The notes under the pieces: model-generated | Databases searched by the model: none | Seen by the model: the letters and a program-made list of their open reading frames with translations, nothing else | What the model was told of the DNA's origin: nothing | Translations under genes and position numbers: made by a program | DNA from: Escherichia coli | GTDB lineage: Bacteria; Pseudomonadota; Gammaproteobacteria; Enterobacterales; Enterobacteriaceae | Direction: 5' to 3' (one strand) | Length of the DNA stretch: 64,000 nt | NCBI RefSeq assembly: GCF_011045215.1 | Contig: NZ_CP049201.1 | In this document: positions 1 to 64,000 of the stretch, one piece after another | How positions within the stretch are numbered: position 1 is the stretch's first letter | How the letters are laid out: each line of letters begins with the position of its first letter

Positions 1-936
1 CTCCCGTACCCCGAAGCCCCGTGTGATAAAGCGCACTTCCGCCCCCGCTTTCAGCAATACCGGTCGGCAGGGCAGCGTTATCGTCATCTGACGCCCCGCT
101 TTCTGCACCCGCTTTACCTTCGACTGTGCACAATGTTCTGCCGTGCCCTGGTCTGGCTGGGTGAAGGGATGACGCTTGTCTGTGGACTCCACATCCACTT
201 TAAGTTCACGCGTGCGACCATCAGACGGAGTAAAGTACCTGACACCAACCTTTCCCCCTTTTCCGCCTCCGGATGCCCCCTGCCGATCGCCCTCCCGGTA
301 ATCCCAGTCTGACACCATATCCGGTGTGATAGTCATCACAGGGGCATCCCTGCCTCCGGTACTCTGCGACGCACCATACTCCAGAAATAACCAGTAACCG
401 TTCGTCGGTTTACTGGTGGCACCGTACATCCCTGCAAGCCGGGAAAGCAGGGACGCATCCGACTCAGATGACTGCATCACCCACGGAATACGAATTTCCT
501 CCAGTACCGGAGATACCCGCGCCACCAGATTATTTTCAGTGGCGATCGTTTTTACCAGGTCACCCAGCGTGACATCGCTGAAGGCGCGGGTTTTCAGTGC
601 AGTCACATCTGCACCATGCCTGGACGCATTCATGGGGGCTGCGGTGGCATAAATGGTGATCCGGCGGGGAGGGCCACCGCTTGCCACCTGACAGACAGTA
701 AAGCTACCCTTATTCACCAGACGTCCGTTAAACCCCAGCCCCAGCGTTAATACTGCGCCTTTCGGTGGCAATGCCAGCGTTTCACTGAACAGCGTTATCA
801 TTAACTCATCAGCCCGCTTTGTGGCAGCACCATTATCGGTATAACGCAGTTCAGCCAGTCCGCGTTTTATTGCTTTCGTGATATCCTCGCCTTCCACCGT
901 CAGACTGAAATCCGGCTGATATTCATTCAGTCCCAT
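1..936 (-). CDS. Tail protein D-like (P2 gpD family), partial; C-terminus beyond window
   Basis: Minus frame open from ATG at 936 to window edge (MGLNEYQPDFSLTVEGEDIT...); follows U and X as in P2/phiCTX tail clusters. Confidence 0.55.
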   Translation of the reverse strand, partial: MGLNEYQPDFSLTVEGEDITKAIKRGLAELRYTDNGAATKRADELMITLFSETLALPPKGAVLTLGLGFNGRLVNKGSFTVCQVASGGPPRRITIYATAAPMNASRHGADVTALKTRAFSDVTLGDLVKTIATENNLVARVSPVLEEIRIPWVMQSSESDASLLSRLAGMYGATSKPTNGYWLFLEYGASQSTGGRDAPVMTITPDMVSDWDYREGDRQGASGGGKGGKVGVRYFTPSDGRTRELKVDVESTDKRHPFTQPDQGTAEHCAQSKVKRVQKAGRQMTITLPCRPVLLKAGAEVRFITRGFGVRE

Positions 937-1145
937 AACTGAAACGTCTCCTTCTCTTCCGGCTCATATGTCCAGTCCGGTAACACAATTTCCACCCCGG
1001 ACGGATACACCGGACCAAGGTCAGCCAGCCCGGGATTGGCTTCCAGTACCGCCGCCAGTGACTGGTTGAGCCCGGCGCTGCCGTAGTGTCTCTGACAGAT
1101 ATCATCCAGCATATCGCCGTCAGTGGTCCGCCAGTTTTTCGCCAT
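927..1145 (-). CDS. Tail protein X (LysM-like, P2 gpX family)
   Basis: 72 aa; ...AVLEANPGLADLGPVYPSGVEIVLPD... resembles P2 gpX; sits between U and D. Confidence 0.65.
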   Translation of the reverse strand: MAKNWRTTDGDMLDDICQRHYGSAGLNQSLAAVLEANPGLADLGPVYPSGVEIVLPDWTYEPEEKETFQLWD

Positions 1146-1614
1146 AGTATTTCAGCTCCAGTGTGAACGTTTTGTTTTTCGGCGCACCGCCGGGAAGAAA
1201 GGACGTGGTGTTATCTGAATAGGCGGTTACAACAAAATACCCCATCACATCCCCCGTCCCGGAAACCAGCAGATGCGGCGCAGGATTTTTATCCACCATC
1301 TGAACCAGCGTATCAAGGGCATCCATCCCCACACCGTCACGAAATCCCGCATGAACCATCCCTTCAAGGCTTATCGTTCTGGCCCCCTTACCGGTATACT
1401 GCAGCAGATCATTTTTTCCGATTAACTGCTGCTCATCCCATCGCCATTCCATGGTGCGCTTCATGGCGTTATACGCCGCTGAATCAATACTGAACTCAAA
1501 CTCACCAAACGACAGCATGACCCGCGAGGCCACATCGGTTAATGAACCAATCCTGTCCCATGCCCTGCGCTCAATCATGTTTGCGCCAAAGCCAACAAAA
1601 TCCACCATCATCAC
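1120..1614 (-). CDS. Tail protein U (P2 gpU family)
   Basis: 164 aa starting MMM..., gpU-like; immediately downstream of tape measure gene. Confidence 0.65.
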   Translation of the reverse strand: MMMVDFVGFGANMIERRAWDRIGSLTDVASRVMLSFGEFEFSIDSAAYNAMKRTMEWRWDEQQLIGKNDLLQYTGKGARTISLEGMVHAGFRDGVGMDALDTLVQMVDKNPAPHLLVSGTGDVMGYFVVTAYSDNTTSFLPGGAPKNKTFTLELKYYGEKLADH

Positions 1615-3266
1615 CCCCAGAATGCATAACTGTCGGTCATGCTGGCCCGCTGGCCAAAATCAATATCACCCAGATTTTTCGTCACCCTGTCTGCCAGCTG
1701 TCCGGCATCCTCGCCGGGCTTCTGGGTGAGGTTAAATTCAGCCCGTATCTGATACGTGGGTTTTACTTCCACCTGGCTGATACTGCCCGGAACGTAGTGA
1801 AGCGCAGAAAGAGGATCCGTTTTTTCCTGCCCCTGTTTTGTAGCGGGTGGGGTGTCATACTTCGCGAGGACATCAAGCGCTTTCTTTTCCCATCCGTCAA
1901 AGTCCGGATCGTCTTCTGGCCCCAGAAAAGGCTCGAGGGACGCCTCAAATTTTTTATCGTCATCACTCAGGAAACCGCGTGTGTCTGTATACGCCTTCAC
2001 AACCTGCTTCGTCAGATCGGGATTTTTTTTAAGCTGATCATCAAACCATTTATCCTGCCCGTTCCTCTTCGCCACTGCCCTTGCCAGCTCTGGCGAGCCT
2101 GTTTTTGCCAGATATTCCAGCACCTCACGCCGGTCACTCCGTGGATCTTCAGCCAGCCCCCACTCGATGGCCTTTTCAGTGAGCCCGGCAATGACTTTTC
2201 CAAAATTCCACGCCCAGGCCGTCACCTTGATCAACATCGGCAGCGCGTCCTCTCTGATAAATGTATTGATTTTTTCCAGCCCGCCGTTTTTAAACCAGTC
2301 CGCCAGGTCGTCCGTGACCTGCTGAATATTCGGTGCCAGCTCTTTCCCCAGCTGTCCACAGATTTCATCAATGGACGAACCCAGAACACCGGTGAGGTTT
2401 GAGACGGCGATATGTCCCCGGACGGCACCATCCGCCCCTTCCCTGGTCACCAGGTTATAGCGCTTCTGCTCCTCAATAAGCTCCCGGTAAGTTTTTCCTG
2501 ACAGACGCATCCAGGTCAGGATCTTATTACCCTCACCACCAAACAATGCATCCGCCATCCCGGCAGCCTTTTGTTCATCCTTCACCTGCAGCAATCGGTC
2601 AAAAAGAAATTCAACCTGCTCCTGGTTGTTTTTTCCCGCCATCGCCCCGGCTTTCAGCCCCAGCGCCCCGAAGACCTGCTGTATGGCACCTTTATCCGAT
2701 GCGCCATTATCATCATCAAAAACCTTGTTGCGGTACTCCTCAAACAGATCCCCGAAGTTTTCCCCGTTCAGCCCCATCTGCTTACCCAGCGAATCCCACG
2801 CTGCATACGTCTCATAATCCACACCGTAACTCCGGGCTATCCCTGCCCGCTCTGCAGTTTCACTGTTCCGGCTAAATGCTGCACCGGCAGCGCCTGCCAG
2901 TGTCAGTCCTGCCCCGACCGAAAGCCCTAACCCCGCTTTCAGAGCGGTCTTTCCACGCCCTTTCCAGCGTTCCAGACGTTCCGCACGTGCCAGCTTACGG
3001 TTAAATTTATCCTGCTCTCCGGTGGCATCATGAATTTTTTTGCCCAGCTTTTCATACTGCTTTCGCAGTTCAGTAATATCCTGCCCTGCCAGTACGCCAG
3101 CCTGAATTTTTCGTTTCAGTACATCCTGCTGGCGAGTCAGGCGAGCCACTTCCTGCGTTGCCCCTGATAATCCGTGCTTCAGTCCATCAACCGATTTTTT
3201 CCACGACGGATCTATCGTGCCGCCGATCCTGATATTCGCTTTCAGGTTATCGCCCACCGTTGCCAT
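1611..3266 (-). CDS. Tail tape measure protein
   Basis: 551 aa, coiled-coil N-terminus and Gly/Ala-rich hydrophobic segment; follows E/E' chaperone gene. Confidence 0.8.
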   Translation of the reverse strand: MATVGDNLKANIRIGGTIDPSWKKSVDGLKHGLSGATQEVARLTRQQDVLKRKIQAGVLAGQDITELRKQYEKLGKKIHDATGEQDKFNRKLARAERLERWKGRGKTALKAGLGLSVGAGLTLAGAAGAAFSRNSETAERAGIARSYGVDYETYAAWDSLGKQMGLNGENFGDLFEEYRNKVFDDDNGASDKGAIQQVFGALGLKAGAMAGKNNQEQVEFLFDRLLQVKDEQKAAGMADALFGGEGNKILTWMRLSGKTYRELIEEQKRYNLVTREGADGAVRGHIAVSNLTGVLGSSIDEICGQLGKELAPNIQQVTDDLADWFKNGGLEKINTFIREDALPMLIKVTAWAWNFGKVIAGLTEKAIEWGLAEDPRSDRREVLEYLAKTGSPELARAVAKRNGQDKWFDDQLKKNPDLTKQVVKAYTDTRGFLSDDDKKFEASLEPFLGPEDDPDFDGWEKKALDVLAKYDTPPATKQGQEKTDPLSALHYVPGSISQVEVKPTYQIRAEFNLTQKPGEDAGQLADRVTKNLGDIDFGQRASMTDSYAFWG

Positions 3267-3427
3267 AACGTCGCCGCCTCTCTTCCGATTCCTCCAGCAT
3301 CATTGACACAAAATCTGCATACGGCAGCGCCATCACATCTCCGGGAGACCACCCGAACCAGGCACCGGCGCGCCGTATCGCTGTCAGGATGCTGTCTTCT
3401 TCCGCCTGACCGGCGGCAGCAAAAAAA
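3247..3427 (-). other. Predicted -1 programmed frameshift extension (E+E')
   Basis: Coding-strand T TTT TTG at 3427-3421; -1 frame stays open 59 codons to a stop at 3249-3247, overlapping the tape measure start. Confidence 0.55.
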
Positions 3428-3686
3428 CATTAAACTGCCGCTCCAGGGCCAGGTAATCACACGCTTCCATATTCATCATGTCCGCCGCATCCATTCCGCA
3501 CAGGCCGGCTATCATATCCAGATCGGCTTCTGCTTCCGGCTTGGTACTCCGGCGATGTAACAGACGATCGCGGACGGTGGGTGCACGCATGGTGACATGC
3601 GAGATTGTCTGACCTGACGCAGTGACATACGGCACGGATAACACAATCTCCACGCTGCTGCAGGGAATACTGTTTATCTCTGGCAT
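3384..3686 (-). CDS. Tail assembly chaperone E (P2 gpE-like)
   Basis: 100 aa ORF between tube and tape measure genes; slippery heptamer near its 3' end. Confidence 0.6.
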   Translation of the reverse strand: MPEINSIPCSSVEIVLSVPYVTASGQTISHVTMRAPTVRDRLLHRRSTKPEAEADLDMIAGLCGMDAADMMNMEACDYLALERQFNVFLLPPVRRKKTAS

Positions 3687-3746
3687 ATTGATTTCCTCTT
3701 AAAAAGAAAAGGCGGCCTGAACCGCCTGAATGACCACTTCTCCGGA

Positions 3747-4265
3747 TCACACCCGGATAATTTTTTTCAGATCCGACAGCACATTCACACCGTTAATGCG
3801 CCGTACAAACTGCTCCGGAATAATGCAGATGGTCTCCAGTCCATCGACAGCCTGGCGGTAATAACTCAGTGACATTTCCACCGACACCGCTGCTTCTGCC
3901 TGCGAGGTGGACGGACGCGCATCCGGCGTGATACTGGTGATCATCCCCTGAAGGGTTTCCACCAGACCGCTTGTTGCACCGCCCACCTGATACGCCTGAC
4001 GGACAACAATTTCTGGCGAATAAATCCCTGCCTGCAATCCCAGCAGAGTCAGTATGGCCACGTCGTATCCGTAAATTTTAAACGAGCAGGTCAGCGCCTC
4101 CATACCGTCATCCACTGACACCGGCGCATCCATCGCACCGGTTTTGATGTCCACCTTCGTGATATTGATGGCCGGAGGCGTGTACTCATGTGCCCCCTGA
4201 AGGCGAATACCACCCGGCAGAAAGAGCGCCCATGCCCGTAGCAGTTTTTTTTCGCACGACATCAT
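3747..4265 (-). CDS. Tail tube protein (P2 FII-like)
   Basis: 172 aa, same length and position as P2 FII downstream of sheath. Confidence 0.75.
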   Translation of the reverse strand: MMSCEKKLLRAWALFLPGGIRLQGAHEYTPPAINITKVDIKTGAMDAPVSVDDGMEALTCSFKIYGYDVAILTLLGLQAGIYSPEIVVRQAYQVGGATSGLVETLQGMITSITPDARPSTSQAEAAVSVEMSLSYYRQAVDGLETICIIPEQFVRRINGVNVLSDLKKIIRV

Positions 4266-5737
4266 ACTGTCAGTTCCTCCTGTGCCAGTTTATTGTTGAT
4301 CATTGTACGCAGCGTCAGGCGTTCCAGTGGTGACTTCGGCCCGAAGTCATAGTCGATATACAACTGCCCGGCAGCCAGGGTTTCTGCTGTATTCAGTTCG
4401 TCGTTCAGCCATGCGCTACCACCGTGGATCGCGCCCAGATTTTTAAGCTGGCGCATGTAGGCATTAATACTGCCGAGAATATCGTCCGCAACATCCCGAT
4501 CAATCGGACGGTCAACATAAGGCAACATGGATTCCTGAACACTGTCTTCAATCACATCAGCCGTACGGCGCACGGACTCAAAGCGCAACTGGCTATGAGA
4601 TGTGCACAGGCGGTTACCCCAGTGTTTAAAACCGTCATGACGAATAATGGTGGAGATGTTTTCCATGTTCAGCAGATTTGCCGTGCAGTTCTGCTCCCCG
4701 AGAATAAATGTATCCACCTGCTCAAGACCGGTGATATTCATCACGTCCTGATTTGATTTGGACCACCACCATCCTTTTTCATAATCAATACGGGCACGCA
4801 GTCCGGCAGCGCGTGCCGAATACGGGCGAAACACTGTTTGTCCGCTGTCATCCGTCACCGACACGCGCGGACGAAGCAGTTCAACACGCCCACCAAATAA
4901 CGTCCGGCGCTGAACCACATCCTGCGGCGTTACCATTGAGGGGGAGTCAATATAGGCAACAGCCCGCAGTTTCGCGGCATACGTTTCCAGCGCCTTTGCC
5001 ACACCATCATCCTCGCTGTAGCCAGTGGCGACAAGAATACGCGGCTGGTAGCCTGTTACGCCTTTGCTCTTCGTCAGAGCTTCCATGGCCTTAATCACTG
5101 CGGCACGCTGTTCTGCCTCCTTCGCTTTCGGTTTGCTTTCCGCACGTACCACAATCACCAGCGCACCGGTCTGGTCAAAAATATCACGCAGGGCAGGATA
5201 CAGCGTTCCGGAAGCCCCCAGCTTTCCGGCCTGCGTGAGTGCCCCCGCCACCACCACCGGCGTATTAACCGGAAATGCCTCATCCTCACCGCCGGACAAC
5301 GTCAGGGTAAAGGGAGATACCACTCCTTCCCCGACAGAATCTGCATTCAGCATGCTGGTATCGGCCATCACCGGTGAATCCTCCAGCGCATTCACAACCT
5401 CCTTCACACGTGACGCAGTGGCATTCGTCTCACCATGTTCATCTGTGCCCAGTGTGATCGTCAGGGTGTTTCCCTCCAGAGCCGCGGTTGTCTCTGCGTT
5501 TTGCTGCGTGCTTCCGTTGGCCACAACTGAAATCTCATTGCCGGACCGCCCGGCTTTTTTCGCTGTAAAATCCAGCGCGGAACTCAACAACCATGATCCG
5601 GCAGTACCGGAAGCACACACACCGCCGGAGGCGTCCGGCGCTGTCCCCACGAGGCCAATCACTGCCGTGGAGACGGTCTGCACGGCCACCGTGCCTGTCG
5701 TCAGTTCAATGGTTTCCACACCATGTAGTCCGGACAT
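4262..5737 (-). CDS. Contractile tail sheath protein (P2 FI-like)
   Basis: N-terminus MSGLHGVETIEL...VSTAVIGLVGTA and C-terminus ...LYIDYDFGP...LTLR resemble P2 FI; ORF track start 5824 is probably an upstream extension. Confidence 0.85.
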   Translation of the reverse strand: MSGLHGVETIELTTGTVAVQTVSTAVIGLVGTAPDASGGVCASGTAGSWLLSSALDFTAKKAGRSGNEISVVANGSTQQNAETTAALEGNTLTITLGTDEHGETNATASRVKEVVNALEDSPVMADTSMLNADSVGEGVVSPFTLTLSGGEDEAFPVNTPVVVAGALTQAGKLGASGTLYPALRDIFDQTGALVIVVRAESKPKAKEAEQRAAVIKAMEALTKSKGVTGYQPRILVATGYSEDDGVAKALETYAAKLRAVAYIDSPSMVTPQDVVQRRTLFGGRVELLRPRVSVTDDSGQTVFRPYSARAAGLRARIDYEKGWWWSKSNQDVMNITGLEQVDTFILGEQNCTANLLNMENISTIIRHDGFKHWGNRLCTSHSQLRFESVRRTADVIEDSVQESMLPYVDRPIDRDVADDILGSINAYMRQLKNLGAIHGGSAWLNDELNTAETLAAGQLYIDYDFGPKSPLERLTLRTMINNKLAQEELTV

Positions 5738-5792
5738 ACATTTCTCCCATAAAAAAACCGCCCCTGAGGCGGTCAGTTGATTTACTTCTTTT

Positions 5793-6338
5793 TCAGGTGT
5801 TTTGTGGAGGTACTGGCCACTCAATGGCGTTATATGAGGTTTTATCAGTGATGGTGCTGAAATCCATCGCCTGCAGCGATTTCGCGTAAATGCGGTACGC
5901 TTTCAGCTTTTCCCTGTCCTCGTCGCTGATTAATCCCAGCAACAGGTCTTTTTCCCATTCGCTGGTCATTATACTGACCTGTTTTAACAGGGCATCACGC
6001 TCGTCTTCCGCTTTAAGTTTGTAGTCGAAAACAAATTCATCATTGCGGTAAAACCAGTAGCCTGATGCTTCAATGCGACGATTAGCGGTAATATCCGGCA
6101 ACTCAATCACGCTTTTATTTTCCGGGCAGATTGAGGTGATGTCTTTTCCGACCCAGACCACTTCGCCAGTTTCAACATAAATAACTTTCAGGGTGTCTGG
6201 TAGAAATTTTTCCTGGGCTTCGTGCCATTCCTGTCCATCATCTGAGAACAGCCACAATAAAAATTTATGCTGTCGCGCCAGCTGGTATTGCTCAATTGTT
6301 TTAGGGTTTTGTACCGTAATATTTTTTAAGTGCATCAT
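5793..6338 (-). CDS. Tail fiber assembly protein (Tfa/gpG-like)
   Basis: 181 aa directly downstream of tail fiber gene; C-terminal ...IEWPVPP typical of Tfa chaperones. Confidence 0.6.
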   Translation of the reverse strand: MMHLKNITVQNPKTIEQYQLARQHKFLLWLFSDDGQEWHEAQEKFLPDTLKVIYVETGEVVWVGKDITSICPENKSVIELPDITANRRIEASGYWFYRNDEFVFDYKLKAEDERDALLKQVSIMTSEWEKDLLLGLISDEDREKLKAYRIYAKSLQAMDFSTITDKTSYNAIEWPVPPQNT

Positions 6339-6340
6339 GA

Positions 6341-7714
6341 TTACAAACTCGCTACATTTCTCCAGACGCCATTAATCAGAACCTGCACCGGGCGTGCATT
6401 GGCCCAGTCCACACTTTCACCGCCATCAACACCACTCAGTAAATGACCTGATGGCGCATTTCCCCCGCGTCCAATACCAATGGCGCTTCCCAGACGTACA
6501 TCCTGCACGCCGCCTGTTTTGGTCTGATAGCGGGCATCAAAGTTTCCGTAGTTTGATGGAGTTATCTGCCCATTTACAGCGAATGTGACGCTACCGTCTG
6601 TATTTCTCTGACTGTAGAAATGCCAGCCGGAATCATCACCAAGCTCTGCAACTACAGGTCTGGATGGATTACCCCATAAATTAAACCCTACGTTCTTCGT
6701 GGAGCTGTTGGAGCTGGATAGCGTGAATTTTTTACTATCCCCGGCCTGAACGTTTTTAAAAGCAATAGCAACTCCATTCTGAAAGCGAAATACGCGCTGA
6801 TTATTAGCATAAACATCCAGAATGCCGTCGCCGTTTTGTTTTATACCTGTATCGTTATCACCGAGAGTAATAGAATTACCACCCAATGCGTTATTCGTAC
6901 CAAGCGCCAGCCCACCATCAATTTTTGCACCGTGGCTGACTGATATAGCGCCTGTTCTCAGATTTATAGCAAATGGCCTTAATGGGCCGATATCACCGTT
7001 TTCGCCCCGTCCTTCAGACGTCGGGATAAAATGAAGATATTCTTCCGAACGACGAAAAATCAGGCCAAAAGCATCGTCGAAAATTCGCAGCGCATTCACC
7101 GTGCCAATTTTCAGCTCCCCGGTCATGGTGTCACCACCGCGCTGAACGGCATTTTTCGCTTTATCCACCGTAGGTTTTAATCCGAGGTTATCAACCGCTT
7201 CATCTTTATCTTCCACATCGGCAAGATTCTCGCCGATGCGCAGATAGCGTTTATCTCCGGCCTCCTGCGTGATAATCGCCCTGTGAGGATCCACCTCCAG
7301 CGTCACACTCTGTGTATGTGTAAGCGCAAGAACCAGTGTCAGTATCACCTCCTTGATAACGGAATCCGTCTGTGCCGGTAAATACGTATCCGGATAACGA
7401 CCATACGCAATCAGCGTGCCACGGCGACTCACCATCCCCAGCTCGCGCAGGGTCTTTCCCGGGTATGACTGACAGTCAATGACAATATCCCCGCTGATAA
7501 AACCTTCGTCCACCACGCCGCCTGAAAAGGGCTCCCGACCAAACTCACCACACAACATGACCATCGCCGCCATCTCATCCGGCGTTGAGGGCAGTGTTTT
7601 CCCGCCCCCGTCACCAATCATCACCTGACTGATGGTCACCACCTCACCGGCATGATATGCAGCTTCAATTTCGGCTGCCCCGGCTGTTGTCAAAACTAGT
7701 CCATGCATACCCAC
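6341..7714 (-). CDS. Tail fiber protein (P2 gpH-like N-terminus)
   Basis: 457 aa; conserved gpH-type N-terminal domain, Gly/Asn-rich distal part. Confidence 0.75.
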   Translation of the reverse strand: MGMHGLVLTTAGAAEIEAAYHAGEVVTISQVMIGDGGGKTLPSTPDEMAAMVMLCGEFGREPFSGGVVDEGFISGDIVIDCQSYPGKTLRELGMVSRRGTLIAYGRYPDTYLPAQTDSVIKEVILTLVLALTHTQSVTLEVDPHRAIITQEAGDKRYLRIGENLADVEDKDEAVDNLGLKPTVDKAKNAVQRGGDTMTGELKIGTVNALRIFDDAFGLIFRRSEEYLHFIPTSEGRGENGDIGPLRPFAINLRTGAISVSHGAKIDGGLALGTNNALGGNSITLGDNDTGIKQNGDGILDVYANNQRVFRFQNGVAIAFKNVQAGDSKKFTLSSSNSSTKNVGFNLWGNPSRPVVAELGDDSGWHFYSQRNTDGSVTFAVNGQITPSNYGNFDARYQTKTGGVQDVRLGSAIGIGRGGNAPSGHLLSGVDGGESVDWANARPVQVLINGVWRNVASL

Positions 7715-7717
7715 AAC

Positions 7718-8299
7718 TCACTCCACCCACTCATCCCGGATACCCCGGGTATCATCAGCACTGATACCACTGACTTTTTCTGTTGCCATCACATAACCGT
7801 AACCAAAAATACGCCCCCTGCTGTTTCCGTAAAGATGAACACTGAACCAGCTGCGCAGATTTTTGGCACGGAGCACCGCATGCTTCAGATCCTGATAGTC
7901 ATTCATCTGTACCGGTAAATCCTTCTGCTCCACATTCAACCGGAAGGTATAGGGTTCACCTGGTGGCGTCTGCTCATACCACTCCACAATCTGTGACCGG
8001 AACGGGCTGTCTGTCAGTGATTCGTTCAGAGCGGCTTTTGTTCCCCGGTGACGATGGATATAAGCGGCACGTTTTATCGCCGCTCTTTTTTCCGCCTCCG
8101 TCCAGTGTTCATTCCAGGCGTCCACCGACATTTCCCAGGCCAGCCATGGCAGCAATTCCGTCGGACATAAATCGGGATTTTTTACATAGCGGATCAGACA
8201 GACCGCGATTTCCGCCAGCATATCACCGGCGGTACTGTCCACCACCCGCTCTGCCCGGCTGGCGCTGACAGGAAGTATGCTTCTGATGATGTCATTCAT
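7718..8299 (-). CDS. Baseplate/tail formation protein I
   Basis: 193 aa between J and tail fiber, as in P2. Confidence 0.65.
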   Translation of the reverse strand: MNDIIRSILPVSASRAERVVDSTAGDMLAEIAVCLIRYVKNPDLCPTELLPWLAWEMSVDAWNEHWTEAEKRAAIKRAAYIHRHRGTKAALNESLTDSPFRSQIVEWYEQTPPGEPYTFRLNVEQKDLPVQMNDYQDLKHAVLRAKNLRSWFSVHLYGNSRGRIFGYGYVMATEKVSGISADDTRGIRDEWVE

Positions 8300-9206
8300 C
8301 GGTTGCCTCCACCTTGTTCAGTGTGACTGAGCGACACCATGGAGCCTGTCCCATCGCCGGAACAATATCACTGGCCGGCGATTTCAGTGCCACCGTAATC
8401 ACCCCCGTCTGATGCAGGGCTCCGTCCATACCGGAGCAGGACGCCACAGAACCAATCCGGTGAACACTGTCAGTGTATGTCTGCAGCGCCTGACGGGCAT
8501 TTTTCATCACCAGTTCACCATCCAGCCCGTAGGGAATATGAATATCTGCAACCACATCGTAGAGAATAATTTCTGCCGCACGGACACTGACAAAATCCGT
8601 CAGAGGTCGAATTTCATCATCATTGACTGACGCTGCCACCTTATCCAGCAGGGGTTGCGATGCCGTACCGTTTCCGGTTCGCGATAACACATAAAGAAAA
8701 ACACGCCCTTCCTGTGAATGCGTTTCCGGCCCGTAGGCTTTCACATCCAGCACATCAGGATCAGCACTCTGTGCAAAATAATGGTAAGCATTTTTCGCAC
8801 CGGCTGTACTGAGTCGCGCCCACGACAACTGAATACGCTCACGAAAGGCATCATCCCCTTCATACACCGCCGGTGTGGGCGGGATAGTGCTGTCATCTGC
8901 CGGAGTAATCACCAGACGTTGCACCTGAAAATTCGCACCAATCTGATCCAGATCGTTCCTGCGGGCACTGGCAAGCAGTACAGCCCGGACTGCATCATTG
9001 ACCTGCTGGCGCATCAGCGCCACCCGAAAAGCAAGCGCCTCCGCCCATTTATACGCCGGATCTGATTCCACCAGGGCCGAAAACAACGTGTCCAGTTCCT
9101 GATATTTCGCCACTATCTGAGTGACCAGCACAGCGGTGTCCGGCACCTCCACCGCATCCGGTACAGGTATCGCGGACAAATCAATAATGGCCTGAGACGT
9201 TGTCAA
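8292..9206 (-). CDS. Baseplate assembly protein J
   Basis: 304 aa, gpJ-like, between W and I. Confidence 0.8.
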   Translation of the reverse strand: MTTSQAIIDLSAIPVPDAVEVPDTAVLVTQIVAKYQELDTLFSALVESDPAYKWAEALAFRVALMRQQVNDAVRAVLLASARRNDLDQIGANFQVQRLVITPADDSTIPPTPAVYEGDDAFRERIQLSWARLSTAGAKNAYHYFAQSADPDVLDVKAYGPETHSQEGRVFLYVLSRTGNGTASQPLLDKVAASVNDDEIRPLTDFVSVRAAEIILYDVVADIHIPYGLDGELVMKNARQALQTYTDSVHRIGSVASCSGMDGALHQTGVITVALKSPASDIVPAMGQAPWCRSVTLNKVEATDE

Positions 9207-9537
9207 TTCTGATTTCCTCCAGACGAATTGTTTCCTGTGTTTCGTTATTCACGCCCAAAAGCGTCAACATGACATTTCCCTCACCGCCGAAGCTCACCTC
9301 CACACGGCGGATCGTCAGTCTCGGTTCCCAGCGTTCAAGAGCGGTAACCGTCTCACGGACAATCCTCACCCGTGTGAAATCATCCTGCGGGTTATCAAGC
9401 AGACTGAACAACCTGCTGCCGTATTCCCTGAGAAGTACCCGGCTGCCGACTGGTGTTGACAAAATATCGGTGACGGACTGACGCAGATGTTCGTTACCGT
9501 GCAGATATCTGCCGGTGGCGGAATCAATACCAATCAT
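9181..9537 (-). CDS. Baseplate protein W (GPW/gp25 family)
   Basis: about 118 aa from MIGIDSATGRY...; between V and J. Confidence 0.7.
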   Translation of the reverse strand: MIGIDSATGRYLHGNEHLRQSVTDILSTPVGSRVLLREYGSRLFSLLDNPQDDFTRVRIVRETVTALERWEPRLTIRRVEVSFGGEGNVMLTLLGVNNETQETIRLEEIRIDNVSGHY

Positions 9538-9571
9538 GAAATTTTTCCGAAAAAAAACGCCGGTGCGGCGT

Positions 9572-10195
9572 TCACATTTCCTGGTTAGGTTTACGGGTGG
9601 TTCCCCCGCTGTCGCCAGGGTGATCATGAGTATTATAAATTTCGCGAATTTTACTCATGCTGCCGGTTTTATCGGTGATCTCCTGTGAGGCACCGATATT
9701 GCCCAGAACCTGCGTATCGGCATTAATCTTCGTTTCTCCCTGCACAGTCAGGGTATCCGTGATTTCCACCGGACCGTCCAGCGTTCCCCTGCCGGTGATT
9801 TTATAGCTGCCGCTTTCAGCCAGCGTGATGGACAGGGCATTGGCTTTACGGTCGTAACGGATTTCCGTTCCGGTATCAAACAAAATAACATGCTCGTGTT
9901 CACTGCCCGCCGGTACAGGAATGGCGTCAATATTCGCCCCCGGATACACACGACCGTTACGCAGATCGCCCGCCTCCGATATCACCGTGACCGCATCTCC
10001 TGGTGCCGGGTAATTACTGACCTGCATGTAACGCCCGGACTGCATCTGAATCCAGGGCAACGGCGGCGAAAGCACATCTCCGATATCCACCCGAACCATC
10101 ACCGGGTTACCCGGGATCACCTCTTCCACCACGCCGCGACGGATCATGTCCGCCACCCTGCGGCGTAACTCTGCCACTTCATCCGCCAGACTCAT
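9572..10195 (-). CDS. Baseplate spike/assembly protein V
   Basis: Start MSLADEVAELRRRVADMIRRG... resembles P2 gpV N-terminus; ORF track 5' extension to 10354 unlikely to be coding. Confidence 0.75.
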   Translation of the reverse strand: MSLADEVAELRRRVADMIRRGVVEEVIPGNPVMVRVDIGDVLSPPLPWIQMQSGRYMQVSNYPAPGDAVTVISEAGDLRNGRVYPGANIDAIPVPAGSEHEHVILFDTGTEIRYDRKANALSITLAESGSYKITGRGTLDGPVEITDTLTVQGETKINADTQVLGNIGASQEITDKTGSMSKIREIYNTHDHPGDSGGTTRKPNQEM

Positions 10196-10711
10196 CGCCG
10201 GTGCCCTCCGCTTTCCAGATAAGACGATAATCCTGCACATGCTTTTTACCGGTTTCCGGTACTTTACCCAGCCAGACTTCCTGTAACGGCACACCTGCCG
10301 GAGCCGCAAACGGATCTTCGCCGACCGGAATGTCCTGTTCAAAAGAGAAAGCAAACAAACAAGATAATAAGTTGAATTTAAAGGAATAAAAAAGGCATCA
10401 TTTTTGCTTTTGGTACAAATTCTAGTCCGTATAAACGCGGAAAAATCCGCTAAATTAAGATAAAAAAGATGCTTAGATAGTTACTATGTTTAGCTTCATG
10501 GCTACGGGGAGTAAGTTTGCTCTTTGCTTAATCTCGGTTATGGAAATCCCCATATCGGCATCATGCCCACCAGCGTGACGCATTTTTTTTAATTTCGCGG
10601 GTATAAAAATTTGACGAGGCGGGCGGTCCCATAAGCAATGGGGTGTAGGGATTCCGATCCCCCTGGGGGGGGTATTAAACACCCACCCTATTTAAATACC
10701 GTCTTTTTTGT

Positions 10712-10757
10712 CACTGTGTGTCACTGGTTGTCACTCTCCGTCACGGTATGCCACCAT
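10712..10757. repeat. Clustered GTCAC(T) direct repeats
   Basis: tgtcactgtgtgtcactggttgtcactctccgtcacgg: four copies within 46 bp in a noncoding stretch between tail and island. Confidence 0.6.
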
Positions 10758-10760
10758 AAG

Positions 10761-11075
10761 TTAACGTCGTAACCGCTCCGGCTTCTTCCAGTGGTAAGTA
10801 ATTTTTTCTTTCTCCTGGTACATCTGCACGCGGCGACGGTATGACAACATCTCCAGAACTCTGGTGCGTATATTGCGCATATCCACGCCGTTAAGCTCAA
10901 TACCGTCACGGCGCATCACCTCAGCCACCACACGCGCGTAATTTTCGGCTATCACGCTGTCCGGCTGCGTGGCCTCCTGTTTGCCTGCTGGTGGTCTGAT
11001 TCCGGCAGCACGGCGAATCATTTTGAGCATTTCGGCTTCGGTCATTGTCATGGCCTCCGTGGTGATGGAAAACAA
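10761..11075 (-). CDS. Hypothetical protein
   Basis: 104 aa ORF (probable start MTMTEAEMLKMI...) just downstream of island terS; no family recognised. Confidence 0.4.
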   Translation of the reverse strand: MFSITTEAMTMTEAEMLKMIRRAAGIRPPAGKQEATQPDSVIAENYARVVAEVMRRDGIELNGVDMRNIRTRVLEMLSYRRRVQMYQEKEKITYHWKKPERLRR

Positions 11076-11084
11076 TGCCGTAAT

Positions 11085-11310
11085 TGTGGCGGGTCCTTCC
11101 TGGAAAATGAAACACCGGGGGTGGCCATACGCGCAATTCTTAACTGTTTATGAAAATTTTTCGGGAAAAGTCAGATCCGTTCTTCTTCTCTGTAACTCAT
11201 TGTTTAATGGTAAAATCATCAAAAAAAGAAAGGATCTGGCAGTGGTCATTCTGGGCCCAAAATGACGTTATCAGATCCTTTCTCAGTTTTGTTCAATAAT
11301 TGCGCGGTTG
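11085..11310 (+). other. cos-like site, inverted copy (cosQ-cosN-cosB-like)
   Basis: Plus strand GGGTCCTTCCTGG..GAAACACCGGGGGTGGCCATACGCGC..TTTATGAAAATTTTTCGGG..CCGTTCTTCTTC aligns with phage lambda cos as I recall it; opposite orientation to the other two cos sites. Confidence 0.55.
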
Positions 11311-11895
11311 TCACTCAGCTCTCTGTTGCCGTAACTTCTCCGGCACGTTTCCGGTTGTTTCCATCAGATAATCTTCCAGAATGCGGGGCAGGTTATCGGC
11401 AGTTTTAGCGCACGCATTACAGGCGCGTGCTGTTTCCCTCCTCAGGCCATCGATCATTGCCGGAGTCATCGCGGGAAACTGCCTTTGCATCGTAAGGGGC
11501 AAGCTATTCATGATGGTTGAAATCTGTTGCGCCAGTTTAGACAGTGCATACATACAAAAGCCGGTATCTATAACCTCTCCTGTCTCCCTGGCGTTCTTCA
11601 GTTCCTGCCCGTCAGCCTGTGCTTTAGTGAGACGGTATCGTTCGTACTCTGTTGTGCCTGGCTGTAAATCTGATTCACCAACGGCACGTAAATCATCAAG
11701 CTCACTGCGGAGTTTTTCTTTTTCGATCTCCTTCTCCCTCTGTACATACCATTCGATCACCTGTGAAGAGTCGAAAGTCACCTCCATACCTTTTCCGCCA
11801 CCAGATACATGGGGGAGCCCTTGCATCTGCCAACGTTCAATTGTGCGCGGATCAACACCGAAAATCTCTGCCAGTCTCTTTTTGTTAACATTCAT
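11311..11895 (-). CDS. Terminase small subunit (lambda Nu1-like)
   Basis: MNVNKKRLAEIFGVDPRTIERWQMQGLP...GGGKG...LQPGTTEYERYRL... closely resembles lambda Nu1 throughout. Confidence 0.85.
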   Translation of the reverse strand: MNVNKKRLAEIFGVDPRTIERWQMQGLPHVSGGGKGMEVTFDSSQVIEWYVQREKEIEKEKLRSELDDLRAVGESDLQPGTTEYERYRLTKAQADGQELKNARETGEVIDTGFCMYALSKLAQQISTIMNSLPLTMQRQFPAMTPAMIDGLRRETARACNACAKTADNLPRILEDYLMETTGNVPEKLRQQRAE

Positions 11896-12130
11896 TTATC
11901 AAATCCTCATCAAAAACCACCTCCGACATGAAACGCCTGAAAAACGGGATTTTCCGGCGTTATGGTGTCGTATGTTTATTATAGTTAATTTAAATAAAAA
12001 CATAATGTTACATGCAAGAAGTACCGACATGCTTTTTCCCTGAAAAATTTTCATAAATAGTGAAAATCTGCGCGTCTGCCGCCCCGCGGTGTTTCTGATT
12101 CTGGAAAGGACCCGTGAAAATTGGGGCGAT
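11896..12130 (-). other. cos site of island (cosQ-cosN-cosB)
   Basis: Minus strand ACGGGTCCTTTCC..GAAACACCGC GGGGCGGCAGAC GCGCAG..CTATTTATGAAAATTTTTCAGG about 190 nt upstream of terS start, matching lambda cos geometry. Confidence 0.6.
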
Positions 12131-12194
12131 CACCACCGTTCCGGATACAAAAAAAATCGCGAGACCTTGCCAGCCTCGCGAACGTTCATTTCAG

Positions 12195-12620
12195 TTACTT
12201 AACAGACAGCAACAGCTTTTCATCTTCGGTCAGTCCGGCGTTGCCATCACCGGCTGCTGGCCCAACACATTTCGGGCTGTGCTTTTCCATGTACGCTTCA
12301 AACAGAAAAGCCGTTTTCTTTTCCTGCATCATTGCCTGGGCATCCACGGCAGCCAGTAACGTTTGTGCATAGGTTACTGTCATTACTTCAGAACCACACT
12401 CAATCAGCTTACTGGTGAACTCAGGGTATTTTGATGCCAGCGGTAACGCCTTGATACCCTCTATGCGCTGTTTATCACTCTCAGCCTTTGCAGTAAGCAC
12501 CGTTCGGGCTTCTGTCAGTGATGCGCCATTATTTGCGAGATTTTCCGCAAGCGTCGGGTATTTCTGCGCCTCAGGCAGTGCCATGATCAATGCTCTGGTT
12601 GAATTTGCTTTCTCAGTCAT
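12195..12620 (-). CDS. Scaffolding protein (Nu3-like)
   Basis: 141 aa; ALPEAQKYPTLAENL.../ALPLASKYPEFTSKL... repeats resemble the C-terminal repeat region of the prophage C protein (24914-26395). Confidence 0.5.
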   Translation of the reverse strand: MTEKANSTRALIMALPEAQKYPTLAENLANNGASLTEARTVLTAKAESDKQRIEGIKALPLASKYPEFTSKLIECGSEVMTVTYAQTLLAAVDAQAMMQEKKTAFLFEAYMEKHSPKCVGPAAGDGNAGLTEDEKLLLSVK

Positions 12621-12634
12621 AAATCACCACAAAA

Positions 12635-12964
12635 TTATTGCCCTAAAGGCTGCACGGAAATACCGGAACCAACAAAAGACGACACTTTTTTCTCGAACGT
12701 GTCCGCTGTATCAGGCCAGTTAATTTCATCGATATTAAAAACCCCGCACTTATAAACCTGTGCGCGGTTTTTTGTGGCCGTGTTAATGTCCGATATGGTC
12801 AGATACACCGCCTTACCGGGTGTACCGTCCCACTCAACCATCAGGCCCGCGCCGTTCTGCATCAGCGGAGTTCTCGCTTTAATTTCTCCGGCACTGGCAA
12901 AACAGGCCAGCGTGCTGACCAGTTCCTGCGTGCCGGAAAGGAATTGCGTGTAAGGTGTTGGCAT
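12635..12964 (-). CDS. Head decoration protein (lambda gpD-like), divergent second copy
   Basis: 109 aa; TPLM...GLMVEWDG...VYKCGVF...WPD...GSGISV pattern matches gpD. Confidence 0.75.
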   Translation of the reverse strand: MPTPYTQFLSGTQELVSTLACFASAGEIKARTPLMQNGAGLMVEWDGTPGKAVYLTISDINTATKNRAQVYKCGVFNIDEINWPDTADTFEKKVSSFVGSGISVQPLGQ

Positions 12965-12974
12965 ACGATCCCCT

Positions 12975-14030
12975 TTATTTCACTTCGACGGTAACAAAGC
13001 GACCAATATCCACGGGTACTGGCTGCGGGGCGCTGTGCGTCTGCACGTATTCAATCGCCGGATCGCCCGGTACGATATAATTTTTCGGGTAGTACATCCC
13101 CTCAGAAAATCCCTCGCGTGCCGCGTCCTGATCCATGATGGCACCATAAGCAACAAGGCCTTTATTTTCGGTATTGCCGAAAACCATCATGTTTTGTTTC
13201 AGGAAATATTGCTGCTGCCCGTTTTCGTCGTCATAACGACCGGAATAAACCACGATCGCCACATCACCGAGATACCCCTTGAAGCTGACAACGCCGCCCA
13301 AATCTTTTAGCGCAAGTTCAAGTGACGAGTTTGAACCGCGACGCGTGTCCATTAGTTCGCGGAATCGACGGAACGAGCGCAAAATACGCCAGGCTTCGCC
13401 ACCCATGACGATAATATTTACCGTACCTTCGGAAAAATCAGCGTAAGCCTCAATGTCGCTTATCGGATCAAACGTTTCGGCATCCTGTTTTGACCATTCT
13501 TTCCCGCCAGCCTGCGTAATATGATTGGTTTCGGGTAATCCCCAGTCAATTTCATAACGCTCAATGCCTTCGCCCTCAATAACGTTACGGCCTGTTGTGA
13601 TGGCATTGACCGCCAGCCATTCAACACGCGCTTTGATGGCAGCAAGCTGTTTTTTCTGGCTGTCGTGAACCATTTTTACGCGGCGTAGTGCCGGGGAAGA
13701 CTGACCATTGCCGATCTGTTCTCCAGGCATGCGCATGATTGTTTTGGTGGGATCAATAACGTGTTTGGGCTTCATATAACCCGGCGTGAACGTGTTCGTT
13801 GTGAAACCTTTGTCACGCATAACCTGGCTGCCTGACATTGGAGAACAAAACGGACTCATGACCACGTTTTCAATATCCAGCGTATCAAGTGCAATATCTC
13901 TGGTGCTGAAAGTAGCGACGTTCGGAAAGAACAACGTAGTAAAGAGTGGATTAAATTTAAATTCCGGCACATCTTCGCGCCCGATATTTTTCAGTAGCGT
14001 TGGTGTGCTTACCAGTTGCGGCGCTGTCAT
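12975..14030 (-). CDS. Major capsid protein (lambda gpE-like), divergent second copy
   Basis: 351 aa; TPGYMKPKH, NITQAGGKEWSKQDAETFDP, DTRRGSNSSLELALKDLG motifs shared with lambda E and the prophage E at 23439-24467. Confidence 0.85.
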   Translation of the reverse strand: MTAPQLVSTPTLLKNIGREDVPEFKFNPLFTTLFFPNVATFSTRDIALDTLDIENVVMSPFCSPMSGSQVMRDKGFTTNTFTPGYMKPKHVIDPTKTIMRMPGEQIGNGQSSPALRRVKMVHDSQKKQLAAIKARVEWLAVNAITTGRNVIEGEGIERYEIDWGLPETNHITQAGGKEWSKQDAETFDPISDIEAYADFSEGTVNIIVMGGEAWRILRSFRRFRELMDTRRGSNSSLELALKDLGGVVSFKGYLGDVAIVVYSGRYDDENGQQQYFLKQNMMVFGNTENKGLVAYGAIMDQDAAREGFSEGMYYPKNYIVPGDPAIEYVQTHSAPQPVPVDIGRFVTVEVK

Positions 14031-14236
14031 TACTCACCCCCATGAGGCTGATTCATACCAAGCGCAGCGCGTAAATGGCTGCGTACCATCCAGCCGACTG
14101 ACGGCTTCACCAGGCACAACGGATCAAGGCCGATTTTTTTTCCTGCCTCTGCGTTCTCCTCAAAGCGCGCATTAAGTGCGGCGATAATATCGGGGCTGAT
14201 GTACACGGATACACCGCCCGGCTTCTGTGTTCCCAT
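14030..14236 (-). CDS. Hypothetical protein
   Basis: Small ORF immediately upstream of island capsid gene; no family recognised. Confidence 0.3.
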   Translation of the reverse strand: MGTQKPGGVSVYISPDIIAALNARFEENAEAGKKIGLDPLCLVKPSVGWMVRSHLRAALGMNQPHGGE

Positions 14237-14494
14237 AAATGAGATTCCTCTTTGACTAAAAAACAAACATAACGAAAAGTCATGTCATGATTTTAATTAT
14301 CGTTGCACTTTTTGCAATATAATTGACTATTGTTGCGAATAATGAAATCATTATGTCGTGGTTTTAATCCTTGTACCACAGAGTTGTTTAGCATTAATCA
14401 CGTTAGCGGCGTGAAATCCCCCGGAACCTCATCCCGGGGGATTTTTTTGCGCACAAAAAAGCCGGGAAAAATCCCGGCTTCTGTCACTCGTTGC

Positions 14495-14917
14495 TTAAAA
14501 CGGTATTTCATCCCCGTACGGATCATCATTTCCCGCCTGTTGTTTTGCTCTGCTCAGTGCATCAGTAGCCTGCCCCTGTTGGCCTTTTTTGCCGCCCGGT
14601 CGCGCCGTTCTGGCACTGATTACACTGTCTGCGATAACCTGCCAGCTCTGCCGCGTTTCGCCGTTCTGGCCTGTCCACTGGCTTACCTGCATGTTACCCG
14701 CCACGCTCACCAGTTCGCCTTTGCGGTGTTTTGCCAGTGCGTCGGCCTGTCTGCCAAACGCCAGGACGGATAACCACATCGTCGCCGTTCCGTCATCTGC
14801 CTGGCTGCACGGCAGGGGAACCGCCATACTCGCCATCGCCATTTGTGTTCCCTTGCTGGTGGTCTTTAACTGCGGGTCAGCCACCAGCCGCCCGTAAGCT
14901 GCTATCTGTGCTGTCAT
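14495..14917 (-). CDS. ssb: Single-stranded DNA-binding protein
   Basis: 140 aa with Gly/Gln-rich linker and acidic C-terminal tip ...DDPYGDEIPF typical of SSB. Confidence 0.7.
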   Translation of the reverse strand: MTAQIAAYGRLVADPQLKTTSKGTQMAMASMAVPLPCSQADDGTATMWLSVLAFGRQADALAKHRKGELVSVAGNMQVSQWTGQNGETRQSWQVIADSVISARTARPGGKKGQQGQATDALSRAKQQAGNDDPYGDEIPF

Positions 14918-15165
14918 GCTGTCTGCTCTCCGGTTTTAACGTTGATGGTTGTCACCTGTTCCGCTTCGGCAATCTCCCGCTCTGTCAGCGTGGCAAAGTT
15001 TGCCGCCGCTGTGGTCATGAATGCGCTTATCAGTTCGGGATGTGCTTTTGCGTATCCTTCTCCGGCATGGCGGTCTATTGTTCTGATTGCCACCTTTAAG
15101 GCGTGCTCTGTCATGTCTAACGCTTTATATTTTGGCGCTGTCTTATCTCTGGTTTTTTTGGTCAT
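14914..15165 (-). CDS. Hypothetical protein
   Basis: 83 aa ORF between replication gene/iterons and ssb. Confidence 0.4.
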   Translation of the reverse strand: MTKKTRDKTAPKYKALDMTEHALKVAIRTIDRHAGEGYAKAHPELISAFMTTAAANFATLTEREIAEAEQVTTINVKTGEQTA

Positions 15166-15188
15166 TTCTCACTATTCCCCACTTTTTC

Positions 15189-15367
15189 GCCTCACTTTTT
15201 AAGCTCCCAACATGATTTCCAACCTTGTTTTTTTGTGATTCTAATATGTTGTTTTTCAATGTGTTTTTTATTCCTCACTTTTGAGCCTATATACAGGTTG
15301 AAAAGTGAGGGGCGCGGTTGCTTTTTGTTCAGTTTCTGCTATCCCCTCACTTTTGTGCCTCACTTTT
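15189..15367. repeat. Iteron cluster (putative island replication origin)
   Basis: CCTCACTTTT at 15189, 15273, 15345, 15358 plus inverted copy AAAAGTGAGG at 15301, directly 3' of helicase-primase gene. Confidence 0.55.
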
Positions 15368-16782
15368 TACAGTGGGCGCACATCATCACCGTCAATAGTG
15401 ATAACGCCGTCTCTTTCCAGCTTGTACAGCCAGCGCCGAAAGTTTTTCATCTCATACCCCAGCTTTTTCATATCATCACGCAATAACGGGATAGTGCATT
15501 TATCGCCGCGCTGTGTGCGTGAACGGATACAGCCCCATAGCGCGGCGTGATTCTCCGTCTTGTTTCCGGCCTCCTCAATGCGCTCCAGTTCAACAGGTGG
15601 GCGCGGCTTATCCACTACCACCAGCGACGTGATTAACTCCTTGTCAGCGTCGATAAAAAGCTCCACCACGCGTAAATCGTATGCGGCCTCTTTCAGTTCC
15701 TCTGCGTCCTTCATTTTGGTGCAGGAGATAACCAGGGCTTCACTGTCTGCACCTTCCCGGCGAATACGGTATTCAGCGTCCAGAGATGCACGAAATGCAC
15801 TGGAACCACGCGCCCCCTTTGTTTCATCCTTGCCGGAATGGTGAACCACCAGTACCGTGGCCCCTGTGCGTCGTTTCAGTTCGTCACATCCACGGATAAA
15901 CGCCCCCATATCCCGCGCGTCATTTTCATCATTACCGCCAAAACACCGCGCCAGCGTATCCAGAATAATCATGCGTACCGGTTTACCCGTTTCCCTTTCA
16001 ACCTGGCGGGAAGCGATGACCATTTCATCAATATCAAACTGTGCTGCCGGAAAAATCGGGCGGTTTACCAGGTACAGATTTTTCACCCGTTCATCATTAA
16101 CGATTTCCCATGCTTTGATACGACGAGGGACACCAATGCCACCTTCACCGACGACATACATCACCGAACCATGCGCCACCCTGCGGCCTCCCCAGTGGCG
16201 ACCCGTGGCAACATGACACGCCCAGGAACACGCGAGGAATGATTTATAGGAACCGCTCGCGCCGTATGTGCTGCACAACGAATTAGCCGGAATCACGCCC
16301 TTAACGACATAATCAAGCTGTGTGTCGTACCCTGCAGATCCAATACTCATTGGTAGCGTGGTTTTTCGCTGGTCGTTTTTTTCTTCCTCCGGTATCTCTC
16401 CGGACCGTCTTTTCTGGCGCTCTCGTTCCAGATATTCGCGCCACCCCTCCCGCTTCTGGCTGTGCATTCCCTCAGGGTAATAATTCGCATCCCGTACACC
16501 TGCCGCTGCCAGCTTTTGCCCGATGGCATTAATATTTGACGGCTTGATGTGGCCTGCCTTGTACAGCCGGACACAATAGCGACCATCGTCGATAATTTTC
16601 AGGTCAGCCAGTTCGTCAAGATGGCTGTCTCCAAGCCATACAGGCGGAACATTGTCGCCAGCAAGTCGCCCGTCCTGCTCCTGCCATTGTTTCGCGTGCG
16701 CCCAGGCATCACTACCCGCAAAAATAATGACTTCGGTCATTTTGTCGTGCGGCTGTTTTTTTAAGTTCGGTGCCAGTTTCAT
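15367..16782 (-). CDS. Replication protein, RepA-like helicase/primase (AAA_25-type P-loop NTPase)
   Basis: 471 aa; Walker A GASGSYKS, Walker B RMIILDTLARCF, ...VLVVHHSGKDE...; N-terminal extra domain. Confidence 0.7.
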   Translation of the reverse strand: MKLAPNLKKQPHDKMTEVIIFAGSDAWAHAKQWQEQDGRLAGDNVPPVWLGDSHLDELADLKIIDDGRYCVRLYKAGHIKPSNINAIGQKLAAAGVRDANYYPEGMHSQKREGWREYLERERQKRRSGEIPEEEKNDQRKTTLPMSIGSAGYDTQLDYVVKGVIPANSLCSTYGASGSYKSFLACSWACHVATGRHWGGRRVAHGSVMYVVGEGGIGVPRRIKAWEIVNDERVKNLYLVNRPIFPAAQFDIDEMVIASRQVERETGKPVRMIILDTLARCFGGNDENDARDMGAFIRGCDELKRRTGATVLVVHHSGKDETKGARGSSAFRASLDAEYRIRREGADSEALVISCTKMKDAEELKEAAYDLRVVELFIDADKELITSLVVVDKPRPPVELERIEEAGNKTENHAALWGCIRSRTQRGDKCTIPLLRDDMKKLGYEMKNFRRWLYKLERDGVITIDGDDVRPL

Positions 16783-17078
16783 TTTTTACCCCTGAATGCG
16801 TTAATCATGTTTTTCATTTTCTGAATGTTCGCCCGTGCCTTTGCGTTGCTGGTGGGCTGTTTGCATGGCGTGGCCTGTATCAGTGAAAAATCACGCCGGA
16901 ACTGATAAACAGGCATCACGCAGTCATAGCCGTACCCATCACGGCGGTAAGTAACGCACCGTCCCGCCACGCTTTTAATCGTTACCGTGCCGCCGTAGTT
17001 ATCCCGGAAAATATCGCCGGGGCGGATTTCAGGCCGAGCGGGGCCGCTGGCAGTAAAGCCAGAAATTTTCTGTTTCAT
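16779..17078 (-). CDS. Hypothetical protein
   Basis: 99 aa ORF, start overlaps helicase-primase gene. Confidence 0.4.
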   Translation of the reverse strand: MKQKISGFTASGPARPEIRPGDIFRDNYGGTVTIKSVAGRCVTYRRDGYGYDCVMPVYQFRRDFSLIQATPCKQPTSNAKARANIQKMKNMINAFRGKK

Positions 17079-17094
17079 GGTTTTTATTCCTCTG

Positions 17095-17294
17095 CGCGGG
17101 TCTTGTTGTGTATTTCCATAACCGCGTTTAATTCATCAATAACCGGGGTTAACAGAGTGCTGAAAGCAGAAAATAAATCCCCCCCCCTGTTCGGCATGAA
17201 CTTCGGTTAATTTAATTAATACCGCTTTCATTTCCAGTGCCCGGTTTAATGCATTCTCAGAATGAATAAGAACATCGAAAGGGATTTTATCCAT
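17095..17294 (-). pseudogene. Small ORF interrupted at G9 homopolymer (frameshift or phase-variable)
   Basis: ATG at 17294 reads MDKIPFDVLIHSENALNRALEMKAVLIKLTEVHAEQGGG then poor frame; with G8 it continues ...DLFSAFSTLLTPVIDELNAVMEIHNKTRAEE to a stop 5 nt before next gene. Confidence 0.35.
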
Positions 17295-17753
17295 GGCTTA
17301 CATCCTCCGGGAATTTTCTTCTGTAACGCGCCTCTGCAACATATTCCGCATAGTCCGACGCAATATTGAGAATCTCCACACCCTCTGACCTGTAGCCACT
17401 GGTACTGATAAGAAAAAATGCGGCTTTCATCATGTCGGCAACGCATAACAACGCATCGCCTGTATGTTCCGGTGCGCCATCAAATTCCTGTTTCAGGGCA
17501 TTAAAACGATCATCACGCATAACCCCCCCCCATTTTCACAATCAGTAATCAGGATGGCTTTAGCCTCATTCAGTGCCATATCAGCACTAAATTGCATAAC
17601 AGCCAGTGAGTGAGGAACGAAATCCCCGGCATATTCTGTTTCGCTGGTGGCGTGCTTATGTGCCCTGTCCGCGATAACAGAAATATCAATCAGCGCGTGC
17701 ATCAGCGTTTTGATGGCTTCGGCGGCTGCGTCCTGACGGGTGTTATTGCACAT
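17287..17753 (-). pseudogene. Gene split by G9 homopolymer (86-aa + 77-aa ORFs; fuse with G10)
   Basis: ORF 17493-17753 ends ...CENGGGLCVMIVLMP; one extra G in the tract at 17523-17531 gives ...GGGVMRDDRFNALKQEF... continuous with ORF 17287-17520. Confidence 0.4.
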
Positions 17754-17949
17754 GGCGCACCTCCTGACGAATACGGGCGGCGAATACCATCACGCAGCCA
17801 TCAGGAGATTGCTGACGCGCTTCCTGTTCGTTGGTGGCCTCAATGGTAATCACGCGCGGTTGTGCCGTGCTCAGGGCGATAAAACGCCAGATGTATTTAT
17901 TCAGGTTGTGCGAGTCCCGCCCTTGCGGGTGTGTGGTATGATTTAACAT
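17743..17949 (-). CDS. Small protein, first gene of leftward island operon (Cro-like position)
   Basis: 68 codons (MLNHTTHPQGRD...RHVQ) with RBS GAGGT; divergent from RHH gene across operator region; not in ORF track as a separate ORF. Confidence 0.4.
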   Translation of the reverse strand: MLNHTTHPQGRDSHNLNKYIWRFIALSTAQPRVITIEATNEQEARQQSPDGCVMVFAARIRQEVRHVQ

Positions 17950-18088
17950 AGCTACCTCGATAATCTTGCTATCGTTGGTGGTTAGACGCCCTGCATGTGT
18001 ACCACCACTGCGGGGCGTTGCGTTTTTTGATGTGCACGTGTTAAGGTGTACACCTAACGAACCAAAACATAACGCCATAGGTGTACAC
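17950..18088. promoter_or_regulatory. Divergent promoter/operator region of island
   Basis: Perfect palindrome GGTGTACACC at 18045-18054 and GGTGTACAC at 18080-18088 just before the RHH start; CACGTG at 18033. Confidence 0.5.
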
Positions 18089-18283
18089 ATGTCAACAGTT
18101 ATTAAGCGCGATAAAAAACAAAAAGGCACAGGAAAGGCCCCACCATTCCATATGCGTATAGTCCCTGAATTGAAGGAGCAGTTTGATAACGAAGCCAGTA
18201 ACGATGGAGTAAGTCTTGCCAACTGGCTTAAAGAGTTAGGGCGCAAAGAACTGCTACGGCGCGGAATTGAACCAAAGGGATAA
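18089..18283 (+). CDS. Ribbon-helix-helix-like DNA-binding protein (putative island repressor or antitoxin)
   Basis: 64 aa from MSTVIKRDKKQKG...; basic N-terminus, start right after operator palindromes. Confidence 0.45.
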   Translation: MSTVIKRDKKQKGTGKAPPFHMRIVPELKEQFDNEASNDGVSLANWLKELGRKELLRRGIEPKG

Positions 18284-18292
18284 CTATCACTA

Positions 18293-18823
18293 ATGTCGCA
18301 ACCAGAGGAGTTGCGACTCCGAAGATTACATAGGAAATTAATGATTATGGGATTCGTCATTTTCATTGCGATCGTAATTTTATCCATTTACGTTCTTACC
18401 AAATTATTTATTTCAGAAAATTCACACGACAAAATTAGAGCCGAGGCATCCAGAAGAATTGCACAAGAAGAGGCCGAACGGGCTAAGTTGTATGAAGAGA
18501 GAAAGGAATCATCTGATAATCCTGTTAATAAACAAAAACGAATAACAACACACGAAGATCATTTTTATATGGATATTCATGGTGGTCACAAATATATATG
18601 TGTTGATGCTAAGTTAGTTTTTGAATATGCAAATTTAAAACACAACTATTTTCTTCACGCCTCTCACTATTTCCCTGAGTTAGAGTATGTTTATGGAAAA
18701 AACGAACATGGGAAAATAGTTAGAGTAGATTTGTACGATAAAAAAATTCAAGCTATTAACCCCGATACTGGCGAAAAAATACCTGGTGTGAGACGTTATC
18801 TACGACAGCACAAGATAAAATAG
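18293..18823 (+). CDS. Hypothetical membrane-anchored protein (AT-rich cargo gene)
   Basis: 176 aa; N-terminal TM helix MIMGFVIFIAIVILSIYVLTKLF; markedly AT-rich; followed by hairpin+T-run terminators. Confidence 0.45.
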   Translation: MSQPEELRLRRLHRKLMIMGFVIFIAIVILSIYVLTKLFISENSHDKIRAEASRRIAQEEAERAKLYEERKESSDNPVNKQKRITTHEDHFYMDIHGGHKYICVDAKLVFEYANLKHNYFLHASHYFPELEYVYGKNEHGKIVRVDLYDKKIQAINPDTGEKIPGVRRYLRQHKIK

Positions 18824-19238
18824 CCCACCGGAATTTTTTTCCGGTTACGCTTTGCCCACCAGCCGCAAATGTGGCATTGTTGGCTATGCTCATGCGTTGG
18901 GGATAACGCGCAATTAGTGTTGAAGGGCCACCGTAGCGGGTGGCCTTTGTTTTGCCTGTTATCCGGCAATTGTGGCGCTTCGCCACACGGTTGATATAAT
19001 CCTCCTGCACAGATTCATTTTTTGCGCAGCAGGTTAATTGTTCGCAAGGGCGCTCCGGCAACTGGGCGCTTTTTGTTTTTACCCACCAGCACAATAAAAA
19101 TCTTCATTTTCCATTTTTGCAAAATTTCATGCTTTCCGGACGACTGGCCATATGTCATTTTTTAGCAGAAGATTTTGCCTTGCTGGTGGGTAGCTTCCCG
19201 GTTAACACGATGTACCGTATAATCAGCACCGCACGCGG

Positions 19239-19820
19239 TTACTGAATACGCTCACCAAAGTAAAACTCAGGCTGATATTCACGTATCAGCCTTTTTTCTT
19301 CTTCCTCCAGCTCACGCTTTTTGCGCTTACATGCCTGTAGTTCCCTCCCCTTCTCGCTGGCACTTATCTGGTATTGCTCTTTGCGACGGGAAAAATCCTG
19401 TAATGCGCCCCACGGGATACCATAAGCCCCCGTTTTTCTGATACCCGGTATCACATTTCTGAATACCCAGTTACTGAAACGATGGGCGAACGTGCCAGGA
19501 GTAGCAGCTTTTCGACTTCTGGCAATCAGCTTGTAAAAACCAGATTCAGAAACGACGCTATGATTTGGATTTCCGCGAATACCGTAAGTTAAAGTTACGG
19601 TATTACTTTCATCATCATCCAGAGCTTGCAACGCCATGCGTGAATTAGTCAGTTCCAGCGCAGCGCAGACATCCTTTGCAACAAACCACGGATCGCCGTT
19701 CAGATACACCACGCGAACGTTCACACTATCAAAGCGCAGAACGACCAGATCACGAATATCACAGAATTTTTTCACTGGACGTGCGTCACCCTTGCCAGTC
19801 ACGGCAATATTTTTATTCAT
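19239..19820 (-). CDS. Bro-N domain protein (putative antirepressor)
   Basis: 193 aa; N-terminal ...GDPWFVAKDVCAALEL... Bro-N-like; coiled-coil C-terminus. Confidence 0.55.
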   Translation of the reverse strand: MNKNIAVTGKGDARPVKKFCDIRDLVVLRFDSVNVRVVYLNGDPWFVAKDVCAALELTNSRMALQALDDDESNTVTLTYGIRGNPNHSVVSESGFYKLIARSRKAATPGTFAHRFSNWVFRNVIPGIRKTGAYGIPWGALQDFSRRKEQYQISASEKGRELQACKRKKRELEEEEKRLIREYQPEFYFGERIQ

Positions 19821-19870
19821 CGCTTTTTACCTCACATACAAAAAACCCCGCATTGCGCGGGGTATATCAA

Positions 19871-20080
19871 TCATTGACGATATTCATTAGCTTGTTTTCG
19901 TTGTCTTTCCAGCCACGATGCAACATCATCACGATGCCATGCGTTGCGTCGCCCAATCTTAAAGGGGCGTGGAAATTTATTTTTTTCATCATTCATGAAA
20001 GCGTAAAATGCACTCATTGCACCGTAGCGAAGCTCTGCCATCACGTCTTTGGTAAATAGAATATTGCCGTTAGTGCTCAT
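19871..20080 (-). CDS. AlpA-family transcriptional regulator/excisionase-like
   Basis: 69 aa, ...RRNAWHRDDVASWLE... typical AlpA/Xis HTH; immediately downstream of P4-type int. Confidence 0.75.
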   Translation of the reverse strand: MSTNGNILFTKDVMAELRYGAMSAFYAFMNDEKNKFPRPFKIGRRNAWHRDDVASWLERQRKQANEYRQ

Positions 20081-20086
20081 ATTGCC

Positions 20087-21319
20087 TCACATATTCACTA
20101 CTTTTAGCCCCTGATGACCACCAGAACGACGGATAATTCCCTTTCTGGCATCATCAACAAAATCACCAATCCATTGCATCATGATCTTACGTTGCTCAAA
20201 ATATTTTGAGCGATTATAAATATCACGAATAGCATCGCCGCTTTTATGGGCTAATGCTGCCTCAATAACATCTGGGTTAAACCCTTCTTCGTTGAGTAAC
20301 GTACTCCACATAGCCCGGAATCCGTGGGCAGTTGCAATACCATAAAATTGTCCATCTTTGAAACACTTATGACGCAACACGCTTGATATAGCTTTCCCCG
20401 GATTCTTTGGAGAAAAAAATATATAGCTACCACATTTTATTTTATTCATTTCATTTAAAATATCCACGGCTTGCCGTGAAAGCGGAACTACGTGTTCACG
20501 TCCACACTTCATTCTTTCAGGGGGAATTGTCCAGATACAATTTTCTAAATCAATTTCCTCCCATTTTGCCTCCCTTGCTTCACATGGTCGTACCATAGTG
20601 AAAATCTGGAACAAAAGAGAGCATCTTATAGAGATATTACTTGTAGTATCCCACCAGTTCAAAAATTCTGATAACAGTTCAACTGGTAATGCCTTTAATG
20701 GGGTATGTTTTTTTGTTGCAAATGCATTTCTTATTGTTGATAGCGGGTTATTTTTAATTACTCCAGAGTTAACACAGTAATTCATTATTTCATTAATTTT
20801 TGAAATAATTTTATCCAATACAGAATTACGATCAGAAAATTGATTAAGCAATGGTATGACCACAGGCGCGGTCATATCATGTATGTACACATTTCCAAAT
20901 ACAGGGATTATATGTCTGTTCAATAACTCTTCTATTGTCTGTAAAGTCGACAGTCGCAAATCACCTTTTTTCTTAAAATTAAACCATTCAATTGCAATAG
21001 CACCAAACGTCTGTAAGTGCTTTCTTTTAGCCTCGAGTCGTTTTTCTGCCCGGTATGATAACGGATCTATATCCCGTGCCAACAATCTGCGCAGATTATC
21101 GCGTTCTTCTCTGGCTTCAACCAGCGTGAAATCGGGGTATCGCCCTATAGTGTATGTTTGCCGCTTCTTCGTAAAAGGTTGTACATAACGAAAACGCCAC
21201 GATTTACTACCGGCTTTTGACACATAAAGCAAAAGCCCAAACCCATCATATAGAGCGTAATCTTTCTCTCGTGGCCTGGCGCTTTTTACCTCTGATGCAG
21301 TAAGAGGCTTCACCGACAT
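20087..21319 (-). CDS. Tyrosine integrase, P4/CP4-57 type
   Basis: N-terminus MSVKPLTASEVKSARPREKDYALYDGFGLLLYVSKAGSKSWRFRY typical of P4-like integrases; C-terminal catalytic domain ...AHGFRAMWSTLLNE... Confidence 0.9.
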   Translation of the reverse strand: MSVKPLTASEVKSARPREKDYALYDGFGLLLYVSKAGSKSWRFRYVQPFTKKRQTYTIGRYPDFTLVEAREERDNLRRLLARDIDPLSYRAEKRLEAKRKHLQTFGAIAIEWFNFKKKGDLRLSTLQTIEELLNRHIIPVFGNVYIHDMTAPVVIPLLNQFSDRNSVLDKIISKINEIMNYCVNSGVIKNNPLSTIRNAFATKKHTPLKALPVELLSEFLNWWDTTSNISIRCSLLFQIFTMVRPCEAREAKWEEIDLENCIWTIPPERMKCGREHVVPLSRQAVDILNEMNKIKCGSYIFFSPKNPGKAISSVLRHKCFKDGQFYGIATAHGFRAMWSTLLNEEGFNPDVIEAALAHKSGDAIRDIYNRSKYFEQRKIMMQWIGDFVDDARKGIIRRSGGHQGLKVVNM

Positions 21320-21433
21320 ACAAGCACTCCAATACAAATTTTTTCTAGTCCATGCGCTGGTTCCTTTTGCCAGAATACTGGCGATAAAAAAGCGAAAAAC
21401 AAGGAACAATGCACACAATGAAAAAACCGCAAC

Positions 21434-21898
21434 TTATTGAATAAGAAGAAAAACAAAAAGAAACGGTAACGAAAGATAATGATTGCATAGTCCAAAAGAG
21501 ACACGGAAAACGATGTAGTCGTCCAGCAGTCGGTCGAAGGTATCCACCTCAGCATCAATAAAAACCGCCGGATCAACGTTATCCAGCCCGAACGTGGCTC
21601 CATCAATCCAGTCAGATAAATCCATTGCCAGACAGCGGGCAAATATCTGCGGTTTTGGCACGTTTTCCGTCTTTCCGGCCCGATCAGTCACCACAAACAG
21701 ATCGCATTTCAGCGTGACCCGTGTCTGCCCGTCGGCAAACTGAGCCTTGTCCCAGCCGGGTACATCCACAAACACGGCAGGCGTCACCAGTTGCGTCACT
21801 TTTTCCGGGTACTCATCGGCATCTTCCACCCAGGGAATTTGTTTCAGACTGTCAATCACTGCCTGATGCCAGGTTCCCATCATCAATGGTTCCATCAT
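21434..21898 (-). CDS. Putative tail-completion/head-tail adaptor-like protein, C-terminus atypical at island junction
   Basis: 154 aa after Z-like gene; last about 20 residues (LCNHYLSLPFLFVFLLIQ) are low-complexity and read into the A-rich junction next to island int. Confidence 0.4.
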   Translation of the reverse strand: MMEPLMMGTWHQAVIDSLKQIPWVEDADEYPEKVTQLVTPAVFVDVPGWDKAQFADGQTRVTLKCDLFVVTDRAGKTENVPKPQIFARCLAMDLSDWIDGATFGLDNVDPAVFIDAEVDTFDRLLDDYIVFRVSFGLCNHYLSLPFLFVFLLIQ

Positions 21899-22617
21899 TC
21901 CATCCCCTTAAATACCCGGAATTTCAGTTCATGCTCAAAATTTTTCAGGATCAGTGCTTCCGCATCAGGGAAAACAAAATCCTCTATACGGTTCAGCATG
22001 GCTTCATAAATATCAATTTCCGCTTCGCGCACCCTTCGTCGTCCGGATGCCTGCCGGACCAGTACCGTCTTACGTCGTGAAATGCGTCCGCGCCGGTTTT
22101 CAGACTCAAACTCATTAACAAAAGCCTCGTCACCTGACCAGGTGGTGACCGGTATTGCCTCCCCGGCGGGCTTAAAACGTATCTCCGGCGCTTTCCTGCG
22201 ACGGGAAGCCGGTGCAAAACGCCCCCGTTCATCACGCAGCTGATGGCGTTCACCGCGTCGCCCCCCACTGATGCGTCCGCGCAGATCACGCACTTTGATG
22301 GCGTTCAGGCCGAACCACACCTTTACCTCATCAAACTCATCGCCATTTCGACGAATGATAAAAGCATTCAGGACACGTTTTTTGATCATTTTCTGGCTGC
22401 GTGGCGCAACCTGTTTTTTAAACTCTGCCATGGCCTTCATCCGCAGTGCGGACGCGGCTCTTTTCAGCGCCACGCCCCAGGCTTTACGGATCTGGCTTTT
22501 TGAACCACCCAGTTTAGCGATAATTTTCAGCACATCATCCTCGTCAATATCGACGACGAGGTTTCGTGCCAGCCGTCGCTGCCGGACAGTGCTTCGTTCA
22601 TGCTCTCTGACTGTCAT
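21895..22617 (-). CDS. Head-tail joining/virion morphogenesis protein (gpZ-like position)
   Basis: About 240 aa basic protein following FII-like gene. Confidence 0.45.
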   Translation of the reverse strand: MTVREHERSTVRQRRLARNLVVDIDEDDVLKIIAKLGGSKSQIRKAWGVALKRAASALRMKAMAEFKKQVAPRSQKMIKKRVLNAFIIRRNGDEFDEVKVWFGLNAIKVRDLRGRISGGRRGERHQLRDERGRFAPASRRRKAPEIRFKPAGEAIPVTTWSGDEAFVNEFESENRRGRISRRKTVLVRQASGRRRVREAEIDIYEAMLNRIEDFVFPDAEALILKNFEHELKFRVFKGME

Positions 22618-23005
22618 AACGTTTACTCGGTCGGACAGGGGCGGCGGGTGTACTTCTTCCGGGTTCTCCCCGCGCAAGAGTAATGGTAATCACACCATGA
22701 CCCGCAGTGCCTGACTCATCCCAGCCAGGATCGACCACCTGGTAGGGTTCGCCGTGGATCATGACCCTGTCATATTTTTTCAGTCCGGCAACCCATGCGC
22801 TCCGGGTAAATAACACCGGTGCAGTATCACGAATTTCGCCGCTGCCAGTGTTCATCCCGGTGTTATCTGCCGGGGCATCAAAAACAGCACGGATTTTTCT
22901 TTCCGTGCCGCCCGGATATATGCTGATTTCCGTCCCCATCGTATCCAGGATGATGTCATCCGCATCACTCATGGCCTGATCGAACAGATTATCGGACATC
23001 ATCAC
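22598..23005 (-). CDS. Head-tail connector protein (lambda FII-like)
   Basis: N-terminus MMMSDNLFDQA... resembles gpFII; follows FI-like gene. Confidence 0.55.
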   Translation of the reverse strand: MMMSDNLFDQAMSDADDIILDTMGTEISIYPGGTERKIRAVFDAPADNTGMNTGSGEIRDTAPVLFTRSAWVAGLKKYDRVMIHGEPYQVVDPGWDESGTAGHGVITITLARGEPGRSTPAAPVRPSKRYDSQRA

Positions 23006-23388
23006 TCCCGGATTTTTTCTGCCAGACCATCCGCCAGCAACGCAGGAACTGTGGCTTCATTAACCAGCACAACACTGGAGGCCCGGGCGAACATCAACAT
23101 TTTGCCCGTCACCGCATCACGGGACGGCATATGTGCCGTTTTCAGCATGCGCACCCGAACGAGTCCCCGCTCAGAATACACCTCATTACGGGCATCCCCT
23201 CCGGATGCATCACGCTGTTCATCATGCACATCATCCTGTTCTGTCCCTTCCCCATCGAATCCGGCGGCCTCCTCTTCCCATTCCGCCAGGCGCTGTTCAA
23301 GATCGGCTTTTGAACCTGAAATATCTGCTTCACGCCCCAGAATCTCTGCCAGCTCCTGCAGGCGTTCAGTCATCTGCTCTTTTGTCAT
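23002..23388 (-). CDS. DNA packaging protein (lambda FI-like)
   Basis: Start MTKEQMTERLQELAE...; acidic linker; position after E as in lambda. Confidence 0.6.
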   Translation of the reverse strand: MTKEQMTERLQELAEILGREADISGSKADLEQRLAEWEEEAAGFDGEGTEQDDVHDEQRDASGGDARNEVYSERGLVRVRMLKTAHMPSRDAVTGKMLMFARASSVVLVNEATVPALLADGLAEKIRE

Positions 23389-23438
23389 CACATTTCTCCC
23401 GTGCGATAAAGAAAAAGGCGGGAATATCCCGCCTGACC

Positions 23439-24467
23439 TTATTTCACCTGAACCACCACAAACGCGTCCGGATCCGGCAACACCATCAACGGCGCAGACT
23501 GCGTCATGGTATATTCGCACCCCGGGTCCCCCACCTCTAACCAGTGTTTCGGATAACGAATTGCAGAGGTGATCCCTTCACTCAGCGCCTGGTTATCCTG
23601 GATTGCGCCATAACAACGGACACCCTCCACCTGAGTGTTTCCAAGAATCAGTGTGCCTTCCGGCAGATAACGCTGCTCATCCCCGTTTTCATCAACATAC
23701 GTTGTTTTCGCCACCATGATGGCCAGATCACCGTAATAACCTTTAAAAGAAACCACGGAACCCAGATCTTTCAGCGCGGTTTCCAGTTCAGATTTTGAGC
23801 CACGGCGGGTATCCAGTTTTTCACGAAACAGCTTAAAACCGTTCAGCATACGCCAGACAGTACCGTCCATAATCGCAATATTGATGGTACCGGAAGCAAA
23901 ATCGCAGTACGCATCCAGATCATGCGTCGGATCAAAGGTGTCAGCATTCTGTTTTGACCATTCGCGTCCCCCTGCCTGCGTTATGTTATTGGCGGCAGAA
24001 CGTCCAAAATCCACTTCCACCGTCTCAAACTGTTCACCGCTCATGGTGTACTTACCCTGCAGAACAGCGCTGACCGCCTGCATTTCTTCCACCTGCACAA
24101 TCGCCTGCTCTTCCTGTTTCAGGTTATCAGTCAGAATACGCAGGCGACGGTAGGCCGGGTCATTAAGACGGGCCGGATCTTCCCCCGGAAGACGCTCCAC
24201 CGCCTGCTGATAATCCAGCCGGTGTTTTGGTTTAACATAGCCGGGGCGTAACACGCGGGTTTCACCACCACGACTGCGCAGTACCTTACCTGACACAACC
24301 GGAGACACATATGCCGCAACCGGTGTTTTTCCGGTGATTTTATCCAGCATCACTTCCTGAGTATGGAAAGTGACCGTACGACGAAAAAACAGCTCCAGAA
24401 ACAGCGCACGGAATTTCACTTTCTGCTCGGTGTAGCCGAGCAACTGACGCGTGGTAAATAACCCCAT
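23439..24467 (-). CDS. Major capsid protein (lambda gpE-like)
   Basis: ...AAYVSPVVSGKVLRSRGG...PGYVKPKH...VQVEEMQAVSAVLQGKYTMSGE...DTRRGSKSELETALKDLG very close to lambda E as recalled. Confidence 0.9.
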   Translation of the reverse strand: MGLFTTRQLLGYTEQKVKFRALFLELFFRRTVTFHTQEVMLDKITGKTPVAAYVSPVVSGKVLRSRGGETRVLRPGYVKPKHRLDYQQAVERLPGEDPARLNDPAYRRLRILTDNLKQEEQAIVQVEEMQAVSAVLQGKYTMSGEQFETVEVDFGRSAANNITQAGGREWSKQNADTFDPTHDLDAYCDFASGTINIAIMDGTVWRMLNGFKLFREKLDTRRGSKSELETALKDLGSVVSFKGYYGDLAIMVAKTTYVDENGDEQRYLPEGTLILGNTQVEGVRCYGAIQDNQALSEGITSAIRYPKHWLEVGDPGCEYTMTQSAPLMVLPDPDAFVVVQVK

Positions 24468-24537
24468 AATTGACTTTCCTTTAAAAACACAAACGAACCG
24501 CATCACGACCCGTTTTTTTCAGTTAATCACTTCACCA

Positions 24538-24903
24538 TCAGGCGTGGCTGATGGCACTTCCCACAAACGCGTTGGCTTTTTTCACCGCATCCACCGAATC
24601 CGGCCAGACCAGCGATTCGGTGGCAAACGTACCGCTTTTGTAGTACGTCAGTGTGGGCTCGGTCCCGGCCAGCGCCAGTGCCAGTACCCCCACAGCCGTT
24701 CCGGCTTTCTGACCATCCCATGCCACCAGTTTTCCGCTGGCGTCATCCAGCATCAGTGGCGTCAGTGAAGGCGTGGCAACACTGATACCGCTGGTACCTG
24801 TTGCGGTATACACCGGATCGCTTCCGGCAAAAATGCGCCCGTCCGCACGCTTTTCTGTGGTGGTTTTAATCATTTTCTCAGTCTCCTGATTTATCTGAAT
24901 CAC
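24538..24903 (-). CDS. Head decoration protein (lambda gpD-like)
   Basis: ...TPLMLDDASGKLVAWDG...YYKSGTFATESLVWPD...GSAISHA matches gpD. Confidence 0.85.
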   Translation of the reverse strand: MIQINQETEKMIKTTTEKRADGRIFAGSDPVYTATGTSGISVATPSLTPLMLDDASGKLVAWDGQKAGTAVGVLALALAGTEPTLTYYKSGTFATESLVWPDSVDAVKKANAFVGSAISHA

Positions 24904-24913
24904 GGATCCCCGC

Positions 24914-26395
24914 TTACGGCATACTCATCAGCAGTTCTTCTTCCCCGTTCCCGGCAGTTCCGCCACCGGAAACGGCACTGGCGGCATGCTGTGCCATGAA
25001 GCGCTCAAAAAGTGTTACCTGTGACGGTTGCGATACTGATGGCGCAGCTGCCAGCAGTGTTTTCGCCTGGTCCACTGTCATTCCCGGCTGTTCAGCCAGC
25101 GCCTGTGCCAGTTTTTCGCGTCCTTTTGCTTCCGGAAGTGCCATTATCTGCTCGCCGGTACTTGCCGCACCGGTTGCCGGTGCCGCTGCCAGTAACATTT
25201 TCGCCTGTTCCACCGTCATTCCCGGCTGTTCAGCCAGCGTCCGTGCCAGTTGTTCACGCCCTTTTGCTTCCGGAAGTGCCACAATCTGATCGCCAGTACT
25301 GTCAGTACCGGCAACCGGTGCCGCTGCCAGTAACGTTTTCGCCTGCTCAACTGACATTCCCTGCTGACCTGCCAGCATCTGCGCCAGTTTTTCGCGTCCT
25401 TTCGCCTCCTGACAATTCAGGATCCCCATCACGCGCTGATTTTCCTGGGACACCGCTTCAGCAACGGTGAGATTTTTTGTTGTCATCGTATTCTCCTGTG
25501 TAACAGAGTCGTTCAGAGCAGAAACCATTACATCAACGGCATCTGCAGCATTAATCAGTTGATCAGCCAGGCCTGTATCAATGCCTGCCTGACCGTCATA
25601 AACGGCAGCCTCGGTATTCATCACCACCTCTGAACTCAGCCCCGTATAAAGTGCCACCTTGTCGACAAACATCCGGCGGGCCTCATCAATACGGCGCTGA
25701 AAATCCGCACGCACACCTGTCGGCAACGCCTGAATACTGTTGCCGTCAACCTTGTGCTGCCCGGAGTAAATCAGCGTGATATCCACCCCTTCCTGTGCCA
25801 GTTGTTTCTCATAACTGATGTGCGCCATCATCACACCAATCGAACCAATTTTTGCCGTCTGCGTGACCAGCCGACGCGTACAGGCTGCCGCCAGCAACAT
25901 GGCGGCTGAACAGGCCATGTCATTACACAGCGCCCACACGGGCTTCTGTTCCCGCAGACGGTAAATCATGTCAGCACAGTCAAACGCCCCGGCAGCCTGA
26001 CCGCCAGGACTGTCGATATCCAGCAAAATACCGCGCACATCCGGATCATTCACCGCCAGCTGAAGACGGGCGGTAAGACCGTCATAGCCTGTCATGCCAG
26101 AGTAAGGCCTCAGGGTACCCATTTTATGTACCAGCGTGCCGCTCACCGGCAGAATGGCGATGCCATTTTTCACCTGATAGCATTTTTCAGGACGCCGGCC
26201 ACCAGACATATAGTCCGCCACCGCCAGTTGCATACCGTCGGCATCAAGCTGAACATCCAGTTGCGGAACGGAAAGACTGCCCGCCCCCATCTCCTTACCC
26301 AGCGCGCAAAAGAAAACCCGCGCATAGGCGGGTTCCAGTAAAAGCGGTTCATTAAATGCCATGGCGGCAATATGCGATAAATTACGACGCATCAC
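24914..26395 (-). CDS. Head maturation protease/scaffold (lambda gpC-Nu3-like, S49 peptidase family)
   Basis: 493 aa; SppA/ClpP-like core ...GILLDIDSPGGQAAG...; C-terminal repeated scaffold-like segment. Confidence 0.85.
   Translation of the reverse strand: MMRRNLSHIAAMAFNEPLLLEPAYARVFFCALGKEMGAGSLSVPQLDVQLDADGMQLAVADYMSGGRRPEKCYQVKNGIAILPVSGTLVHKMGTLRPYSGMTGYDGLTARLQLAVNDPDVRGILLDIDSPGGQAAGAFDCADMIYRLREQKPVWALCNDMACSAAMLLAAACTRRLVTQTAKIGSIGVMMAHISYEKQLAQEGVDITLIYSGQHKVDGNSIQALPTGVRADFQRRIDEARRMFVDKVALYTGLSSEVVMNTEAAVYDGQAGIDTGLADQLINAADAVDVMVSALNDSVTQENTMTTKNLTVAEAVSQENQRVMGILNCQEAKGREKLAQMLAGQQGMSVEQAKTLLAAAPVAGTDSTGDQIVALPEAKGREQLARTLAEQPGMTVEQAKMLLAAAPATGAASTGEQIMALPEAKGREKLAQALAEQPGMTVDQAKTLLAAAPSVSQPSQVTLFERFMAQHAASAVSGGGTAGNGEEELLMSMP
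25030..25390 (-). repeat. Three in-frame tandem repeats of about 108 bp within the protease/scaffold gene
   Basis: Protein repeats ...GMTVEQAKxLLAAAP...TGxQIxALPEAKGREKLAxxLAEQP... x3; DNA repeats read directly. Confidence 0.6.
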
Positions 26396-27953
26396 CTTTT
26401 TCTCCCGTTGTCTGACGGATCTGCTGCTGAAACGCGTCCTTTATCCAGACCGGACGCGGAAGACCGGCAGCCTGTCGCTCCTGAGTTTCCCGTAGCTGCT
26501 GGCGGAAAATCTCCTGATAGTCATCCCCCATCAGGGCCAGCTCTTTCTCGTATGTACTCAGGCCGCCTTCAATGCGCATCACCGCTTCCTGCACTTCCTT
26601 AAGGCCATCAATCGCCATACGACCGGCACCAATCCACTCGGCACGGCACCACCCGGAACGGGCCTCCCAGAATGAGAAACGGGATTTCGGCGGACGGATC
26701 ACACCACGAATAAGGGCTTCCTCCAGCCAGCAGGCAAACATCTGTGACGCCAGGCGACTGGCCACAAATTTTCGTTTTCCCATAAAATACCGCCACGACT
26801 CATTGGCGGATGCCCTGGCACTGGAATAACTGACCTGTGAATAATCACGGGAAAGCTGCTCATAGGACACGCCCAGTCCGGCAGCTATGTAACGTAACAG
26901 CGCCTTTTCCAGTTCAGAAAAACCATTATCCGCATTCTGGGCTGTCTGCAGATTCAGTGAATCTCCCGGGTAAAGATGCGGAATACGGACCCCGCCCAGT
27001 TTTACCGTATTGGTGGCGTAATAACGCGCGTAGCCTTTCATGATGGTGTTCAGGGGATTTTTACCTCCATCTCCCACTCCGGCGATATATTCAAACGCTT
27101 TTTCCGAATCCAGTGTGGATTCAATCGTCGCGGCGTACATCGCCCGCACCACCGCCGACTGCAGTTGCGTGGCCTGCAGTGTGTCGAGCATCTTGAGACG
27201 CTCCATGACGGAATAAAACTGGTTGGCCCCGCGCGTCTGCCCGTCTTCCTGTGGCTGAAACACATGGATCATTCCCGGTCTCCCGGAAGGCAGTGTTGCC
27301 GTAATTCGTGTCCATTTACTGACACCGTAGCCGGGCCAGCCATCATCCTGAACATGGTAGGCCAGCGCTTTTCCGTGTCGGTTTATTTCCACCCCGGCAC
27401 GCATAAAACGATCGCCGGTACCATAACCGGGTGTACTGACACGCTTCGGGCTGATGGTTTTGAATTTCGTCCGGAATAATGACGTGGATTCCGCATCCCA
27501 TACGGGCTGGACAAAAATTTCACCGTTAAACGTATGGACCCCCACCCCTTCACGAATGAATTCGGTAAACGAACGACGTCCTTCCACATCCATCGTACCA
27601 AACACCGGATCGCAGTATTCCATCCACGCAGCCTCAACATCTTCAATAAAAGCATGTGAATCTGCTTCCGACATCCCCAGCCAGCGCCAGTTGGGACGGT
27701 AACTCAGACGAAACATGTGCCCGACAATATGATCCTTATGAATTTCCACTGCATTCGATGCAATACCGTTGTTACGGACCAGATCATCCGCGCGGGCGTT
27801 ACCCAGATGAATGGAAGGTAAGAGCGCCACGTCGGCACTTTCCGGTGCAGGCAGCCATTCTGCCATTTGCCCACCGAACCCGGAACCACCACCAGAATAT
27901 CCCATGCTTTGCCGTAAAGGCTGCCCATGAATATCCACCAGTTCCCCGTTCAC
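26382..27953 (-). CDS. Portal protein (lambda gpB-like)
   Basis: 523 aa, position between W and C. Confidence 0.9.
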   Translation of the reverse strand: MNGELVDIHGQPLRQSMGYSGGGSGFGGQMAEWLPAPESADVALLPSIHLGNARADDLVRNNGIASNAVEIHKDHIVGHMFRLSYRPNWRWLGMSEADSHAFIEDVEAAWMEYCDPVFGTMDVEGRRSFTEFIREGVGVHTFNGEIFVQPVWDAESTSLFRTKFKTISPKRVSTPGYGTGDRFMRAGVEINRHGKALAYHVQDDGWPGYGVSKWTRITATLPSGRPGMIHVFQPQEDGQTRGANQFYSVMERLKMLDTLQATQLQSAVVRAMYAATIESTLDSEKAFEYIAGVGDGGKNPLNTIMKGYARYYATNTVKLGGVRIPHLYPGDSLNLQTAQNADNGFSELEKALLRYIAAGLGVSYEQLSRDYSQVSYSSARASANESWRYFMGKRKFVASRLASQMFACWLEEALIRGVIRPPKSRFSFWEARSGWCRAEWIGAGRMAIDGLKEVQEAVMRIEGGLSTYEKELALMGDDYQEIFRQQLRETQERQAAGLPRPVWIKDAFQQQIRQTTGEKGDAS

Positions 27954-28159
27954 AGCCCCACTCCTGCCGGGCCACGACGCCGTCCGGATACACCCAGCGC
28001 ACTTTCCAGCTCTTCAATATACTGACGCAGTTCACCAATCGTCGCACGCGAATACTGAACCTGCCGTCCGTTCCTGCCGACAGAAACCACAGCACGCCCG
28101 ATCATCAGTTCATGTAATGCCCGACGCGCCTCGCAAAGCATTTCATGCGTATAAACCAT
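27950..28159 (-). CDS. Head-tail joining protein W (lambda gpW-like)
   Basis: 69 aa; ...EARRALHELMIGRAVVSVGRNGRQVQYSRATIGELRQYIEELE...RRRGPAG matches gpW. Confidence 0.8.
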   Translation of the reverse strand: MVYTHEMLCEARRALHELMIGRAVVSVGRNGRQVQYSRATIGELRQYIEELESALGVSGRRRGPAGVGL

Positions 28160-28162
28160 CCT

Positions 28163-30115
28163 TTATCCTCCACTCAGTGCAGCCGCGATCTCTTCCATGC
28201 TCATATCATCCTCATCCTGCTCATCTCTTCGTGCCCTCGCCAGCGCTTCAAGGTCCAGTTGCCACCGCTGTACCGAAACGCGCAGGGCGGCATAAGCATA
28301 TACCAGGCAGTCGAGGGCTTCGTTGCGTCGCCCTTTTTTATCCCACAGCAGTTTCACCCTGCCGTTAACCACCTTTTCCACCAGTTCTTCCGCTACGATT
28401 TGACGCGCCTCTTCTTCCGAAAAAATGTCCGGGTTATCCGGAAAACGGAAGGTATACGGGGCTGCTTCACTTGCAGAAACCACCGGCAGGGCAAAACGCG
28501 CATACAGCATTTCCTTGACGGTATCGGAGCCCACCTCACACAAAAACACACCACGCTGGTTGCGCTTTTTGGGCATGGTGATCACCGGCTTGCCATACAC
28601 CGATGCCCCTTTTATGGGAAGCACAAAAAAAGTGCCGTGTTTCCTGGAACGCTGATACACAATGTCCTGGTCGATACCACCGGTATCCCAGCAGACGCGG
28701 GAAATGGAAATTTCAGTACCGTCAGCATGGCGGTATTTTTTCCGGATCACCGCATCAACACGTTTAAGGGTGTCCTCGTCCTCCGGTCGCCCCATGATAA
28801 TTTGCTTGTCAATCAGAAAGGCTTCTTCGCCGGGAGCCCAGCCCCAGACATAAATTTCATAGCGATCTTTCTGGGAGTCGATCCCGGCAGTCAGGTAAAC
28901 CACCCGCAGGGGAACCTGCGCATCATAGTGGCAGACTTTTTCCAGCAACAACTCAAAGCTCAGTTTTTCTGCCACGGCCTCTTCATAGGGCTCCCCGAGC
29001 GTGGTGTTAATAAACGTCTTGACACCGTTCGGATCCTTCAGCGCATCCAGCCAGTCATAAACAATCTGTACCCAGGTGGTGAACGGACTGTACGCTGTCC
29101 ACACGTGGTACGTGATTGAGCGCGGTGGCGGCATCTCCTCATCACCGGCGCTGTAAAATGCCAGGCCGTCACGCGTCCACATCCCGGTATTGTCACAAAT
29201 CCAGCGCCCGTCGGTCTGGTCAAGCTCCGACTGCCGGATCACACAGCCATTATGTTCACACAGGTAATACACCGTTTCCGGTTTACCCTTCTCCCATTTC
29301 AGGCCAAAGGTTGTCGCATCATCGCCAAACTTAAGATACTGGGCTTCACCACAATGAGGGCATGGCACATAAAACCGCATAAAATGTGCAGATTCGTTCG
29401 CGGCTTTTTCAATCTGACAGGAACCTTTAATTTTTGGCGTTGAGCCGCGTATGGATTTAGGCCATACCGAACCTTCGATACGTTTATCGCCAAGCAGCGT
29501 TGGCGAGCCTTCCTTTTCCACATCCGGTTCAAACGAGGAGAGTTCGTCATAGCAGACCACATCCACTGATTTTTCACGGTAGTTTTTAGCAGCGGCACCC
29601 CCCAGGCACCAGAACCCCACGCCGGAGGAGAAACGCTTCAGGGTGAGTGTGTTGTCACGATGTTTTCTGCCCAGCCATGGCGATAACGCTTTAAGGCTGG
29701 GGACATCCCGGAGCGTTGCTTCCACATGCGCTTTCATAAAATCTTCAGCTGCGGAATCTGTCGGCTGGAAGAGCAGGCTGTTACGGGATTTATGCTCAAT
29801 AAAATACCCGACCACGCCCAGCAGCATTTTGGTGTAACCCACACGCGCCGATTTAATCAGATTAACAGTGCGGATCCTGTCGTGCCCCATGCTGTTCATA
29901 ATGGCGACCTGGAACGGCAGTGTTTTCCATTCCCCATCACCGTATGACGATTCTTTAGGCAGATAATAATTTTGATCAGCCCATTCAACTGCCGTCATCG
30001 GTACAACCCTGACCAGAGGCTGCAGCGCAACTGAAACAGCAGCCATCATATTATTCAGCTGTAGTTCGGATATATTCATCGAGTAACTCCGGCAATTTAT
30101 CCCCTGTCCGCGCAC
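28163..30115 (-). CDS. Terminase large subunit (lambda gpA-like)
   Basis: 650 aa; ATPase and nuclease domains, lambda-A length, overlaps terS end. Confidence 0.92.
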   Translation of the reverse strand: MRGQGINCRSYSMNISELQLNNMMAAVSVALQPLVRVVPMTAVEWADQNYYLPKESSYGDGEWKTLPFQVAIMNSMGHDRIRTVNLIKSARVGYTKMLLGVVGYFIEHKSRNSLLFQPTDSAAEDFMKAHVEATLRDVPSLKALSPWLGRKHRDNTLTLKRFSSGVGFWCLGGAAAKNYREKSVDVVCYDELSSFEPDVEKEGSPTLLGDKRIEGSVWPKSIRGSTPKIKGSCQIEKAANESAHFMRFYVPCPHCGEAQYLKFGDDATTFGLKWEKGKPETVYYLCEHNGCVIRQSELDQTDGRWICDNTGMWTRDGLAFYSAGDEEMPPPRSITYHVWTAYSPFTTWVQIVYDWLDALKDPNGVKTFINTTLGEPYEEAVAEKLSFELLLEKVCHYDAQVPLRVVYLTAGIDSQKDRYEIYVWGWAPGEEAFLIDKQIIMGRPEDEDTLKRVDAVIRKKYRHADGTEISISRVCWDTGGIDQDIVYQRSRKHGTFFVLPIKGASVYGKPVITMPKKRNQRGVFLCEVGSDTVKEMLYARFALPVVSASEAAPYTFRFPDNPDIFSEEEARQIVAEELVEKVVNGRVKLLWDKKGRRNEALDCLVYAYAALRVSVQRWQLDLEALARARRDEQDEDDMSMEEIAAALSGG

Positions 30116-30560
30116 ACTGATTCGCGCCTTTTGCGATAAGGGTTTTCAGATAATCGATATGACGCGGGGTTAAATCCGGGAACTGTCGCTGCATGGATAA
30201 AGGAATGGAATCAAGCGTACTGGACAATGCCATCGCCAGTTTGCTGAGAGCGAAAACGCAGAACCCAGAATCAATGAGCTTGCCTTCGGTTACCTGATTT
30301 TTTAATTGCTGTGCTATTGCCTGTTCTTCAGTCAATTTCCATCTGGCGATAAGTAATTTTTCTTCGTAATCGCTATTTCCATCGTCATCAGTATCGCTTC
30401 TTCCTTTGCGTTTAAGGTATGAAATATAAAAATATCGCCAGGCATCAATATCGTATTCACCACGCTTTCGATTTTTTGGCGCTCCCGGGTGCTTCTGAAG
30501 ATCCCGCAACCAGCGTTCAGTTATACCAAGATGCTCGGCTACCTCCGCCTGCGTTGCCAT
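30051..30560 (-). CDS. Terminase small subunit (Nu1-like C-terminal half, divergent N-terminal HTH)
   Basis: 169 aa; C-terminal ...GKLIDSGFCVFALSKL...LSMQRQFPDLTPRHIDYL... similar to island TerS and lambda Nu1. Confidence 0.8.
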   Translation of the reverse strand: MATQAEVAEHLGITERWLRDLQKHPGAPKNRKRGEYDIDAWRYFYISYLKRKGRSDTDDDGNSDYEEKLLIARWKLTEEQAIAQQLKNQVTEGKLIDSGFCVFALSKLAMALSSTLDSIPLSMQRQFPDLTPRHIDYLKTLIAKGANQCARTGDKLPELLDEYIRTTAE

Positions 30561-30790
30561 ACACCCTCTTTAGCTGTTCACTTTACACTCAACTCCGTTT
30601 TTGCCGCTATTTTCCCACAAACTGGTCGGACTTCCGGTTTTCTTGATAACTAAAAACAATATAATCAATTGGTTAGATAATTAAAAAACCGGAAGTGGAA
30701 CTCGAAAAATTTTCATAAATAGCGCGTTTTTGCGCGTCCTACGACCCCCGGTGTTTCAGATTCCGGAAAGGACCCGCGCAAATGAGAGCA
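30561..30790 (-). other. cos site of prophage (cosQ-cosN-cosB)
   Basis: Minus strand GGGTCCTTTCCGGAATCTGAAACACCG GGGGTCGTAGGA CGCGCAAAAACGCGCTATTTATGAAAATTTTTCG, about 180 nt upstream of terS. Confidence 0.6.
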
Positions 30791-31421
30791 TTTATCATTA
30801 ACATTTACAGATAAGATGACGTACATCATTGCAACGCCATTCAGCCATATACCTGTGGCATTCGTTGTTGCACTCCGTAACCCTGCGACTAAAGTTGAAA
30901 GCATGGCCATCTTTTGCCACCGGCAAATCTTCAATGGATTTCCCCTGCCGGTTTTTTATTTTCGTCGATGCATAACATTGCATTTACATCAATACCGTCT
31001 ATTGTCATAAGTATGTTGTACCGATGCTCGGGTGATATTGGCGGTCTTCGCCAGCCGGTTCTGTGTAGCTGCTCCCTGTGACCGGTTTTTTATTTCTCAC
31101 ATTATCGCAGCCCCTCACTGAAGGGCTGCTGTAATGCCTGTTACTCACAAATCAAACGAACATGCTGACCACTCATTTCAATGCGTAAGTATTGTGGCTT
31201 GCCGTCAATCAACGCGGTGATTAACTTGTCACCTGTAGGTTTCCACATAATTTTCTCCTGTTTTAATGCCCCTTGCCGCCGGGCAGTTGATCAAAGTTCA
31301 TCTTGATTCGACAAGATTTAGAATGAATAAGATAAAATTGGCACAAGCAGCAGAATTTCATGCTTTCTGGACGCTGGCGCACCCTTCATTTTTCAGCAAA
31401 ATATTCTGCTCTTACAGGCGA

Positions 31422-31577
31422 TCAGTTCTGCATACACTGCCGAACACCGTCGACAATTTCACAGACCTGAGAAGCTGTATCGAAAAGCTGGCGCGCCTTA
31501 TCCAGGCTGACGCACCCCACCAATAAAAAAGGCACCAGTATCGCTACCAGTGCCCATTTCGCCGCCGTTCGCGGCAT
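31422..31577 (-). CDS. Small lipoprotein (possible o-spanin or moron)
   Basis: 51 aa; signal peptide with lipobox LLVGC; last gene of lysis region. Confidence 0.35.
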   Translation of the reverse strand: MPRTAAKWALVAILVPFLLVGCVSLDKARQLFDTASQVCEIVDGVRQCMQN

Positions 31578-31873
31578 TCTGTGTGTCCAGTGTTTTCGGC
31601 TCATGTCACCACCACCTGACCGCACTAACCAACTGTGCAATACCATACAAACACAAGCAAAACGCTCCAGCCTTGATTAACCAGGCGGTAGCTACACTGA
31701 TTTCGCTCGTCACCGGAGCTTTCAGTTCAGGGCCGTTTTTCATTGTCAACCTCAGCAGTATTCTTTTATACTTTCCCACGAGGATTTTTTCCGTATTCAC
31801 TGAGCACAATTTCCTTTTCATCGCGTGATAACTAAAAACCCCGGACTGTTCCAGCAGCCGGGGTTTTATTTTT

Positions 31874-32155
31874 TTATTTACTGGTATGAGTGCGGCATCG
31901 GGCTATTTCATTCCGGGCCTTACTGTCACCGCGACAGATGCAACGCACCGTATCGCCGTTCAGTGTGGTAATGTAAGCCTCATCCTCTTTTTCTACCGGA
32001 ATACATGGAATATCCCCGCCCCGGCAATACTCAATTTTTGCAGCAAGATGAGTGTCACGCGGATAGAACTCCAGACGATACATATCCCCCAGGACATGCA
32101 CTTCCTCAACCTGACGGCCATCTTTAGTTACCGTTATTTTTTTCAGTGCGTACAT
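31874..32155 (-). CDS. Hypothetical Cys-rich protein
   Basis: 93 aa from MYALKKITVTKDG... with GGAGG RBS; several Cys pairs; downstream of endolysin. Confidence 0.35.
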   Translation of the reverse strand: MYALKKITVTKDGRQVEEVHVLGDMYRLEFYPRDTHLAAKIEYCRGGDIPCIPVEKEDEAYITTLNGDTVRCICRGDSKARNEIARCRTHTSK

Positions 32156-32222
32156 ACGTACCTCCGTTCTTTCGTTTTTTGAGTAATAAAAAAGGCCGCC
32201 ACAGCGACCTTTGCCAGTACGT

Positions 32223-32789
32223 TTACAAACCAACGCGCGCTTTCATCCAGCCATAGACAAACGACTCATTGGCCTCGCGTTTCTCTGCCAGCTCCAGATA
32301 ACGCTCGCCCTGCGTACAGTTCAGGGCTTTCACCAGTACCAGTTCACCATCCCTGCTGCGATTTTTCAGATATGCCCGTAACGCATTAAGAGTACGCGGT
32401 CCGATGCGTCCATCTGCATCCATATCCGGATAGAGTTTCCCGCGCAGGTTAAAAACATTCAGCCAGCGCTGAAGCATTCTGGACGCCACGGCTGGTCCCA
32501 TGTTCACGCCCGTGTCGCACAACTCTGCGGCAATATCCGGAGACAGATTCTCAACCTGGTCGAATCGTGGTCCGTACCAGTAGTCCGCCTCGAGTATTTC
32601 CAGCGCCTGCCCACGCGTCAGGTCACGCATATCGCCCTGATAACCGTGTGCACGGGCAACTTTTTCAGTGATGCCCCATTTAGTCGGACCACCTTTATCA
32701 TCCGGGTGATTGACGTAACCGCCCTCTTTTCCCAGAATTTCGTCAAAAATTTCATCTTTCGACTTCATATCAGCGCCTTCGTAATACAA
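32223..32789 (-). CDS. Endolysin (GH108-like muramidase with peptidoglycan-binding domain)
   Basis: 188 aa; ...EGGYVNHPDDKGGPTKWGIT... typical GH108 N-terminus; follows holin-like genes. Confidence 0.75.
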   Translation of the reverse strand: MYYEGADMKSKDEIFDEILGKEGGYVNHPDDKGGPTKWGITEKVARAHGYQGDMRDLTRGQALEILEADYWYGPRFDQVENLSPDIAAELCDTGVNMGPAVASRMLQRWLNVFNLRGKLYPDMDADGRIGPRTLNALRAYLKNRSRDGELVLVKALNCTQGERYLELAEKREANESFVYGWMKARVGL

Positions 32790-33060
32790 GGATTTTTGAT
32801 ACGTTCCCGCGTGCTCGTATCACCAGCACGCAGAACACCAGGTTAATCAGGACGACCAGCCAGTTACCGGGTGGAAAGCGACCACACAGATAACAAAGCG
32901 GCGCAAAGGCATAAAGCAGCATCAGCAGCCAGGCCAGCCACGACATCAGCGGTTTATGTCTCGACTCACCACGACGATAAAAAAAGAGCGTCAGCACGAT
33001 AACCGTGCTTAACACCACATTCAGTAATCCGGGAAGGTTACTTAACATTACCGCCTCCAC
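32770..33060 (-). CDS. Holin/antiholin-like membrane protein
   Basis: 96 aa with 2-3 predicted TM helices, immediately upstream of endolysin. Confidence 0.5.
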   Translation of the reverse strand: MEAVMLSNLPGLLNVVLSTVIVLTLFFYRRGESRHKPLMSWLAWLLMLLYAFAPLCYLCGRFPPGNWLVVLINLVFCVLVIRARGNVSKILVLRRR

Positions 33061-33427
33061 CCCGCAGACGGGAGAACAGCCCGGATACCAGCGATGCGAT
33101 ATCCTGCTGGTGGATGAATGAGAGAATCTTCACTGACACCACCGATACCAGTACCGCACAAAGCGCGTCGAGAGATGTGCTGTGGAGATTCAGTTTTTCA
33201 ACCAGGTAAGACGCCATCACATCCGCCCCCAGCACGCCAACAATGAACGACACCAGAAAATGCGCTGCCACACGCCAGACAGAAATCTTCTGTGGTATCG
33301 TGGCCACAAACAGCGCCCCTGCGAATGCACCAAACACAATCCCGAAATCCGTTCCGGTAAACAGCCCGAATACCGTCGCCCCGCCGAGCGCCGCAGCCGT
33401 GCCGGAACCGGATAAGGGTTCAGACAT
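33038..33427 (-). CDS. Putative holin
   Basis: About 130 aa from MSEPLSGSG...; Gly/Ala-rich TM helices; ORF track start 33640 probably over-extended. Confidence 0.5.
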   Translation of the reverse strand: MSEPLSGSGTAAALGGATVFGLFTGTDFGIVFGAFAGALFVATIPQKISVWRVAAHFLVSFIVGVLGADVMASYLVEKLNLHSTSLDALCAVLVSVVSVKILSFIHQQDIASLVSGLFSRLRGGGGNVK

Positions 33428-33896
33428 ACTTTTTCTCCTGTAAATAAAAAAGGGCCGCTGTCGGCCCGTAAAAAAACACCCCGTCAAAGGCACCCGCAGA
33501 TGCCTTTTGTGTGGTGTTATCTGGTGTTTTCTGATGTGGTGTGTGCAGGACACAGATGTGAAAAAGGTCCGCCGGTACGAACCCTGTGTATGGATAAAAA
33601 AATGCCCGTCATGAGACGGGCTAACGCATTCATCATGCAAGAGTTAAGCAGGATTACCTGTATCGAATTATCGGTATCAGAATGAGTCGTCAACCTGCAA
33701 CGCAATTCTGACGAATCGTAGACCCCGGTTCAGGCGACGACTCATTCTGATAACGCATACCATTAACAATGTAAAAAACACAGCACTGAAACTGTAACCG
33801 GCCAGGCATTACAGAATGAAGAAAATAAAGTGTCCGCAACCAGATTCTTCACGAAAATTCGTCAGTGCTGATAAAGCTATGACTCATCAGTTTTAC

Positions 33897-33972
33897 TGGA
33901 GAACGGTGGCGGGAATCGAACCCACATCATCAGCCTGGAAAGCTGAGGTAATAGCCATTATACGATACCCGC
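33897..33972 (-). tRNA. tRNA-Gly(UCC)-like sequence, acceptor stem imperfect (possible pseudo-tRNA)
   Basis: Minus strand GCGGGTATCGTATAATGGCTATTACCTCAGCTTTCCAGGCTGATGATGTGGGTTCGATTCCCGCCACCGTTCTCCA: D-, anticodon- and T-arms like E. coli glyT, but 3' acceptor strand CACCGTTC does not pair with 5' GCGGGTA. Confidence 0.5.
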
Positions 33973-34190
33973 ATACTGTGCTGGCTTCCGGAATCACACG
34001 AATTACCGGGAAAGCCAGCACTGGTCTTTCCGGTGGCAAGCAACACCCCTGTGAACATAAAGACAACCACCTTCCGGACCAGTCAGAATACTAACGACAG
34101 TTTTTCAGACATCAAAAATATATTTGGTGTTCAGTTTTAAATATGTGTATACATCTGTATCAGAAATATACAACTTATATCATCACTGAA

Positions 34191-35237
34191 TTAAAAATCT
34201 TTCGTTATTTCTCTGACCGTCTGATTAAAACGTTCCTCTTCCAGTTCCACGCCAATCGCCCTGCGTCCCAGCAACAGTGCCGCTTTTATCGTGGAACCTG
34301 ACCCCATAAAAAAATCTGCGACCAAATCGCCTGGACGGCTGCTGGCAGTAATTATCTGACGCAACATATCCGCCGGTTTTTCACAGGGATGTTTGCCCGG
34401 ATAATACTGCACGGGCTTGTGCGTCCAGACATCCGTATAAGGAACGACAGCCGATACGGAAAAATAACGCCGCAGTGATTTGTATTCCTCCAGCAGGCTG
34501 ACATATTGCCGGTTCAGTTCGCTGTATGTGCTGACCAGCTGGTGATGTGGCTGCTCCAGTTCACCGCGCTGGTGTTTTTCTGCCGCCACACGTGCAAACA
34601 GCGCCTGCAGTTTACTGTAATCGGCCTCATTCGGTAACTGCCACTGACTGGTACCAAACCAGTGCGAAACCATGTTTTTCTTTCCGGTGGCTTCAGCTAT
34701 CTGTTTTGACGTTATCCCCAGTGATTCACGCGCATCACGGAAGTAAGAAATCAGCGGGGCCATCACGTGCTGTTTAAGCTCGCGCCCCTTTGCCGCATAG
34801 CCGTCATTTTTTGGCTGGTATGGCCCCTGATAATGTTCAGCAAACAGAATGCGCTCTGTTGCCGGGAAATACGCCCGCAGGCTTTCCTTGTTGCACCCGT
34901 TCCAGCGTCCGGACGGCTTCGCCCAGATAATGTGGTTCAGCACATTAAAGCGCTCACGCATCATGATTTCGGTGTCAGATGCCAGGCGATGACCACAGAA
35001 CAGGTAAAGACTTCCGGCAGGCTTCAGTACCCGCCAGAACTGCGCCAGACATCGGTCCAGCCATTGCAGGTAATCATCGTCGCCCTTCCACTGGTTATCC
35101 CAGCCCTCGGGCTTCACTTTAAAGTATGGCGGGTCTGTGACTATCAGATCGACAGAGTTTTCCGGTAATGTCCGGATAAATTCCAGGCAATCCGCGTTGA
35201 TTAACTCACAACTGGATATTTTTACAGTATTAGCCAT
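34191..35237 (-). CDS. DNA methyltransferase (DPPY motif; N6-adenine or N4-cytosine), orphan
   Basis: 348 aa; IVTDPPYF near N-terminus and FMGSGST near C-terminus; no adjacent restriction endonuclease gene. Confidence 0.85.
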   Translation of the reverse strand: MANTVKISSCELINADCLEFIRTLPENSVDLIVTDPPYFKVKPEGWDNQWKGDDDYLQWLDRCLAQFWRVLKPAGSLYLFCGHRLASDTEIMMRERFNVLNHIIWAKPSGRWNGCNKESLRAYFPATERILFAEHYQGPYQPKNDGYAAKGRELKQHVMAPLISYFRDARESLGITSKQIAEATGKKNMVSHWFGTSQWQLPNEADYSKLQALFARVAAEKHQRGELEQPHHQLVSTYSELNRQYVSLLEEYKSLRRYFSVSAVVPYTDVWTHKPVQYYPGKHPCEKPADMLRQIITASSRPGDLVADFFMGSGSTIKAALLLGRRAIGVELEEERFNQTVREITKDF

Positions 35238-35387
35238 AGATCAATAAGCACTTCTCTGATAGGCTCATACCGCTTTTGCGCAAAGCAGATGGGCCTGAGG
35301 TTTGCTTGTGACCCCAACGCATGAGCAGATGGCTGGCAGGTGCCGCTAACACCCACCAGCCGCCCATTACCACAAATTAAAAAGCCT

Positions 35388-35585
35388 TCACTGCGAAAGG
35401 CGTCTGTAACAACCGAACTGATAATCTGCCAGACCCGCCATAACAAGCTGGGTCAGTATTAACTGGCAGCGTTCGCGTGAAAGGTAAGTATTCTGCGCAA
35501 TTTCCCCGACGGTCGCCGGTTCGGTGACGCTTAATTCATTAAACACCACTCTGGCGGTTTTGGTCATATCCTGCTGTTTTAGCAT
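35388..35585 (-). CDS. Hypothetical small protein
   Basis: About 65 aa from MLKQQDMTKTARVV...; ORF track 139-aa version likely over-extended. Confidence 0.3.
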   Translation of the reverse strand: MLKQQDMTKTARVVFNELSVTEPATVGEIAQNTYLSRERCQLILTQLVMAGLADYQFGCYRRLSQ

Positions 35586-35902
35586 GTCTTTTTCCCTATT
35601 CCGGTTAACGTGACATACCAATAACTCTTGTCTGAAAAGCCAGCAAGCTGAAAAACCGGTATTCGTAACCACCAGCGCGTTTAACGTACTGCACCACTTT
35701 TCGGGCACAAAAAACCCGCCTAACGGCGAGCTTAAGCTGTGTAGCGAAGTAACCACTCTTAACACACTAAGCGAAAAAATGCGGACCGCGTTAGTGATTT
35801 TTAGCAAGTTTTGCTTTATTTTTCCTACGTACAGTAAAAATAAGAAATCAATTCCAGCCAGGCTGGCTGAGTTAACACAGGTCTTAGAATGAGGGAACTT
35901 CT

Positions 35903-36913
35903 TTGTACGAAATACATTACGACGTTGAGTCTGAACAGCAAGCTTTTGAATTACTTGAACGTTACCTAAACGGACAAGCTTTACCCGAAAAAATTAGTTT
36001 CAATGGTTGGCCAAGTCTAACCATCAGGTTGACTGGTGAAAAATTCAACAAATCACTCACACCTTCAGTTATGAAAGGATTTGTTGAAATGCAATCGCAA
36101 CTCAATAAGTCTTATGCGCTAGCAAAGTTCGGAACTCCTGATGTCCGCAGGCTAACAAAAGAAGAACTTGATGCTTTAGAAATTGAAGTTACAGTAGAGC
36201 AAGGTTCATCTCTTGTAGAGATTAACATTGATGGCTTCCTAAGCAAGCTTACGCACGAACTGGTAGGGAAAATGAACGCCACAGAGATTGTATTTACGGT
36301 TCTCGGTGCTGCCGTTATATGGGGCGGTGTAACCGTCTTCAAACGCTATCTGGATAACCGTAAAGATACTCGGTTGGCTGAAATTGCTAAAGAAGGCGAC
36401 AAAGAACACCTACGCGCAATGCAAGTGATGACACAGGAGGAAACAAAACGCCTCCAAATCATCTCAGAAATGGTGGCTAAAAAACCTCTACTCGACAATA
36501 TGGATCGAATGTCTTATGACGCTAAAACCACCATGGTTAAATCTTTCGTGCGTTCAGATTCAGCAGAAATTGACGGTGTCACAATAGATTCAGAAACGGC
36601 AAAAGAGCTAGTAACAAATGCTCGTCGACGCTCAGTTGAAATGAGAATAGACGGTATATACCGTATCGAAGAAGTGAATAATACCGACCCCGAAAGCTTC
36701 AAAGTTAAGGTTCGAAAGGTCGATTCTGATCAACGTTTGACCTGCGTTGTTCAGGATATATTCCTTGATGAATCAGGGAACAAAGAAGCCTTACAGCGAG
36801 CTGAATGGGAAAGAAAGCCTGTGCATTTAAGCATCAATGCCAAACACATTGATGGAGATATCAAGTCCGCCGTAATTTTACATGTGAAAGATGTTGAAGA
36901 TAAGCCCGAGTAA
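35903..36913 (+). CDS. Hypothetical protein, reverse-oriented AT-rich moron downstream of Q
   Basis: 336 aa, opposite strand to all flanking late genes, one central hydrophobic segment (IVFTVLGAAVIWGGVTVF), low GC; no family recognised. Confidence 0.5.
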   Translation: MYEIHYDVESEQQAFELLERYLNGQALPEKISFNGWPSLTIRLTGEKFNKSLTPSVMKGFVEMQSQLNKSYALAKFGTPDVRRLTKEELDALEIEVTVEQGSSLVEINIDGFLSKLTHELVGKMNATEIVFTVLGAAVIWGGVTVFKRYLDNRKDTRLAEIAKEGDKEHLRAMQVMTQEETKRLQIISEMVAKKPLLDNMDRMSYDAKTTMVKSFVRSDSAEIDGVTIDSETAKELVTNARRRSVEMRIDGIYRIEEVNNTDPESFKVKVRKVDSDQRLTCVVQDIFLDESGNKEALQRAEWERKPVHLSINAKHIDGDIKSAVILHVKDVEDKPE

Positions 36914-36928
36914 TCGGGCTGTCTGGTT

Positions 36929-37318
36929 TCAAGATTCCACTTCGGCATCCATTTCTAAACTTACATCCAACATACTCAGGCAACCGTCGATAAACCCTTC
37001 AGCCATCTGTATCTCTATACGTATCAATTTCTCATCCTTCCAACGCGCCTTTGCAATCTTGCGCTTGGATATCCTGTATAAATAATGTGCCACAAGAAGC
37101 GAATGCTCATAAGGCCTTTTTTGCTTTAAACAAGCAAGACAACCTTCAATAATTAATGCGTCACTATCTGAACAAGCCAGGCGTTTCTTACTGGTATAGG
37201 GCAGAAGTCCCTTAAACCCGGCAGCTATAGGTGAATAGTCCACACCCGAGCTATCACTAGCCGCCCATGCCCCCCAACGCTCAAGAACCATCTGAATATC
37301 ACGCGCCATCGTTACCAC
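36929..37318 (-). CDS. Antitermination protein Q-like
   Basis: 129 aa immediately upstream of late/lysis region and downstream of RusA, Cys-containing; lambdoid Q position. Confidence 0.6.
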   Translation of the reverse strand: MVTMARDIQMVLERWGAWAASDSSGVDYSPIAAGFKGLLPYTSKKRLACSDSDALIIEGCLACLKQKRPYEHSLLVAHYLYRISKRKIAKARWKDEKLIRIEIQMAEGFIDGCLSMLDVSLEMDAEVES

Positions 37319-37670
37319 CTGTAATTTCGTAAATCTTCACACCCAGCCGACCACCAGGTACGCGCTGACCGCGCACAATATTAATTTCATCAAACTGCTC
37401 GTCGTCGATAAGCAACCCCGCATGTGTCAGTGCATCCAGTGGTGCTTTCAGAATATTGTCCAGGTCACGACGGCGCTTATCCGGTGGCTCTGCAGTAATT
37501 TTTATTGCCAGCCTTCCGGACAGATTTAATTTCAGCCGCTGCTGGCGAACAATGAGCGCCACATCACGGCGATAACGCTCACCGGCTTTTGATACAAAAT
37601 ATGTGCTGCCACGACGTCGCCAGTAGGTGTTTACCGTCGGCGGGTAAGGCAAAACAAACTCTATACGCAT
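37299..37670 (-). CDS. rusA: Holliday junction resolvase RusA
   Basis: 123 aa; MRIEFVLPYPPTVNTYW...DLDNILKAPLDALTHAGLLIDD typical RusA. Confidence 0.85.
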   Translation of the reverse strand: MRIEFVLPYPPTVNTYWRRRGSTYFVSKAGERYRRDVALIVRQQRLKLNLSGRLAIKITAEPPDKRRRDLDNILKAPLDALTHAGLLIDDEQFDEINIVRGQRVPGGRLGVKIYEITGGNDGA

Positions 37671-37682
37671 CAGTAACCTCTT

Positions 37683-38732
37683 TTACCCGAGCACGCCGGT
37701 TGCAAAGGCGTGATCAAGAAAACGAAAAATTAAATCAACCTGGGAACCATGCTTTTCTTCGAACGCCAGCGGATCCGCATGAAGTTCGTTGTGATGTTCC
37801 CGGCATAACGGTAGCGTGAAAATATCGTGGGATTTTGTTCCCATTCCGCCCTGACCATGACCAATCAGGTGATGGGGATCGTCGGCTGGCTTACCACAGC
37901 ACGCACACGGCTGTGTCTTTACCCAGCGTGTATATTTCTCATTTATCCAACGGCGACGTTTAGGTCGCTTCATGAAAGATTCCGGAGACTCCGGATCTAC
38001 GGCAATGCTGACCACCGTCTTTTCCTGTGGTGCGTTCTGTTGCTGGTGGGCGTGAGGTGGTAGCGCAATATTTTTTGTGCGCTGCTTCAGTATGCTGGTA
38101 GCTGTCTGCTCTCCCGGTACGATGTCGCTTTCGCGGTATACTGAGTGGATTTTTTCACCCGGAAGCTTCAGGATTCGACGCGCCATATTTTCGGTCATGG
38201 CATCCACTACATCATTTACAGCAGCCCAGCAGTACAGTTCAGCCAGCGATAATTCCCGCTCCTGTGTACCGCTTATTGCGTGACGTATGACGTCAATCAT
38301 CCAGGCTGTCAGATTTTGTTGAGCAAGCTGCCCGAGTGATTCGGAGGTCTGGTCACGCAGCTGGTTGTCGCAGTGCCAGCACAACACCATCGCGCCGGTG
38401 CCGTAACGATGTATGACGGTTTCACTGTGATGATAGTCACCATGAGGCCACTGGCAGGATTTGACATGACGCAACAGCCAGTCAGACAGTGCGCCAGCGC
38501 CGCCAGCAGCACGAATCACCCGCTCATCGCTGAAAAATGGCAGTAATGATTTATCTTCCGCCAGCGGCTGGCGAACAGCAGGAACAACTCCGAACGGCAG
38601 ACCGCGCATGCTTTTCGGTTCCGGTTCCACCAGCACTCGAGGGTTATGAAATACCTGCATGGATTCACGACCAGGCTTAAGGACCACCAGCCCGAGTTCC
38701 GGTACCGGAACAGGTCGAAGTAATACCCGCAC
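37683..38732 (-). CDS. DUF968-like phage protein with C-terminal Cys/His motif
   Basis: 349 aa; C-terminal ...TQPCACCGKPADDPHHLIGHG...CREHHNELH HNH/zinc-binding-like. Confidence 0.55.
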   Translation of the reverse strand: MRVLLRPVPVPELGLVVLKPGRESMQVFHNPRVLVEPEPKSMRGLPFGVVPAVRQPLAEDKSLLPFFSDERVIRAAGGAGALSDWLLRHVKSCQWPHGDYHHSETVIHRYGTGAMVLCWHCDNQLRDQTSESLGQLAQQNLTAWMIDVIRHAISGTQERELSLAELYCWAAVNDVVDAMTENMARRILKLPGEKIHSVYRESDIVPGEQTATSILKQRTKNIALPPHAHQQQNAPQEKTVVSIAVDPESPESFMKRPKRRRWINEKYTRWVKTQPCACCGKPADDPHHLIGHGQGGMGTKSHDIFTLPLCREHHNELHADPLAFEEKHGSQVDLIFRFLDHAFATGVLG

Positions 38733-38733
38733 G

Positions 38734-39006
38734 TTACCTCCAGATGCGTTGCTGGAATGTGCGGGATGGACGCGGTGGGCGTTCGGAATAAGGGAGCCTG
38801 ACTGAAATTATCCAGTGTCGGAAGTCAGGGCTGAGGTCTTTCTGAAACTCGTACCCACGTCTGCGGTAGTTCTGTATCAGCCATTCGGCCTGTTCTTCAG
38901 TGCAGGGGTCATGCTGATACCAGTCATATTTGAATGTGTGAGAACGCCGCCCGTATCTGCTGGCAGGGGCGGCATCAGAATTGTTAATTTTCTTGTAATG
39001 CACCAC
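38734..39006 (-). CDS. Hypothetical protein
   Basis: 90 aa ORF in nin-like region. Confidence 0.35.
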   Translation of the reverse strand: MVHYKKINNSDAAPASRYGRRSHTFKYDWYQHDPCTEEQAEWLIQNYRRRGYEFQKDLSPDFRHWIISVRLPYSERPPRPSRTFQQRIWR

Positions 39007-39492
39007 TACTATCCTCGTAATGGTGCGACAGACGCCAGTTGTTCAGGCTGGCTTTAACTACAACATTATAATCTAGTCTTTCTTAATGCTGAAGTGACTG
39101 ACCGAATCCGCATGTGATTCTTTGGTGATCAGAATAACATCGGATGGCAATGGCATTACGATAAACTCACCATTCTCAAGAACTATTACTTCATAATTAC
39201 CTGGTATAGAAAGCGCAGCAATTAATTCCTTATCGTTCATAACCAAAATCCCGTGAACTTTAAACACCTCCCCTTAAGGGGACCATCCTTCTTCTCCCTG
39301 CGCGCCAATCAAGTAATGAGATTCTATTTCCCCCGTAATTAGCCTCAAGAACAACAAATCACAAAAACACAAAAAGCCTGTTTGATTAAAAATAATCGTA
39401 ACAAAAAACCCGCCGAAGCGGGTTAAGTGCGGGTGCGTTGAGGATGCCTGACACATCAGAGGTGGCGAGGGATTTCTCCCCCGCCAGGTCTC

Positions 39493-39648
39493 TTACTCCT
39501 CAGATTCGTAAGCTGTGAAGACAGCGACCTCCGTCTGGCCGGTTCGGATTCGTACCTCGCAGAGGTCTTTCCTCATTACCAGTGCCGTCACTATGACGGT
39601 TAAACAGATGACGATCAGGGCGATTAACATCGCCTTTTGCTGCTTCAT
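39493..39648 (-). CDS. hok: Hok/Gef family type I toxin
   Basis: MKQQKAMLIALIVICLTVIVTALVMRKDLCEVRIRTGQTEVAVFTAYESEE; upstream in-frame mok-like extension and hairpin-rich leader. Confidence 0.8.
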   Translation of the reverse strand: MKQQKAMLIALIVICLTVIVTALVMRKDLCEVRIRTGQTEVAVFTAYESEE

Positions 39649-40102
39649 AGCCTGCTTCTCCTTGCCTTTCGGCACGTAAGAGGCTAACCTACGTTTGTGT
39701 AGCATAGATTGGGCCTCAGATTAATGTTAAGCGTCTTGCCGGACGCGTAATGTTAACTGGGGCTTTTCTCTGTCTGCCTTACAGTGGCATGCCCGAGGCA
39801 GACAGCCTCAGGCACCCGCAACAATCTTACCGACACCGATAAGAAAACGCTATTTTTTATTGCCAGAACCTTCTGCCCAGGCTAATGTATCCGCGTCAGA
39901 ACGGCGCAATGCGCTCGCCTGAGATACGTTTACTTGTCATTGGTGGCAACAGATAACGGCAATTGTTGTTTCTGTTTGTTTCCTTCAAAAACCCCGGACC
40001 ATCAATCCGGGGTTTTTGTTTGTTATCCCCAGCGGCAAATCGAATACACCATCAGCGCCACCGCCATCGCAATTCCTGCCGTTGTGAATGCTTCAGGCCA
40101 GG

Positions 40103-40465
40103 TCATCGTAAAATATCCTCCACGCTTATCAGTCCGTTTCGCTCCAGGTAGTCCATCACCTTATCCGGCAGTTTGCAGTCCGGCTTCGCTTTCCTCAGTT
40201 GCCAGGTTAACTGCTTTACCTGCATGGTTAACTCGTCGACCAGACGCTGATACCCCACTGGTTTGTATTCATAAAATTTACCAACTGGCGCTGCTGCCAG
40301 CGATTGCAGTGCAATTTCCAGAACAGCAATATCCATCTTATATGCGCGAATGAGGTCATGGTCGATTGTACCTGGTATGCACAGTCTCTGTGATTCAATA
40401 GTCTCCTCTGCGTGGGCTATTAACTGCTCTTTGGTAAACCGTTCTTCTTTGGTCAAAGTCGCCAT
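40103..40465 (-). CDS. Hypothetical protein
   Basis: 120 aa ORF. Confidence 0.4.
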
Positions 40466-41088
40466 TTTATTCTTCCTCTTCGTCTTTTATTTCGTGATAT
40501 GAGTAATTGCAGTGATTAAAGAAAACATCAATTGCCTCGTTTTCTATTTCCTCAGGAATCGCGTCATCATCCACTTCAAATACATCTTCACGCACGCCAC
40601 CAACAATCCTCGTTTCGATAACTATTTTGAATTTTCGCATTGTCTTACCACCATTTCTGGCAGTCTCCTGATGTTCTGAGGGTGCAGAAATCCCTCCGGT
40701 TAAGGATTTTATTTTCGATAATAATATTGGTTATTCTGGTCTGGTTTTTGTCGCCCTGCGTATCCGCGCTTTCACATTGCGCTCAATCTGAATTAGCTTT
40801 TCTATATTTTTACGTCTTTCCCGTTCCTCCTGACGCAATTGTTTTACATCATCTGCCAGTCTGGTTTCTCTTTTCGCCACAGAGAGCATCCAGTCAAATG
40901 GCTCCACAACTGCACCGCAGATTTTACAACGGACCTGACGCTCTTTTTCATCAACCCTGACAGAGGCGTGATGGCAATATGGTTTCTCCGATGACTCATA
41001 AAGAAAATTAACCTGATTACGTGGGTCATCCTCTTTTACCGGAAATAAAACAATATTACTTAACTCATCTTCTGGTTTTATTTCCACG

Positions 41089-41418
41089 TCACTCTCCTTT
41101 GATGCGAATACCTGCCACACGTAGTGCATGCTCCAAATCAGCCAGATAAAGCCAGCGTCCATGCTCTCTGGGCATCATGACATATTGCTCATCGGCATTT
41201 ATCGGATGACCCCTTCGAAGGTCATAGCAAGTCGGTAACTGCACTGTCCTTGCTTCCAGCTCTGCAATGCGTTTATCTCTGGCTTCCAGTTCGTCCAGTA
41301 ACGCCAGCACAACCTGCGGTGTGACTTTCATGCGAAACGCCAGCAGTTTCTGAGGTGTGGACACTGTTTTTATTGCCTCTGCCACATCACGCAACGCCTG
41401 GTTGTTAATCTGATTCAC
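41089..41418 (-). CDS. Hypothetical protein
   Basis: 109 aa ORF, coiled-coil segment. Confidence 0.4.
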   Translation of the reverse strand: MNQINNQALRDVAEAIKTVSTPQKLLAFRMKVTPQVVLALLDELEARDKRIAELEARTVQLPTCYDLRRGHPINADEQYVMMPREHGRWLYLADLEHALRVAGIRIKGE

Positions 41419-41756
41419 TGCATCACCTCACGATTCCTCAACCAGATACAAACCGGTCCATCCTCGGTGTCATGAATGGAGCCAATAAACCAGCCCTCAC
41501 CCTCTGGTCGTTCAGGTTCCCATGCGGAAATATCGGGACCATCTGCATCCGGGTTAAAATCATCTTCATCCATACTGCGAATAGTCCACTGAAGATTATT
41601 TACCTTCATCCAGGCGTTAAATTCTTCCGTCGAAATATACTCCCGGCCATCACAAAATTTTTCATATTCAGGATGCGTCCAGCAGCCATATTCATCACGT
41701 TCTACCGGCAGTTCTTTGATTTCAATCAAAACATTAACTCCATTAAGATAATGCAA
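41415..41756 (-). CDS. Hypothetical protein
   Basis: 113 aa acidic ORF. Confidence 0.4.
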   Translation of the reverse strand: MHYLNGVNVLIEIKELPVERDEYGCWTHPEYEKFCDGREYISTEEFNAWMKVNNLQWTIRSMDEDDFNPDADGPDISAWEPERPEGEGWFIGSIHDTEDGPVCIWLRNREVMQ

Positions 41757-41921
41757 AACAAATTAACCACACCACGACAACCGATGCTATTAACACCCTG
41801 ATTGCAAACAGCGGGCTGATATGTCGAAAAGGATTTTCCCAGATAATAAAAGCCGCTGCCAGAAATGCACTGATAAGTAAAACAATAACAAACAGCTCAA
41901 TTTTGATTATCCAGAACATAT

Positions 41922-42212
41922 TCACTGCATCGCCTTCTGTAAAATAACCGCATGCCCCAGCTTCTCCGCCAGCGCCAGTTCTGCCTTAGCACCCGCCGAC
42001 CGCTGCCAGCCATTCAGCATGTAAATCGCATCCACGCAACGTATCATCGCCATGCAGATATCCATGTACTGCGACTGAGTCAGTCCGTCCGGAAGTACTG
42101 CCGGGTTTAAGACGGTATGCCCTTCCCGTTTCAGTTCCTCTTCCGCTTTGTGAAACGCCTCACGGTTGAAGTTTTCATGGCCAGTCATCGGCCCTGCGAC
42201 ATAAACCTTCAT
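41922..42212 (-). CDS. DUF4406-like protein (nucleoside 2-deoxyribosyltransferase-like fold)
   Basis: 96 aa; MKVYVAGPMTG...N...A pattern. Confidence 0.55.
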   Translation of the reverse strand: MKVYVAGPMTGHENFNREAFHKAEEELKREGHTVLNPAVLPDGLTQSQYMDICMAMIRCVDAIYMLNGWQRSAGAKAELALAEKLGHAVILQKAMQ

Positions 42213-42658
42213 ATCGTTTTTACTGTCCCTTTATTGTCCCTGTAAAACATCAAAACCCGCTGCATAACATCGCTATTCCGGCACTCACGACAGATTATGT
42301 TCTGACGCCTGTCATAGCGGCGTATTTCTCCATCTGGTAATGAATAAATCAGGTCTGGGTCGCTCTTTTTCTTCGCTCTGTTTTTCTTCACTCCCCCTTT
42401 CGCGATCTTTTGGTGAGCCCTTTCCCAGTCCCTGTGCGCCTGCTCAGACGGAAATACCCCGTAGTCAGAGTTGTACACCTCACCGCTGGCAGCAAGCTCT
42501 CTGGATAAGCGACCGGTAGTGACTCTGCTGACACCCGTTTTATCTGCCAACTGCTGATGTGTTTCTCGCCCACTCTGGCGTACGAGCTCCACAATGCGCG
42601 CCTTCACTTCTTCCCGTTGTTCGTGTGTGAAAGGTTTTGCCATAAGCGCCTCCGGCAA
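42209..42658 (-). CDS. Hypothetical protein
   Basis: 149 aa ORF. Confidence 0.4.
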   Translation of the reverse strand: MPEALMAKPFTHEQREEVKARIVELVRQSGRETHQQLADKTGVSRVTTGRLSRELAASGEVYNSDYGVFPSEQAHRDWERAHQKIAKGGVKKNRAKKKSDPDLIYSLPDGEIRRYDRRQNIICRECRNSDVMQRVLMFYRDNKGTVKTI

Positions 42659-43429
42659 TCACTTTTCTGATGCAACACGGCGGGAAGAATCAGTCATCTG
42701 CCGGAAAATATCCCGGTGCTTGTTCAGCTCCCGCAGCGCAGCGCAGACACGTTCCCACTTCCGGATATGACTTTTTGCCCGGCGCAGTTCACGGTTTGCC
42801 ATATGTAGCGATGGCAGCATTACATAGTCGGTATGTTTTTCGGTGAACAATGGCAGTGACTGCACAATATCCGCCACCGTTTCTGTTTTAATTTCTTCCT
42901 GTGTTGCAACCTCCTGTACTGGTAACGCAACCCCCGCTGGCTGAGGAAAGGCTTTACCATCAGTTTCCGCTACCGATGCGGCTTTCAGTTCTGCTGGTAA
43001 ATTCTCGCCTGGCATGCAGTAACGAAATTTACCGTTCTGATTAACGCGTGCCAGTCGCCCTGTTGAGGTTACTACCGCCAGCGTGGAAGCAACCTTGCGA
43101 ATGCTGACACCGAACTTACCCGCCAGTTCCTCACACGTTTTAGCCCCCTCCTGGCCGATAAACTCAATCATCATGTCAGCGGTAACTTTTTGTTCGCCCA
43201 CCCCGGTTAGCACATCCGGTGCTTCAGATTGTACTGGCTGCTCTTCGGTTACCCCGGATTCACCTTCGCCAGCCAGAAACCAGGTGTGGCCAGTTTTATC
43301 AACGACGCCATTTCTTTTGAGTTCCCACAGCTCGTTCAGAACTTCTTCACGACTGATTTCAAGTCGTGCGACCAGTTCCACCGACGTGGCTTTTCCCATT
43401 GCTTTCAGTGCATCAAAAACGGTCTCCAT
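42659..43429 (-). CDS. Hypothetical protein
   Basis: 256 aa ORF downstream of DnaC-like gene. Confidence 0.4.
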
Positions 43430-43468
43430 TAAAATTTCCTCCCGGTAAAATTATTTCTCAATTCCTGG

Positions 43469-44197
43469 CTAACCAACATTTGAACGCCAGCTCTCCCAGT
43501 TAAAATTCACCCAGCGACCACCGTTCATGGTCATGCGGTCCATCACGCGCTCGCCAAGCAGCGTATTCATTGCCGTATGGTTCAGGTTCGTCAGCATCCC
43601 GACGCTGTGCATCGAGGCTGTTCTGCGATCGACTATCTGGTTCAGTGTGACCTGTTCGTTACGCGTATCCCGCTGCATACCAATTTCATCCAGGACAAGC
43701 AGGTCAACTTCACACAACCCCTGCAAAAATTTTTCGCCCGAGTTTTTGTTGTCGTAGTTGCCGTGTAACGCCAGCATCACATCCGCCACCGTCACCACAA
43801 TCACGCTGCGACCTTTCGCCAGAAGATGGTTGCCAATGGCTGCTGCCAGATGATTCTTTCCGGTACCCGGCTTACCGCTGAACACGAAATTTGTGCATCC
43901 GGTCATCATTTCTTCCGCGATGGATTTTGCCTGGCTCAGCGCGTGGCGTTGGCCATCGTTCTTCACCTGGTAATTCGCAAACGAACACTTCTGGTGCAAC
44001 AGTTGGATACCGGAACGCTTCATAATTTTCTCCACCCGGATCTGGCGATTCTGGCGGTTAATTTCCTCACTACGCTTTCGCCCTTCTGCAAGCTGCCACT
44101 CTCGCCACTCGTCCACTGTCCGGTACGGCGCGGTTACATGCTGCGGGGCCAGCTTACGGATACGCTCAAGAACACCACCTGCCGCAATATTTTTCAT
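43469..44197 (-). CDS. DnaC-like helicase loader (IstB-like ATPase)
   Basis: 242 aa; Walker A GKPGTGKNHLAAAIG, Walker B LLVLDEIG. Confidence 0.8.
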   Translation of the reverse strand: MKNIAAGGVLERIRKLAPQHVTAPYRTVDEWREWQLAEGRKRSEEINRQNRQIRVEKIMKRSGIQLLHQKCSFANYQVKNDGQRHALSQAKSIAEEMMTGCTNFVFSGKPGTGKNHLAAAIGNHLLAKGRSVIVVTVADVMLALHGNYDNKNSGEKFLQGLCEVDLLVLDEIGMQRDTRNEQVTLNQIVDRRTASMHSVGMLTNLNHTAMNTLLGERVMDRMTMNGGRWVNFNWESWRSNVG

Positions 44198-44203
44198 AAC
44201 CCG

Positions 44204-45313
44204 TTACCCCCTGAATCCCGGCGGAATTTCGGTATCCGGTTCAGAAATATGATTCACACAACGCTGGTTGTTCGTGCCGCTTACCGGGAGCAACCAGGGG
44301 TTTTCAAAATTCCGGTCCGGTCCAAAAAACGTCGTCGCTCGCTGAACAAATTCCGTTCCCGCTTTCCCGGTCGCCGCCAGGTATCTCGCGTAACGCCTCA
44401 CACCATCCAGCATGGTCTCTGGTGGCACCCCCTCGCGCAATCTGGCCTTCCAGGCACTGAATGCGGATTTCTTCGGGTTTGCCCCGGCACGCAACGGGTA
44501 TTCCCGCCAGACCTGTTCGAACACATCCGGATAATCCACTCGTCCCACAGGCCGCCCGGTGTTTTCCGGGACTACCCGATCGGCTTCCCGCTGAATGGCG
44601 GAATCGGCTTCAGGCTGCTGCAGTTGGTGTGATTGCTCCGACCCTGCGGTCATCACCTGCTGCACAGCGCCCGAATCGGTTTTCAGCGCATACGCCGAAT
44701 CGGCTTCCGGTGTCGTGCCTGCTGGCTGACCAGAATTTACGGTCTGAACATCCCCTGCCTGGTTCGTGGTGTTTTTTTCGCCATGAGCTATAGTGTTTTT
44801 GTCCTGTTCTTTCTCCTGCTCCTGTTCCTGTTCTTGGCTTCGAAGCCCCTTAAAAGCCCCTTCGAAGCCCCTTACCGAATTTCGGCTATTATTCCGCCTC
44901 ACATCCAGATGGAAATCCGTTTTATATCTGTCGTAAAACGCTGACAGAAAAGCGTTTTCAGGTAATGATGCATACTCATTCCTGACACCTGCACAACGGT
45001 TATCGCCAGGCTTCAACGTTTCCCCAACCTGCCAGGCTGCCATTTCATGGACCCAGACCATCTCGGCATCATGGTCATAGCTACAAAAACCAGCTTCAAC
45101 AGCCCTTTTAAGCCCCTTTGAAGCCCCTTCCAGACCAAGCCCGGTTTCATGAGCAAGGTATAAAACTGGCAGGTAATACAAACCCAGCATATTTGCGTGA
45201 GGGGATGTCATCAGGTAAAAAGCAACAACTTGCGCTTCTGCACCCGCCTTTCTAAGTTCTCTCCCCGTTTCTCCCAGCCAGAATCGCGGAGAAACTTTTG
45301 CGTAATCACGCAT
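44204..45313 (-). CDS. Replication initiator/replisome organizer (lambda O-like role) with internal iterons
   Basis: About 369 aa from MRDYAKVSPRFW...; central low-complexity QEQEQEQEK linker; iterons inside coding sequence. Confidence 0.6.
   Translation of the reverse strand: MRDYAKVSPRFWLGETGRELRKAGAEAQVVAFYLMTSPHANMLGLYYLPVLYLAHETGLGLEGASKGLKRAVEAGFCSYDHDAEMVWVHEMAAWQVGETLKPGDNRCAGVRNEYASLPENAFLSAFYDRYKTDFHLDVRRNNSRNSVRGFEGAFKGLRSQEQEQEQEKEQDKNTIAHGEKNTTNQAGDVQTVNSGQPAGTTPEADSAYALKTDSGAVQQVMTAGSEQSHQLQQPEADSAIQREADRVVPENTGRPVGRVDYPDVFEQVWREYPLRAGANPKKSAFSAWKARLREGVPPETMLDGVRRYARYLAATGKAGTEFVQRATTFFGPDRNFENPWLLPVSGTNNQRCVNHISEPDTEIPPGFRG
44838..45135. repeat. Two clusters of AAGCCCCTT iterons inside the replication initiator gene (putative ori)
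   Basis: cgAAGCCCCTTaaAAGCCCCTTcgAAGCCCCTT at 44838-44876 and agCCCTTTTAAGCCCCTTTGAAGCCCCTT at 45100-45135. Confidence 0.55.
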
Positions 45314-45530
45314 GGCTACCTCATCTGGTGCCGAACCTTCCTCCGGATATAATCTGTGGTTCCCAATCGACAGAACCAGAGGAGGTTCGACATGTATTTT
45401 TTGAAAAGCCTTTATCAGGCTCATGTATTAAATGTTGCAGCAACAAACCGCTGGTGTAACAGCCCCGAAATGCTCCCGGATTACAGAGCCTGGCTGCGCG
45501 CCGAAACATACCTTCGTCTCGACATATTGA

Positions 45531-46040
45531 TTAGCGAACTTCAAAAAGAGACTGCATCCATTCATAACCTTCAGGGTATCGACGCTGTTCGCATTCTGGT
45601 ATCGCGCCATAGTGCTCTCTCAATAATTGAAGTGCGTCATCTCTCTTTTTCTGAACTGATTTTCTTGCTTCAACCAGCTCTGGAATCAGCGAATATCCCA
45701 CCGAAAGTGATCCAATACCCACCTCATGTTGACGAGCAGTTACAAGATGTGCCATACAACCAGCGTGCTGGATTGACTCCCTGCTCAGAGGCTGAATGGG
45801 ATCACTCTCTGCTGAAGAAATACCAAGATTTGTATAATCCTCAATAAGCCCGGCACACGCTTCTGCATCAGCCAGCTTTATTCTGGTTTCCTTGCGCTGC
45901 TCTCTGGCTGACAAACGCCAGAGCAGCGCATTAGCTTTATGTATCAACCACTCTGCCAGCTCCACATCAGATAAACCGCCACGCCAGATGTGCGGACTGT
46001 TTTCGTAAACGCTCAGTGTCAATTTTTTGTCATTACTCAT
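45531..46040 (-). CDS. Hypothetical protein
   Basis: About 169 aa from MSNDKKLTLSVYE... Confidence 0.4.
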   Translation of the reverse strand: MSNDKKLTLSVYENSPHIWRGGLSDVELAEWLIHKANALLWRLSAREQRKETRIKLADAEACAGLIEDYTNLGISSAESDPIQPLSRESIQHAGCMAHLVTARQHEVGIGSLSVGYSLIPELVEARKSVQKKRDDALQLLREHYGAIPECEQRRYPEGYEWMQSLFEVR

Positions 46041-46053
46041 ATTTATTACCCAA

Positions 46054-46479
46054 TTAATGCACAGCCAGAGTGTTTCCTGCCGGGCCACCACGATTCATCT
46101 GATCGAACAGAACGATCGCTGATGCAACGAAATCATCAATATCTTTCACCAGCCGTTCCTTCGTCTCTACCAACTCCCGAAAATAAGCGGAACTGTGGCT
46201 GCGCATTCGGGCCACCAGCGGAGGCGGCATTGCTTTTTCGATCGCTGGTAACAACGCCTGAATTTTTTTAACCGCATCAGGGGTGTCTTTATCCAGCCAA
46301 CGGAAAATTTTCTGGGTATTACGAGCCAGCGCTTCCGGATGCCTGTCGTCATATAGCTCCGGGAACGTCATACCCAGCTCAAAATAAGCCTGGGTTATTT
46401 CAGCTGCCGGAACTTTTTCACCGTCCGGATGCGCCCAGGCATTCATCGCCATACGGATGTGTTCATGCTTGATTTTCAT
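46054..46479 (-). CDS. YdaT-like protein (Rac-type)
   Basis: 141 aa MKIKHEHIRMAMNAWAHPDGEK...; follows Cro-like gene as ydaT follows ydaS in Rac (from memory). Confidence 0.5.
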   Translation of the reverse strand: MKIKHEHIRMAMNAWAHPDGEKVPAAEITQAYFELGMTFPELYDDRHPEALARNTQKIFRWLDKDTPDAVKKIQALLPAIEKAMPPPLVARMRSHSSAYFRELVETKERLVKDIDDFVASAIVLFDQMNRGGPAGNTLAVH

Positions 46480-46738
46480 GAATCAACTCCGGTGTATTTG
46501 GTGTGTTAGCCTTATCTCCAGCAGGCAACCCGTCAGTTGGATTCGGGTATAAATCTGGTCGCAATTCATGAGGAGTCACCCCAGTTGCAATATAAATTTG
46601 ACGAACCCGTTCCCCCGTCGGAACTCGACCATTGTATTCATTTGCCCATTTGTGTATTTGAGATGGCCAAGCCCCTATTGCACGCCCTAGTGGACGAATA
46701 CCACCAGCAATCTTTATTGCTTTGTCCAATGCTGTCAT
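46463..46738 (-). CDS. YdaS/Cro-like HTH regulator
   Basis: 91 aa, first gene of rightward early operon, divergent from repressor gene. Confidence 0.55.
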   Translation of the reverse strand: MTALDKAIKIAGGIRPLGRAIGAWPSQIHKWANEYNGRVPTGERVRQIYIATGVTPHELRPDLYPNPTDGLPAGDKANTPNTPELIHENQA

Positions 46739-46841
46739 ACAACCTCCAGTTCAACTAATCATAACAATTGTTCACTTAAAACGAACATAAGTCAACACCT
46801 CGAGGAATTGTTAGTGTTCACTGAACGGTTATAATTGCTAA
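46739..46841. promoter_or_regulatory. Immunity-region divergent promoter/operators
   Basis: Palindrome GTTCACTGAAC and related TTGTTCACTT half-sites between divergent repressor and cro-like genes. Confidence 0.45.
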
Positions 46842-47231
46842 ATGGACATGAGAAAAAAGCAATACGACACCCCGCTAGCAGAAAGGTTAGATGCGATCTC
46901 TCAACAGCATCATTTAAGTGGTTCAGATTTAGCGCGTATCGCTGGTGTAGGTCGTTCATCAGTCAACGCATGGAAAAAAAGAGGAACAATCAGTAAAGAT
47001 TCCGCAGCCAAAATTGCAGAAGCCACAAACGTTTCCCTTTCTTGGCTACTGACAGGGAAAGAAGAGACAAATAGAGAAGCGCTTGATGATGACGAGAAGG
47101 CCCTGCTTGATGTTTACAGAAACCTGCCACCTGTAGAACGTAGAAATATGCTGGCAGCTTTTCAAATGCGACTTCAAAAACTGACCGAATTTTACTCAGA
47201 ATACGTCGACCCAATAACACGACAAAAATAA
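46842..47231 (+). CDS. Prophage repressor, HTH (RacR-like; no S24 peptidase domain)
   Basis: 129 aa; N-terminal HTH ...LSGSDLARIAGVGRSSVNAWKK... Confidence 0.6.
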   Translation: MDMRKKQYDTPLAERLDAISQQHHLSGSDLARIAGVGRSSVNAWKKRGTISKDSAAKIAEATNVSLSWLLTGKEETNREALDDDEKALLDVYRNLPPVERRNMLAAFQMRLQKLTEFYSEYVDPITRQK

Positions 47232-47399
47232 TTCTTTATTTTACAGAATCATACCGCCGCAAGGCGGTTTTTTTTACCTTTTACGTATTCATAATGTTGA
47301 CTTTTGTTCACCCAAAGAGAACAATGTATTCCATCAAAGCACAACGGTGCGACAGGTCTTAGTTCCGCTACCCCGGCGTTAAGGGGAAATGAGGTCAAC

Positions 47400-47555
47400 A
47401 TGGATACTATCGATCTTGGCAACAACGAATCTCTGGTATACGGCGTGTTCCCCAACCAGGACGGCACGTTCACCGCCATGACGTATACCAAAAGCAAAAC
47501 GTTTAAAACCGAATCTGGCGCGCGTCGCTGGCTGGAAAGAAACTCAGGTGAGTGA
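47400..47555 (+). CDS. YdaF-like small protein
   Basis: 51 aa MDTIDLGNNESLVYGVFPNQDGTFTAM... with good RBS. Confidence 0.45.
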   Translation: MDTIDLGNNESLVYGVFPNQDGTFTAMTYTKSKTFKTESGARRWLERNSGE

Positions 47556-47556
47556 T

Positions 47557-47685
47557 ATGGATTTCGACACAATCATGGAAAAGGCTTACGAAGAATACTT
47601 CGAAGGCCTTGCCGAAGGCGAAGAAGCTCTCAGCTTCAGCGAATTTAAACAGGCGCTTTCCAGTTCGGTAAAATCTAACGGCTGA
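47557..47685 (+). CDS. YdaG-like small protein
   Basis: 42 aa MDFDTIMEKAYEEYFEGLAEGEE...; below ORF-track length cutoff, read directly. Confidence 0.35.
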   Translation: MDFDTIMEKAYEEYFEGLAEGEEALSFSEFKQALSSSVKSNG

Positions 47686-47714
47686 TAAGCGAAGCGGCAC
47701 CGCGAGGAATCAGT

Positions 47715-47933
47715 ATGCAGAAACGAGAACCCCTCATCATCGCACCAGACTATACCGATGATGAACTTTATGAGTGGATGCGCGGGAAGATACGCGCCAT
47801 TAATGACCTGAAGCAGGCCACTGACCACAAAGAGCGCCTCTCTGAAACACTGACGTCAGTGACGCAGGATATTATCGCTCTGGCAAAAAGCGCGGCATTA
47901 AACGTTTCGCGACCGGTAAAAACAACTGACTAA
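47715..47933 (+). CDS. Hypothetical protein
   Basis: 72 aa ORF. Confidence 0.4.
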   Translation: MQKREPLIIAPDYTDDELYEWMRGKIRAINDLKQATDHKERLSETLTSVTQDIIALAKSAALNVSRPVKTTD

Positions 47934-48102
47934 TGAGGTTAACCATGAATGAGGCAGAACTGAGACACGTTATAGCATTGCTTCTGGAAGATGCAAAACG
48001 TCTACATGAACTGGAACCAAATGCAGGCACAGGGGCCCGTATTTTGTTAGCAAAAAAATGTCTTGCTTCACAAGTGGTAAAAGCAACTGAACAGCGAGGT
48101 TA

Positions 48103-48741
48103 ATGATGGAATTTAAAGATTTACCGCTATCAATCCAGGGGATTGCAGCACACACACTACGTCAACGTCTGAACGAAGCTATGGCTGAATCTGCAACGAA
48201 AGAAACCATTGATAACATGGCTCGTAATGTGCACGATGCGTTTACCGGATTGTATTTCTGTGCGTCTGTAAATAAACACGACCCAGAGAGTGTGGCAAAG
48301 AAAATTGCAGAAACGACAGTGCAAAACATCAATACGAAACCAACCGAAGACGAAATTGACCAGCCTGCCAGTGAACAAAAGAAAGAAAAATCGCCATATG
48401 CGGGGAACATGTTTGTTTATGACAAACTTATCCGAATTCGTGGCGAAATTCCGACTGAATACCTGGCAAAAATTCACCAGGCATTACTTAAAAATCTGGA
48501 AACGGAAGTATTTGATGGCAACACCAACGGCTCCTTCGTGGTGTCAGCCCTCACAAAAGAATGGGATACAGATAATCGCCGGAATGTTGCTACATGGTTA
48601 TTCAGCAACAAAGCTGCTGCCCTGGAAGCTGCGGCCTGTATTTGCGACCTGCTAAGGACAGACCGCAAATACAACCTGGATGTGTATAGCTATATTTATG
48701 CTGAACACTATCCACTCTGGATTGACTGGTTTAAAGGGTAA
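48103..48741 (+). CDS. Hypothetical protein
   Basis: 212 aa ORF in leftward early region. Confidence 0.45.
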   Translation: MMEFKDLPLSIQGIAAHTLRQRLNEAMAESATKETIDNMARNVHDAFTGLYFCASVNKHDPESVAKKIAETTVQNINTKPTEDEIDQPASEQKKEKSPYAGNMFVYDKLIRIRGEIPTEYLAKIHQALLKNLETEVFDGNTNGSFVVSALTKEWDTDNRRNVATWLFSNKAAALEAAACICDLLRTDRKYNLDVYSYIYAEHYPLWIDWFKG

Positions 48742-49983
48742 CACCTGCGGGACCGAGCCGACCAGCACCACGATTATTTTATCCTCCATTAAGGGGTGAA
48801 TTAAAAATGGAGACCAACACGCTGCTACGTGTGGTCGTGCGCCGGACACGGATAACCTTCCGGCATGCTCTTTAACAATCTGGATATCCACAACAGCAAT
48901 AACCTACGGATTGCTGCTCAATGCTCTACCTATCTCTTCTTCAGATGGGGGCGGTATATAGTCATCATTGCGTTCAAATTTAAAGCGCGAATCACATTTC
49001 AGGCATTTAGAAATATGGAACTTATCATGCTCACCAATTTCAACAGGTTGAAGTATTGCTATTACACCATGCTGATAGCAATTGGGACAGGCATAGTGAA
49101 AACATGTGTCTTCTTCGTCGAGGCTGTTCCTGAAAGCATAGACAAAATGCCCAAAACCAGTTTTGTGTATCGTATAGCATTCAAGTTTTCGATTACGCTC
49201 GTCAATTTCATGACATTTTTACTTAAGCAAGAGTATTTCCTCGTACTGAAGCGCGAGCGTTTTCGCTAGCTCTGCGTTCTGTATTTGTAAGTCTGCCAGT
49301 TGGCGACGCATTTCGTAGACAGCCTTTTCACGTTCAGATTGGCTTTTTGCATCAAGTATTACCTGTAATAAATCAATCGAGACTTTAATTGCCGTTATTG
49401 ATGAAGTTATTCCAGATAGCATTCTTAACTCTCTTTGTTGTTGGGGTATCCGGATTATACAAAATTCTTGTTGTTGGGGAACAACAGGAACCACCTCGCC
49501 TGATGTGGTTAAAAGCAGGCACACAACACGAAAGCGCACGGCGAAGGTTTCTTTTCCTTAGAAGGCTTGTCGTTAGATTTCTTCGGCCGTGCGCTTCCGG
49601 TTGTGGCAATCCGCGAAATGGCGCGGCGGTAAGTATGGCGGGGTTATCCTTACCCCCACTGGTAGCACCGGGTTGTCAGGTTGACCATACGCTTAAGTGA
49701 CAACCCCGCTACAACATCTCCATGTTGAGGCTTGTGTGAGACCTTTGGCGGCATCAGTTTAATTGCTGGCTGATGTCCGCCCTTTTTAAAGTGAATTTTG
49801 TGATGTGGTGAATGCGGCTAAGCGCACGCGGAACAGTTAAAAGACCATTTGTTCTCCGTATCAATACTTATGGGTAGGTACTTGCAGGCGGGTCCCTGTA
49901 TTCCGGCGTTAATTGTTAACTGGTTAACGTCACCTGGAGGCACCAGGCACCGCATCACAAAATTCATTGTTGAGGACGCGATA

Positions 49984-50172
49984 ATGGAAACGTTATTACT
50001 CAATTCCACTACGCCTGAGACTCGTTTTGAAATTGGCGTTATCACTGGCGATAAAAACTTTATTGAGGATGCCATTAATCAGATAAAGCATGAGCCAGAT
50101 TCATCAAATGAGATATGCATTGCTTCAATGCTGGCCCGTTTACGCCCGACGCAAAAAGGATGCTGGCAATGA
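49984..50172 (+). CDS. Hypothetical protein
   Basis: About 62 aa from METLLLNSTTPE... Confidence 0.35.
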   Translation: METLLLNSTTPETRFEIGVITGDKNFIEDAINQIKHEPDSSNEICIASMLARLRPTQKGCWQ

Positions 50173-50372
50173 ATACCACATTTGCACTTGTTCTGACGGT
50201 TTTTCTTGTTTCCGGTGAACCAGTTGACATGGTTATTGGCGTATACAGCTCAATGAAAGAATGCATGGCTGCCGCAGATGAACAGAAAATTCCCGGTAAC
50301 TGTTATCCGGTCGATAAAGTTATTCACCAGGATAATAACGAAATCCCGGCAGGACTTAAAACAGCGCCGTAA
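50169..50372 (+). CDS. Hypothetical small secreted/membrane protein
   Basis: About 67 aa from MNTTFALVLTVFLVSG... signal-peptide-like. Confidence 0.4.
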   Translation: MNTTFALVLTVFLVSGEPVDMVIGVYSSMKECMAAADEQKIPGNCYPVDKVIHQDNNEIPAGLKTAP

Positions 50373-50449
50373 TTGATATTCGGTTTCATTTTTATATGTC
50401 AGCAATGACAGGGATTTGTTCACCCTTAAATCTGTAATGAGGTTTATCA

Positions 50450-52885
50450 ATGAGCACTGATAAAGAAGAATTTGCATTATATTGTGAAGCAAAAAATGAC
50501 AAAGTCAGAAAACGCCTTGGAATTAAAGGTGGTTTTTACTGGACTACAGCAAAAAAATTATCTGTTGCCATCTCCCGCTGCATTACCGCAATGGATGACA
50601 ACGATTATGATGAAGACGACTTTAAAAAACCCGTCCGCGTCCATTTACCCGTTGTGAATGACCTTCCACCTGAAGGCGTGTTTGATACTGAATTCTGTAA
50701 CCGTTACGAAAAAGGCGGGGAAGATGGCATCACAATGGTATTTATCGCGCCCTCACCCTCTGCGCAGGACAAACCAGCCAACATTGACAATACCAACGTC
50801 AACGGCGAAGACATGACTGAGATTGAGGAGAACATGCTCCTGCCGGTTTCAGGTCAGATTCTGCCTGTTCGATGGCTGGCACAGCACGGCAGCAAAAAAC
50901 CGATCACACACGTTTCGCGGGACGAACTGCGCGCATTACATAACGCACAGGATGAAAAACTTCCCGCCGTTACCGCGCTGGCTATCTCAAATAAAGCAGC
51001 GCAACTCGAACCGCTGGAGATTCGCGATCTCCACAAACTGGTGCGAGACACTGACAAAGTTTTCCCCGCCCCCGTAAATTCGGACCTGGGACTGATAACC
51101 TCTTTTATCGAAGCATACCTAGACGCCGACTACACCGATCGCGGTCTGCTGACAAAAGAGTGGATGAAAGGAAATCGTGTTTCGCGTATCACCCGTACGG
51201 CTTCCGGTGCAAATGCCGGTGGCGGGAACAAAACCGATCGCAATCCGAATTTAGTACACACCTTCGATACGCTGGATGTGGAGATTGCAACAGCCACACT
51301 TCCGATGGATTTTAATATTTATGAAATTCCGGGCAGCGTTTATCGTCGCGCAAAAGAAATCGTCCTGAAAAGAGAAAGTCCGTTCAAAGAATGGTCCGCA
51401 GCACTTCGCGCAACCCCGGGTATTCTGGATTATTCCCGCGCCGCTATTTTTGCACTTATCCGGAGCGCTCACCCTGAGTTTTATCACTACCCGGGACGCC
51501 TTCAGGGGTATATCAACGCCCACTTAACGGAGACTGATCACGAGAACCCCAGCAAGGAAACTCTCACTGCTGCACGACATACACCGGAAAAAGACATCCT
51601 GGAAGAAGTTAACCGCGAACTGGCTGCTGAACGCGAAACAGAAGAAGAAAAAAATAATGAGGAAAAATCACAACCGTCTGACGCAATGGCAGATGAACAG
51701 GCAACGACTGAAGCAATGGGACAGGATACAACTGAATATCGCCAGGACACACAATCGCTGGATACTCAGGCACAGATAAATCCGGTTAATCAGGTAAAAG
51801 TTACCGCTGACGAAGTAAACAAAATTATGCAGGCAGCCAATATCAACCAGCCTGATGCCGACAAAATACTGGCAGTCCATCGCGGTGAATTCGTTGACGG
51901 AATTAGCGACCCGAATGATCCGAAATGGGTTAAGGGGATTGAAACCCGCGATTCTGTGAACCAGAACCAGCCCGAATCGGAACAAAACAGCCAAAATGCG
52001 TTACAAAACGAGCCAGAAACGAAACAGCCTGAACCAGAAGAGCAACAAGAACCGGAAAAAGTCTGCACCGCCTGCGGTCAGACCGGCGGCGGCAACTGTC
52101 CTGACTGTGGCGCGGTGATGGGCGACGCAACATACCAGGAAACATTCGATGAAAAAAATCAGGCTGAAGTTCAGGAAGATGATCCGGAGGAAATGGAAGG
52201 CGCTGAACATCCGAACAATGAGAATGCTGGTAACGATCAGTATCACGCCAGCGATAGTGAAACTGGCGAGGCGACAGATCCCTTAATTAATGTGAACGGT
52301 CATCACGAAATCACATCCACCAGCAGTACGTGTGACCATCTAATGATCGACCTTGAAACCATGGGAAAAAATCCTGATGCCCCGATTATCTCAATAGGTG
52401 CAATATTTTTCGATCCGCAAACCGGAGATATGGGACCGGAATTTAGTAAGACTATAGATCTGGAAACAGCTGGCGGAGTCATTGATCGTGACACCATTAA
52501 ATGGTGGCTTAAGCAATCACGCGAGGCGCAATCTGCCATTCTGACCGATGAAATCCCGTTAGATGATGCACTGTTGCAATTGCGGGAATTTATCGACGAA
52601 AACTCCGGCGAATTTTTTGTTCGTGTCTGGGGAAATGGAGCCAGCTTCGACAACGTAATTTTACGCCGTTCATATGAACGGCAGGGGATCCCCTGCCCGT
52701 GGCGTTACTACAACGATCGCGATGTACGCACAATTCTTGAACTGGGAAAAGCCATAGACTTCGATGCCAGAACGGCTATTCCATTCGAAGGCGTACCCCA
52801 CAATGCGCTGGACGATGCCCGTCACCAGGCAAAACAAGTTTCAGCTATCTGGCAAAACCTGATCCCGAGTCAGGCTGATTTTTAA
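50450..52885 (+). CDS. RecE-like protein with C-terminal DEDDh (DnaQ-type) 3'-5' exonuclease domain
   Basis: 811 aa; N-terminal two-thirds resemble Rac RecE non-catalytic region (recollection); C-terminus has IDLETMG, GNGASFDN, HNALDDARH exonuclease motifs. Confidence 0.65.
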   Translation: MSTDKEEFALYCEAKNDKVRKRLGIKGGFYWTTAKKLSVAISRCITAMDDNDYDEDDFKKPVRVHLPVVNDLPPEGVFDTEFCNRYEKGGEDGITMVFIAPSPSAQDKPANIDNTNVNGEDMTEIEENMLLPVSGQILPVRWLAQHGSKKPITHVSRDELRALHNAQDEKLPAVTALAISNKAAQLEPLEIRDLHKLVRDTDKVFPAPVNSDLGLITSFIEAYLDADYTDRGLLTKEWMKGNRVSRITRTASGANAGGGNKTDRNPNLVHTFDTLDVEIATATLPMDFNIYEIPGSVYRRAKEIVLKRESPFKEWSAALRATPGILDYSRAAIFALIRSAHPEFYHYPGRLQGYINAHLTETDHENPSKETLTAARHTPEKDILEEVNRELAAERETEEEKNNEEKSQPSDAMADEQATTEAMGQDTTEYRQDTQSLDTQAQINPVNQVKVTADEVNKIMQAANINQPDADKILAVHRGEFVDGISDPNDPKWVKGIETRDSVNQNQPESEQNSQNALQNEPETKQPEPEEQQEPEKVCTACGQTGGGNCPDCGAVMGDATYQETFDEKNQAEVQEDDPEEMEGAEHPNNENAGNDQYHASDSETGEATDPLINVNGHHEITSTSSTCDHLMIDLETMGKNPDAPIISIGAIFFDPQTGDMGPEFSKTIDLETAGGVIDRDTIKWWLKQSREAQSAILTDEIPLDDALLQLREFIDENSGEFFVRVWGNGASFDNVILRRSYERQGIPCPWRYYNDRDVRTILELGKAIDFDARTAIPFEGVPHNALDDARHQAKQVSAIWQNLIPSQADF

Positions 52886-52949
52886 TGTTCAACCCCGGTC
52901 GTCGCCCACTAGCTATAGTGGTGGCGACCATGATTAGCGAACGACGCTC

Positions 52950-53198
52950 ATGGCAAGACTTATTCTGCTCACTGAGTGGGCAAAAGAGGAATTCAGCGAT
53001 CCGGTCCCTACTCCGGGCACGTTAAGTAAATACGCTAAAGCCGGAATGATATTTCCTCTCCCCAAAAAAGTTGGAAGACACTGGCGAGTGGATCCACGAG
53101 CTCGCTTTGTCGGAATGGTAAACAAGCCGGAGGTGATCGCCACAGATCACCCTGCTTTGAAGAGGATACTGGAAGATGGCGCGCCCGCGAAAATATAA
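52950..53198 (+). CDS. Excisionase-like protein
   Basis: 82 aa directly upstream of and overlapping int. Confidence 0.6.
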   Translation: MARLILLTEWAKEEFSDPVPTPGTLSKYAKAGMIFPLPKKVGRHWRVDPRARFVGMVNKPEVIATDHPALKRILEDGAPAKI

Positions 53199-54306
53199 AA
53201 CCGAAGTTCCGGGACTATCTCCGTATTTTGACAAAAGAAATAACAAAGTTTACTGGCGTTACAGGCATCCCATAACAGGCAAAAATCACGGTCTCGGCAG
53301 TATTGACCAGAAACTGGCAGAAACTATTGCAGCAGAAGCGAACAGCCGTCTTGCCAGGCAGCAAATGGAACAAATGCTCAGTCTGCAGGAGAAAATTATT
53401 AATGATACCGGCGGTTCATCAACCGTTTCCATTTTTCTGAATAATTACAGAAAAATTCAACAGGAAAGATATGAAAACGGAGAGATCAAACTCAACACGC
53501 TGAAACAAAAAGCGGCCCCTCTCAGGGTATTTGATGAACGTTTTGGCACCAGACCGTTAGATGCCATAACTGTAAAAGATGTGGTATCGGTGCTGGAAGA
53601 GTACAAGGCCAGAGGACATAACAGAATGGGGCAAATTTTCAGGAAGGTACTGATCGATGTTTTCCGGGAAGCTCAGCAAACAGGCGATGTTCCGCCAGGC
53701 TTTAACCCTGCAGAATCGGCAAAAAAACCGCAGGTGCGGATATCAAGACAGCGACTGACTTTTGATGAGTGGATGATGATTTATAACGCAGCGGAAAAGG
53801 ATGGTTACTTTTTACAGCGCGGCATGCTGCTGGCACTGATGACAGGCCAGCGCCTTTCAGATATTTGCAAAATGCAATTTTCGGATATCCGGGATGGTTA
53901 TCTTCATGTCGAACAGCAAAAAACAGGAACCCGGATTGCCATCCCTCTTGCTCTGCGTTGCAATAAATTAAATCTCACCCTGGATGATGTGGTGTCATCC
54001 TGTCGCGATTGCGTTCTTAGTCCGTGGCTATTGCACCACCATCATGCGAAAGGGACAGCCAAGCGCGGCGGGATGGTTAAGCCAGCAACGTTAACAGTTG
54101 CATTTAAAAAAGCGCGGGATTCTGTGGATTACAACTGGCGTGCTAATGGCACCCCACCCTCTTTCCATGAGCAGAGATCTTTATCAGAGCGATTGTTCAG
54201 AGAGCAGGGAATTGATACCCAAATTTTGCTGGGTCATTCGAATCAAAAAATGACCGATATTTACAACGATGCACGCGGCAAGGAGTGGAAAAAACTGGTC
54301 ATTTGA
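53176..54306 (+). CDS. Tyrosine integrase, lambda type
   Basis: 376 aa; MARPRKYKTEVPGLSPY... N-terminal arm-binding domain; catalytic ...LLGHSNQKMTDIY...; last prophage gene before ompW. Confidence 0.9.
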   Translation: MARPRKYKTEVPGLSPYFDKRNNKVYWRYRHPITGKNHGLGSIDQKLAETIAAEANSRLARQQMEQMLSLQEKIINDTGGSSTVSIFLNNYRKIQQERYENGEIKLNTLKQKAAPLRVFDERFGTRPLDAITVKDVVSVLEEYKARGHNRMGQIFRKVLIDVFREAQQTGDVPPGFNPAESAKKPQVRISRQRLTFDEWMMIYNAAEKDGYFLQRGMLLALMTGQRLSDICKMQFSDIRDGYLHVEQQKTGTRIAIPLALRCNKLNLTLDDVVSSCRDCVLSPWLLHHHHAKGTAKRGGMVKPATLTVAFKKARDSVDYNWRANGTPPSFHEQRSLSERLFREQGIDTQILLGHSNQKMTDIYNDARGKEWKKLVI

Positions 54307-54351
54307 TGACCAGTTTTGCAGAGGAGTTTTGCAGAGATTTTGCAGAGAAAA
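54307..54351. repeat. Three TTTTGCAGAG direct repeats at prophage-chromosome junction (att region?)
   Basis: agTTTTGCAGAGgagTTTTGCAGAGatTTTGCAGAGaaaa between int stop and ompW stop. Confidence 0.45.
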
Positions 54352-54990
54352 TTAAAAGCGGTACCCGGCAGAGAACATAAACACCCACGGATCCAGTCGT
54401 ACCGCGTCTTTCACGGGTGTTCCGTTAGATTTATAGCTGGCTGTGGTATCGATATCCATGTACCACACTGACATGTTAACCAACCAGTCACGGTTAATCA
54501 GATAATCAACCCCCACCTGCCCGGCAGCTCCCCAGGAATCTTTCAGACTGAGATCGGAAAGCCCCGCCTCTTTGCCATGATCGTTAAATCCATTATCAAA
54601 GAAGGTGGTGTAGTTAATACCTGCCCCAACATAAGGACGGAATTTGCTGCTGGCATCACCAAAATACCACTGCGCCATCAGTGTTGGCGGCAGATGATGA
54701 ACGGTTGCAATATCGCCGGTCGCCCGGGTGCCGATTTTATGGCGGAACGGCGTCGCTGCCAGTAATTCCACACCAATGTTGTCGGTCGCCATATAAGTAA
54801 ACGTCAGGCCCAGTTGAGTGTTATTGGTCACGCTGAATCCACCCAGACTTCCTAACGTACCACCAGCACCTTCTGTTGGACGTACGGTTGCAGAACCTGC
54901 ACGCATAAAAAATTCGCCTGCTTCATGCGCAAAGGCACTGCCAGAGAGAAGAGTTGTTACTGCCAAAGCCGCCACTGTTAACTTTTTCAT
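54352..54990 (-). CDS. ompW: Outer membrane protein W
   Basis: 212 aa; MKKLTVAALAVTTLLSGSAFA signal peptide; ...SAGYRF C-terminus. Confidence 0.95.
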   Translation of the reverse strand: MKKLTVAALAVTTLLSGSAFAHEAGEFFMRAGSATVRPTEGAGGTLGSLGGFSVTNNTQLGLTFTYMATDNIGVELLAATPFRHKIGTRATGDIATVHHLPPTLMAQWYFGDASSKFRPYVGAGINYTTFFDNGFNDHGKEAGLSDLSLKDSWGAAGQVGVDYLINRDWLVNMSVWYMDIDTTASYKSNGTPVKDAVRLDPWVFMFSAGYRF

Positions 54991-55346
54991 ATCCGCTCCG
55001 TCGTTATGGTTATAAAAACGTGACGAATATACCTACATTGGAGTAACAAATGATCCTACATAGATCACATTACATATGATAATTCACCATTTATTGATCT
55101 GGATTAATTTAGAAGTTGCATTGAGAATCCTGGTTAACGTGATTTAAATCAATTTTTAAATATTTTCGCTACGCAAATATTAACTCGTTCGCCACTTGCC
55201 GCGGTTTGCCCACGCCTGAAGGCCAGCAATTACCTCCGCTTTACAAAGATATGCTTTTCCATACAAGACCTGATGCTGCCACCCGAGGCTTAACCAGGGT
55301 ACAATTGCCCGCTAATTAACACCTGCATAAAACTCAAGGAGAGTGC

Positions 55347-56090
55347 ATGTCTATCACGGCGCAGTCCGTATACCGTGACACCGGAAATTTCTTCCGTAAT
55401 CAATTTATGACCATTCTGTTGGTATCGTTGCTATGTGCGTTTATCACAGTGGTGTTAGGGCATGTTTTCTCACCCAGTGATGCACAGCTTGCGCAGCTCA
55501 ATGACGGCGTGCCCGTTAGCGGCAGTAGTGGGTTGTTCGACCTGGTTCAGAATATGTCACCGGAACAGCAACAAATTTTGCTGCAGGCTTCAGCGGCGTC
55601 CACTTTTTCAGGATTAATCGGTAACGCCATTCTCGCCGGAGGCGTAATATTAATTATCCAGCTGGTGTCTGCGGGTCAGAGAGTCAGTGCGCTGCGAGCT
55701 ATTGGTGCCAGTGCGCCGATATTGCCAAAGTTATTTATTCTGATTTTTCTGACTACCCTTTTAGTACAGATTGGCATCATGCTGGTGGTCGTTCCGGGAA
55801 TTATCATGGCCATATTACTGGCCCTGGCACCGGTGATGTTGGTACAGGACAAAATGGGCGTTTTTGCCTCGATGCGTAGCAGTATGCGGCTGACTTGGGC
55901 GAATATGCGTCTGGTGGCACCCGCAGTACTGAGCTGGTTGCTGGCAAAAACACTGTTGCTGCTTTTTGCCTCTTCTTTTGCCGCATTAACCCCGGAAATT
56001 GGTGCCGTACTGGCGAACACCTTGAGCAACCTGATTTCAGCCATATTGCTCATCTATCTGTTCCGCCTGTATATGTTGATTCGCCAATAA
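55347..56090 (+). CDS. yciC: Inner membrane protein YciC
   Basis: 247 aa multi-TM protein; K-12 synteny. Confidence 0.9.
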
Positions 56091-56119
56091 CCTTAAGCAT
56101 TTGATTACGGAATCGTAAA

Positions 56120-56659
56120 ATGAAGCAGTTTCTTGATTTTTTACCGCTGGTTGTCTTTTTCGCGTTTTACAAGATTTATGACATCTATGCGGCTACTGCG
56201 GCGCTGATCGTCGCCACGGCGATTGTGCTTATCTATAGCTGGGTTCGCTTTCGTAAGGTTGAGAAGATGGCCCTGATCACTTTTGTTCTGGTGGTCGTCT
56301 TCGGTGGCTTGACGCTGTTCTTCCACAATGATGAGTTTATAAAATGGAAGGTTACTGTCATTTATGCCCTGTTTGCGGGTGCCCTGTTAGTCAGCCAATG
56401 GGTGATGAAAAAGCCGCTAATTCAGCGGATGCTGGGTAAAGAACTCACGCTGCCGCAACCGGTATGGTCGAAGCTGAATCTGGCCTGGGCTGTTTTCTTT
56501 ATCCTTTGCGGTCTGGCAAACATCTACATCGCATTCTGGCTGCCGCAAAATATTTGGGTCAACTTTAAAGTCTTTGGCCTGACCGCCCTTACCTTAATCT
56601 TCACATTGTTAAGCGGTATCTATATCTACCGCCACATGCCGCAGGAAGATAAATCCTAA
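56120..56659 (+). CDS. yciB: Inner membrane protein YciB (septation protein A family)
   Basis: 179 aa; synteny yciC-yciB-yciA. Confidence 0.9.
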
Positions 56660-56763
56660 CCAGACTGCCAGTCCTTCGGGGCTGGCGCTGTATCTCCTCT
56701 GTTCTCCTCAGGAAAATCATAGTAGCATCGCGCCTGTGATTTTCCTTTTAAGTCGGTTTTACC

Positions 56764-57162
56764 ATGTCTACAACACATAACGTCCCTCAGGGCGATCTTG
56801 TTTTACGTACTTTAGCCATGCCCGCCGATACCAATGCCAATGGTGACATCTTTGGTGGTTGGTTAATGTCACAAATGGATATTGGCGGCGCTATTCTGGC
56901 GAAAGAAATTGCCCACGGTCGCGTAGTGACTGTGCGGGTTGAAGGAATGACTTTCTTACGGCCGGTTGCGGTCGGCGATGTGGTGTGCTGCTATGCACGC
57001 TGTGTCCAGAAAGGGACGACATCGGTCAGCATTAATATTGAAGTGTGGGTGAAAAAAGTAGCGTCTGAACCAATCGGGCAACGCTATAAAGCGACAGAAG
57101 CATTATTTAAGTATGTCGCGGTTGATCCTGAAGGAAAACCTCGCGCCTTACCTGTTGAGTAA
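56764..57162 (+). CDS. yciA: Acyl-CoA thioesterase YciA
   Basis: 132 aa hotdog-fold thioesterase; synteny. Confidence 0.9.
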   Translation: MSTTHNVPQGDLVLRTLAMPADTNANGDIFGGWLMSQMDIGGAILAKEIAHGRVVTVRVEGMTFLRPVAVGDVVCCYARCVQKGTTSVSINIEVWVKKVASEPIGQRYKATEALFKYVAVDPEGKPRALPVE

Positions 57163-57201
57163 TAGTCAAAAGCCTCCGGTCGGAGGCTTTTGACTTTCTG
57201 C

Positions 57202-57921
57202 TTACTGAATTTCGGTGGTGCCGTTAATTTTAAACAGGATATTCACCACAATCCCACTGCCTGGCTTACCCGGCTCATAACGCCATCTGCGCATCGCATT
57301 TTTCACCTCACGCTCAAACATGTTCGCAGGCTTGGCTGAGAGGATTTGTACGTTATCCACGCGACCATCCGGCGTGACGTCAAATTTAACTTTAACCTGC
57401 CCTTCAATGCGCAATGCCTGTGCTCGTGCCGGATACTGCGGCTGATTACGGCTTAATGCGCGTGGTCCTGAAGCCACACTGGTAACCGGCTTGCTGGTTG
57501 CAGCCGTTGCTGTACTTGATGTCGGGCGTGCCGGTGTCGTATTTTCAAACGGTGATGCCGGACGCGACTCTACGGGTTTGACATCGCGTTTTGGCTGCTC
57601 CTGTACCTTTTTCACCGGCTTCGGTTTTGGCTTAGGTTTCGGCTTCGGCTTTTCAATGACCACCGGTGCTTCTTTTGGCGGTTCAGGAATCGGCTCAGGT
57701 TCCGGTTCTGGCTCTACCACCGGCTCCGGTGGCGGCTGAACGGCTTGTGGCGGTTCGAGATCAGCAGGCGCAACCATCGTGACAGAAATCGGCTGCGCAG
57801 GCGCAGGTAGTTCAATAACCTGATGTACCGAGGTATAGAGCAGACCCGCCACAACAGCACCATGAATGCAGACCGAAAGTAACGTCGGCCAGGGGAAGCG
57901 GCGAGGTAAATCAAGGGTCAT
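57202..57921 (-). CDS. tonB: TonB energy transducer
   Basis: [21 protein letters not shown]...; (EP)n and (KP)n repeats; 239 aa from internal Met of ORF-track ORF. Confidence 0.95.
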
Positions 57922-58144
57922 TGAAGTCATAATCATTTCAGTAGAAAAACCAGGTCTCGATTTTAAATGCAAATAGCAATCATATTCAATAAGGCAAGAC
58001 GATCAGGATCAGTGAAAATGTCATTTTTGGCGTAATTGACCTTACTTTATGCATGGTCTTAACAAAGACATCATCTTTCCGTTGCAGATCTTCGCCCTTT
58101 CAAATAACGTACTTTACAACTTTCCCGAACAAGGAGTTGTGCCC

Positions 58145-58441
58145 GTGTTGTATGTTATTTACGCTCAAGACAAAGCTGATAGCCTCGAAAAACGCCTTTC
58201 CGTTCGTCCGGCACATTTAGCACGTTTACAGTTACTGCATGATGAAGGTCGTTTGTTGACAGCTGGTCCAATGCCAGCGGTAGACAGTAACGATCCAGGG
58301 GCTGCGGGATTTACTGGCTCAACCGTTATTGCTGAATTTGAATCGCTGGAAGCAGCTCAGGCCTGGGCCGATGCTGACCCGTACGTAGCGGCAGGAGTCT
58401 ATGAACACGTTTCAGTGAAACCATTTAAGAAAGTGTTCTGA
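58145..58441 (+). CDS. yciI: YciI-like protein
   Basis: 98 aa from GTG 58145 preceded by AAGGAG; synteny between tonB and kch. Confidence 0.8.
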
Positions 58442-58741
58442 GTAGAGATCCAATATTTAAGGGCACGGTTTTTGCAACCGTGTTCTTGTTTGGCCTTTCC
58501 TTATAGGTCGGTCATTGCATTCACCACCACAAGCAGATAATAACTTTATCTGTATTTCTTTATATGATGTGAGCATGTTCAGGAAAAATGCCCTTTCCTG
58601 ACGCAGAGTTGCTCACTCAAAACCTTTGATTACTGCAGATAAAGTCATCTACTATTGTTTAACACATTCACGTGTCGCATGTATGTTCAGAAAATGTGCA
58701 CGTTAAGATAATTAAACAAAATTGTGGTTACAGAGGTATCA

Positions 58742-59995
58742 GTGAGTCACTGGGCTACATTCAAACAAACAGCAACAAATTTATGGGTGACCCTACGGCA
58801 CGACATTCTCGCGCTGGCCGTCTTTTTAAATGGGTTGCTTATTTTTAAAACAATCTATGGTATGTCGGTCAATTTGCTTGATATTTTCCATATCAAAGCA
58901 TTTTCAGAGTTGGATCTCTCCTTGCTGGCAAACGCCCCACTATTTATGCTCGGCGTCTTTCTTGTCCTGAACTCCATTGGCTTACTGTTCCGGGCAAAGC
59001 TCGCATGGGCAATCAGTATCATTTTGTTGTTGATAGCGCTAATTTACACCCTGCATTTTTATCCCTGGCTGAAATTTAGTATTGGATTTTGCATTTTTAC
59101 GCTGGTGTTTTTACTGATACTGCGCAAAGACTTCTCCCACAGTAGCGCCGCAGCCGGGACAATTTTTGCATTTATTAGTTTCACGACATTACTGTTTTAC
59201 TCAACCTACGGTGCGCTTTATTTAAGCGAAGGTTTTAATCCGCGAATAGAAAGTTTGATGACCGCGTTCTATTTTTCGATAGAAACCATGTCAACCGTCG
59301 GCTATGGAGATATTGTCCCTGTTTCTGAATCAGCACGATTGTTCACTATTTCGGTCATTATTTCCGGCATTACCGTTTTTGCCACATCTATGACCTCAAT
59401 TTTTGGTCCGCTTATCCGCGGGGGATTCAACAAACTTGTAAAAGGAAACAATCATACAATGCATCGTAAAGATCATTTTATTGTTTGCGGACATTCGATT
59501 CTCGCTATCAATACGATCCTGCAACTGAATCAACGCGGACAAAACGTAACGGTTATCAGCAACTTGCCTGAAGATGATATCAAGCAACTTGAGCAACGCT
59601 TAGGCGATAACGCTGATGTTATCCCCGGTGACAGTAATGACAGTTCAGTATTAAAGAAAGCGGGAATCGATCGTTGCCGGGCCATTCTGGCGCTGAGTGA
59701 TAACGATGCAGATAACGCGTTTGTTGTACTCTCGGCAAAAGATATGAGCAGTGATGTCAAAACAGTTCTCGCCGTCAGTGATAGCAAAAACCTGAATAAG
59801 ATTAAGATGGTACATCCGGATATCATTCTCTCACCGCAACTGTTTGGCAGCGAAATTCTGGCGCGAGTTTTAAATGGTGAAGAGATTAATAATGATATGC
59901 TCGTTTCAATGTTGTTGAACTCAGGTCATGGTATTTTCAGCGATAACGATGAACAAGAAACGAAAGCTGACAGTAAAGAATCGGCGCAAAAATAG
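58742..59995 (+). CDS. kch: Voltage-gated potassium channel Kch
   Basis: 417 aa from GTG (MSHWATFKQT...); selectivity filter TVGYGD; RCK domain. Confidence 0.9.
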   Translation: MSHWATFKQTATNLWVTLRHDILALAVFLNGLLIFKTIYGMSVNLLDIFHIKAFSELDLSLLANAPLFMLGVFLVLNSIGLLFRAKLAWAISIILLLIALIYTLHFYPWLKFSIGFCIFTLVFLLILRKDFSHSSAAAGTIFAFISFTTLLFYSTYGALYLSEGFNPRIESLMTAFYFSIETMSTVGYGDIVPVSESARLFTISVIISGITVFATSMTSIFGPLIRGGFNKLVKGNNHTMHRKDHFIVCGHSILAINTILQLNQRGQNVTVISNLPEDDIKQLEQRLGDNADVIPGDSNDSSVLKKAGIDRCRAILALSDNDADNAFVVLSAKDMSSDVKTVLAVSDSKNLNKIKMVHPDIILSPQLFGSEILARVLNGEEINNDMLVSMLLNSGHGIFSDNDEQETKADSKESAQK

Positions 59996-60049
59996 AGTTT
60001 AAAGACGGAAGAGTAAACTTATTGGGCACCGCAATGGTGCCCAGTACAT

Positions 60050-60223
60050 TTAGATATTGTAGATCGCAAACAATAACGAGTTACGCTGTTTGTTTAGAAT
60101 GCACTTCCTGATGCTGTGGATACGCATATTTCGGCGCGATTGCCCCTCAAGCCAACGCGATTTACGTCGGCTAGCCTGACGCTGCATGCGCCAGCGCCCC
60201 ACTTCCGTTCTACTCCGCTTCAT
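60050..60223 (-). CDS. yciY: Small protein YciY-like
   Basis: 57 aa MKRSRTEVGRWRMQRQASRRK... between kch and clsA; assignment from memory. Confidence 0.4.
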   Translation of the reverse strand: MKRSRTEVGRWRMQRQASRRKSRWLEGQSRRNMRIHSIRKCILNKQRNSLLFAIYNI

Positions 60224-60365
60224 GTTAACTACTCTATGCAATAACAGAATGGTCATTATACCCCCGCCCCCGACGCTGACCAGTGGTTTTCCCGCGTTTT
60301 TATTTGCCAGATGAATCCATATGCGTAAACTCATAACAATGCGCTTTCAAAAGGATTTCTAATCT

Positions 60366-62190
<1,825 letters not shown>

Positions 62191-62242
62191 ATAATCACTT
62201 TCGGCGTGAAAAAGGGCTGACAACTGTCAGCCCTTTTTGTGT

Positions 62243-63247
62243 TTAAAGCGGATCGACTTTCAGGCAAGAAACGGCGTGTCTGAAACTCCCCTCCAGCACA
62301 GGACGTGTTTTGGCACACTCCGGACCGGCAATCGGGCAACGGGTACGGAAAACACAACCGGAAGGCGGGTTGATCGGCGACGGTAATTCTCCTTCCAGTA
62401 ACTGGATGGTTTTGTTCTTCTCCAGATCCGGATCAGGTATGGGGACTGCCGACATCAATGCCCTGGTGTAAGGATGTAGTGGATTGTGGTAGACCTCATC
62501 ATAGGTCCCCAGTTCTACCGCATGGCCGAGATACATCACTAACACACGATCGGAAATGTGTTTTACCACGGCCAGGTCGTGAGCGATAAAAATTAATGAC
62601 AATCCCATCTCACGTTGTAACTGCTGGAGCAGGTTGACCACCTGCGCCTGAATTGACACGTCCAGCGCCGACACCGGCTCATCACAGATAATCAGCTTCG
62701 GTTCAAGAATAAGAGCACGAGCAATCCCGATACGCTGGCACTGCCCACCGGAGAACTCATGCGGATAGCGGTTAATCAGGTTAGGCAATAACCCGACTTT
62801 CAGCATCATCGCCTTCACGCGCTCGCGAACTTCCTGGCGTGACATTTTCGGATGATAGGTACGCAGCGGTTCAGCGATAATCTCGCCGATGGTCATACGC
62901 GGGTTTAGCGATGCCAACGGATCCTGGAAAATCATCTGAATATCACTGCGAACGGCACGCCATTCATCGGGCTTCATGCCCAGCAACTCTTTACCTAACC
63001 AGGCAACATGACCGTCGGTCGCCTTGACCAAACCGATGATGGCGCGAGCAAAGGTGGACTTACCGCATCCCGATTCCCCTACCACACCTAATGTTTCCCC
63101 TTCATACAGGCGAAGAGTTACACCATCGACGGCTTTGAGAGTTTTCGGCGGTTGCCAGAACCACTGTTTGCCATCTTTGATTTCAAAGTGCACTTTCAGA
63201 TCGGCGATTTCGAGGAGGACTTTTCTTCCTTCGGTTACAGCATTCAT
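62243..63247 (-). CDS. oppF: Oligopeptide ABC transporter ATP-binding protein OppF
   Basis: 334 aa; Walker A GESGCGKST, signature LSGGQ, Walker B IICDE. Confidence 0.95.
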   Translation of the reverse strand: MNAVTEGRKVLLEIADLKVHFEIKDGKQWFWQPPKTLKAVDGVTLRLYEGETLGVVGESGCGKSTFARAIIGLVKATDGHVAWLGKELLGMKPDEWRAVRSDIQMIFQDPLASLNPRMTIGEIIAEPLRTYHPKMSRQEVRERVKAMMLKVGLLPNLINRYPHEFSGGQCQRIGIARALILEPKLIICDEPVSALDVSIQAQVVNLLQQLQREMGLSLIFIAHDLAVVKHISDRVLVMYLGHAVELGTYDEVYHNPLHPYTRALMSAVPIPDPDLEKNKTIQLLEGELPSPINPPSGCVFRTRCPIAGPECAKTRPVLEGSFRHAVSCLKVDPL

Positions 63248-64000
63248 AACAGTTCCTCCACCGGTTTAAAGCAAGCACGCAGACGGCCAGGCGTAAACTC
63301 TTCCAGCGGCGGTGCGCTACTACAAATTTCCATCGCATGCGGACAACGTGGCTGGAACGGGCAACCTTTCGGTAATCGCAGCAAGTTTGGCGGATTACCC
63401 GGGATGGTCAACATTGTTTCACCTTCCGCATCAAGACGCGGCACCGCGTTGAGCAAACCGATAGAATAAGGATGAACGGGTTGATAAAAGACATCGCGCG
63501 CATTGCCATATTCCATCGTGCGCCCGGCGTACATTACCAGCACTTTGTCGCAGATCCCCGCCACCACGCCAAGATCGTGGGTGATCATAATGATGGCGGT
63601 ATTAAATTCCCGCTTCAGTTCATTCAATAGCGTCATGATCTGCGCCTGTACGGTGACGTCCAGCGCAGTAGTGGGTTCATCTGCAATCAGCAGCTTAGGT
63701 CGACATAGCAATGCCATCGCAATCATGACTCGCTGACGCATGCCGCCAGAAAATTCGTGCGGGTACATTTTCATGCGTTTACGCGCTTCCGGCATTTTAA
63801 CCGCATCGAGCATCCGCACCGACTCTTCAAACGCCTCAGCTTTGCTCATGTTCTTATGCAGCCTCAGCACTTCCATCAACTGCTCACCGACGCGCATATA
63901 GGGATTCAACGAAGTCATTGGGTCCTGAAAAATCATTGAGATTTGTTCAGCGCGCAGTTTATTGAGTTCACGCTCTGGCAAATTGAGGATTTCACGCCCA
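63244..64000 (-). CDS. oppD: Oligopeptide ABC transporter ATP-binding protein OppD, partial (N-terminus beyond window)
   Basis: ABC ATPase C-terminal part (FSGGMRQR, LLIADEPTTALD); frame open to window edge. Confidence 0.9.
   Translation of the reverse strand, partial: GREILNLPERELNKLRAEQISMIFQDPMTSLNPYMRVGEQLMEVLRLHKNMSKAEAFEESVRMLDAVKMPEARKRMKMYPHEFSGGMRQRVMIAMALLCRPKLLIADEPTTALDVTVQAQIMTLLNELKREFNTAIIMITHDLGVVAGICDKVLVMYAGRTMEYGNARDVFYQPVHPYSIGLLNAVPRLDAEGETMLTIPGNPPNLLRLPKGCPFQPRCPHAMEICSSAPPLEEFTPGRLRACFKPVEELL

Follow-up and report, generated by a model that had tools for sequence, protein, structure and literature searches.

A repeat array downstream of an SF4-type helicase gene as the probable replication origin of a prophage-embedded PICI of Escherichia coli

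The window, by which we mean the whole 64-kb stretch of Escherichia coli DNA analysed, carries a phage satellite whose genes were assigned in the order int, AlpA-like, Bro/Ant-like, Icd-like, DUF4222, rep, ori, hyp83, ssb, capsid, decoration, scaffold-like and TerS, where ori denotes the repeat array considered in this study. Nearly all of the assigned genes are located on the − strand. The AlpA-like product is a small HTH protein, the capsid gene is lambda-E-like, and the small terminase is Nu1-like. The presence of an integrase and an AlpA-like regulator, the genes running one way, the length of 11.15 kb and the lack of lysis and tail genes identify the island as a phage-inducible chromosomal island (PICI). 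It was not assigned to the capsid-forming PICIs, a group defined by portal, protease, HNH and large-terminase genes, none of which it has. The positions of the features are listed in Table 1.

Table 1. Positions of the island, its replication genes and the elements of the repeat array in the window.
Feature	Position	Strand	Basis
Whole satellite, ~11.15 kb	10348–21500	−	ORFs, PHROG/NCBIfam matches, empty site in E. coli C5
ssb, single-stranded DNA-binding protein	14495–14917	−	phrog_44; annotation in homologous loci
83-aa gene, phrog_1231, directly after the putative origin	14914–15165	−	Homologue after the EcCICFT073 origin
Degenerate iteron 7 (AATAGTGAGA)	15167–15176	−	Two mismatches; 8-mer site at +193; adjoins the start codon of the next gene
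Iteron 6 (AAAAGTGGGG)	15177–15186	−	One mismatch; 13 bp from iteron 5
Iteron 5	15190–15199	−	Exact
A+T-rich stretch, 73 bp, 27–30% G+C, A/T tracts	15200–15272	.	Composition profile; between both iteron sets
Iteron 4	15273–15282	−	Exact; conserved
Iteron 3, sole inverted copy	15301–15310	+	Exact
Iteron 2	15345–15354	−	Exact; 13 bp from iteron 1; conserved column block
Iteron 1 (AAAAGTGAGG in rep sense)	15358–15367	−	Exact; 1-nt overlap with the rep stop; position filled in homologous loci
rep, 471 aa	15367–16782	−	Weak TOPRIM-like N-domain 1–127; SF4/RecA-like core (AAA_25) ~158–390; winged helix-turn-helix ~401–471
Coding region of the C-terminal winged helix, predicted iteron reader	15370–15582	−	AlphaFold model; Asn447 codon 15442–15444

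The island interrupts, in the same orientation, a prophage gene of the neck module (phrog_1072, 183 aa); the main gene string of the island and the late genes of the prophage are both on the − strand. The same prophage is present without the island in E. coli C5, in which the flanks join and the 183-aa gene is whole (L083 4843–5394), and a junction repeat, (T/C)CAAAAGAGA, lies at 10338–10347 and 21491–21500 of the window. This arrangement matches that of the published helper-embedded PICI (PMC10111431). In the surrounding prophage (~5000–10347 and 21501–30000), the head and packaging genes (Nu1, A, portal, C/Nu3, D, E, FI) are of lambda type, the baseplate (V, W, J, I) is of P2 type and the tail fibres are phiP27-like. 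The same composite of prophage and island occurs in E. coli CFIAFB20180511, where it carries stx2 (e/i/l/k subtype; L084 25508–26749) at a distance of ~13 kb from the island integrase.

The island encodes a TerS of its own at 11311–11895, 3.3 kb from the repeat array. No DNA in that half of the island is less stable than the A+T-rich segment 11960–12030 upstream of terS, which could be the packaging site. The C-terminus of a 141-aa island protein (12195–12620) resembles that of a head-maturation protease/scaffold (Nu3-like), and EcCICFT073 has unannotated genes at the positions of both this protein and the Nu1-like TerS.

The gap between rep and the 83-aa gene is occupied by the repeats. The first-pass annotation had described four direct copies and one inverted copy of CCTCACTTTT near the 3' end of rep, and all five were found within the 178 bp of 15190–15367, which is also the only place in the 64-kb window where exact copies occur. 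The + strand has those at 15190, 15273, 15345 and 15358, and the − strand the one at 15301; read along rep, the repeat is AAAAGTGAGG. The last copy, said to overlap the rep stop codon, does so by one base (15367), as the TAA of the 471-aa ORF is the complement of 15367–15369. A sixth and a seventh copy deviate from the motif by one mismatch (CCCCACTTTT, 15177–15186) and by two mismatches (TCTCACTATT, 15167–15176). In omitting these two degenerate copies, the earlier description of the array was slightly incomplete; in all other respects it is correct. The expected number of CCTCACTTTT copies in the window was 0.18 by chance, and five copies were reached in none of the 100 dinucleotide-preserving shuffles from which this value was derived. 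The remaining one-mismatch matches in the window, at 21794 and 59394, are no more than chance predicts.

Counted downstream from the rep stop codon, the repeats start at +2, +15, +59 (inverted), +87, +170, +183 and +193. The unit is 10 bp long, the spacing within pairs is 13 bp, and the G+C-poor stretch falls between the copies at +87 and +170. Three direct copies and one inverted copy thus lie on the proximal side and direct copies only on the distal side. Iterons 3 and 4 form a palindrome (inverted repeat I1) centred on CTGTATATA (15288–15296), and the segment 15177–15201 pairs with 15345–15369 as direct repeat D1. The CTGTATATA centre is kept from E. coli to Xenorhabdus; it was also considered as an IHF site, but this was dropped because of a poor match to the consensus by eye. 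At the position of iteron 7, relatives have GTGAGG or GTGGGG. A further inverted copy is present in some relatives near +138 to +163. The window origin is poorer in repeats than its relatives, the copies at ~+27 and ~+145 being degenerate or absent.

The A+T-rich stretch between the two iteron sets is the predicted strand-opening site. Its 60-mers rank in the ~2% least stable of the island, yet the minimum lies elsewhere, and the low stability therefore favours an origin without settling the matter. No DnaA box was found in 14779–15607 with up to two mismatches allowed, and neither a sigma-70-like promoter nor an intrinsic terminator was predicted in the gap from rep to the 83-aa gene. There was no Rfam match at the repeat array. 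The sole Rfam match in the island falls between ssb and the capsid region, at 14411–14480 (−). It is to the Bacillus sRNA ncr1175, stays below the gathering score of 60 with its 35.6 bits (E 0.002) and is most likely due to chance. A megablast search of the rep–ori segment against 50,697 phage records returned no match. Searching the literature for the repeat string yielded unrelated primer and shRNA matches only.

A gap of this kind, lying inside a one-way gene string with no promoter or terminator predicted in it, could also accommodate sites of regulation. The repeats would then be mainly operators by which Rep or another regulator controls the read-through from rep into ssb, capsid and terS, instead of marking a start of replication, and the last degenerate repeat does abut the start codon of the next gene. 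Plasmid initiator sites frequently serve as regulatory sites too, and the array could have a regulatory role alongside its origin function. As the main role of the repeats, however, regulation appears improbable to us: it leaves the conserved A+T-rich spacer unexplained and fits poorly with the data on EcCICFT073 and on other genera given below.

AAA_25 was the sole significant Pfam domain of Rep (E 1e-43), the E. coli homologues are labelled "helicase RepA family protein" in RefSeq, and a profile made of 40 Rep homologues matched RSF1010 RepA alone among all PDB sequences. The AlphaFold model (mean pLDDT 79.5) consists of an alpha/beta N-domain (1–127), a RecA-like core (~158–390) and a C-terminal unit (410–470) with helices 410–425, 431–440 and 448–457 and a beta hairpin, predicted with a pLDDT of 87–96. 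Residue 447 directly precedes the third helix, the one that winged helices usually employ for recognition. The gene had been taken for a helicase-primase at first. The helicase part of this name agrees with the SF4/RepA-type core, to which the winged helix should be added, but a primase domain was not detected: the TOPRIM-like fold of the N-domain is weak, and Rep has neither the Zn_Ribbon_Prim nor the Toprim Pfam domain. In a longer homologue (L028), the SF4 helicase is preceded by a zinc ribbon and a TOPRIM primase domain. The N-domains of the ~455-aa homologues (L020, L024 and others) fail to align with that of the window Rep and are apparently a different module. The N-domain of Rep (window 16402–16782; L002 2241–2660) is common to two otherwise unrelated satellite replicases, the SF4 RepA type of the window and the P4-primase type of EcCICFT073, and plasmid records show it in fusions with DUF5906- and DUF927-type proteins as well.

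EcCICFT073, the model PICI of Gram-negative bacteria, was located in the CFT073 genome, and the window island has a matching gene order (DUF4222, rep, gap, 83–85-aa gene, ssb, capsid, decoration). Cloned rep–ori of EcCICFT073 kept a temperature-sensitive plasmid going at the restrictive temperature, while the deletion of rep left no colonies and the deletion of ori significantly fewer (PMC6092414). The origins of GN-PICIs were described as two iteron sets around an A+T-rich region, directly 3' of rep (PMC6092414). The CFT073 origin is the gap from pri-rep to the 85-aa gene, which is followed by ssb, and the window array fills the equivalent gap. In the CFT073 gap, TGTCTACC/GGTAGACA repeats of both orientations flank an A+T-rich stretch. 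That this gap is required for full plasmid maintenance argues against a mainly regulatory role of the repeats. In both islands alike, the 83–85-aa gene sits between the origin and ssb.

The similarity of Rep between the window island and CFT073 is confined to the first ~127–135 residues (62% identity). Past this shared N-domain, the CFT073 protein is a P4-family primase/SF3 protein, whereas that of the window is an SF4 helicase. The DNA similarity between the islands ends at 16412 of the window and restarts at 15117 within the downstream gene, indicating that the helicase body, the winged helix and the repeats were swapped as one cassette, which also includes the first ~50 nt of the 83-aa gene. 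An exchange in one block between homologous flanks is the pattern that would be expected for an initiator and its cognate origin.

Thirteen origins of Escherichia and Salmonella, ~68–96% identical, were aligned. Pairwise identity was 97.9% in the repeat columns (the six main repeats, excluding their final base and the variable base 8) and 60.0% in the other intergenic columns, an excess with a Mann–Whitney p of 5e-17; over the final 60 nt of rep, third codon positions were 65.4% identical. The window origin has lost or degraded copies that its relatives retain, as a chance cluster or a decaying, functionless relic might. However, five copies did not arise in the shuffles, the repeat columns are 98% identical against 60% in the neighbouring ones, and the rep ORF is intact with every invariant residue of the family present. 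The conservation statistics effectively refute this explanation, to which we leave next to no probability.

Base 8 of the repeat, in turn, was found to vary with residue 447 of Rep. Base 8 was A in 36 of the 42 repeats at the seven Asn447 loci and G in all 36 repeats at the six His447 loci (per-locus Fisher p = 0.005). Of the 130 C-terminal residues of Rep, only residue 447 splits the GTGAG (Asn) from the GTGGG (His) origins; the other polymorphisms are mixed over both origin classes, with several mosaic backgrounds. It should be noted that the code is not strict, since the Asn447 Salmonella locus L090 mixes GTGAG and GTGGG and the sixth repeat of the window itself is GTGGGG. Part of the association is linkage because the 3' end of rep adjoins the repeats, but linkage does not explain one shared base in all six to eight copies over 200 bp. 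As a correlation, the repeat sequence thus appears specific to the cognate Rep. Repeats that are conserved above their spacers and change with the DNA-binding domain of Rep look as cognate initiator sites should.

With one genome taken per species, an alignment-based scan yielded 80 rep loci, and the 400 nt downstream of each stop codon were searched for repeated words. The loci came from Xenorhabdus, Photorhabdus, Serratia, Erwinia, Pectobacterium, Morganella, Yersinia, Kosakonia, Hafnia, Enterobacter and a few Oceanospirillales. About 60 of the 80 shared the same layout, with one or two copies at ~0/12 nt after the stop, an inverted copy at ~55–60 nt, a direct copy at ~84–87 nt and two or more at ~145–185 nt, while ~20 had no clear repeat by this simple word search. 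The repeat sequence differs by clade and tracks the motif that precedes the invariant RW of the third helix. K-N-F/L goes with GTGAGG (Escherichia, Xenorhabdus and one Oceanospirillaceae MAG at 48% identity), K-K-F with GTGGGGGA (Serratia, Erwinia, Pectobacterium, Morganella, Yersinia, Photorhabdus), K-H-F with GTGGGGA or GTGGGT (several genera), R-K-S-F with GTGCGGC (Kosakonia, Enterobacter, Phytobacter, Rosenbergiella and a Klebsiella element) and R-R-G-F or R-K-G-F with GTGCGC (Hafnia, Enterobacter cloacae). Between the E. coli and Xenorhabdus origins, whose Rep proteins are ~67% identical, the repeats and the CTGTATATA centre are kept and the spacers have diverged. The A+T-rich centre and the two-sided layout are kept across genera although the downstream genes differ, which likewise argues against a mainly regulatory role.

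The Klebsiella element is CP018459.1 (L098), a satellite-like circular K. pneumoniae record of 16,971 bp deposited as a plasmid. It encodes an integrase, a capsid protein, an adaptor and both terminase subunits and looks like a capsid-forming satellite; it shares the Rep family and the repeat layout, with GTGCGGC as its repeat. The record suggests an episomal satellite captured by the assembly, and its circularity is compatible with, though only a faint indication of, an episomal form.

The wider set of loci also bears on the possibility that the repeats are a packaging site (cosB/pac-like) for the Nu1-like small terminase of the island. Small terminases bind short repeated sites, and the island has a TerS of its own. 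However, terS is 3.3 kb away from the array, which always adjoins the rep stop codon and follows the type of Rep even where terS is missing nearby or the packaging module is another one, as in the Xenorhabdus loci, in the loci with PerC or ProQ downstream and in the Klebsiella element with its unrelated terminase. Since the repeats also covary with a residue of Rep, we consider a packaging site highly improbable, more so than operators.

The array lies directly 3' of rep, its repeats are arranged in two sets around an A+T-rich region, and Rep has a predicted C-terminal winged helix. We conclude that the array is very probably the replication origin of a Gram-negative PICI of the EcCICFT073 type. 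The first-pass annotation had associated its position and organisation with satellite origins; this association is supported, at the level of sequence comparison, by the EcCICFT073 gap, the layout flanking the A+T-rich stretch, the conservation of the repeats and their covariation with Rep.

The origin would work as follows. Upon induction, the island would express Rep, a protein with a hexameric helicase core of the SF4 type (RSF1010-RepA/gp4-like) and a C-terminal winged helix. The winged helix would bind the 10-bp AAAAGTGAGG repeats, namely the four rep-proximal ones, one of them inverted, and the two to three distal ones. The assembly of Rep on both flanks may then melt the A+T-rich stretch of 70 bp, where the helicase would load itself with neither DnaA nor a separate loader. 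The remainder would be carried out by the SSB encoded next to the origin together with the primase and polymerase of the host, this being the presumed route of priming.

The first-pass annotation had gone on to propose that the island replicates autonomously after induction. We infer the same, with the caveat that the only experimentally studied helper-embedded PICI showed little replication following excision (PMC10111431).

The analysis locates the probable origin of a satellite replicon that is very common in E. coli, as blastn detected origin-like sequence in 627 of 5,426 complete genomes. It indicates that islands trade the helicase body, the DNA-binding domain and the origin as a single cassette. 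The predicted pairing of N447H with an A-to-G change in the repeats bears on the evolution of initiator–origin specificity and hence on the incompatibility of co-resident satellites. The cassette boundary and the correspondence between residue 447 and base 8 are new in this analysis. Known biology is refined by them and not overturned, as the principle was already established for the SaPIs and EcCICFT073: the binding of Rep to the repeats and the ability of rep–ori to drive a heterologous plasmid were shown for both (PMC6092414, PMC9371898).

Several known systems differ clearly from that of the window. Classical iteron origins (pSC101, F, R6K, RK2) have iterons of 17–22 bp, an initiator of the Rep_3/WH1-WH2 kind and DnaA boxes; the 10-bp repeats, the Rep with AAA_25 as its only significant Pfam domain and the lack of a DnaA box rule out an origin of this class. 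In RSF1010 (IncQ), the RepA helicase, priming by RepB' and recognition by RepC are separate, whereas the window Rep has its DNA-binding domain fused to the helicase. The RSF1010 oriV contains iterons of ~20 bp and ssi sites, and only the helicase core is shared with the window. No RepB- or RepC-like genes were seen among the island ORFs, and with the fused DNA-binding domain this rules out an IncQ replicon. Unlike T7 gp4 and Twinkle, the window Rep has no zinc ribbon and lacks the greater part of the primase polymerase domain, and gp4 has no origin-binding winged helix of the kind predicted here. A bifunctional primase-helicase of the gp4/Twinkle type was rejected owing to the weak TOPRIM-like fold and the lack of Zn_Ribbon_Prim and Toprim Pfam matches in Rep. 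The paper on the helper-embedded PICI (Mageeney et al. 2023, PMC10111431) deals with integration at 14 sites and not with the origin; the window island sits in the phrog_1072 gene of a prophage that is phiP27-like and has a P2-like baseplate.

The SaPIs are closer. Next to its own gene, on the downstream side, SaPI Rep binds 6–12 short repeats that surround an A+T-rich centre; it does so with a C-terminal winged helix, and the helicase loads itself (PMC9371898). The origins are described with at least two repeats per side in opposite orientations (PMC9371898). The window system resembles them in having the origin directly downstream of rep, an A+T-rich centre, a C-terminal winged helix, no DnaA boxes and a proposed self-loading. 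It differs in the core of the initiator (SF3 or MCM-like (SF6) in the characterised SaPI Reps, SF4/RecA-like in the window), in the length of the repeats (5–6 nt against 10 nt) and in their orientation, as the oppositely oriented repeats of each SaPI side are replaced by an all-direct distal set.

It is tempting, though we hold this at somewhat less than an even chance, to regard the Rep family as a fourth mechanistic class of satellite initiator-helicase, in which an SF4, gp4/RepA-like motor is joined to an origin-reading winged helix whose specificity comes largely from the one or two residues preceding the recognition helix. In such a class, base 8 could be read by Asn as A, by His or Lys as G and by Arg-Lys-Ser as C. 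If so, a single substitution with a concerted change of the repeats would give a new compatible replicon, several such islands would coexist in one cell, and the embedded ones would fire inside their helper prophage.

EcCICFT073 shares with the window island the architecture of the island, the origin between rep and the 83–85-aa gene with ssb, and an A+T-rich stretch flanked by short repeats of both orientations. In contrast, the Rep body is a P4-family primase/SF3 protein in EcCICFT073 and an SF4 RepA-like helicase in the window, the repeat is TGTCTACC in the former and AAAAGTGAGG in the latter, and EcCICFT073 occupies a chromosomal site, while the window island resides in a prophage gene.

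Follow-up and report, generated by a model that had tools for sequence, protein, structure and literature searches.

Length-variable G tracts in early genes of a predicted phage satellite integrated in Escherichia coli

Phase variation through homopolymeric tracts has been described in Neisseria, Haemophilus, Campylobacter and Bordetella (PMC5084427, PMC1891110). Among viruses, the Fletcherviruses of Campylobacter are reported to carry hypermutable polyG tracts of 7–11 G in receptor-binding genes (Sorensen et al. 2021, as cited in bioRxiv 10.1101/2025.10.21.683753), and contingency loci have been proposed in the coliphages T2 and T4 (agt, rIIA) and in other phages (Gomez, Barrick and Waters, bioRxiv 10.1101/2025.10.21.683753), in a study that does not treat satellites, PICIs or temperate elements. 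Our literature search found no paper that links PICIs or satellites with homopolymer tracts. E. coli is not known for phase variation based on simple sequence repeats (SSRs). Homopolymers can also act as programmed frameshift or slippage sites, as in dnaX, prfB, IS elements and Shigella mxiE. Here we describe two neighbouring G tracts in the early genes of an integrated E. coli element and compare them with these systems.

Two G9 tracts in neighbouring early genes

Within a 64-kb stretch of E. coli DNA (the window), only two homopolymers reach a length of at least 9 nt. Tract 1 is a run of C9 on the plus strand at 17523–17531 and tract 2 a run of C9 on the plus strand at 17179–17187, both of which read as G9 on the coding, minus strand. 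The coordinates and the frame arithmetic given for them in the initial annotation proved correct on direct checking. By count alone, two G9 runs are unremarkable (dinucleotide shuffles contained 0.59 matches on average, with at least two in 15 of 100). Their arrangement goes beyond chance, as they occupy adjacent genes on one strand at a distance of 345 nt (roughly 0.005 given two runs, by our own arithmetic), and homologous tracts are present at these sites in dozens of related islands.

Tract 1 marks the junction of two cistrons, denoted N-half and C-half, and encodes Gly residues at the C-terminus of the N-half. Its 5' flank, GATTGTGAAAAT (17532–17543, minus strand; codons D C E N), is identical in homologs whose proteins are 55–97% identical to the window's. 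The 3' flank, TTATGCGTGATGA (17510–17522, minus strand), is likewise invariant; it contains the MRDDRF start codon (ATG) and, in the G8 frame, supplies an overlapping TGA stop followed by a second TGA. The N-half ORF (17493–17753, minus strand), which matches phrog_5146 and the N-terminal half of phrog_2512, is 86 aa long in the G9 state, with the last nine residues, LCVMIVLMP, being an out-of-frame read across the start of the next cistron. The C-half ORF (17287–17520, minus strand; MRDDRF..., 77 aa) matches phrog_24341; it is a cistron of its own when the locus is split and becomes the C-terminal domain when the locus is fused. Editing tract 1 in silico to G10 joined the two ORFs into a 155-aa fusion (...CENGGGVMRDDRFNALKQ...), as the initial annotation had claimed. 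Editing to G8 gave two cistrons of 79 aa (ending ...NGGGYA) and 77 aa with a stop/start overlap, ATGCGTGA; this split arrangement, overlooked in that annotation, is commoner than fusion among relatives.

Tract 2 lies inside a small ORF (17084–17294, minus strand) that matches phrog_2196, in a linker between two conserved helical parts. In the window the product has 52 aa (17136–17294). Setting the tract to G8 yielded the extended ORF that had been claimed, 69 aa ending at 17084, with its stop 5 nt before the DUF4222 start at 17078. In the G9 state, the usual C-terminal part is still encoded in frame by a 37-aa ORF (17084–17197) that starts at an ATG 10 nt before tract 2; because no SD-like sequence is seen by eye upstream of this ATG, the ORF is probably not expressed.

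The tightly overlapping operon segment that contains the tracts begins with an Icd-like gene (17743–17949, minus strand; NCBIfam NF033153, E = 1.3e-19, and the RefSeq annotation of homologs). Directly downstream of the small ORF lies a DUF4222 gene (16779–17078, minus strand; Pfam PF13973, E = 2e-24), which is overlapped by 4 nt by the island's replication gene, a RepA-family helicase (AAA_25; 15367–16782, minus strand; Pfam PF13481, E = 6.7e-44, and the RefSeq annotation of homologs). Judged from gene content, the whole series (int, AlpA, BRO-N, Icd-like, N-half, C-half, small ORF, DUF4222 and RepA helicase) appears to be the early operon of an integrated PICI/P4-like phage satellite that also carries SSB, a lambda-E-type capsid protein and Nu1. 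The genes thus comprise the integrase, AlpA-type regulator, replication and packaging functions by which such elements of about 10–15 kb are recognized, and related IMG/VR contigs are mostly 7–15 kb. An alpA gene is required of PICI-type satellites (bioRxiv 10.1101/2022.09.08.507074); the AlpA match here is weak (E = 5e-4, 20.3 bits vs a cut-off of 21).

Other phage DNA borders the satellite on both sides (window 4262–10354 and 22000–46000). One neighbour is a contractile-tail module of P2-like type that shares the strand of the satellite (sheath, tail-fibre assembly, fibre, gpI, gpJ and gpW); the other, past the integrase, is a lambdoid prophage (terminase, portal and S49 protease). A non-coding stretch just downstream of Nu1 (10600–10760) contains a palindrome, CCCCC-T-GGGGGGGG, at 10658–10672, which is the window's only other G/C run of at least 8 nt, together with a GC-rich GAGGCGGGCGGTCCC motif and, at about 10710–10745, four GTCAC repeats spaced by about 10 nt. 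From these motifs, the stretch looks like the cos/terminase-binding region of the satellite.

Tract length, reading frame and coding constraint in related islands

The comparison of tract lengths in related islands that the initial annotation had proposed revealed a range of G4 to G11 at tract 1 and of G5 to G13 at tract 2. An exact-pattern scan of IMG/VR with the invariant flanks of tract 1, which is unbiased by reading frame, returned 90 instances. The tract was uninterrupted at G7–G11 in 81 of these (G7 in 23, G8 in 34, G9 in 18, G10 in 4 and G11 in 2) and interrupted in nine (GGGGGTGG, GGGGTGGG, GGGGGGGGTGG or GGGGAGGGGGGG). Sorted by frame, 27 instances were fused, 42 had the two-cistron G8 frame and 21 the G9 frame of the window. 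In a protein-seeded set, which also brought in G4 alleles, 25 loci were fused, 20 had the G8 frame and 11 the G9 frame; among ten contigs from NCBI, Logan and ENA, picked solely for encoding an intact small ORF, tract 1 was G7 in one, G8 in four and G9 in five. The same diversity is seen in the databases: the fused product accounts for more than 120 protein clusters of 154/155 aa, the fusion, the N-half and the C-half each have a PHROGs family, and RefSeq divides the tract 1 stretch into ORFs of 77 + 79 or 77 + 86 aa in some records, has a single 154-aa ORF in others, and lists the small ORF at 47, 52, 68 or 69 aa. Related DNA is present in 1640 of 5426 complete E. coli genomes, at a best identity of 95.9%; an exact-pattern scan of species-representative genomes gave no matches. 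In one complete genome (NZ_CM143727.1, 1737–2201), the fused frame arises through loss of one T beside G8 (G8-T-ATG vs G8-TT-ATG), and tract 2 ends in T in place of its final G (G7T), a substitution that changes D to Y and leaves the frame intact.

Tract 1 differs even between loci that share 100% or at least 99% identity across 730 nt of flanking sequence: G10 in L007 vs G9 in L037, G7 in L010/L011 vs G8 in L042–44, G7 in L019 vs G9 in L030, and G9 in L050 vs G8 in L051. In a second sample, for which 100% identity was demanded over a longer, 800-nt flank, tract 1 length was the same in 10 of 10 identical-flank pairs against an expected 25%, an agreement reached in none of 1000 permutations; these pairs fall into three groups and may be re-sequenced clones. 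Pairs with 99.5–99.9% flank identity in the same sample agreed in length only at chance level. Because identical-flank pairs agree whereas these slightly diverged pairs do so only at chance, the tract calls appear to be reproducible and heritable, with a turnover much faster than that of substitutions. Such a pattern fits real alleles that mutate far faster than by point substitution, not random miscalls. In four strains that share one integration site, the islands are not clonal but lie 11–264 substitutions apart. The two tracts vary independently, with tract 1/tract 2 combinations of G8/G8, G8/G9, G8/G7, G7/G7, G7/G8, G9/G5, G9/G8 and G9/G9 all seen; an unrelated island (87% identity) from a food-metagenome assembly is G9/G9, like the window.

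The full-length forms of the tract 1 protein align as a mosaic, in which several N-half types are combined with several C-half types and always joined at an invariant DCEN-G(n)-VMRDDRFN junction. The 25 nt that flank tract 1 (17510–17543) remain invariant even where the proteins are only 55–60% identical to the window's. This suggests that the junction may serve as a module-exchange (recombination) point, like the boundary sequences of lambdoid phages. In a second architecture (L053–L084), the N-half is a stand-alone 74-aa gene that is followed by an unrelated 127-aa ORF and then by the MRDDRF gene. A variable G-run, CAG-G6/7/8/10-TAAAC-ATGCGTGATGA (range G6–G10), again directly precedes the MRDDRF gene and produces the same three outcomes, namely an overlapping stop, an early stop or a 203-aa fusion. 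Since the run precedes MRDDRF in this arrangement also, it is a feature of the 5' end of the MRDDRF cistron. One 14-kb contig (IMGVR_UViG_2740892233_000016) carries two tandem Icd-like/MRDDRF modules about 1.3 kb apart, one with a truncated N-part and G8, the other with a full fused gene and G7.

The predicted duplex between the G-run and the 16S anti-SD sequence is about -11 kcal/mol at any length of at least 6 and equals the strongest SD in the operon; given so strong a duplex, we infer that translation of the C-half begins at its own start codon whatever the tract length. The statement of the initial annotation that each tract breaks an early gene is borne out for tract 2, which does truncate the small ORF. 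It does not describe tract 1, where there is no simple break, because the halves are exchangeable modules that other islands carry as independent genes, because no tract state deprives the C-half of its own ATG and strong SD-like G-run, and because the split G8 frame occurs more often than either alternative.

Both halves of the tract 1 locus remain open in relatives. The N-half is open in 151 of 151 instances, covering all three tract states; in about 97% of these the C-half has its usual length of 77 or 73 codons, and in split loci both halves are open in 31 of 31. Values of pN/pS are 0.20 for the N-half and 0.46 for the C-half, compared with 2.57 and 1.09 in out-of-frame controls, and these ratios point to purifying selection on both halves. 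The possibility that the halves are paralogs was discarded, as BLASTP detected no relation between them (E = 14). Searches of Pfam, NCBIfam, PADLOC and PDB sequences with the fused protein and the small ORF gave no match, and the PHROGs families matched by these proteins are all of unknown function. A low-confidence AlphaFold2 model (29-sequence alignment; pLDDT 56.5), weakest at the tract, hints at two helical hairpins.

At tract 2, the repaired 69-aa sequence is found exactly on 22 contigs elsewhere, in a cluster spanning hundreds of contigs. Full-length relatives of 68, 69 or 70 aa contain QGD, QGGD or RGGGD at the tract, equivalent to G5, G8 and G11, and about 14 clusters are truncated at 46–52 aa with tails equivalent to G6, G7, G9, G10 and G13. 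The homolog products therefore imply tract lengths of G5, 6, 7, 8, 9, 10, 11 and 13, with the truncated forms being a sizeable minority; by DNA, tract 2 is in frame in 7 of 12 independent instances. A metagenome scan for tract 2 gave nine matches, two of which were real. In a distant 75-aa family, both sides are conserved without a G-run, which identifies the full-length small ORF as a real gene and places the tract in a linker. The reading frame beyond tract 2 runs on to the usual stop in all 23 instances (23/23); the ORF varies too little for a meaningful pN/pS.

Additional length-variable G-runs were seen at IMG/VR loci L085–L174, about 2.76 kb and 4.9–5.4 kb downstream of tract 1, in the fixed contexts TGGGTAGA-G7/G8-AGGCACAA and ATAATTAC-G8/G10-ATATGCCA. 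As such runs recur at fixed contexts in related islands, variable G tracts may be a wider habit of this satellite family.

Origin of the tract alleles

We consider it probable that the G9 runs are hypermutable slipped-strand tracts of the contingency-locus type and that the window carries two common length alleles. The initial annotation had listed slipped-strand variation among its options, and the comparison favours it, in that lengths among relatives fall in all three frames and can differ even where the flanks are identical. Through slipped-strand mispairing, DNA replication would add and remove G's and so generate many tract lengths in one island family. In E. coli, indels become exponentially more frequent as homopolymers lengthen, and G:C runs of only 8 bp stand out as outlier hot spots (PMC8510543).

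Tract 1 has three outcomes. G8 or G11 gives two genes of 79 + 77 aa with the overlap ATGCGTGA, which would be translationally coupled; G4, G7 or G10 gives a single fused protein of 153–155 aa; and G9, as in the window, gives the 86-aa N-half with its 9-residue out-of-frame tail, plus the 77-aa C-half. With the ATG of the C-half retained throughout and the G-run acting as its putative Shine-Dalgarno element, tract 1 would alter architecture and coupling rather than switch a gene plainly on or off. Tract 2, on the other hand, is a classical on/off tract, with G5, G8 or G11 producing the full 68–70-aa protein and other lengths, including the window's G9, a 46–52-aa product that lacks the conserved C-terminal helix. 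The truncated product ends about 58 nt, not 5 nt, upstream of the DUF4222/RepA replication genes, and translation of these genes might be affected.

Whether the tracts go further and are true contingency loci, that is, stochastic, heritable and reversible switches that diversify clonal satellite-carrying E. coli, is a more speculative matter, and we regard this as possible though doubtful. If true, an early two-domain protein would be fused, coupled or uncoupled depending on the subpopulation, expression of a small early protein would likewise vary, and tract 2 could act on the DUF4222/RepA replication module through translational coupling. Such diversity might hedge between types of helper-phage responsiveness, or between interference and silence. 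As SSR bet-hedging it would have no described precedent in a satellite and would be rare in E. coli, a host proficient in mismatch repair. Given that proficiency, switching may be too slow for strict phase variation. Alternatively, the G-run could owe its persistence to an SD function alone, and its changes in length could be tolerated by-products of no adaptive value.

The competing explanation that survives best is a homopolymer miscall in the window's assembly, in which the true state would be G8/G8, a common one, or G10/G8, and the G9 runs would be consensus errors. The initial annotation had argued that the opposite corrections needed at the two tracts exclude a single systematic miscall. 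That argument fails, because G8/G8 is a common natural state relative to which the window has one additional G at both tracts, and one systematic over-call could therefore explain both. The tracts, as the window's only runs of at least 9 nt, are also its most error-prone sites, and its exact 86-, 77- and 52-aa products are not on record. Nevertheless, independent assemblies commonly have G9 at tract 1 (5 of 10 NCBI/Logan/ENA contigs, 18 of 90 IMG/VR instances), the same length turns up again at tract 2 in L032/L162, in L186 and in a 20-member cluster of 52-aa products, the independent food-metagenome island is likewise G9/G9, and identical islands give identical calls. Outside the island, the window is prophage DNA whose relatives are at best 93–95% identical, and homopolymers were instead checked internally against ORF continuity; the long ORFs cross runs of 7–8 nt unbroken, a weakly informative result. 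On this evidence a miscall is unlikely, and the family-level polymorphism would stand even if the window were miscalled.

Programmed recoding, also raised in the initial annotation, would leave the DNA as it is and restore full-length or fused products through ribosomal frameshifting on the G-run (-1 at tract 1 and +1 at tract 2 in the window) or through slippage of RNA polymerase. The sequence has some suitable properties: G_GGG_GGG should permit perfect re-pairing of tRNA-Gly in shifted frames, and the G-run is a strong internal SD-like element, of a type known to stimulate frameshifting in prfB and dnaX. Runs of at least 9 nt can support transcriptional slippage, chiefly when composed of A or T. 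However, programmed sites are fixed in length and frame across homologs, whereas here the slippery length is not fixed, no two-frame arrangement is conserved and all three frames are common (27, 42 and 21 of 90). Nor do the 93 nt after each tract contain RNA structure beyond the shuffled background that could be stimulatory (z = -1.12 and -0.19). For polymerase slippage, the run is long enough, but its base is G, the arrangement is not conserved, and the bacterial cases known to us occur at A/T runs, not at G runs. Low-slip alleles exist in both architectures (the T-interrupted 8-nt GGGGGTGG/GGGGTGGG in the split form and G4 in the fused form), so neither form appears to depend on recoding. 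Some low-level slippage on G9 may occur, but nothing requires it; as an explanation of the tracts, recoding is very unlikely.

Pseudogenisation, the remaining option of the initial annotation, by which the early genes would be decaying through ordinary inactivating frameshifts in a domesticated, immobile island, draws on the loss in the window of a C-terminal part of the small ORF that is conserved and intact in most relatives, and on the position of the island among other prophage DNA, but is highly improbable given that both halves are open in all split loci and in about 97–100% of instances with pN/pS well below 1, that the small ORF past tract 2 is open throughout (23/23), that breaks occur solely at the tracts with no further lesions or lost constraint, and that the rest of the island (int, AlpA, RepA, capsid E and Nu1) is intact.

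Hypermutable slipped-strand tracts, the reading we prefer, have consequences for annotation. The tract sites spawn spurious "hypothetical protein" variants, seen as clusters of 79, 86, 77, 154, 155, 47, 52 and 69 aa, and one locus is split over three PHROG families. Tract alleles should be neither auto-corrected as assembly errors nor flagged as pseudogenes, and the invariant junction may be useful as a module-exchange marker for satellite mosaicism.

Comparison with known switches

Programmed sites such as dnaX, prfB, IS elements and mxiE resemble the satellite locus in having a homopolymer in overlapping frames, an adjacent SD-like element and two products. They are, however, fixed in length and frame and act at the level of RNA or the ribosome, whereas in the satellite the DNA length itself varies and no stimulatory structure accompanies the tracts.

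The Fletchervirus tracts, as far as the secondary account cited above describes them, share with the satellite uninterrupted runs of G7–11 in genes of a viral element and variants in all frames that alter the protein. In that account they belong to virulent phages, to a host without mismatch repair and to receptor-binding genes, with a demonstrated host-range phenotype; the satellite is an integrated E. coli element with tracts in early genes, one of them at a cistron junction. The T2 and T4 loci are alike in being homopolymer SSRs in genes of E. coli phages, with reversible slippage frameshifts and a proposed role in bet-hedging. They involve homopolymers of at least 6 nt in lytic phages, with switching measured within phage populations, whereas the satellite tracts are longer G-runs documented by comparison between strains.

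With the contingency loci of bacteria, the satellite tracts share a coding poly-G/C tract that sets the frame, is polymorphic in close relatives and is conserved across divergent alleles. The classical bacterial loci are chromosomal genes for surface structures or restriction-modification in SSR-rich organisms, and unlike simple on/off switches of this kind, tract 1 has three architectures (coupled, fused and uncoupled). What is unusual here is a tract that sits on a cistron junction, doubles as a putative SD element and toggles among these three states.

We file the tracts with known contingency loci because each is an uninterrupted homopolymer of at least about 7 nt in a reading frame or translation-initiation region, because lengths are polymorphic on identical flanks (G10/G9, G7/G8, G7/G9 and G9/G8), and because length shifts the frame and the product at both tracts. 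Should the switching prove functional, the use of simple-sequence contingency loci would extend from bacteria and, more recently, lytic phages to phage satellites, and a clear SSR-based switch would be known in E. coli. On the reading we prefer, the tracts add a new case to a familiar class of genetic switches and do not mark dead genes.

What the first reader, a model, noticed from the sequence alone, without database searches (positions are those of the whole stretch)
17743..18823. Divergent switch with palindromic operators and an AT-rich membrane protein gene co-transcribed with the RHH regulator
Two GGTGTACACC palindromes sit between a 68-aa leftward gene and an RHH-like gene; the RHH gene is followed by a 176-aa, very AT-rich, N-terminally membrane-anchored protein of unknown family, then strong terminators. 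A cargo gene expressed together with the maintenance repressor is the typical position for superinfection-exclusion or abortive-infection functions (as rexAB sits beside cI in lambda); the RHH plus downstream gene could alternatively be a toxin-antitoxin pair.
Basis: partly seen in the sequence, partly recalled or inferred. Interest (0 to 1): 0.55.

Follow-up and report, generated by a model that had tools for sequence, protein, structure and literature searches.

The report
Satellite repressor switch with membrane-protein cargo
A small phage-parasite island in an E. coli-like genome carries a real Arc-type repressor/operator switch, and just downstream of the repressor gene sits a rare membrane-anchored protein of unknown function that is most likely an accessory (possibly phage-excluding) gene and not a toxin-antitoxin partner.

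Summary
The 68-aa leftward gene is Icd-like. The rightward 64-aa gene is an Arc-type ribbon-helix-helix (RHH) protein. The two operators are AGGTGTACACCT (18044-18055, perfect) and AGGTGTACACAT (18079-18090, 10 of 12, overlapping the RHH ribosome-binding site and start codon). They bracket a near-consensus leftward promoter. In related islands the operator cores change together with the RHH beta-strand, so this is a genuine repressor switch of a PICI-like satellite that sits inside a prophage.

The "176-aa" ORF most likely starts at 18341, giving 160 aa. The product has an N-terminal membrane helix, a charged helix, and a confidently modelled small beta-barrel that probably faces the cytoplasm. 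Its family is tiny: about 14 distinct sequences among billions, and 15 of 5426 E. coli genomes. It has no sequence match in any family library, and its only fold resemblance is to Sm/WYL-type barrels.

In five other satellites the gene occupies the same slot, after a different regulator (YlcI/YnfO). In Serratia prophages it stands alone. It is therefore mobile low-GC cargo. The toxin-antitoxin reading is disfavoured. A role in phage exclusion or defence is plausible but untested.

The parts
17743..17949 (-). Icd-like gene (68 aa), first gene of the leftward replication/packaging operon of the island
   Evidence: NCBIfam NF033153 E=1.3e-19; phrog_6196 E=4.9e-44; annotated the same way in RefSeq relatives.
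17985..18028 (.). Conserved stem-loop (17985-18019) followed on the + strand by a T-run (18023-18028). It lies in the leader between the Icd-like start codon and the operators. Its role is unknown: it could be an element of the leftward mRNA leader or a + strand terminator.
   Evidence: Fold energy -25.3 kcal/mol, z=-2.8. In 8 islands, 4 of 14 pairs keep pairing through changes on both sides. About 84 nt here are conserved in more than 1300 E. coli genomes.
18044..18055 (.). Operator O1, the perfect 12-bp palindrome AGGTGTACACCT, just downstream of the predicted leftward transcription start
   Evidence: The position is conserved and the core varies with the RHH beta-strand in L004-L007.
18079..18090 (.). 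Operator O2, AGGTGTACACAT (10 of 12 palindromic), inside the spacer of the leftward promoter and overlapping the RHH ribosome-binding site and ATG
18066..18095 (-). Leftward promoter-like site: -35 TTGACA (18095-18090), 18-nt spacer, -10 TATGTT (ends at 18066)
   Evidence: 10 of 12 consensus matches. The same site is present in L004. The -35 hexamer is formed by RHH codons 1-3.
18089..18283 (+). Arc-like ribbon-helix-helix repressor gene (64 aa)
   Evidence: Profile match to Arc 1b28 E=7e-4. Pfam HicB/Arc/RHH_1 hits in homologues. phrog_228 Arc-like E=2.4e-5. Substitutions by codon position are 100/86/325 in the + frame.
18296..18318 (+). Intercistronic hairpin GTCGCAAC-7 nt-GTTGCGAC, not followed by a T-run
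   Evidence: Sequence; fold -14.6 kcal/mol, z=-2.45; identical in four other E. coli copies.
18341..18823 (+). Cargo gene. The likely 160-aa product has a membrane helix (residues 1-24), a charged helix and linker, and a C-terminal small beta-barrel of about 90 aa. The longest ORF starts at 18293 (176 aa).
18824..19094 (-). Leftover 5' part of a second Icd-like gene with its own copy of the leader hairpin. It contains the + strand terminator-like hairpins 18923-18948 and 19046-19073.
   Evidence: RefSeq pseudogene 'Icd-like, partial' at the matching place in L002, L019 and L020; terminator scan; ORF translation.
19239..19820 (-). BRO-N / anti-repressor-like gene (193 aa). Context only; proposed (by inference) to be the anti-repressor for the RHH.
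   Evidence: phrog_2593 anti-repressor E=1.1e-82; RefSeq 'BRO-N domain-containing protein'.
19871..21418 (-). AlpA/Xis-like HTH gene (19871-20080) and tyrosine integrase gene (20087-21418). Context: the end of the island.

Best explanation
The region is the control centre of a roughly 10-kb integrase-bearing phage satellite (PICI-like, with its own head, decoration and small-terminase genes) lodged inside a prophage.

(1) The switch. The 64-aa Arc-type RHH protein binds two related palindromes, O1 and O2. They bracket the strong leftward promoter of the Icd-like/replication/packaging operon: O2 lies in the promoter spacer and O1 lies just after the start site. Binding keeps the island silent. 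Because O2 covers the RHH gene's own ribosome-binding site and start codon, the protein probably also limits its own synthesis. Derepression is inferred to come through the neighbouring BRO-N/Ant-like protein, as in the P22 and P1 immI regions.

(2) The cargo. The gene after the RHH is a mobile, low-GC accessory gene. In this island it has lost any separate promoter, so it is most likely read through from the RHH transcript and made while the island is quiescent. Its product is a single-pass inner-membrane protein. By the positive-inside rule its N-terminus is outside and its C-terminal Sm/WYL-like small beta-barrel is in the cytoplasm, held at the membrane by a charged helix.

I commit to the reading that it is a resident-state accessory factor that interferes with incoming or competing phages at the inner membrane (exclusion or abortive infection), probably by binding a negatively charged ligand or a phage protein through its conserved basic C-terminal segment (HP-x-TGERIPGIKRYLRQ).

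Shown: the gene identities, the operator-repressor covariation, the rarity and mobility of the cargo family, and the fold class. Inferred: DNA binding, co-transcription, topology and the anti-phage role.
For: Switch:
- The RHH is assigned to the Arc type and the + strand is the coding strand.
- The 10-mer AGGTGTACAC occurs only at these two sites in the 64 kb.
- The leftward promoter TTGACA-18-TATGTT is overlapped by both sites.
- Operator cores and the RHH beta-strand change together: PPFHMRI with GTGTACAC, PQFRMRI with GTGGCCAC or GTGACCAC, PAFQVRI with GTGCGTAC.
- The module is present in 212 E. coli genomes and in several other Enterobacterales.

Cargo:
- The family numbers about 14 distinct sequences in searches of 5.8 and 1.8 billion proteins.
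- It is in 15 of 5426 E. coli genomes at 98.7% identity or more, while the flanks are 95-97% identical.
- Its GC is lower than its surroundings in all 10 loci, by at least 4 points in 8 of them.
- It occupies the same slot (after the divergent regulator, convergent on alpA-int) in L010, L012, L016 and L018, where the regulator is of the YlcI/YnfO family; the short L013 contig shows only the alpA-int side.
- It is a lone opposite-strand gene in Serratia prophages.
- Relatives carry their own promoter-like site, and a terminator-like hairpin follows the regulator gene.
- The C-domain model has pLDDT 93 and pTM 0.82.
- There are no K/R residues before the membrane helix and 2-6 after it in 11 of 12 members.
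- Published precedent: small inner-membrane exclusion proteins made by prophages (PMC10883804).
Against: - No sequence similarity to any known exclusion or defence protein (PADLOC, PHROGs, NCBIfam, Pfam, PDB).
- No sigma-70-like rightward promoter was found for the RHH gene, so transcription of the RHH-cargo pair is unproven.
- A cytoplasmic domain is not the usual geometry for proteins that block DNA injection from the periplasmic side. If the upstream ATG at 18293 were used, the topology would flip.
- Satellites need helper phages, so a broad exclusion function could cost the island.
Confidence: 0.42

Rival explanations
1. Toxin-antitoxin pair: the RHH is the antitoxin and autorepressor, and the membrane protein is a toxin that damages the membrane when the RHH is lost.
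For: The gene order (small RHH first, then a second gene on the same strand) fits. RefSeq names several RHH homologues 'HicB family antitoxin'. The product has a membrane helix.
Against: - The RHH module is in 212 E. coli genomes but the membrane gene is in only 15. L007 has the RHH alone.
- Family members sit after a different regulator (YlcI/YnfO) or beside no regulator at all.
- The gaps are 57-147 nt, with a terminator-like hairpin and an own promoter-like site in relatives. That is not the tight coupling of a TA operon.
- The operators sit on the promoter of the divergent replication operon.
- The 64-aa protein has no room for a toxin-binding domain, there is no HicA gene, and the 'HicB' label reflects only the shared RHH domain.
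Confidence: 0.06
2. A part of the satellite's own life cycle rather than defence. For example, a membrane-tethered sensor or sequestering factor that feeds into the RHH/Ant switch, or a factor that alters helper lysis timing or DNA entry to the island's benefit.
For: In all four satellites where the upstream side is visible, the gene lies next to the divergent regulator, whichever regulator family that is. WYL-type barrels are ligand sensors that control defence and mobile-element genes (PMC4012209). One member (P0009) has two barrels in tandem.
Against: Most islands with the same switch lack the gene. The Serratia prophage copies are not next to such a regulator. The low GC and own promoter point to an exchangeable accessory gene.
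Confidence: 0.18
3. A host-fitness cargo gene unrelated to phages, such as an envelope stress, colonisation or virulence factor, like the bor and lom genes of lambda.
For: It has the typical position and composition of a prophage accessory gene. The E. coli carriers are mostly animal or food isolates. No defence homology was found.
Against: The predicted cytoplasmic orientation and the nucleic-acid-binder-like fold fit poorly with a surface or envelope role. The family is extremely rare, with no sign of spread with any pathotype.
Confidence: 0.17
4. The ORF is not a functional gene but an AT-rich remnant that happens to be open.
For: It is flanked by a recombination scar, the truncated Icd-like gene. 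No family annotation exists.
Against: Homologues at 25-51% identity keep the same architecture and 15 invariant residues. The fold model is confident. A good ribosome-binding site is present.
Confidence: 0.03

Closest known systems
P22 immI region (mnt / arc / ant) and P1 immI region (c4 / icd / ant)
   Same: Small Arc-type RHH repressors act on palindromic operators in a compact divergent promoter region. An Icd-type gene and an Ant/BRO-type anti-repressor gene lie in the same neighbourhood. The comparison with immI rests on my own knowledge of those regions.
   Different: Here the RHH faces an Icd-like/replication/packaging operon of a satellite, not the ant gene. No C4/CI-type antisense RNA was found. 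The Ant-like gene is in the int-alpA operon.
lambda rexAB beside cI; P22 sieA/sieB; Tuc2009 Sie2009; TP-J34 Ltp; HK97 gp15 (prophage exclusion genes expressed in the lysogen)
   Same: An accessory gene for a small membrane protein lies in the lysogeny module, here between the repressor gene and the integrase gene. Its size (160 aa) is close to that of SieA (162-164 aa) (PMC10883804). That Sie2009 lies between the repressor and integrase genes and is of similar size is from my own knowledge.
   Different: There is no sequence similarity to any of them. The protein has a single N-terminal helix with a probably cytoplasmic beta-barrel, whereas SieA has three membrane helices. The carrier is a satellite, not a phage. 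No phenotype is known.
WYL domain superfamily (Sm-like SH3 beta-barrel ligand sensors: CapW, BrxR, PafBC, DriD)
   Different: Pfam WYL gives no match. There is no wHTH or WCX partner domain; instead the barrel is fused to a membrane anchor. The match strengths are those of generic small barrels.
PICI / capsid-forming PICI satellites of Enterobacterales
   Same: The island has int, an AlpA-like gene, a replication helicase, its own major head, decoration and small-terminase genes, is about 10 kb, and has variable accessory slots (bioRxiv 10.1101/2025.02.11.637232).
   Different: No portal, protease or large terminase was seen inside this island. Control appears to rest on an RHH repressor divergent from an Icd-like operon. 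I did not find that arrangement described in the papers I read.

Membership tests
Arc/MetJ-type ribbon-helix-helix repressors | Beta-strand plus two helices, about 45 aa, recognisable by profile | tested here: met
   The profile of 17 homologues matches Arc (1b28) over Arc residues 2-49, E=7e-4; Mnt and an 'Arc family' chain match more weakly. The Pfam HicB RHH domain is found at E<=1e-3 in 9 of 17 members, with weaker Arc, RHH_1 and RHH_5 hits.
Arc/MetJ-type ribbon-helix-helix repressors | Inverted-repeat operators at the regulated promoter, with specificity set by the beta-strand | tested here: met
   Two palindromes overlap the leftward promoter. Their cores change together with beta-strand residues in L004-L007. 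Actual binding was not testable.
HicAB toxin-antitoxin (the RefSeq name of several RHH homologues) | Adjacent hicA toxin gene, and a HicB N-terminal RNase H-like domain | tested here: not met
   The protein is 64 aa and consists of the RHH only. No HicA-like ORF is nearby. The neighbouring gene has no family hit.
Type II toxin-antitoxin operon in general | The two genes are found together and are tightly coupled | tested here: not met
   15 of 212 RHH-bearing genomes have the second gene. The second gene occurs with another regulator family or alone. The gaps are 57-147 nt, with terminator- and promoter-like sites in relatives.
Type II toxin-antitoxin operon in general | Toxicity of the second product, neutralised by the first | not testable with these tools
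   Needs expression experiments.
Prophage superinfection-exclusion membrane proteins (SieA, Sie2009, gp15, Ltp, Imm) | Small membrane protein encoded in the lysogeny module | tested here: met
   A single hydrophobic helix at residues 1-19/24 (mean hydropathy 2.94). The gene lies between the repressor and int, and in the same position in relatives.
Prophage superinfection-exclusion membrane proteins (SieA, Sie2009, gp15, Ltp, Imm) | Sequence relationship to a known Sie family | tested here: not met
   No hit in PHROGs or PADLOC. tblastn against 50,697 phage records gave only a chance-level hit.
Prophage superinfection-exclusion membrane proteins (SieA, Sie2009, gp15, Ltp, Imm) | Blocks DNA entry of superinfecting phage | not testable with these tools
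   Needs plaque, potassium-efflux and DNA-injection assays.
lambda RexAB-type abortive infection | Homology to RexA/RexB, and a two-component sensor plus channel | tested here: not met
   PADLOC gave no hit. There is a single gene with one membrane helix.
WYL domain superfamily | [quoted passage not shown] | tested here: met
WYL domain superfamily | Profile match to Pfam WYL (PF13280) or a related model | tested here: not met
   No WYL hit for the protein, the C-domain, or any of the 11 aligned C-domain sequences. The PDB profile search found none.
WYL domain superfamily | Conserved basic residues lining a ligand groove; binding of a nucleic-acid or nucleotide ligand | tested here: inconclusive
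   K135, R146, R152 and R155 are invariant or nearly so, but they were not mapped onto a groove. Ligand binding is not testable here. The criterion is taken from PMC4012209.
Moron (autonomous accessory gene of a prophage) | Own promoter and terminator, composition unlike the flanks, patchy distribution | tested here: inconclusive
   Composition and patchy distribution are met. An own promoter-like site is seen in L010 and L016, but none in this window. Terminators follow about 100 nt downstream.
C4 / CI antisense RNA immunity (P1, P7, P4) upstream of icd | Match to Rfam C4 (RF01695) in the icd leader | tested here: not met
   No hit at the gathering threshold in the window or at E<=10 in 17600-20200.
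Capsid-forming PICI | Full set of own head-assembly and packaging genes (capsid, protease, portal, both terminase subunits, connectors) | tested here: inconclusive
   Major head, decoration, a weak scaffold/protease-like ORF and the small terminase were found. No portal or large terminase appears among the island ORFs listed. Not searched exhaustively.

The most novel reading that the evidence does not exclude
The 160-aa protein founds a new class of single-gene, satellite- and prophage-borne immunity factor. It would be a WYL/Sm-like ligand-sensing barrel tethered to the cytoplasmic face of the inner membrane. There it would detect incoming or replicating phage nucleic acid (or an injection protein) at the entry site, and either block the infection or pass the signal to the satellite's RHH/Ant switch so that the island is induced.
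Probability: 0.15. Interest if true: 0.7.

Novelty: new variant of a known kind. Interest (0 to 1): 0.4.

Why it matters
It gives a concrete, testable repressor-operator pair for a widespread group of enterobacterial satellites. This RHH module is in 212 of 5426 complete E. coli genomes, and the Icd-leader element is in more than 1300. The natural operator and beta-strand variants could serve as immunity types. It also flags a very rare, uncharacterised membrane-tethered beta-barrel family in the position where prophages keep exclusion genes. If the protein proves to be anti-phage, it would add a small single-gene system with an unusual architecture and would show that this slot in satellites is a cargo site worth mining.

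Tried and rejected
1. C4/CI-type antisense RNA in the Icd leader or in the 18.8-19.2 kb spacer: no Rfam hit.
3. Sequence link to WYL through E. coli K-12 YafY: that protein turned out to be a YfjS/YafY lipoprotein domain (PF20494), not WYL, and hhalign gave nothing.
4. PADLOC, PHROGs, NCBIfam, Pfam and PDB sequence searches with the protein, with the family profile and with separate C-domains: nothing below E of about 0.01.
5. tblastn against phage and plasmid collections: no relatives. IMG/VR held only two near-identical copies.
6. Search for a sigma-70-like rightward promoter for the RHH gene: none found in this window or in four related loci.
7. Search for att direct repeats of 11 bp or more around the island ends: none found in the intervals tried.
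8. The long antisense ORF over the RHH gene (17743-18387, - strand; annotated as a gene in some RefSeq relatives): rejected by the codon-position pattern.
Full report
**What is at the coordinates.**
- The - strand gene 17743-17949 (68 aa) is an Icd-like protein (NCBIfam NF033153, E=1.3e-19; phrog_6196).
- The + strand gene 18089-18283 encodes 64 aa. On its own it hits only weakly: phrog_228 'Arc-like repressor' at E=2.4e-5 and Pfam HicB at 0.012.
- A profile of 17 homologues from E. coli, Edwardsiella, Enterobacter, Providencia, Pantoea, Yersinia and Symbiopectobacterium matches P22 Arc over nearly its whole length (E=7e-4). Nine of the 17 reach E<=1e-3 on the RHH domain of Pfam HicB.
- Some RefSeq relatives annotate a long ORF on the opposite strand. 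However, substitutions among five diverged copies fall 100/86/325 on codon positions 1/2/3 of the + frame, so the RHH gene is the real one.

**The operators.**
- AGGTGTACACCT (18044-18055) is a perfect 12-bp palindrome. AGGTGTACACAT (18079-18090) matches 10 of 12 positions. The two are 35 bp apart.
- The exact 10-mer occurs nowhere else in the 64 kb.
- A near-consensus leftward promoter (TTGACA, 18 nt, TATGTT; 18095-18066) has O2 in its spacer and O1 just downstream of the expected start. Its -35 hexamer is formed by RHH codons 1-3.
- The strongest evidence is comparative. In related islands the two sites keep their positions and their AGGTG...CACCT arms, but the cores differ together with the RHH beta-strand: PPFHMRI with GTGTACAC (window, L001, L002, L004); PQFRMRI with GTGGCCAC or GTGACCAC (L005, L006); PAFQVRI with GTGCGTAC (L007). 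That is the pattern expected of a repressor and its operators diversifying into immunity types.
- No sigma-70-like rightward promoter was found, so how the RHH gene is transcribed remains open.

**The setting.**
- The region belongs to an island of about 10 kb (roughly 11.3-21.4 kb of the window). Its genes are: small terminase, a scaffold-like ORF, head decoration, major head protein, SSB, RepA-type helicase, DUF4222, a frameshifted phrog_2512 gene, the Icd-like gene; then the RHH and the cargo gene on the other strand; then BRO-N/anti-repressor, an AlpA/Xis-like HTH gene and a tyrosine integrase.
- It is flanked by prophage baseplate genes on one side and prophage neck and major-head genes on the other. 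Two E. coli genomes show the same arrangement.
- Closely related islands with another integrase sit at tRNA-Pro next to yejM.
- This is a PICI-like satellite.
- The Icd-like gene, the Arc-like RHH and the Ant-like gene together recall the immI regions of P22 and P1 (my own knowledge). No C4/CI antisense RNA was detected.
- A published experiment shows that an Icd-like plus primase gene block in an E. coli prophage element can cause cell death when triggered (bioRxiv 10.1101/2023.04.06.535777). That fits with the need to keep this operon tightly repressed.

**The cargo gene: start site and architecture.**
- The longest ORF is 18293-18823 (176 aa), but the product is probably 160 aa, starting at ATG 18341.
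- Every homologue starts directly at the hydrophobic helix.
- Other E. coli copies have AGGAG 5 nt before this ATG. The only two differences in the 16 upstream codons are non-synonymous; one of them creates the AGGAG ribosome-binding site.
- The upstream codons are occupied by a conserved hairpin, 18296-18318.
- The protein has one strongly hydrophobic helix at its very N-terminus. There are no K/R residues before the helix and 2-6 within 15 residues after it in 11 of 12 family members. The positive-inside rule therefore places the rest of the protein in the cytoplasm. If the 176-aa form were made, its five upstream K/R residues would predict the opposite orientation.

**The cargo gene: fold.**
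- A charged helix and a variable linker lead to a conserved C-terminal domain of about 90 aa (motifs VDAxLI, HATHYFP, G, HPxTGERIPGIKRYLRQ).
- AlphaFold modelled this domain with pLDDT 93 and pTM 0.82 as a helix plus a five-stranded small beta-barrel with a short C-terminal helix.
- In Foldseek against AFDB50, nine of the eleven hits that follow the three family or family-like entries (ranks 4-14) are annotated 'WYL domain-containing' (E 5e-3 to 0.16, TMq 0.54-0.67).
- There is no sequence-level link to WYL or to anything else.
- I therefore call the fold Sm/WYL-like and do not claim membership of the superfamily.

**The cargo gene: distribution.**
- The family is extremely small. One 90%-identity cluster (78 member sequences) was found among 5.8 billion proteins, nine representatives among 1.84 billion, and about 14 distinct proteins after a profile search.
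- It is in 15 of 5426 complete E. coli genomes, always in this Icd-RHH-gene arrangement. The gene is 98.7-99.1% identical among them while the flanks are 95-97% identical.
- There are no relatives in the phage or plasmid collections, and only two near-identical copies in IMG/VR.
- The RHH/operator module itself is in 212 genomes at 80% coverage or more. It can stand alone (L007) or be followed by other small genes (L004).
- Diverged family members (25-51% identical) lie in the same slot in five other satellite contigs. In the four with upstream sequence (L010, L012, L016, L018) the gene follows a regulator that diverges from an Icd-like gene, and all five with downstream sequence converge on alpA-int. 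In those four the regulator is a YlcI/YnfO-family protein, not this RHH.
- Two Serratia prophage copies are lone opposite-strand genes near a Bro-N gene and the lysis genes.
- In L010 and L016 the gene has its own promoter-like site (TTCAGA, 17 nt, TATAAT or TATGAT). In L018 and L010 a terminator-like hairpin follows the regulator gene.
- The gene's GC is lower than its surroundings in all 10 loci, by at least 4 points in 8 of them.
- All of this describes an exchangeable accessory gene (a moron). In this window it has been joined directly to the RHH gene: a 57-nt gap, a hairpin with no T-run, and no promoter-like site.
- Downstream it abuts a truncated second Icd-like gene with its own copy of the conserved leader hairpin.

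**Interpretation.**
- I rate the switch as very likely real (about 0.75-0.8).
- I rate the gene being accessory cargo expressed from the repressor side as likely (about 0.6-0.7).
- The anti-phage role rests on position and architecture only. Small inner-membrane exclusion proteins encoded in prophage lysogeny modules are well documented (PMC10883804), but I found no homology to any of them. I give the committed composite explanation 0.42.
- The toxin-antitoxin reading fails the co-occurrence and coupling tests (0.06).
- Two other readings remain open: a role in the satellite's own control or spread, and a host-fitness role unrelated to phages (about 0.18 and 0.17).

**Novelty and interest.**
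- The switch is a new member of a familiar kind.
- The cargo protein is an uncharacterised family with an unusual combination (membrane anchor plus Sm/WYL-like barrel) in a familiar genomic niche.
- Overall this is a modestly interesting lead that can be tested directly. It would become considerably more interesting if a phage-related phenotype or ligand binding were shown.

Noticed in passing
window 11300-21418, flanks 9572-10354 and 21895-24506: The whole satellite-like island sits between a prophage's baseplate genes and its neck and major-head genes, so a satellite is integrated inside the morphogenesis region of a prophage. Related islands interrupt a terminase large-subunit gene (L003, L016) or lie next to head genes (L010). 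Others with a different integrase sit at tRNA-Pro/yejM (L002, L020).
   Followed up: partly
window 17287-17753 (poly-C run about 17525-17533): A run of nine or more C splits a phrog_2512 gene into two ORFs (86 and 77 aa). The gene is intact (154 aa) in L019 7009-7473. This could be a frameshift mutation, a sequencing error or a slippage-prone tract.
   Followed up: partly
window 17985-18028: A conserved stem-loop lies between the Icd-like start codon and the operators, with compensatory base changes across eight islands, including those with a YlcI/YnfO regulator. On the + strand it looks like an intrinsic terminator pointing at the RHH gene. On the - strand it is part of the Icd-like mRNA leader and is followed by the conserved sequence UAACCACCAACG. 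Its function is unknown.
   Followed up: partly
window 18824-19094 (- strand): A truncated second Icd-like gene with its own leader hairpin lies directly after the cargo gene. This suggests that the cargo arrived by recombination between the control regions of two satellites.
   Followed up: partly
L004 3493-4233 and L006 3510-4253 (- strand): RefSeq annotates ORFs of about 246 aa antisense to the RHH homologue. The codon-position pattern shows that the + strand RHH is the real gene, so these annotations are probably spurious.
   Followed up: yes
L004 3617-4750: One island carries two consecutive pairs, each an RHH-type gene followed by a 67-75-aa ORF beginning MTN(N/K). This is another kind of content in the slot after the regulator.
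   Followed up: no
L010 1312-1593 and L018 2960-3265: A homologous 93/101-aa gene with no family hit directly follows the membrane-protein gene in two satellites. It may be a partner gene, and it is absent from the window.
   Followed up: no
P0009 (L014 230-1033): One family member has the membrane helix followed by two copies of the C-terminal barrel domain.
   Followed up: no
window 39643-39817 (- strand): A strong match to the sok antitoxin RNA (Rfam RF01794, 109 bits), so a hok/sok-type locus lies elsewhere in the window.
   Followed up: no
window 33902-33972 (- strand): A tRNA-like gene just above the Rfam threshold (36.4 bits), with an imperfect acceptor stem.
   Followed up: no

Follow-up and report, generated by a model that had tools for sequence, protein, structure and literature searches.

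A 64,000-nucleotide stretch of an Escherichia coli genome (NZ_CP049201.1; hereafter the window) holds an island integrase gene that directly abuts a prophage structural gene with an unusual C-terminus. The locus raises the question of whether the island inserted into this gene and took the place of its native 3' end, as a preliminary description drawn from the sequence had suggested, and, if so, what kind of element the island is and what the interruption could mean for the prophage around it.

Insertion site and att repeats

The main features of the island, its junctions and the interrupted gene are as follows, with the basis of each in brackets.

10349-21490, minus strand: PICI-type satellite island of 11.1 kb (missing from island-free prophages; Pfam and PHROG gene content)
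21434-21898, minus strand: chimeric, truncated tail-terminator ORF (ORF list, excision, homologues, profile and fold search)
10179-10348, minus strand: displaced 3' end of the tail-terminator gene, 53 codons (EQDIPVG...ESGG) plus stop (in-silico excision)
10338-10348, no strand: left att core repeat, TTCAAAAGAGA (island-free alignment, aligned junctions)
21491-21501, no strand: right att core repeat, TCCAAAAGAGA, at the int-proximal junction (island-free alignment, aligned cores)
21320-21490, minus strand: int-proximal attP arm, from the core to the int ATG (conserved among relatives)

Our island-free reference was an E. coli prophage in NZ_CP010122 (L001), which was compared with the window by BLAST. 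Window positions 7111-10348 are the counterpart of L001 2775-6012 and positions 21490-25412 that of L001 6001-9923, with 12 bp of L001 mapping at both island ends (..10348 and 21490..); this placed the island breakpoint exactly 3' of the ...VSF codons of the split gene. The alignment with the island-free relative thereby located both the breakpoint and the direct repeats, at 10338-10348 and 21491-21501, that had been proposed as a check. Removal of 10349-21501 in silico joined 10179-10348 to 21502-21898 in frame and gave an ORF identical to the island-free L001 protein. The displaced 3' fragment, which had been expected near 10370-10760, does exist and lies just to the left of that interval, at 10179-10348. 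Breakpoint, repeats, restored ORF and displaced fragment were thus all found, as the proposed insertion into the structural gene with replacement of its native 3' end would have it.

The displaced fragment overlaps the start of the baseplate V gene, and its equivalent in CFIAFB20180511 is a 59-aa ORF labelled "hypothetical" in RefSeq. The left core marks the int-distal junction, which is attR in the int-rightward orientation of PMC10111431.

From the two junctions, the restored attB is predicted to read GTGTCTCTTTTGAACAGGAC (in longer form ...TTCCGTGTCTCTTTTGAACAGGACATT...) and attP to read TTTGCTTTCTCTTTTGGACTATGC (in longer form ...TTGTTTGCTTTCTCTTTTGGACTATGCAATC...), so reconstructed that attP would have the composition ...TTTGCTTT-CTCTTTTGG-ACTATGCAATC... 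Identity between attB and attP is limited to a 9-bp block, TCTCTTTTG, which falls in the codons V-S-F-E (GTC TCT TTT GAA) where the retained N-terminal part ends. ARAGORN detected no tRNA gene anywhere in the 64-kb window, hence none at the junction, in agreement with the preliminary description; the one weak tRNA-like match obtained with Rfam, at 33902-33972, is far from the junction.

The attP arm at 21320-21490, nearly coextensive with the interval singled out in the preliminary description, is A-rich on the plus strand, and it codes for the 19 foreign residues and the stop of the chimeric ORF. Within it, an IHF-like sequence, CAACTTATTGAATA, at 21430-21443 has one mismatch to WATCAANNNNTTR (minus strand) and represents a putative IHF site. 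The arm is conserved in islands with integrases 89-99% identical to that of the window, and the IHF-like region, along with a GGGACTAGAAA-like block, is recognisable in most integrase relatives down to 59% identity; one relative (L021) has a perfect IHF consensus in this arm. A repeat search of both att arms returned only short A-rich repeats and no convincing arm-type sites. The int promoter region assigned to this DNA by the preliminary description was not recovered: a simple sigma-70 consensus scan gave no match there, and neither a promoter nor a terminator was found between 21434 and 21319. Such a scan is crude, and int may therefore have a promoter of its own.

Identity of the interrupted gene

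The ORF at 21434-21898 is present with the atypical hydrophobic tail and the A-rich coding DNA that had been described, and the tail is encoded by the island. The ORF comprises 135 native residues, ending ...VFRVSF, and 19 island-encoded ones, the split falling after codon 135 and the C-terminus reading ...VFRVSFGLCNHYLSLPFLFVFLLIQ*. In RefSeq relatives, this ORF is annotated from the ATG at 21883.

Homologues of the split gene were gathered by an exhaustive representative search (a word-indexed protein search gave 10). The native C-terminal region is kept in all eight full-length homologues (46-84% identity), with Q132, G137, G146, P148, H164, D167 and Y168 (L001 numbering) nearly invariant. 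The hydrophobic tail of the chimera (...GLCNHYLSLPFLFVFLLIQ) occurs in 0 of the 8; island-free homologues sharing this tail were what the preliminary description had named as evidence against an insertion.

Pfam assigned no family to the split gene itself and gave only weak hints for its homologues (Phage_tail_terminator in two, Mu Gp37 in one). A profile of 73 homologues compared with the PDB matched 6u5f_A, "Collar PA0615" of pyocin R2, at E=4.4e-29. An AF2 model (pLDDT 91) returned 6u5f, 6u5j, 9khy, 3fz2 and 8bcp as top Foldseek matches, all with probability 1.00, the closest folds being the pyocin R2 collar, the Mu terminator, lambda gpU and T5 p142. The gene stands between a phrog_27 neck protein and the baseplate V gene, and its product is a contractile-tail terminator or collar protein of the gpU type. 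The upstream neighbour is intact:

21895-22677, minus strand: helper gene for a tail-completion or Neck1 protein, phrog_27 (PHROG match)

Gene content of the island

The genes of the island, identified with Pfam and PHROG, are listed below; all lie on the minus strand.

20087-21319: tyrosine integrase, 410 aa, with a P4-like domain set (Pfam)
19871-20080: AlpA-like HTH protein, putative excisionase or regulator (Pfam, PHROG)
19239-19820: Bro-N family protein, annotated as anti-repressor (Pfam, PHROG)
14495-17078: replication zone (Pfam, PHROG)
16779-17078: DUF4222 protein, in the replication zone
15367-16782: primase-helicase with an AAA_25 domain, in the replication zone, followed by a small ORF
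14495-14917: SSB, in the replication zone
11089-14266: late zone (Pfam, PHROG, cos-region comparison)
12975-14030: lambda-E-type major capsid protein, in the late zone
12635-12964: gpD-like decoration protein, in the late zone
12195-12620: match to the C-terminal part of the head-maturation-protease family phrog_53, in the late zone
[quoted passage not shown] The Pfam domains Arm-DNA-bind_3, Phage_int_SAM_3, Phage_int_M and Phage_integrase uphold the P4-type assignment made in the preliminary description, as does the similarity to P4 Int (32% identity, 198 bits), which is closer than that to the published integrases of helper-embedded PICIs (HE-PICIs). The AlpA-like protein matches Pfam Phage_AlpA at E=5e-4, just under the cut-off, and phrog_66 at E=2e-5; its gene is followed by a strong terminator-like hairpin at 19845-19863. 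The phrog_53-matching protein at 12195-12620 is possibly a scaffold. The terminase gene is flanked by two inverted copies, each of about 80 bp, of helper cos-region sequence (12042-12121 and 11089-11163).

This gene set fits the four zones of a PICI, namely int/alpA, Bro, primase/SSB and late, with the AlpA match being weak. The int, alpA, primase and capsid genes share the minus strand with the helper late genes. At gathering thresholds, the island had no Rfam match to C4, isrK or any other RNA. The island is absent from the deposited-phage collection, in which phage 21 and lambdoid phages match it at about 73% in the Nu1 and cos segment only.

Comparison with helper-embedded and other PICIs

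We interpret 10349-21490, with a probability of about 0.85, as a helper-embedded PICI that was integrated site-specifically by its tyrosine recombinase into the tail-terminator gene of the surrounding lambda-head, P2-tail prophage. What was observed directly at this locus comprises the breakpoints and repeats, the ORF regained on in-silico excision, the nature of the split gene, the PICI gene set and its common orientation with the helper late operon.

The HE-PICI arrangement was described in 2023 by Tommasini, Mageeney & Williams (PMC10111431), with Eco567.11capE (11capE), integrated into the lambda-E-type capsid gene of the 50icd prophage, as an example. Their catalogue comprises 14 sites in cognates of lambda A, B, C, E, H, J, L, T or V (nine target genes); the integrases, for which the inclusion cut-off was 400 bits or more against that of 11capE, form a single clade, a peculiarity of which was suggested as a possible cause of the preference for late genes (PMC10111431). 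A model and induction data were published for 11capE, and virions could not be recovered from the model system (PMC10111431). The window island resembles 11capE as a PICI of about 11 kb with int-alpA, Bro, replication and late zones, placed inside a helper late gene in the same direction and disrupting it without replacement sequence. In either element the identity block is short, at about 8-12 bp, capsid E and D genes are encoded by the satellite itself, and a cos-like sequence is shared with the helper.

The integrase sets the two apart: that of the window is 27% identical to the E_Phage_cap_E_80 Int and scores 92 bits against it, below the 400-bit cut-off, and all 120 relatives score at most 119 bits. 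The published elements carry a doubled attP motif, tgTGTATTGCantgTGTATTGCa, at distances from the core of about 81 bp on the upstream side and about 132 bp on the downstream side (PMC10111431); the published motif, TGTATTGC, is absent from the whole window on both strands. The target differs as well, since the prophage has a contractile tail and the island occupies its gpU-type tail terminator, a cognate of lambda U that the catalogue does not contain. The published sites that are legible or named in the supplement sum to 14 and include neither a terminator gene nor a GpA-type terL, and in the portion of the supplement that is accessible as text neither the att cores nor the words "GpA_ATPase" and "terminator" appear as att sites (PMC10111431). 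The arrangement itself is thus known (PMC10111431), and the integrase lineage and the target gene are new to the HE-PICI catalogue; the island has the gene organisation, late-gene integration and shared orientation of an HE-PICI, whereas its integrase falls outside the published clade.

Classical Gram-negative PICIs such as EcCICFT073 have the same int, alpA, Bro, primase and late layout, a lambdoid cos-type helper and a packaging-redirection module; they differ in occupying chromosomal sites and in meeting the helper only in trans, whereas the window island lies inside its helper (PMC10111431).

A parallel also exists with regulated gene integrity or active lysogeny. In such systems, which include the skin element in sigK and phi10403S in comK, an integrated element splits a gene that is restored by precise, timed excision. 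The split gene in the window differs in belonging to a helper phage, and the presumed beneficiary is the satellite rather than the cell. The active-lysogeny concept was already cited in connection with HE-PICIs (PMC10111431).

Integrase relatives and their insertion sites

The island is present in 4 of 5426 complete E. coli genomes. Carrier strains include CFIAFB20180511 and SA53-3. As many as 259 collection blocks hold an integrase 99% identical to that of the window (cluster representative P0001). The terminator-gene site is used in ten of the ten P0001 places listed, among which the replication modules differ, and it is also occupied in composites with DNA only about 94-95% identical to the window. 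In TUM9812, a 96% identical island with an integrase 95% identical to that of the window splits terL instead and has its own 11-bp repeat. The terL site, at CACATCTGG, is used by integrases of 59-89% identity in Salmonella, Enterobacter, Klebsiella and Buttiauxella, and by one of 95% identity in E. coli. Three bases distinguish the window attP core, CTCTTTTGG, from this terL core, and all three match the terminator-gene target; the terminator-gene site looks recently acquired.

Lambda saf mutants and secondary-site integration offer a precedent, in which a change of the attP overlap retargets a tyrosine integrase to a matching site. The present case differs in being a natural three-base change from CACATCTGG to CTCTTTTGG, between satellites with integrases that are 95% identical, and its origin is inferred.

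The helper prophage of the window retains the equivalent terL position in an empty form:

29097-29107, minus strand: empty terL position equivalent to the site of the lineage, CACGTGTGGAC, in helper terL 28163-30082 (aligned cores)

Here the helper terL reads CACGTGTGGAC instead of CACATCTGGAC, at codons H-V-W around residue 326, and so does the terL of L001. A move to the terminator gene caused by the loss of the terL core from helpers was considered and rejected: in CFIAFB20180511 the island occupies the terminator gene although CACATCTGGAC in the helper terL is perfect and empty, and in TUM9812 the terminator gene of the helper is intact and offers a near-identical site.

More distant integrase relatives are found in truncated terL or in other late genes. 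Members of the lineage lie in or beside GpA-type terL, the tail terminator, Major_capside, Pa193_gp24, DUF6651 and Phage_portal_2, and after Terminase_2; the integrases of these late-gene members are 42-99% identical to that of the window and come from Escherichia, Salmonella, Klebsiella, Enterobacter, Buttiauxella, Yersinia and a Raoultella-named cluster. We lean towards the view that a second P4-like integrase lineage, unrelated to the published HE-PICI clade, independently targets prophage late genes, and that within this lineage the target changed very recently from terL to the tail terminator, a change marked by three attP-overlap bases between 95% identical integrases.

Alternative explanations

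The site could result from a one-off, off-target event at a secondary site, having inactivated the prophage and being now inherited vertically, with no regulatory role for the insertion. Such events are on record (28 off-target HE-PICI cases; PMC10111431), the identity block is short at 9 bp, the core agrees with the terL core of the lineage at 7 of 10 positions, as expected of a pseudo-site, and only four complete genomes have the island. Mismatched overlaps would, however, leave differing junctions, and the overlap sequence is the same at both. The site is moreover filled in at least 10 non-redundant places with differing replication modules (the integrase being found in 259 blocks) and in composites that have diverged to about 94-95% identity, CFIAFB20180511 has its island in the terminator gene despite a perfect, empty CACATCTGGAC in the helper terL, and the int, alpA, replication and capsid ORFs are all open. 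We consider such an accident unlikely.

Nor do we expect the element to be a P4-like satellite or a capsid-forming PICI (cf-PICI) rather than a helper-embedded one, which appears very improbable. Its Arm-DNA-bind_3 integrase is of the same general type as that of P4, likewise a satellite of about 11 kb, and scores better against P4 Int (198 bits) than against HE-PICI Int, and the island codes for its own major capsid and decoration proteins. P4 integrates at a tRNA-Leu gene, whereas the target here is not a tRNA and the helper has lambda-type head genes. P4 also carries Sid, Psu, Delta and Epsilon, for which the 20 island ORFs scanned gave no Pfam or PHROG match. From the cf-PICI capsid set, the island has only the major capsid, decoration, scaffold-like and small terminase proteins; portal, protease, head-tail adaptor and large terminase are missing, so that it could not form a complete capsid of the cf-PICI type. 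A natural allele, frameshift or assembly artefact, with the integrase island merely adjacent, would fit an ORF that is open and annotated as a gene in RefSeq relatives, yet the native C-terminus is present in all full-length homologues, the missing 53 codons lie 11 kb away and return in frame once the island is deleted, and the 19 foreign residues derive from a conserved attP arm that elsewhere also lies beside terL. In-silico excision and the C-termini of the homologues refute this explanation, to which we give practically no weight.

Proposed cycle and implications

Since the helper-embedded PICI brings no replacement sequence, the terminator loses its conserved 53-residue C-terminus and is read 19 codons into the attP arm. 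The island also sets the downstream baseplate and tail genes 11 kb apart from the late promoter. The window stops short of the left end of the helper.

By analogy with 11capE, whose integrase is only 27% identical, we propose how the satellite excises and when, how it is packaged and in what way it depends on the helper. Upon induction, the helper-plus-satellite composite would excise and replicate, and late transcripts of the helper would extend past the head genes and the truncated terminator gene to cover int and alpA. Int and AlpA may then cut the satellite out and rebuild the terminator gene, so that helper tails would be finished only once the satellite is free. The satellite would replicate by means of its own primase-helicase and could be packaged through its cos-like site and Nu1-type TerS. 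For this it would draw on capsid, decoration and scaffold-like proteins of its own, and on portal, protease, TerL and tails supplied by the helper.

Late-gene targeting by an unrelated P4-like lineage would favour selection on the satellite lifestyle over a peculiarity of a single clade. The tail-terminator target widens the list beyond the nine lambda cognates, and it would make tail completion, not head assembly, wait on satellite excision. Near-identical islands in terL or the terminator gene, three overlap bases apart, amount to a ready-made integrase-retargeting experiment; if the proposed lineage is real, this pair could test whether selection or a property of the integrase clade lies behind the late-gene preference. 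In CFIAFB20180511, the same composite is an Stx2-encoding prophage, and we therefore speculate that such satellites might alter the number of Shiga-toxin phage particles released.

The island interrupts a tail-terminator gene

The preliminary description had drawn attention to an atypical hydrophobic C-terminus in an ORF beside the island integrase. The feature is real: the chimeric ORF ends in ...VFRVSFGLCNHYLSLPFLFVFLLIQ and a stop, and the tyrosine integrase (410 aa) starts at 21319, 115 bp downstream on the same strand.

Features at the junctions (window positions)
10179-10348: displaced native 3' end of the terminator gene, 53 codons plus stop, as located by in-silico excision
10349-21490: the island, a PICI-type phage satellite
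21434-21898 (-): chimeric ORF, 135 native residues followed by 19 encoded by island DNA

Matches of a 19000-24000 query in 5,426 complete E. coli genomes (megablast) break sharply at ~21490-21495; the right half alone was matched in many prophages, the left half alone in two genomes and the full query in two. The island-free prophage of E. coli strain C5 (NZ_CP010122) aligned to 7111-10348 and to 21490-25412, its positions 6001-6012 being common to both alignments. The left junction reads GTCCTG-TTCAAAAGAGA-AAGCAAAC, the right junction GCATAG-TCCAAAAGAGA-CACGGAAA and the empty site GTCCTG-TTCAAAAGAGA-CACGGAAA, which therefore sets the limits of the island, flanked by an imperfect 11-bp repeat (9 bp identical). 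Deleting 10349-21501 in silico yields an ORF product identical to the island-free protein. Together with the island-encoded residues, these breakpoints bear out the earlier proposal that insertion replaced the native 3' end of the gene, and insertion by the island's own integrase is strongly supported. The displaced fragment that this proposal predicted was found, just to the left of its expected location (10370-10760).

None of eight full-length homologues (46-84% identity) has the hydrophobic tail; all eight carry the native C-terminal region, in which several residues are nearly invariant. The absence of a tRNA at the junction also held, ARAGORN calling no tRNA gene in the whole window, and the original interpretation of the locus is correct. 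Far off, at 33902-33972 (-), Rfam gives a weak tRNA match (36 bits, no ARAGORN call); related prophages have tRNA genes there, and this may be a degenerate prophage tRNA.

The split gene is a contractile-tail tail terminator, the functional cognate of lambda U. It has no Pfam model and falls in phrog_1072, of unknown function in PHROGs. An exhaustive search recovered 96 relatives, and a profile made from 73 of them matched 6u5f, 'Collar PA0615' of pyocin R2, in the PDB (E=4.4e-29). The AlphaFold model (pLDDT 91.3) has its best fold matches in the pyocin R2 collar, the phage Mu terminator, lambda gpU, T5 p142 and T4 gp15, and the gene has baseplate V on one side and a phrog_27 neck or tail-completion gene on the other. 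The C-terminal third that is lost takes in two modelled strands and the helix between them, and the truncated protein is probably inactive.

Organization of the island

Island genes
Integrase: Arm-DNA-bind_3, SAM_3 and catalytic domain
AlpA-like protein: small, HTH
Bro-N protein
Replication genes: DUF4222 protein, AAA_25 primase-helicase, SSB
Major capsid protein: lambda-E-type, 46% identical to the helper's
Decoration protein: gpD-like, late
phrog_53-related protein: late, matching the C-terminal part of head-maturation-protease family phrog_53; possibly a scaffold
Small terminase (terS): Nu1-type, late

All main island genes share the orientation of the helper late operon. Between the chimera stop and the int ATG there is no terminator-like or sigma-70-like match, and a strong hairpin terminator lies 3' of the AlpA-like gene. 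The island terS is bracketed by two inverted ~80-bp copies, at 12042-12121 (81% identity) and 11089-11163 (77%), of the helper sequence immediately upstream of helper terS (30703-30783), presumably the cos region. In the related islands of E. coli TUM9812 and CFIAFB20180511, otherwise 92-96% identical, an equivalent inverted pair encloses a different gene and the Nu1-type terS segment (11161-12051) has no counterpart there, a difference that looks like a late-zone module swap.

Relation to published helper-embedded PICIs

Helper-embedded PICIs (HE-PICIs) are satellites within the late genes of their helper prophages, in the same orientation; the published catalogue holds 491 elements and 14 sites, spread over nine lambda-cognate genes (Tommasini, Mageeney & Williams 2023, PMC10111431). 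Like them, our island has a four-zone organization, its own capsid genes and no replacement sequence, and the arrangement is therefore already known. Its integrase, however, is only 27% identical (92 bits) to a published E_Phage_cap_E_80 integrase (locus L004), against an inclusion cut-off of 400 bits (PMC10111431), and all 120 of its closest relatives score at most 119 bits against that protein. P4 Int, at 198 bits, is closer to the island integrase than the published clade is, and reaches only 68 bits with the published HE-PICI integrase. A doubled TGTATTGC motif, said to be unique to HE-PICI attPs (PMC10111431), was not found anywhere in the 64-kb window. Those target sites that could be read or are named in the supplement of that study lie in cognates of A (Terminase_1), B, C, E, H, J, L, T and V, with no terminator or GpA-type terminase target among them, and our literature search found no later paper extending the catalogue. 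The class is known; the integrase lineage is uncatalogued and the target gene new.

For the HE-PICI 11capE, composite excision was shown to be followed by replication and then by satellite excision (PMC10111431). By analogy with 11capE, in timing as in each step, helper late transcription would read through into int-alpA, satellite excision would restore the terminator gene, and the satellite would then replicate and be packaged in a cos-dependent manner, using its own capsid proteins with the helper portal, protease, TerL and tails.

The integrase lineage and a change of target

The assembly collection has 259 blocks with an integrase 99% identical to the window's (representative P0001), and the terminator-gene site is used in all ten non-redundant places listed for it. 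The replication module varies among these same-site islands (L005-L014), being an AAA_25 helicase or a D5_N/DUF5906 primase. Two E. coli strains, TUM9812 and AREA_492, have a 95%-identical integrase inside terL, where the repeat is a separate one, GTCCAGATGTG. More distant relatives in Salmonella (89% and 59%), Enterobacter (71%) and Klebsiella (70%) follow a GpA_ATPase gene truncated at about residue 330. In Buttiauxella (65%) the integrase follows Nu1 after a ~1.1-kb stretch without a called gene, and the junction (CATATCTGGA after TTT) aligns with the terL junctions. Integrases 42-51% identical (P0035, P0040, P0041, P0056 and P0070; L022-L035) lie directly 3' of, and co-oriented with, other prophage late genes (Pa193_gp24, truncated Major_capside, Terminase_2, Phage_portal_2 and DUF6651), which suggests further uncatalogued helper-embedded sites; the more distant members appear embedded from their gene order. 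PICI-like genes follow each of these 42-51% integrases. A 39%-identical Rheinheimera integrase is chromosomal.

Read with int pointing rightward, the core at the terL junctions is CACATCTGGA or a near variant, spanning codons F-H-I-W; at the terminator gene it is CTCTTTTGGA (window and CFIAFB20180511), between the same island arms as at terL. Three bases of the crossover region distinguish the deduced attPs of the two kinds of island, each base matching its own target. Within each island the two junctions agree in their overlap, which favours matched attP and attB over a mismatched accident. The lineage's terL position in our helper (29097-29107, within terL 28163-30082) is unoccupied and reads CACGTGTGGAC (H-V-W) instead of CACATCTGGAC (H-I-W). 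Loss of the terL core from helpers, forcing the move, was nevertheless rejected as an explanation: the terL core is perfect and unoccupied in one helper whose island sits in the terminator gene, and the TUM9812 helper has its terminator gene intact. Most likely, the target changed when an earlier integration at a secondary site, followed by excision, left attP with a captured overlap, as in lambda saf mutants. In ten other genomes whose island occupies the same site (L005-L014), the core at the int-proximal junction (int at 4001, junction ~170 bp upstream) is CTCTTTCGGA, not CTCTTTTGGA, a synonymous T/C difference within the presumed crossover block.

Surroundings of the helper

Towards its right side the window contains the chromosomal genes cls, kch and opp and the helper's own integrase; the left end of the helper lies beyond the window. 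The same satellite-in-terminator composite is present in the counterpart helper of CFIAFB20180511 (NZ_CM143727), a prophage with stx2 A and B genes (34937-36178, annotated e/i/l/k subtype); that stx2 segment has no match in the window. Inside the helper S49 head protease/scaffold gene, a 138-bp unit is repeated in tandem at 25060-25409 (2.5 copies, 83% matches), which would give a 46-residue protein repeat. In the helper early region, 39643-39817 (-) matches sok antitoxin RNA (Rfam, 109 bits), implying that the prophage has a type I toxin-antitoxin module of the hok/sok kind.
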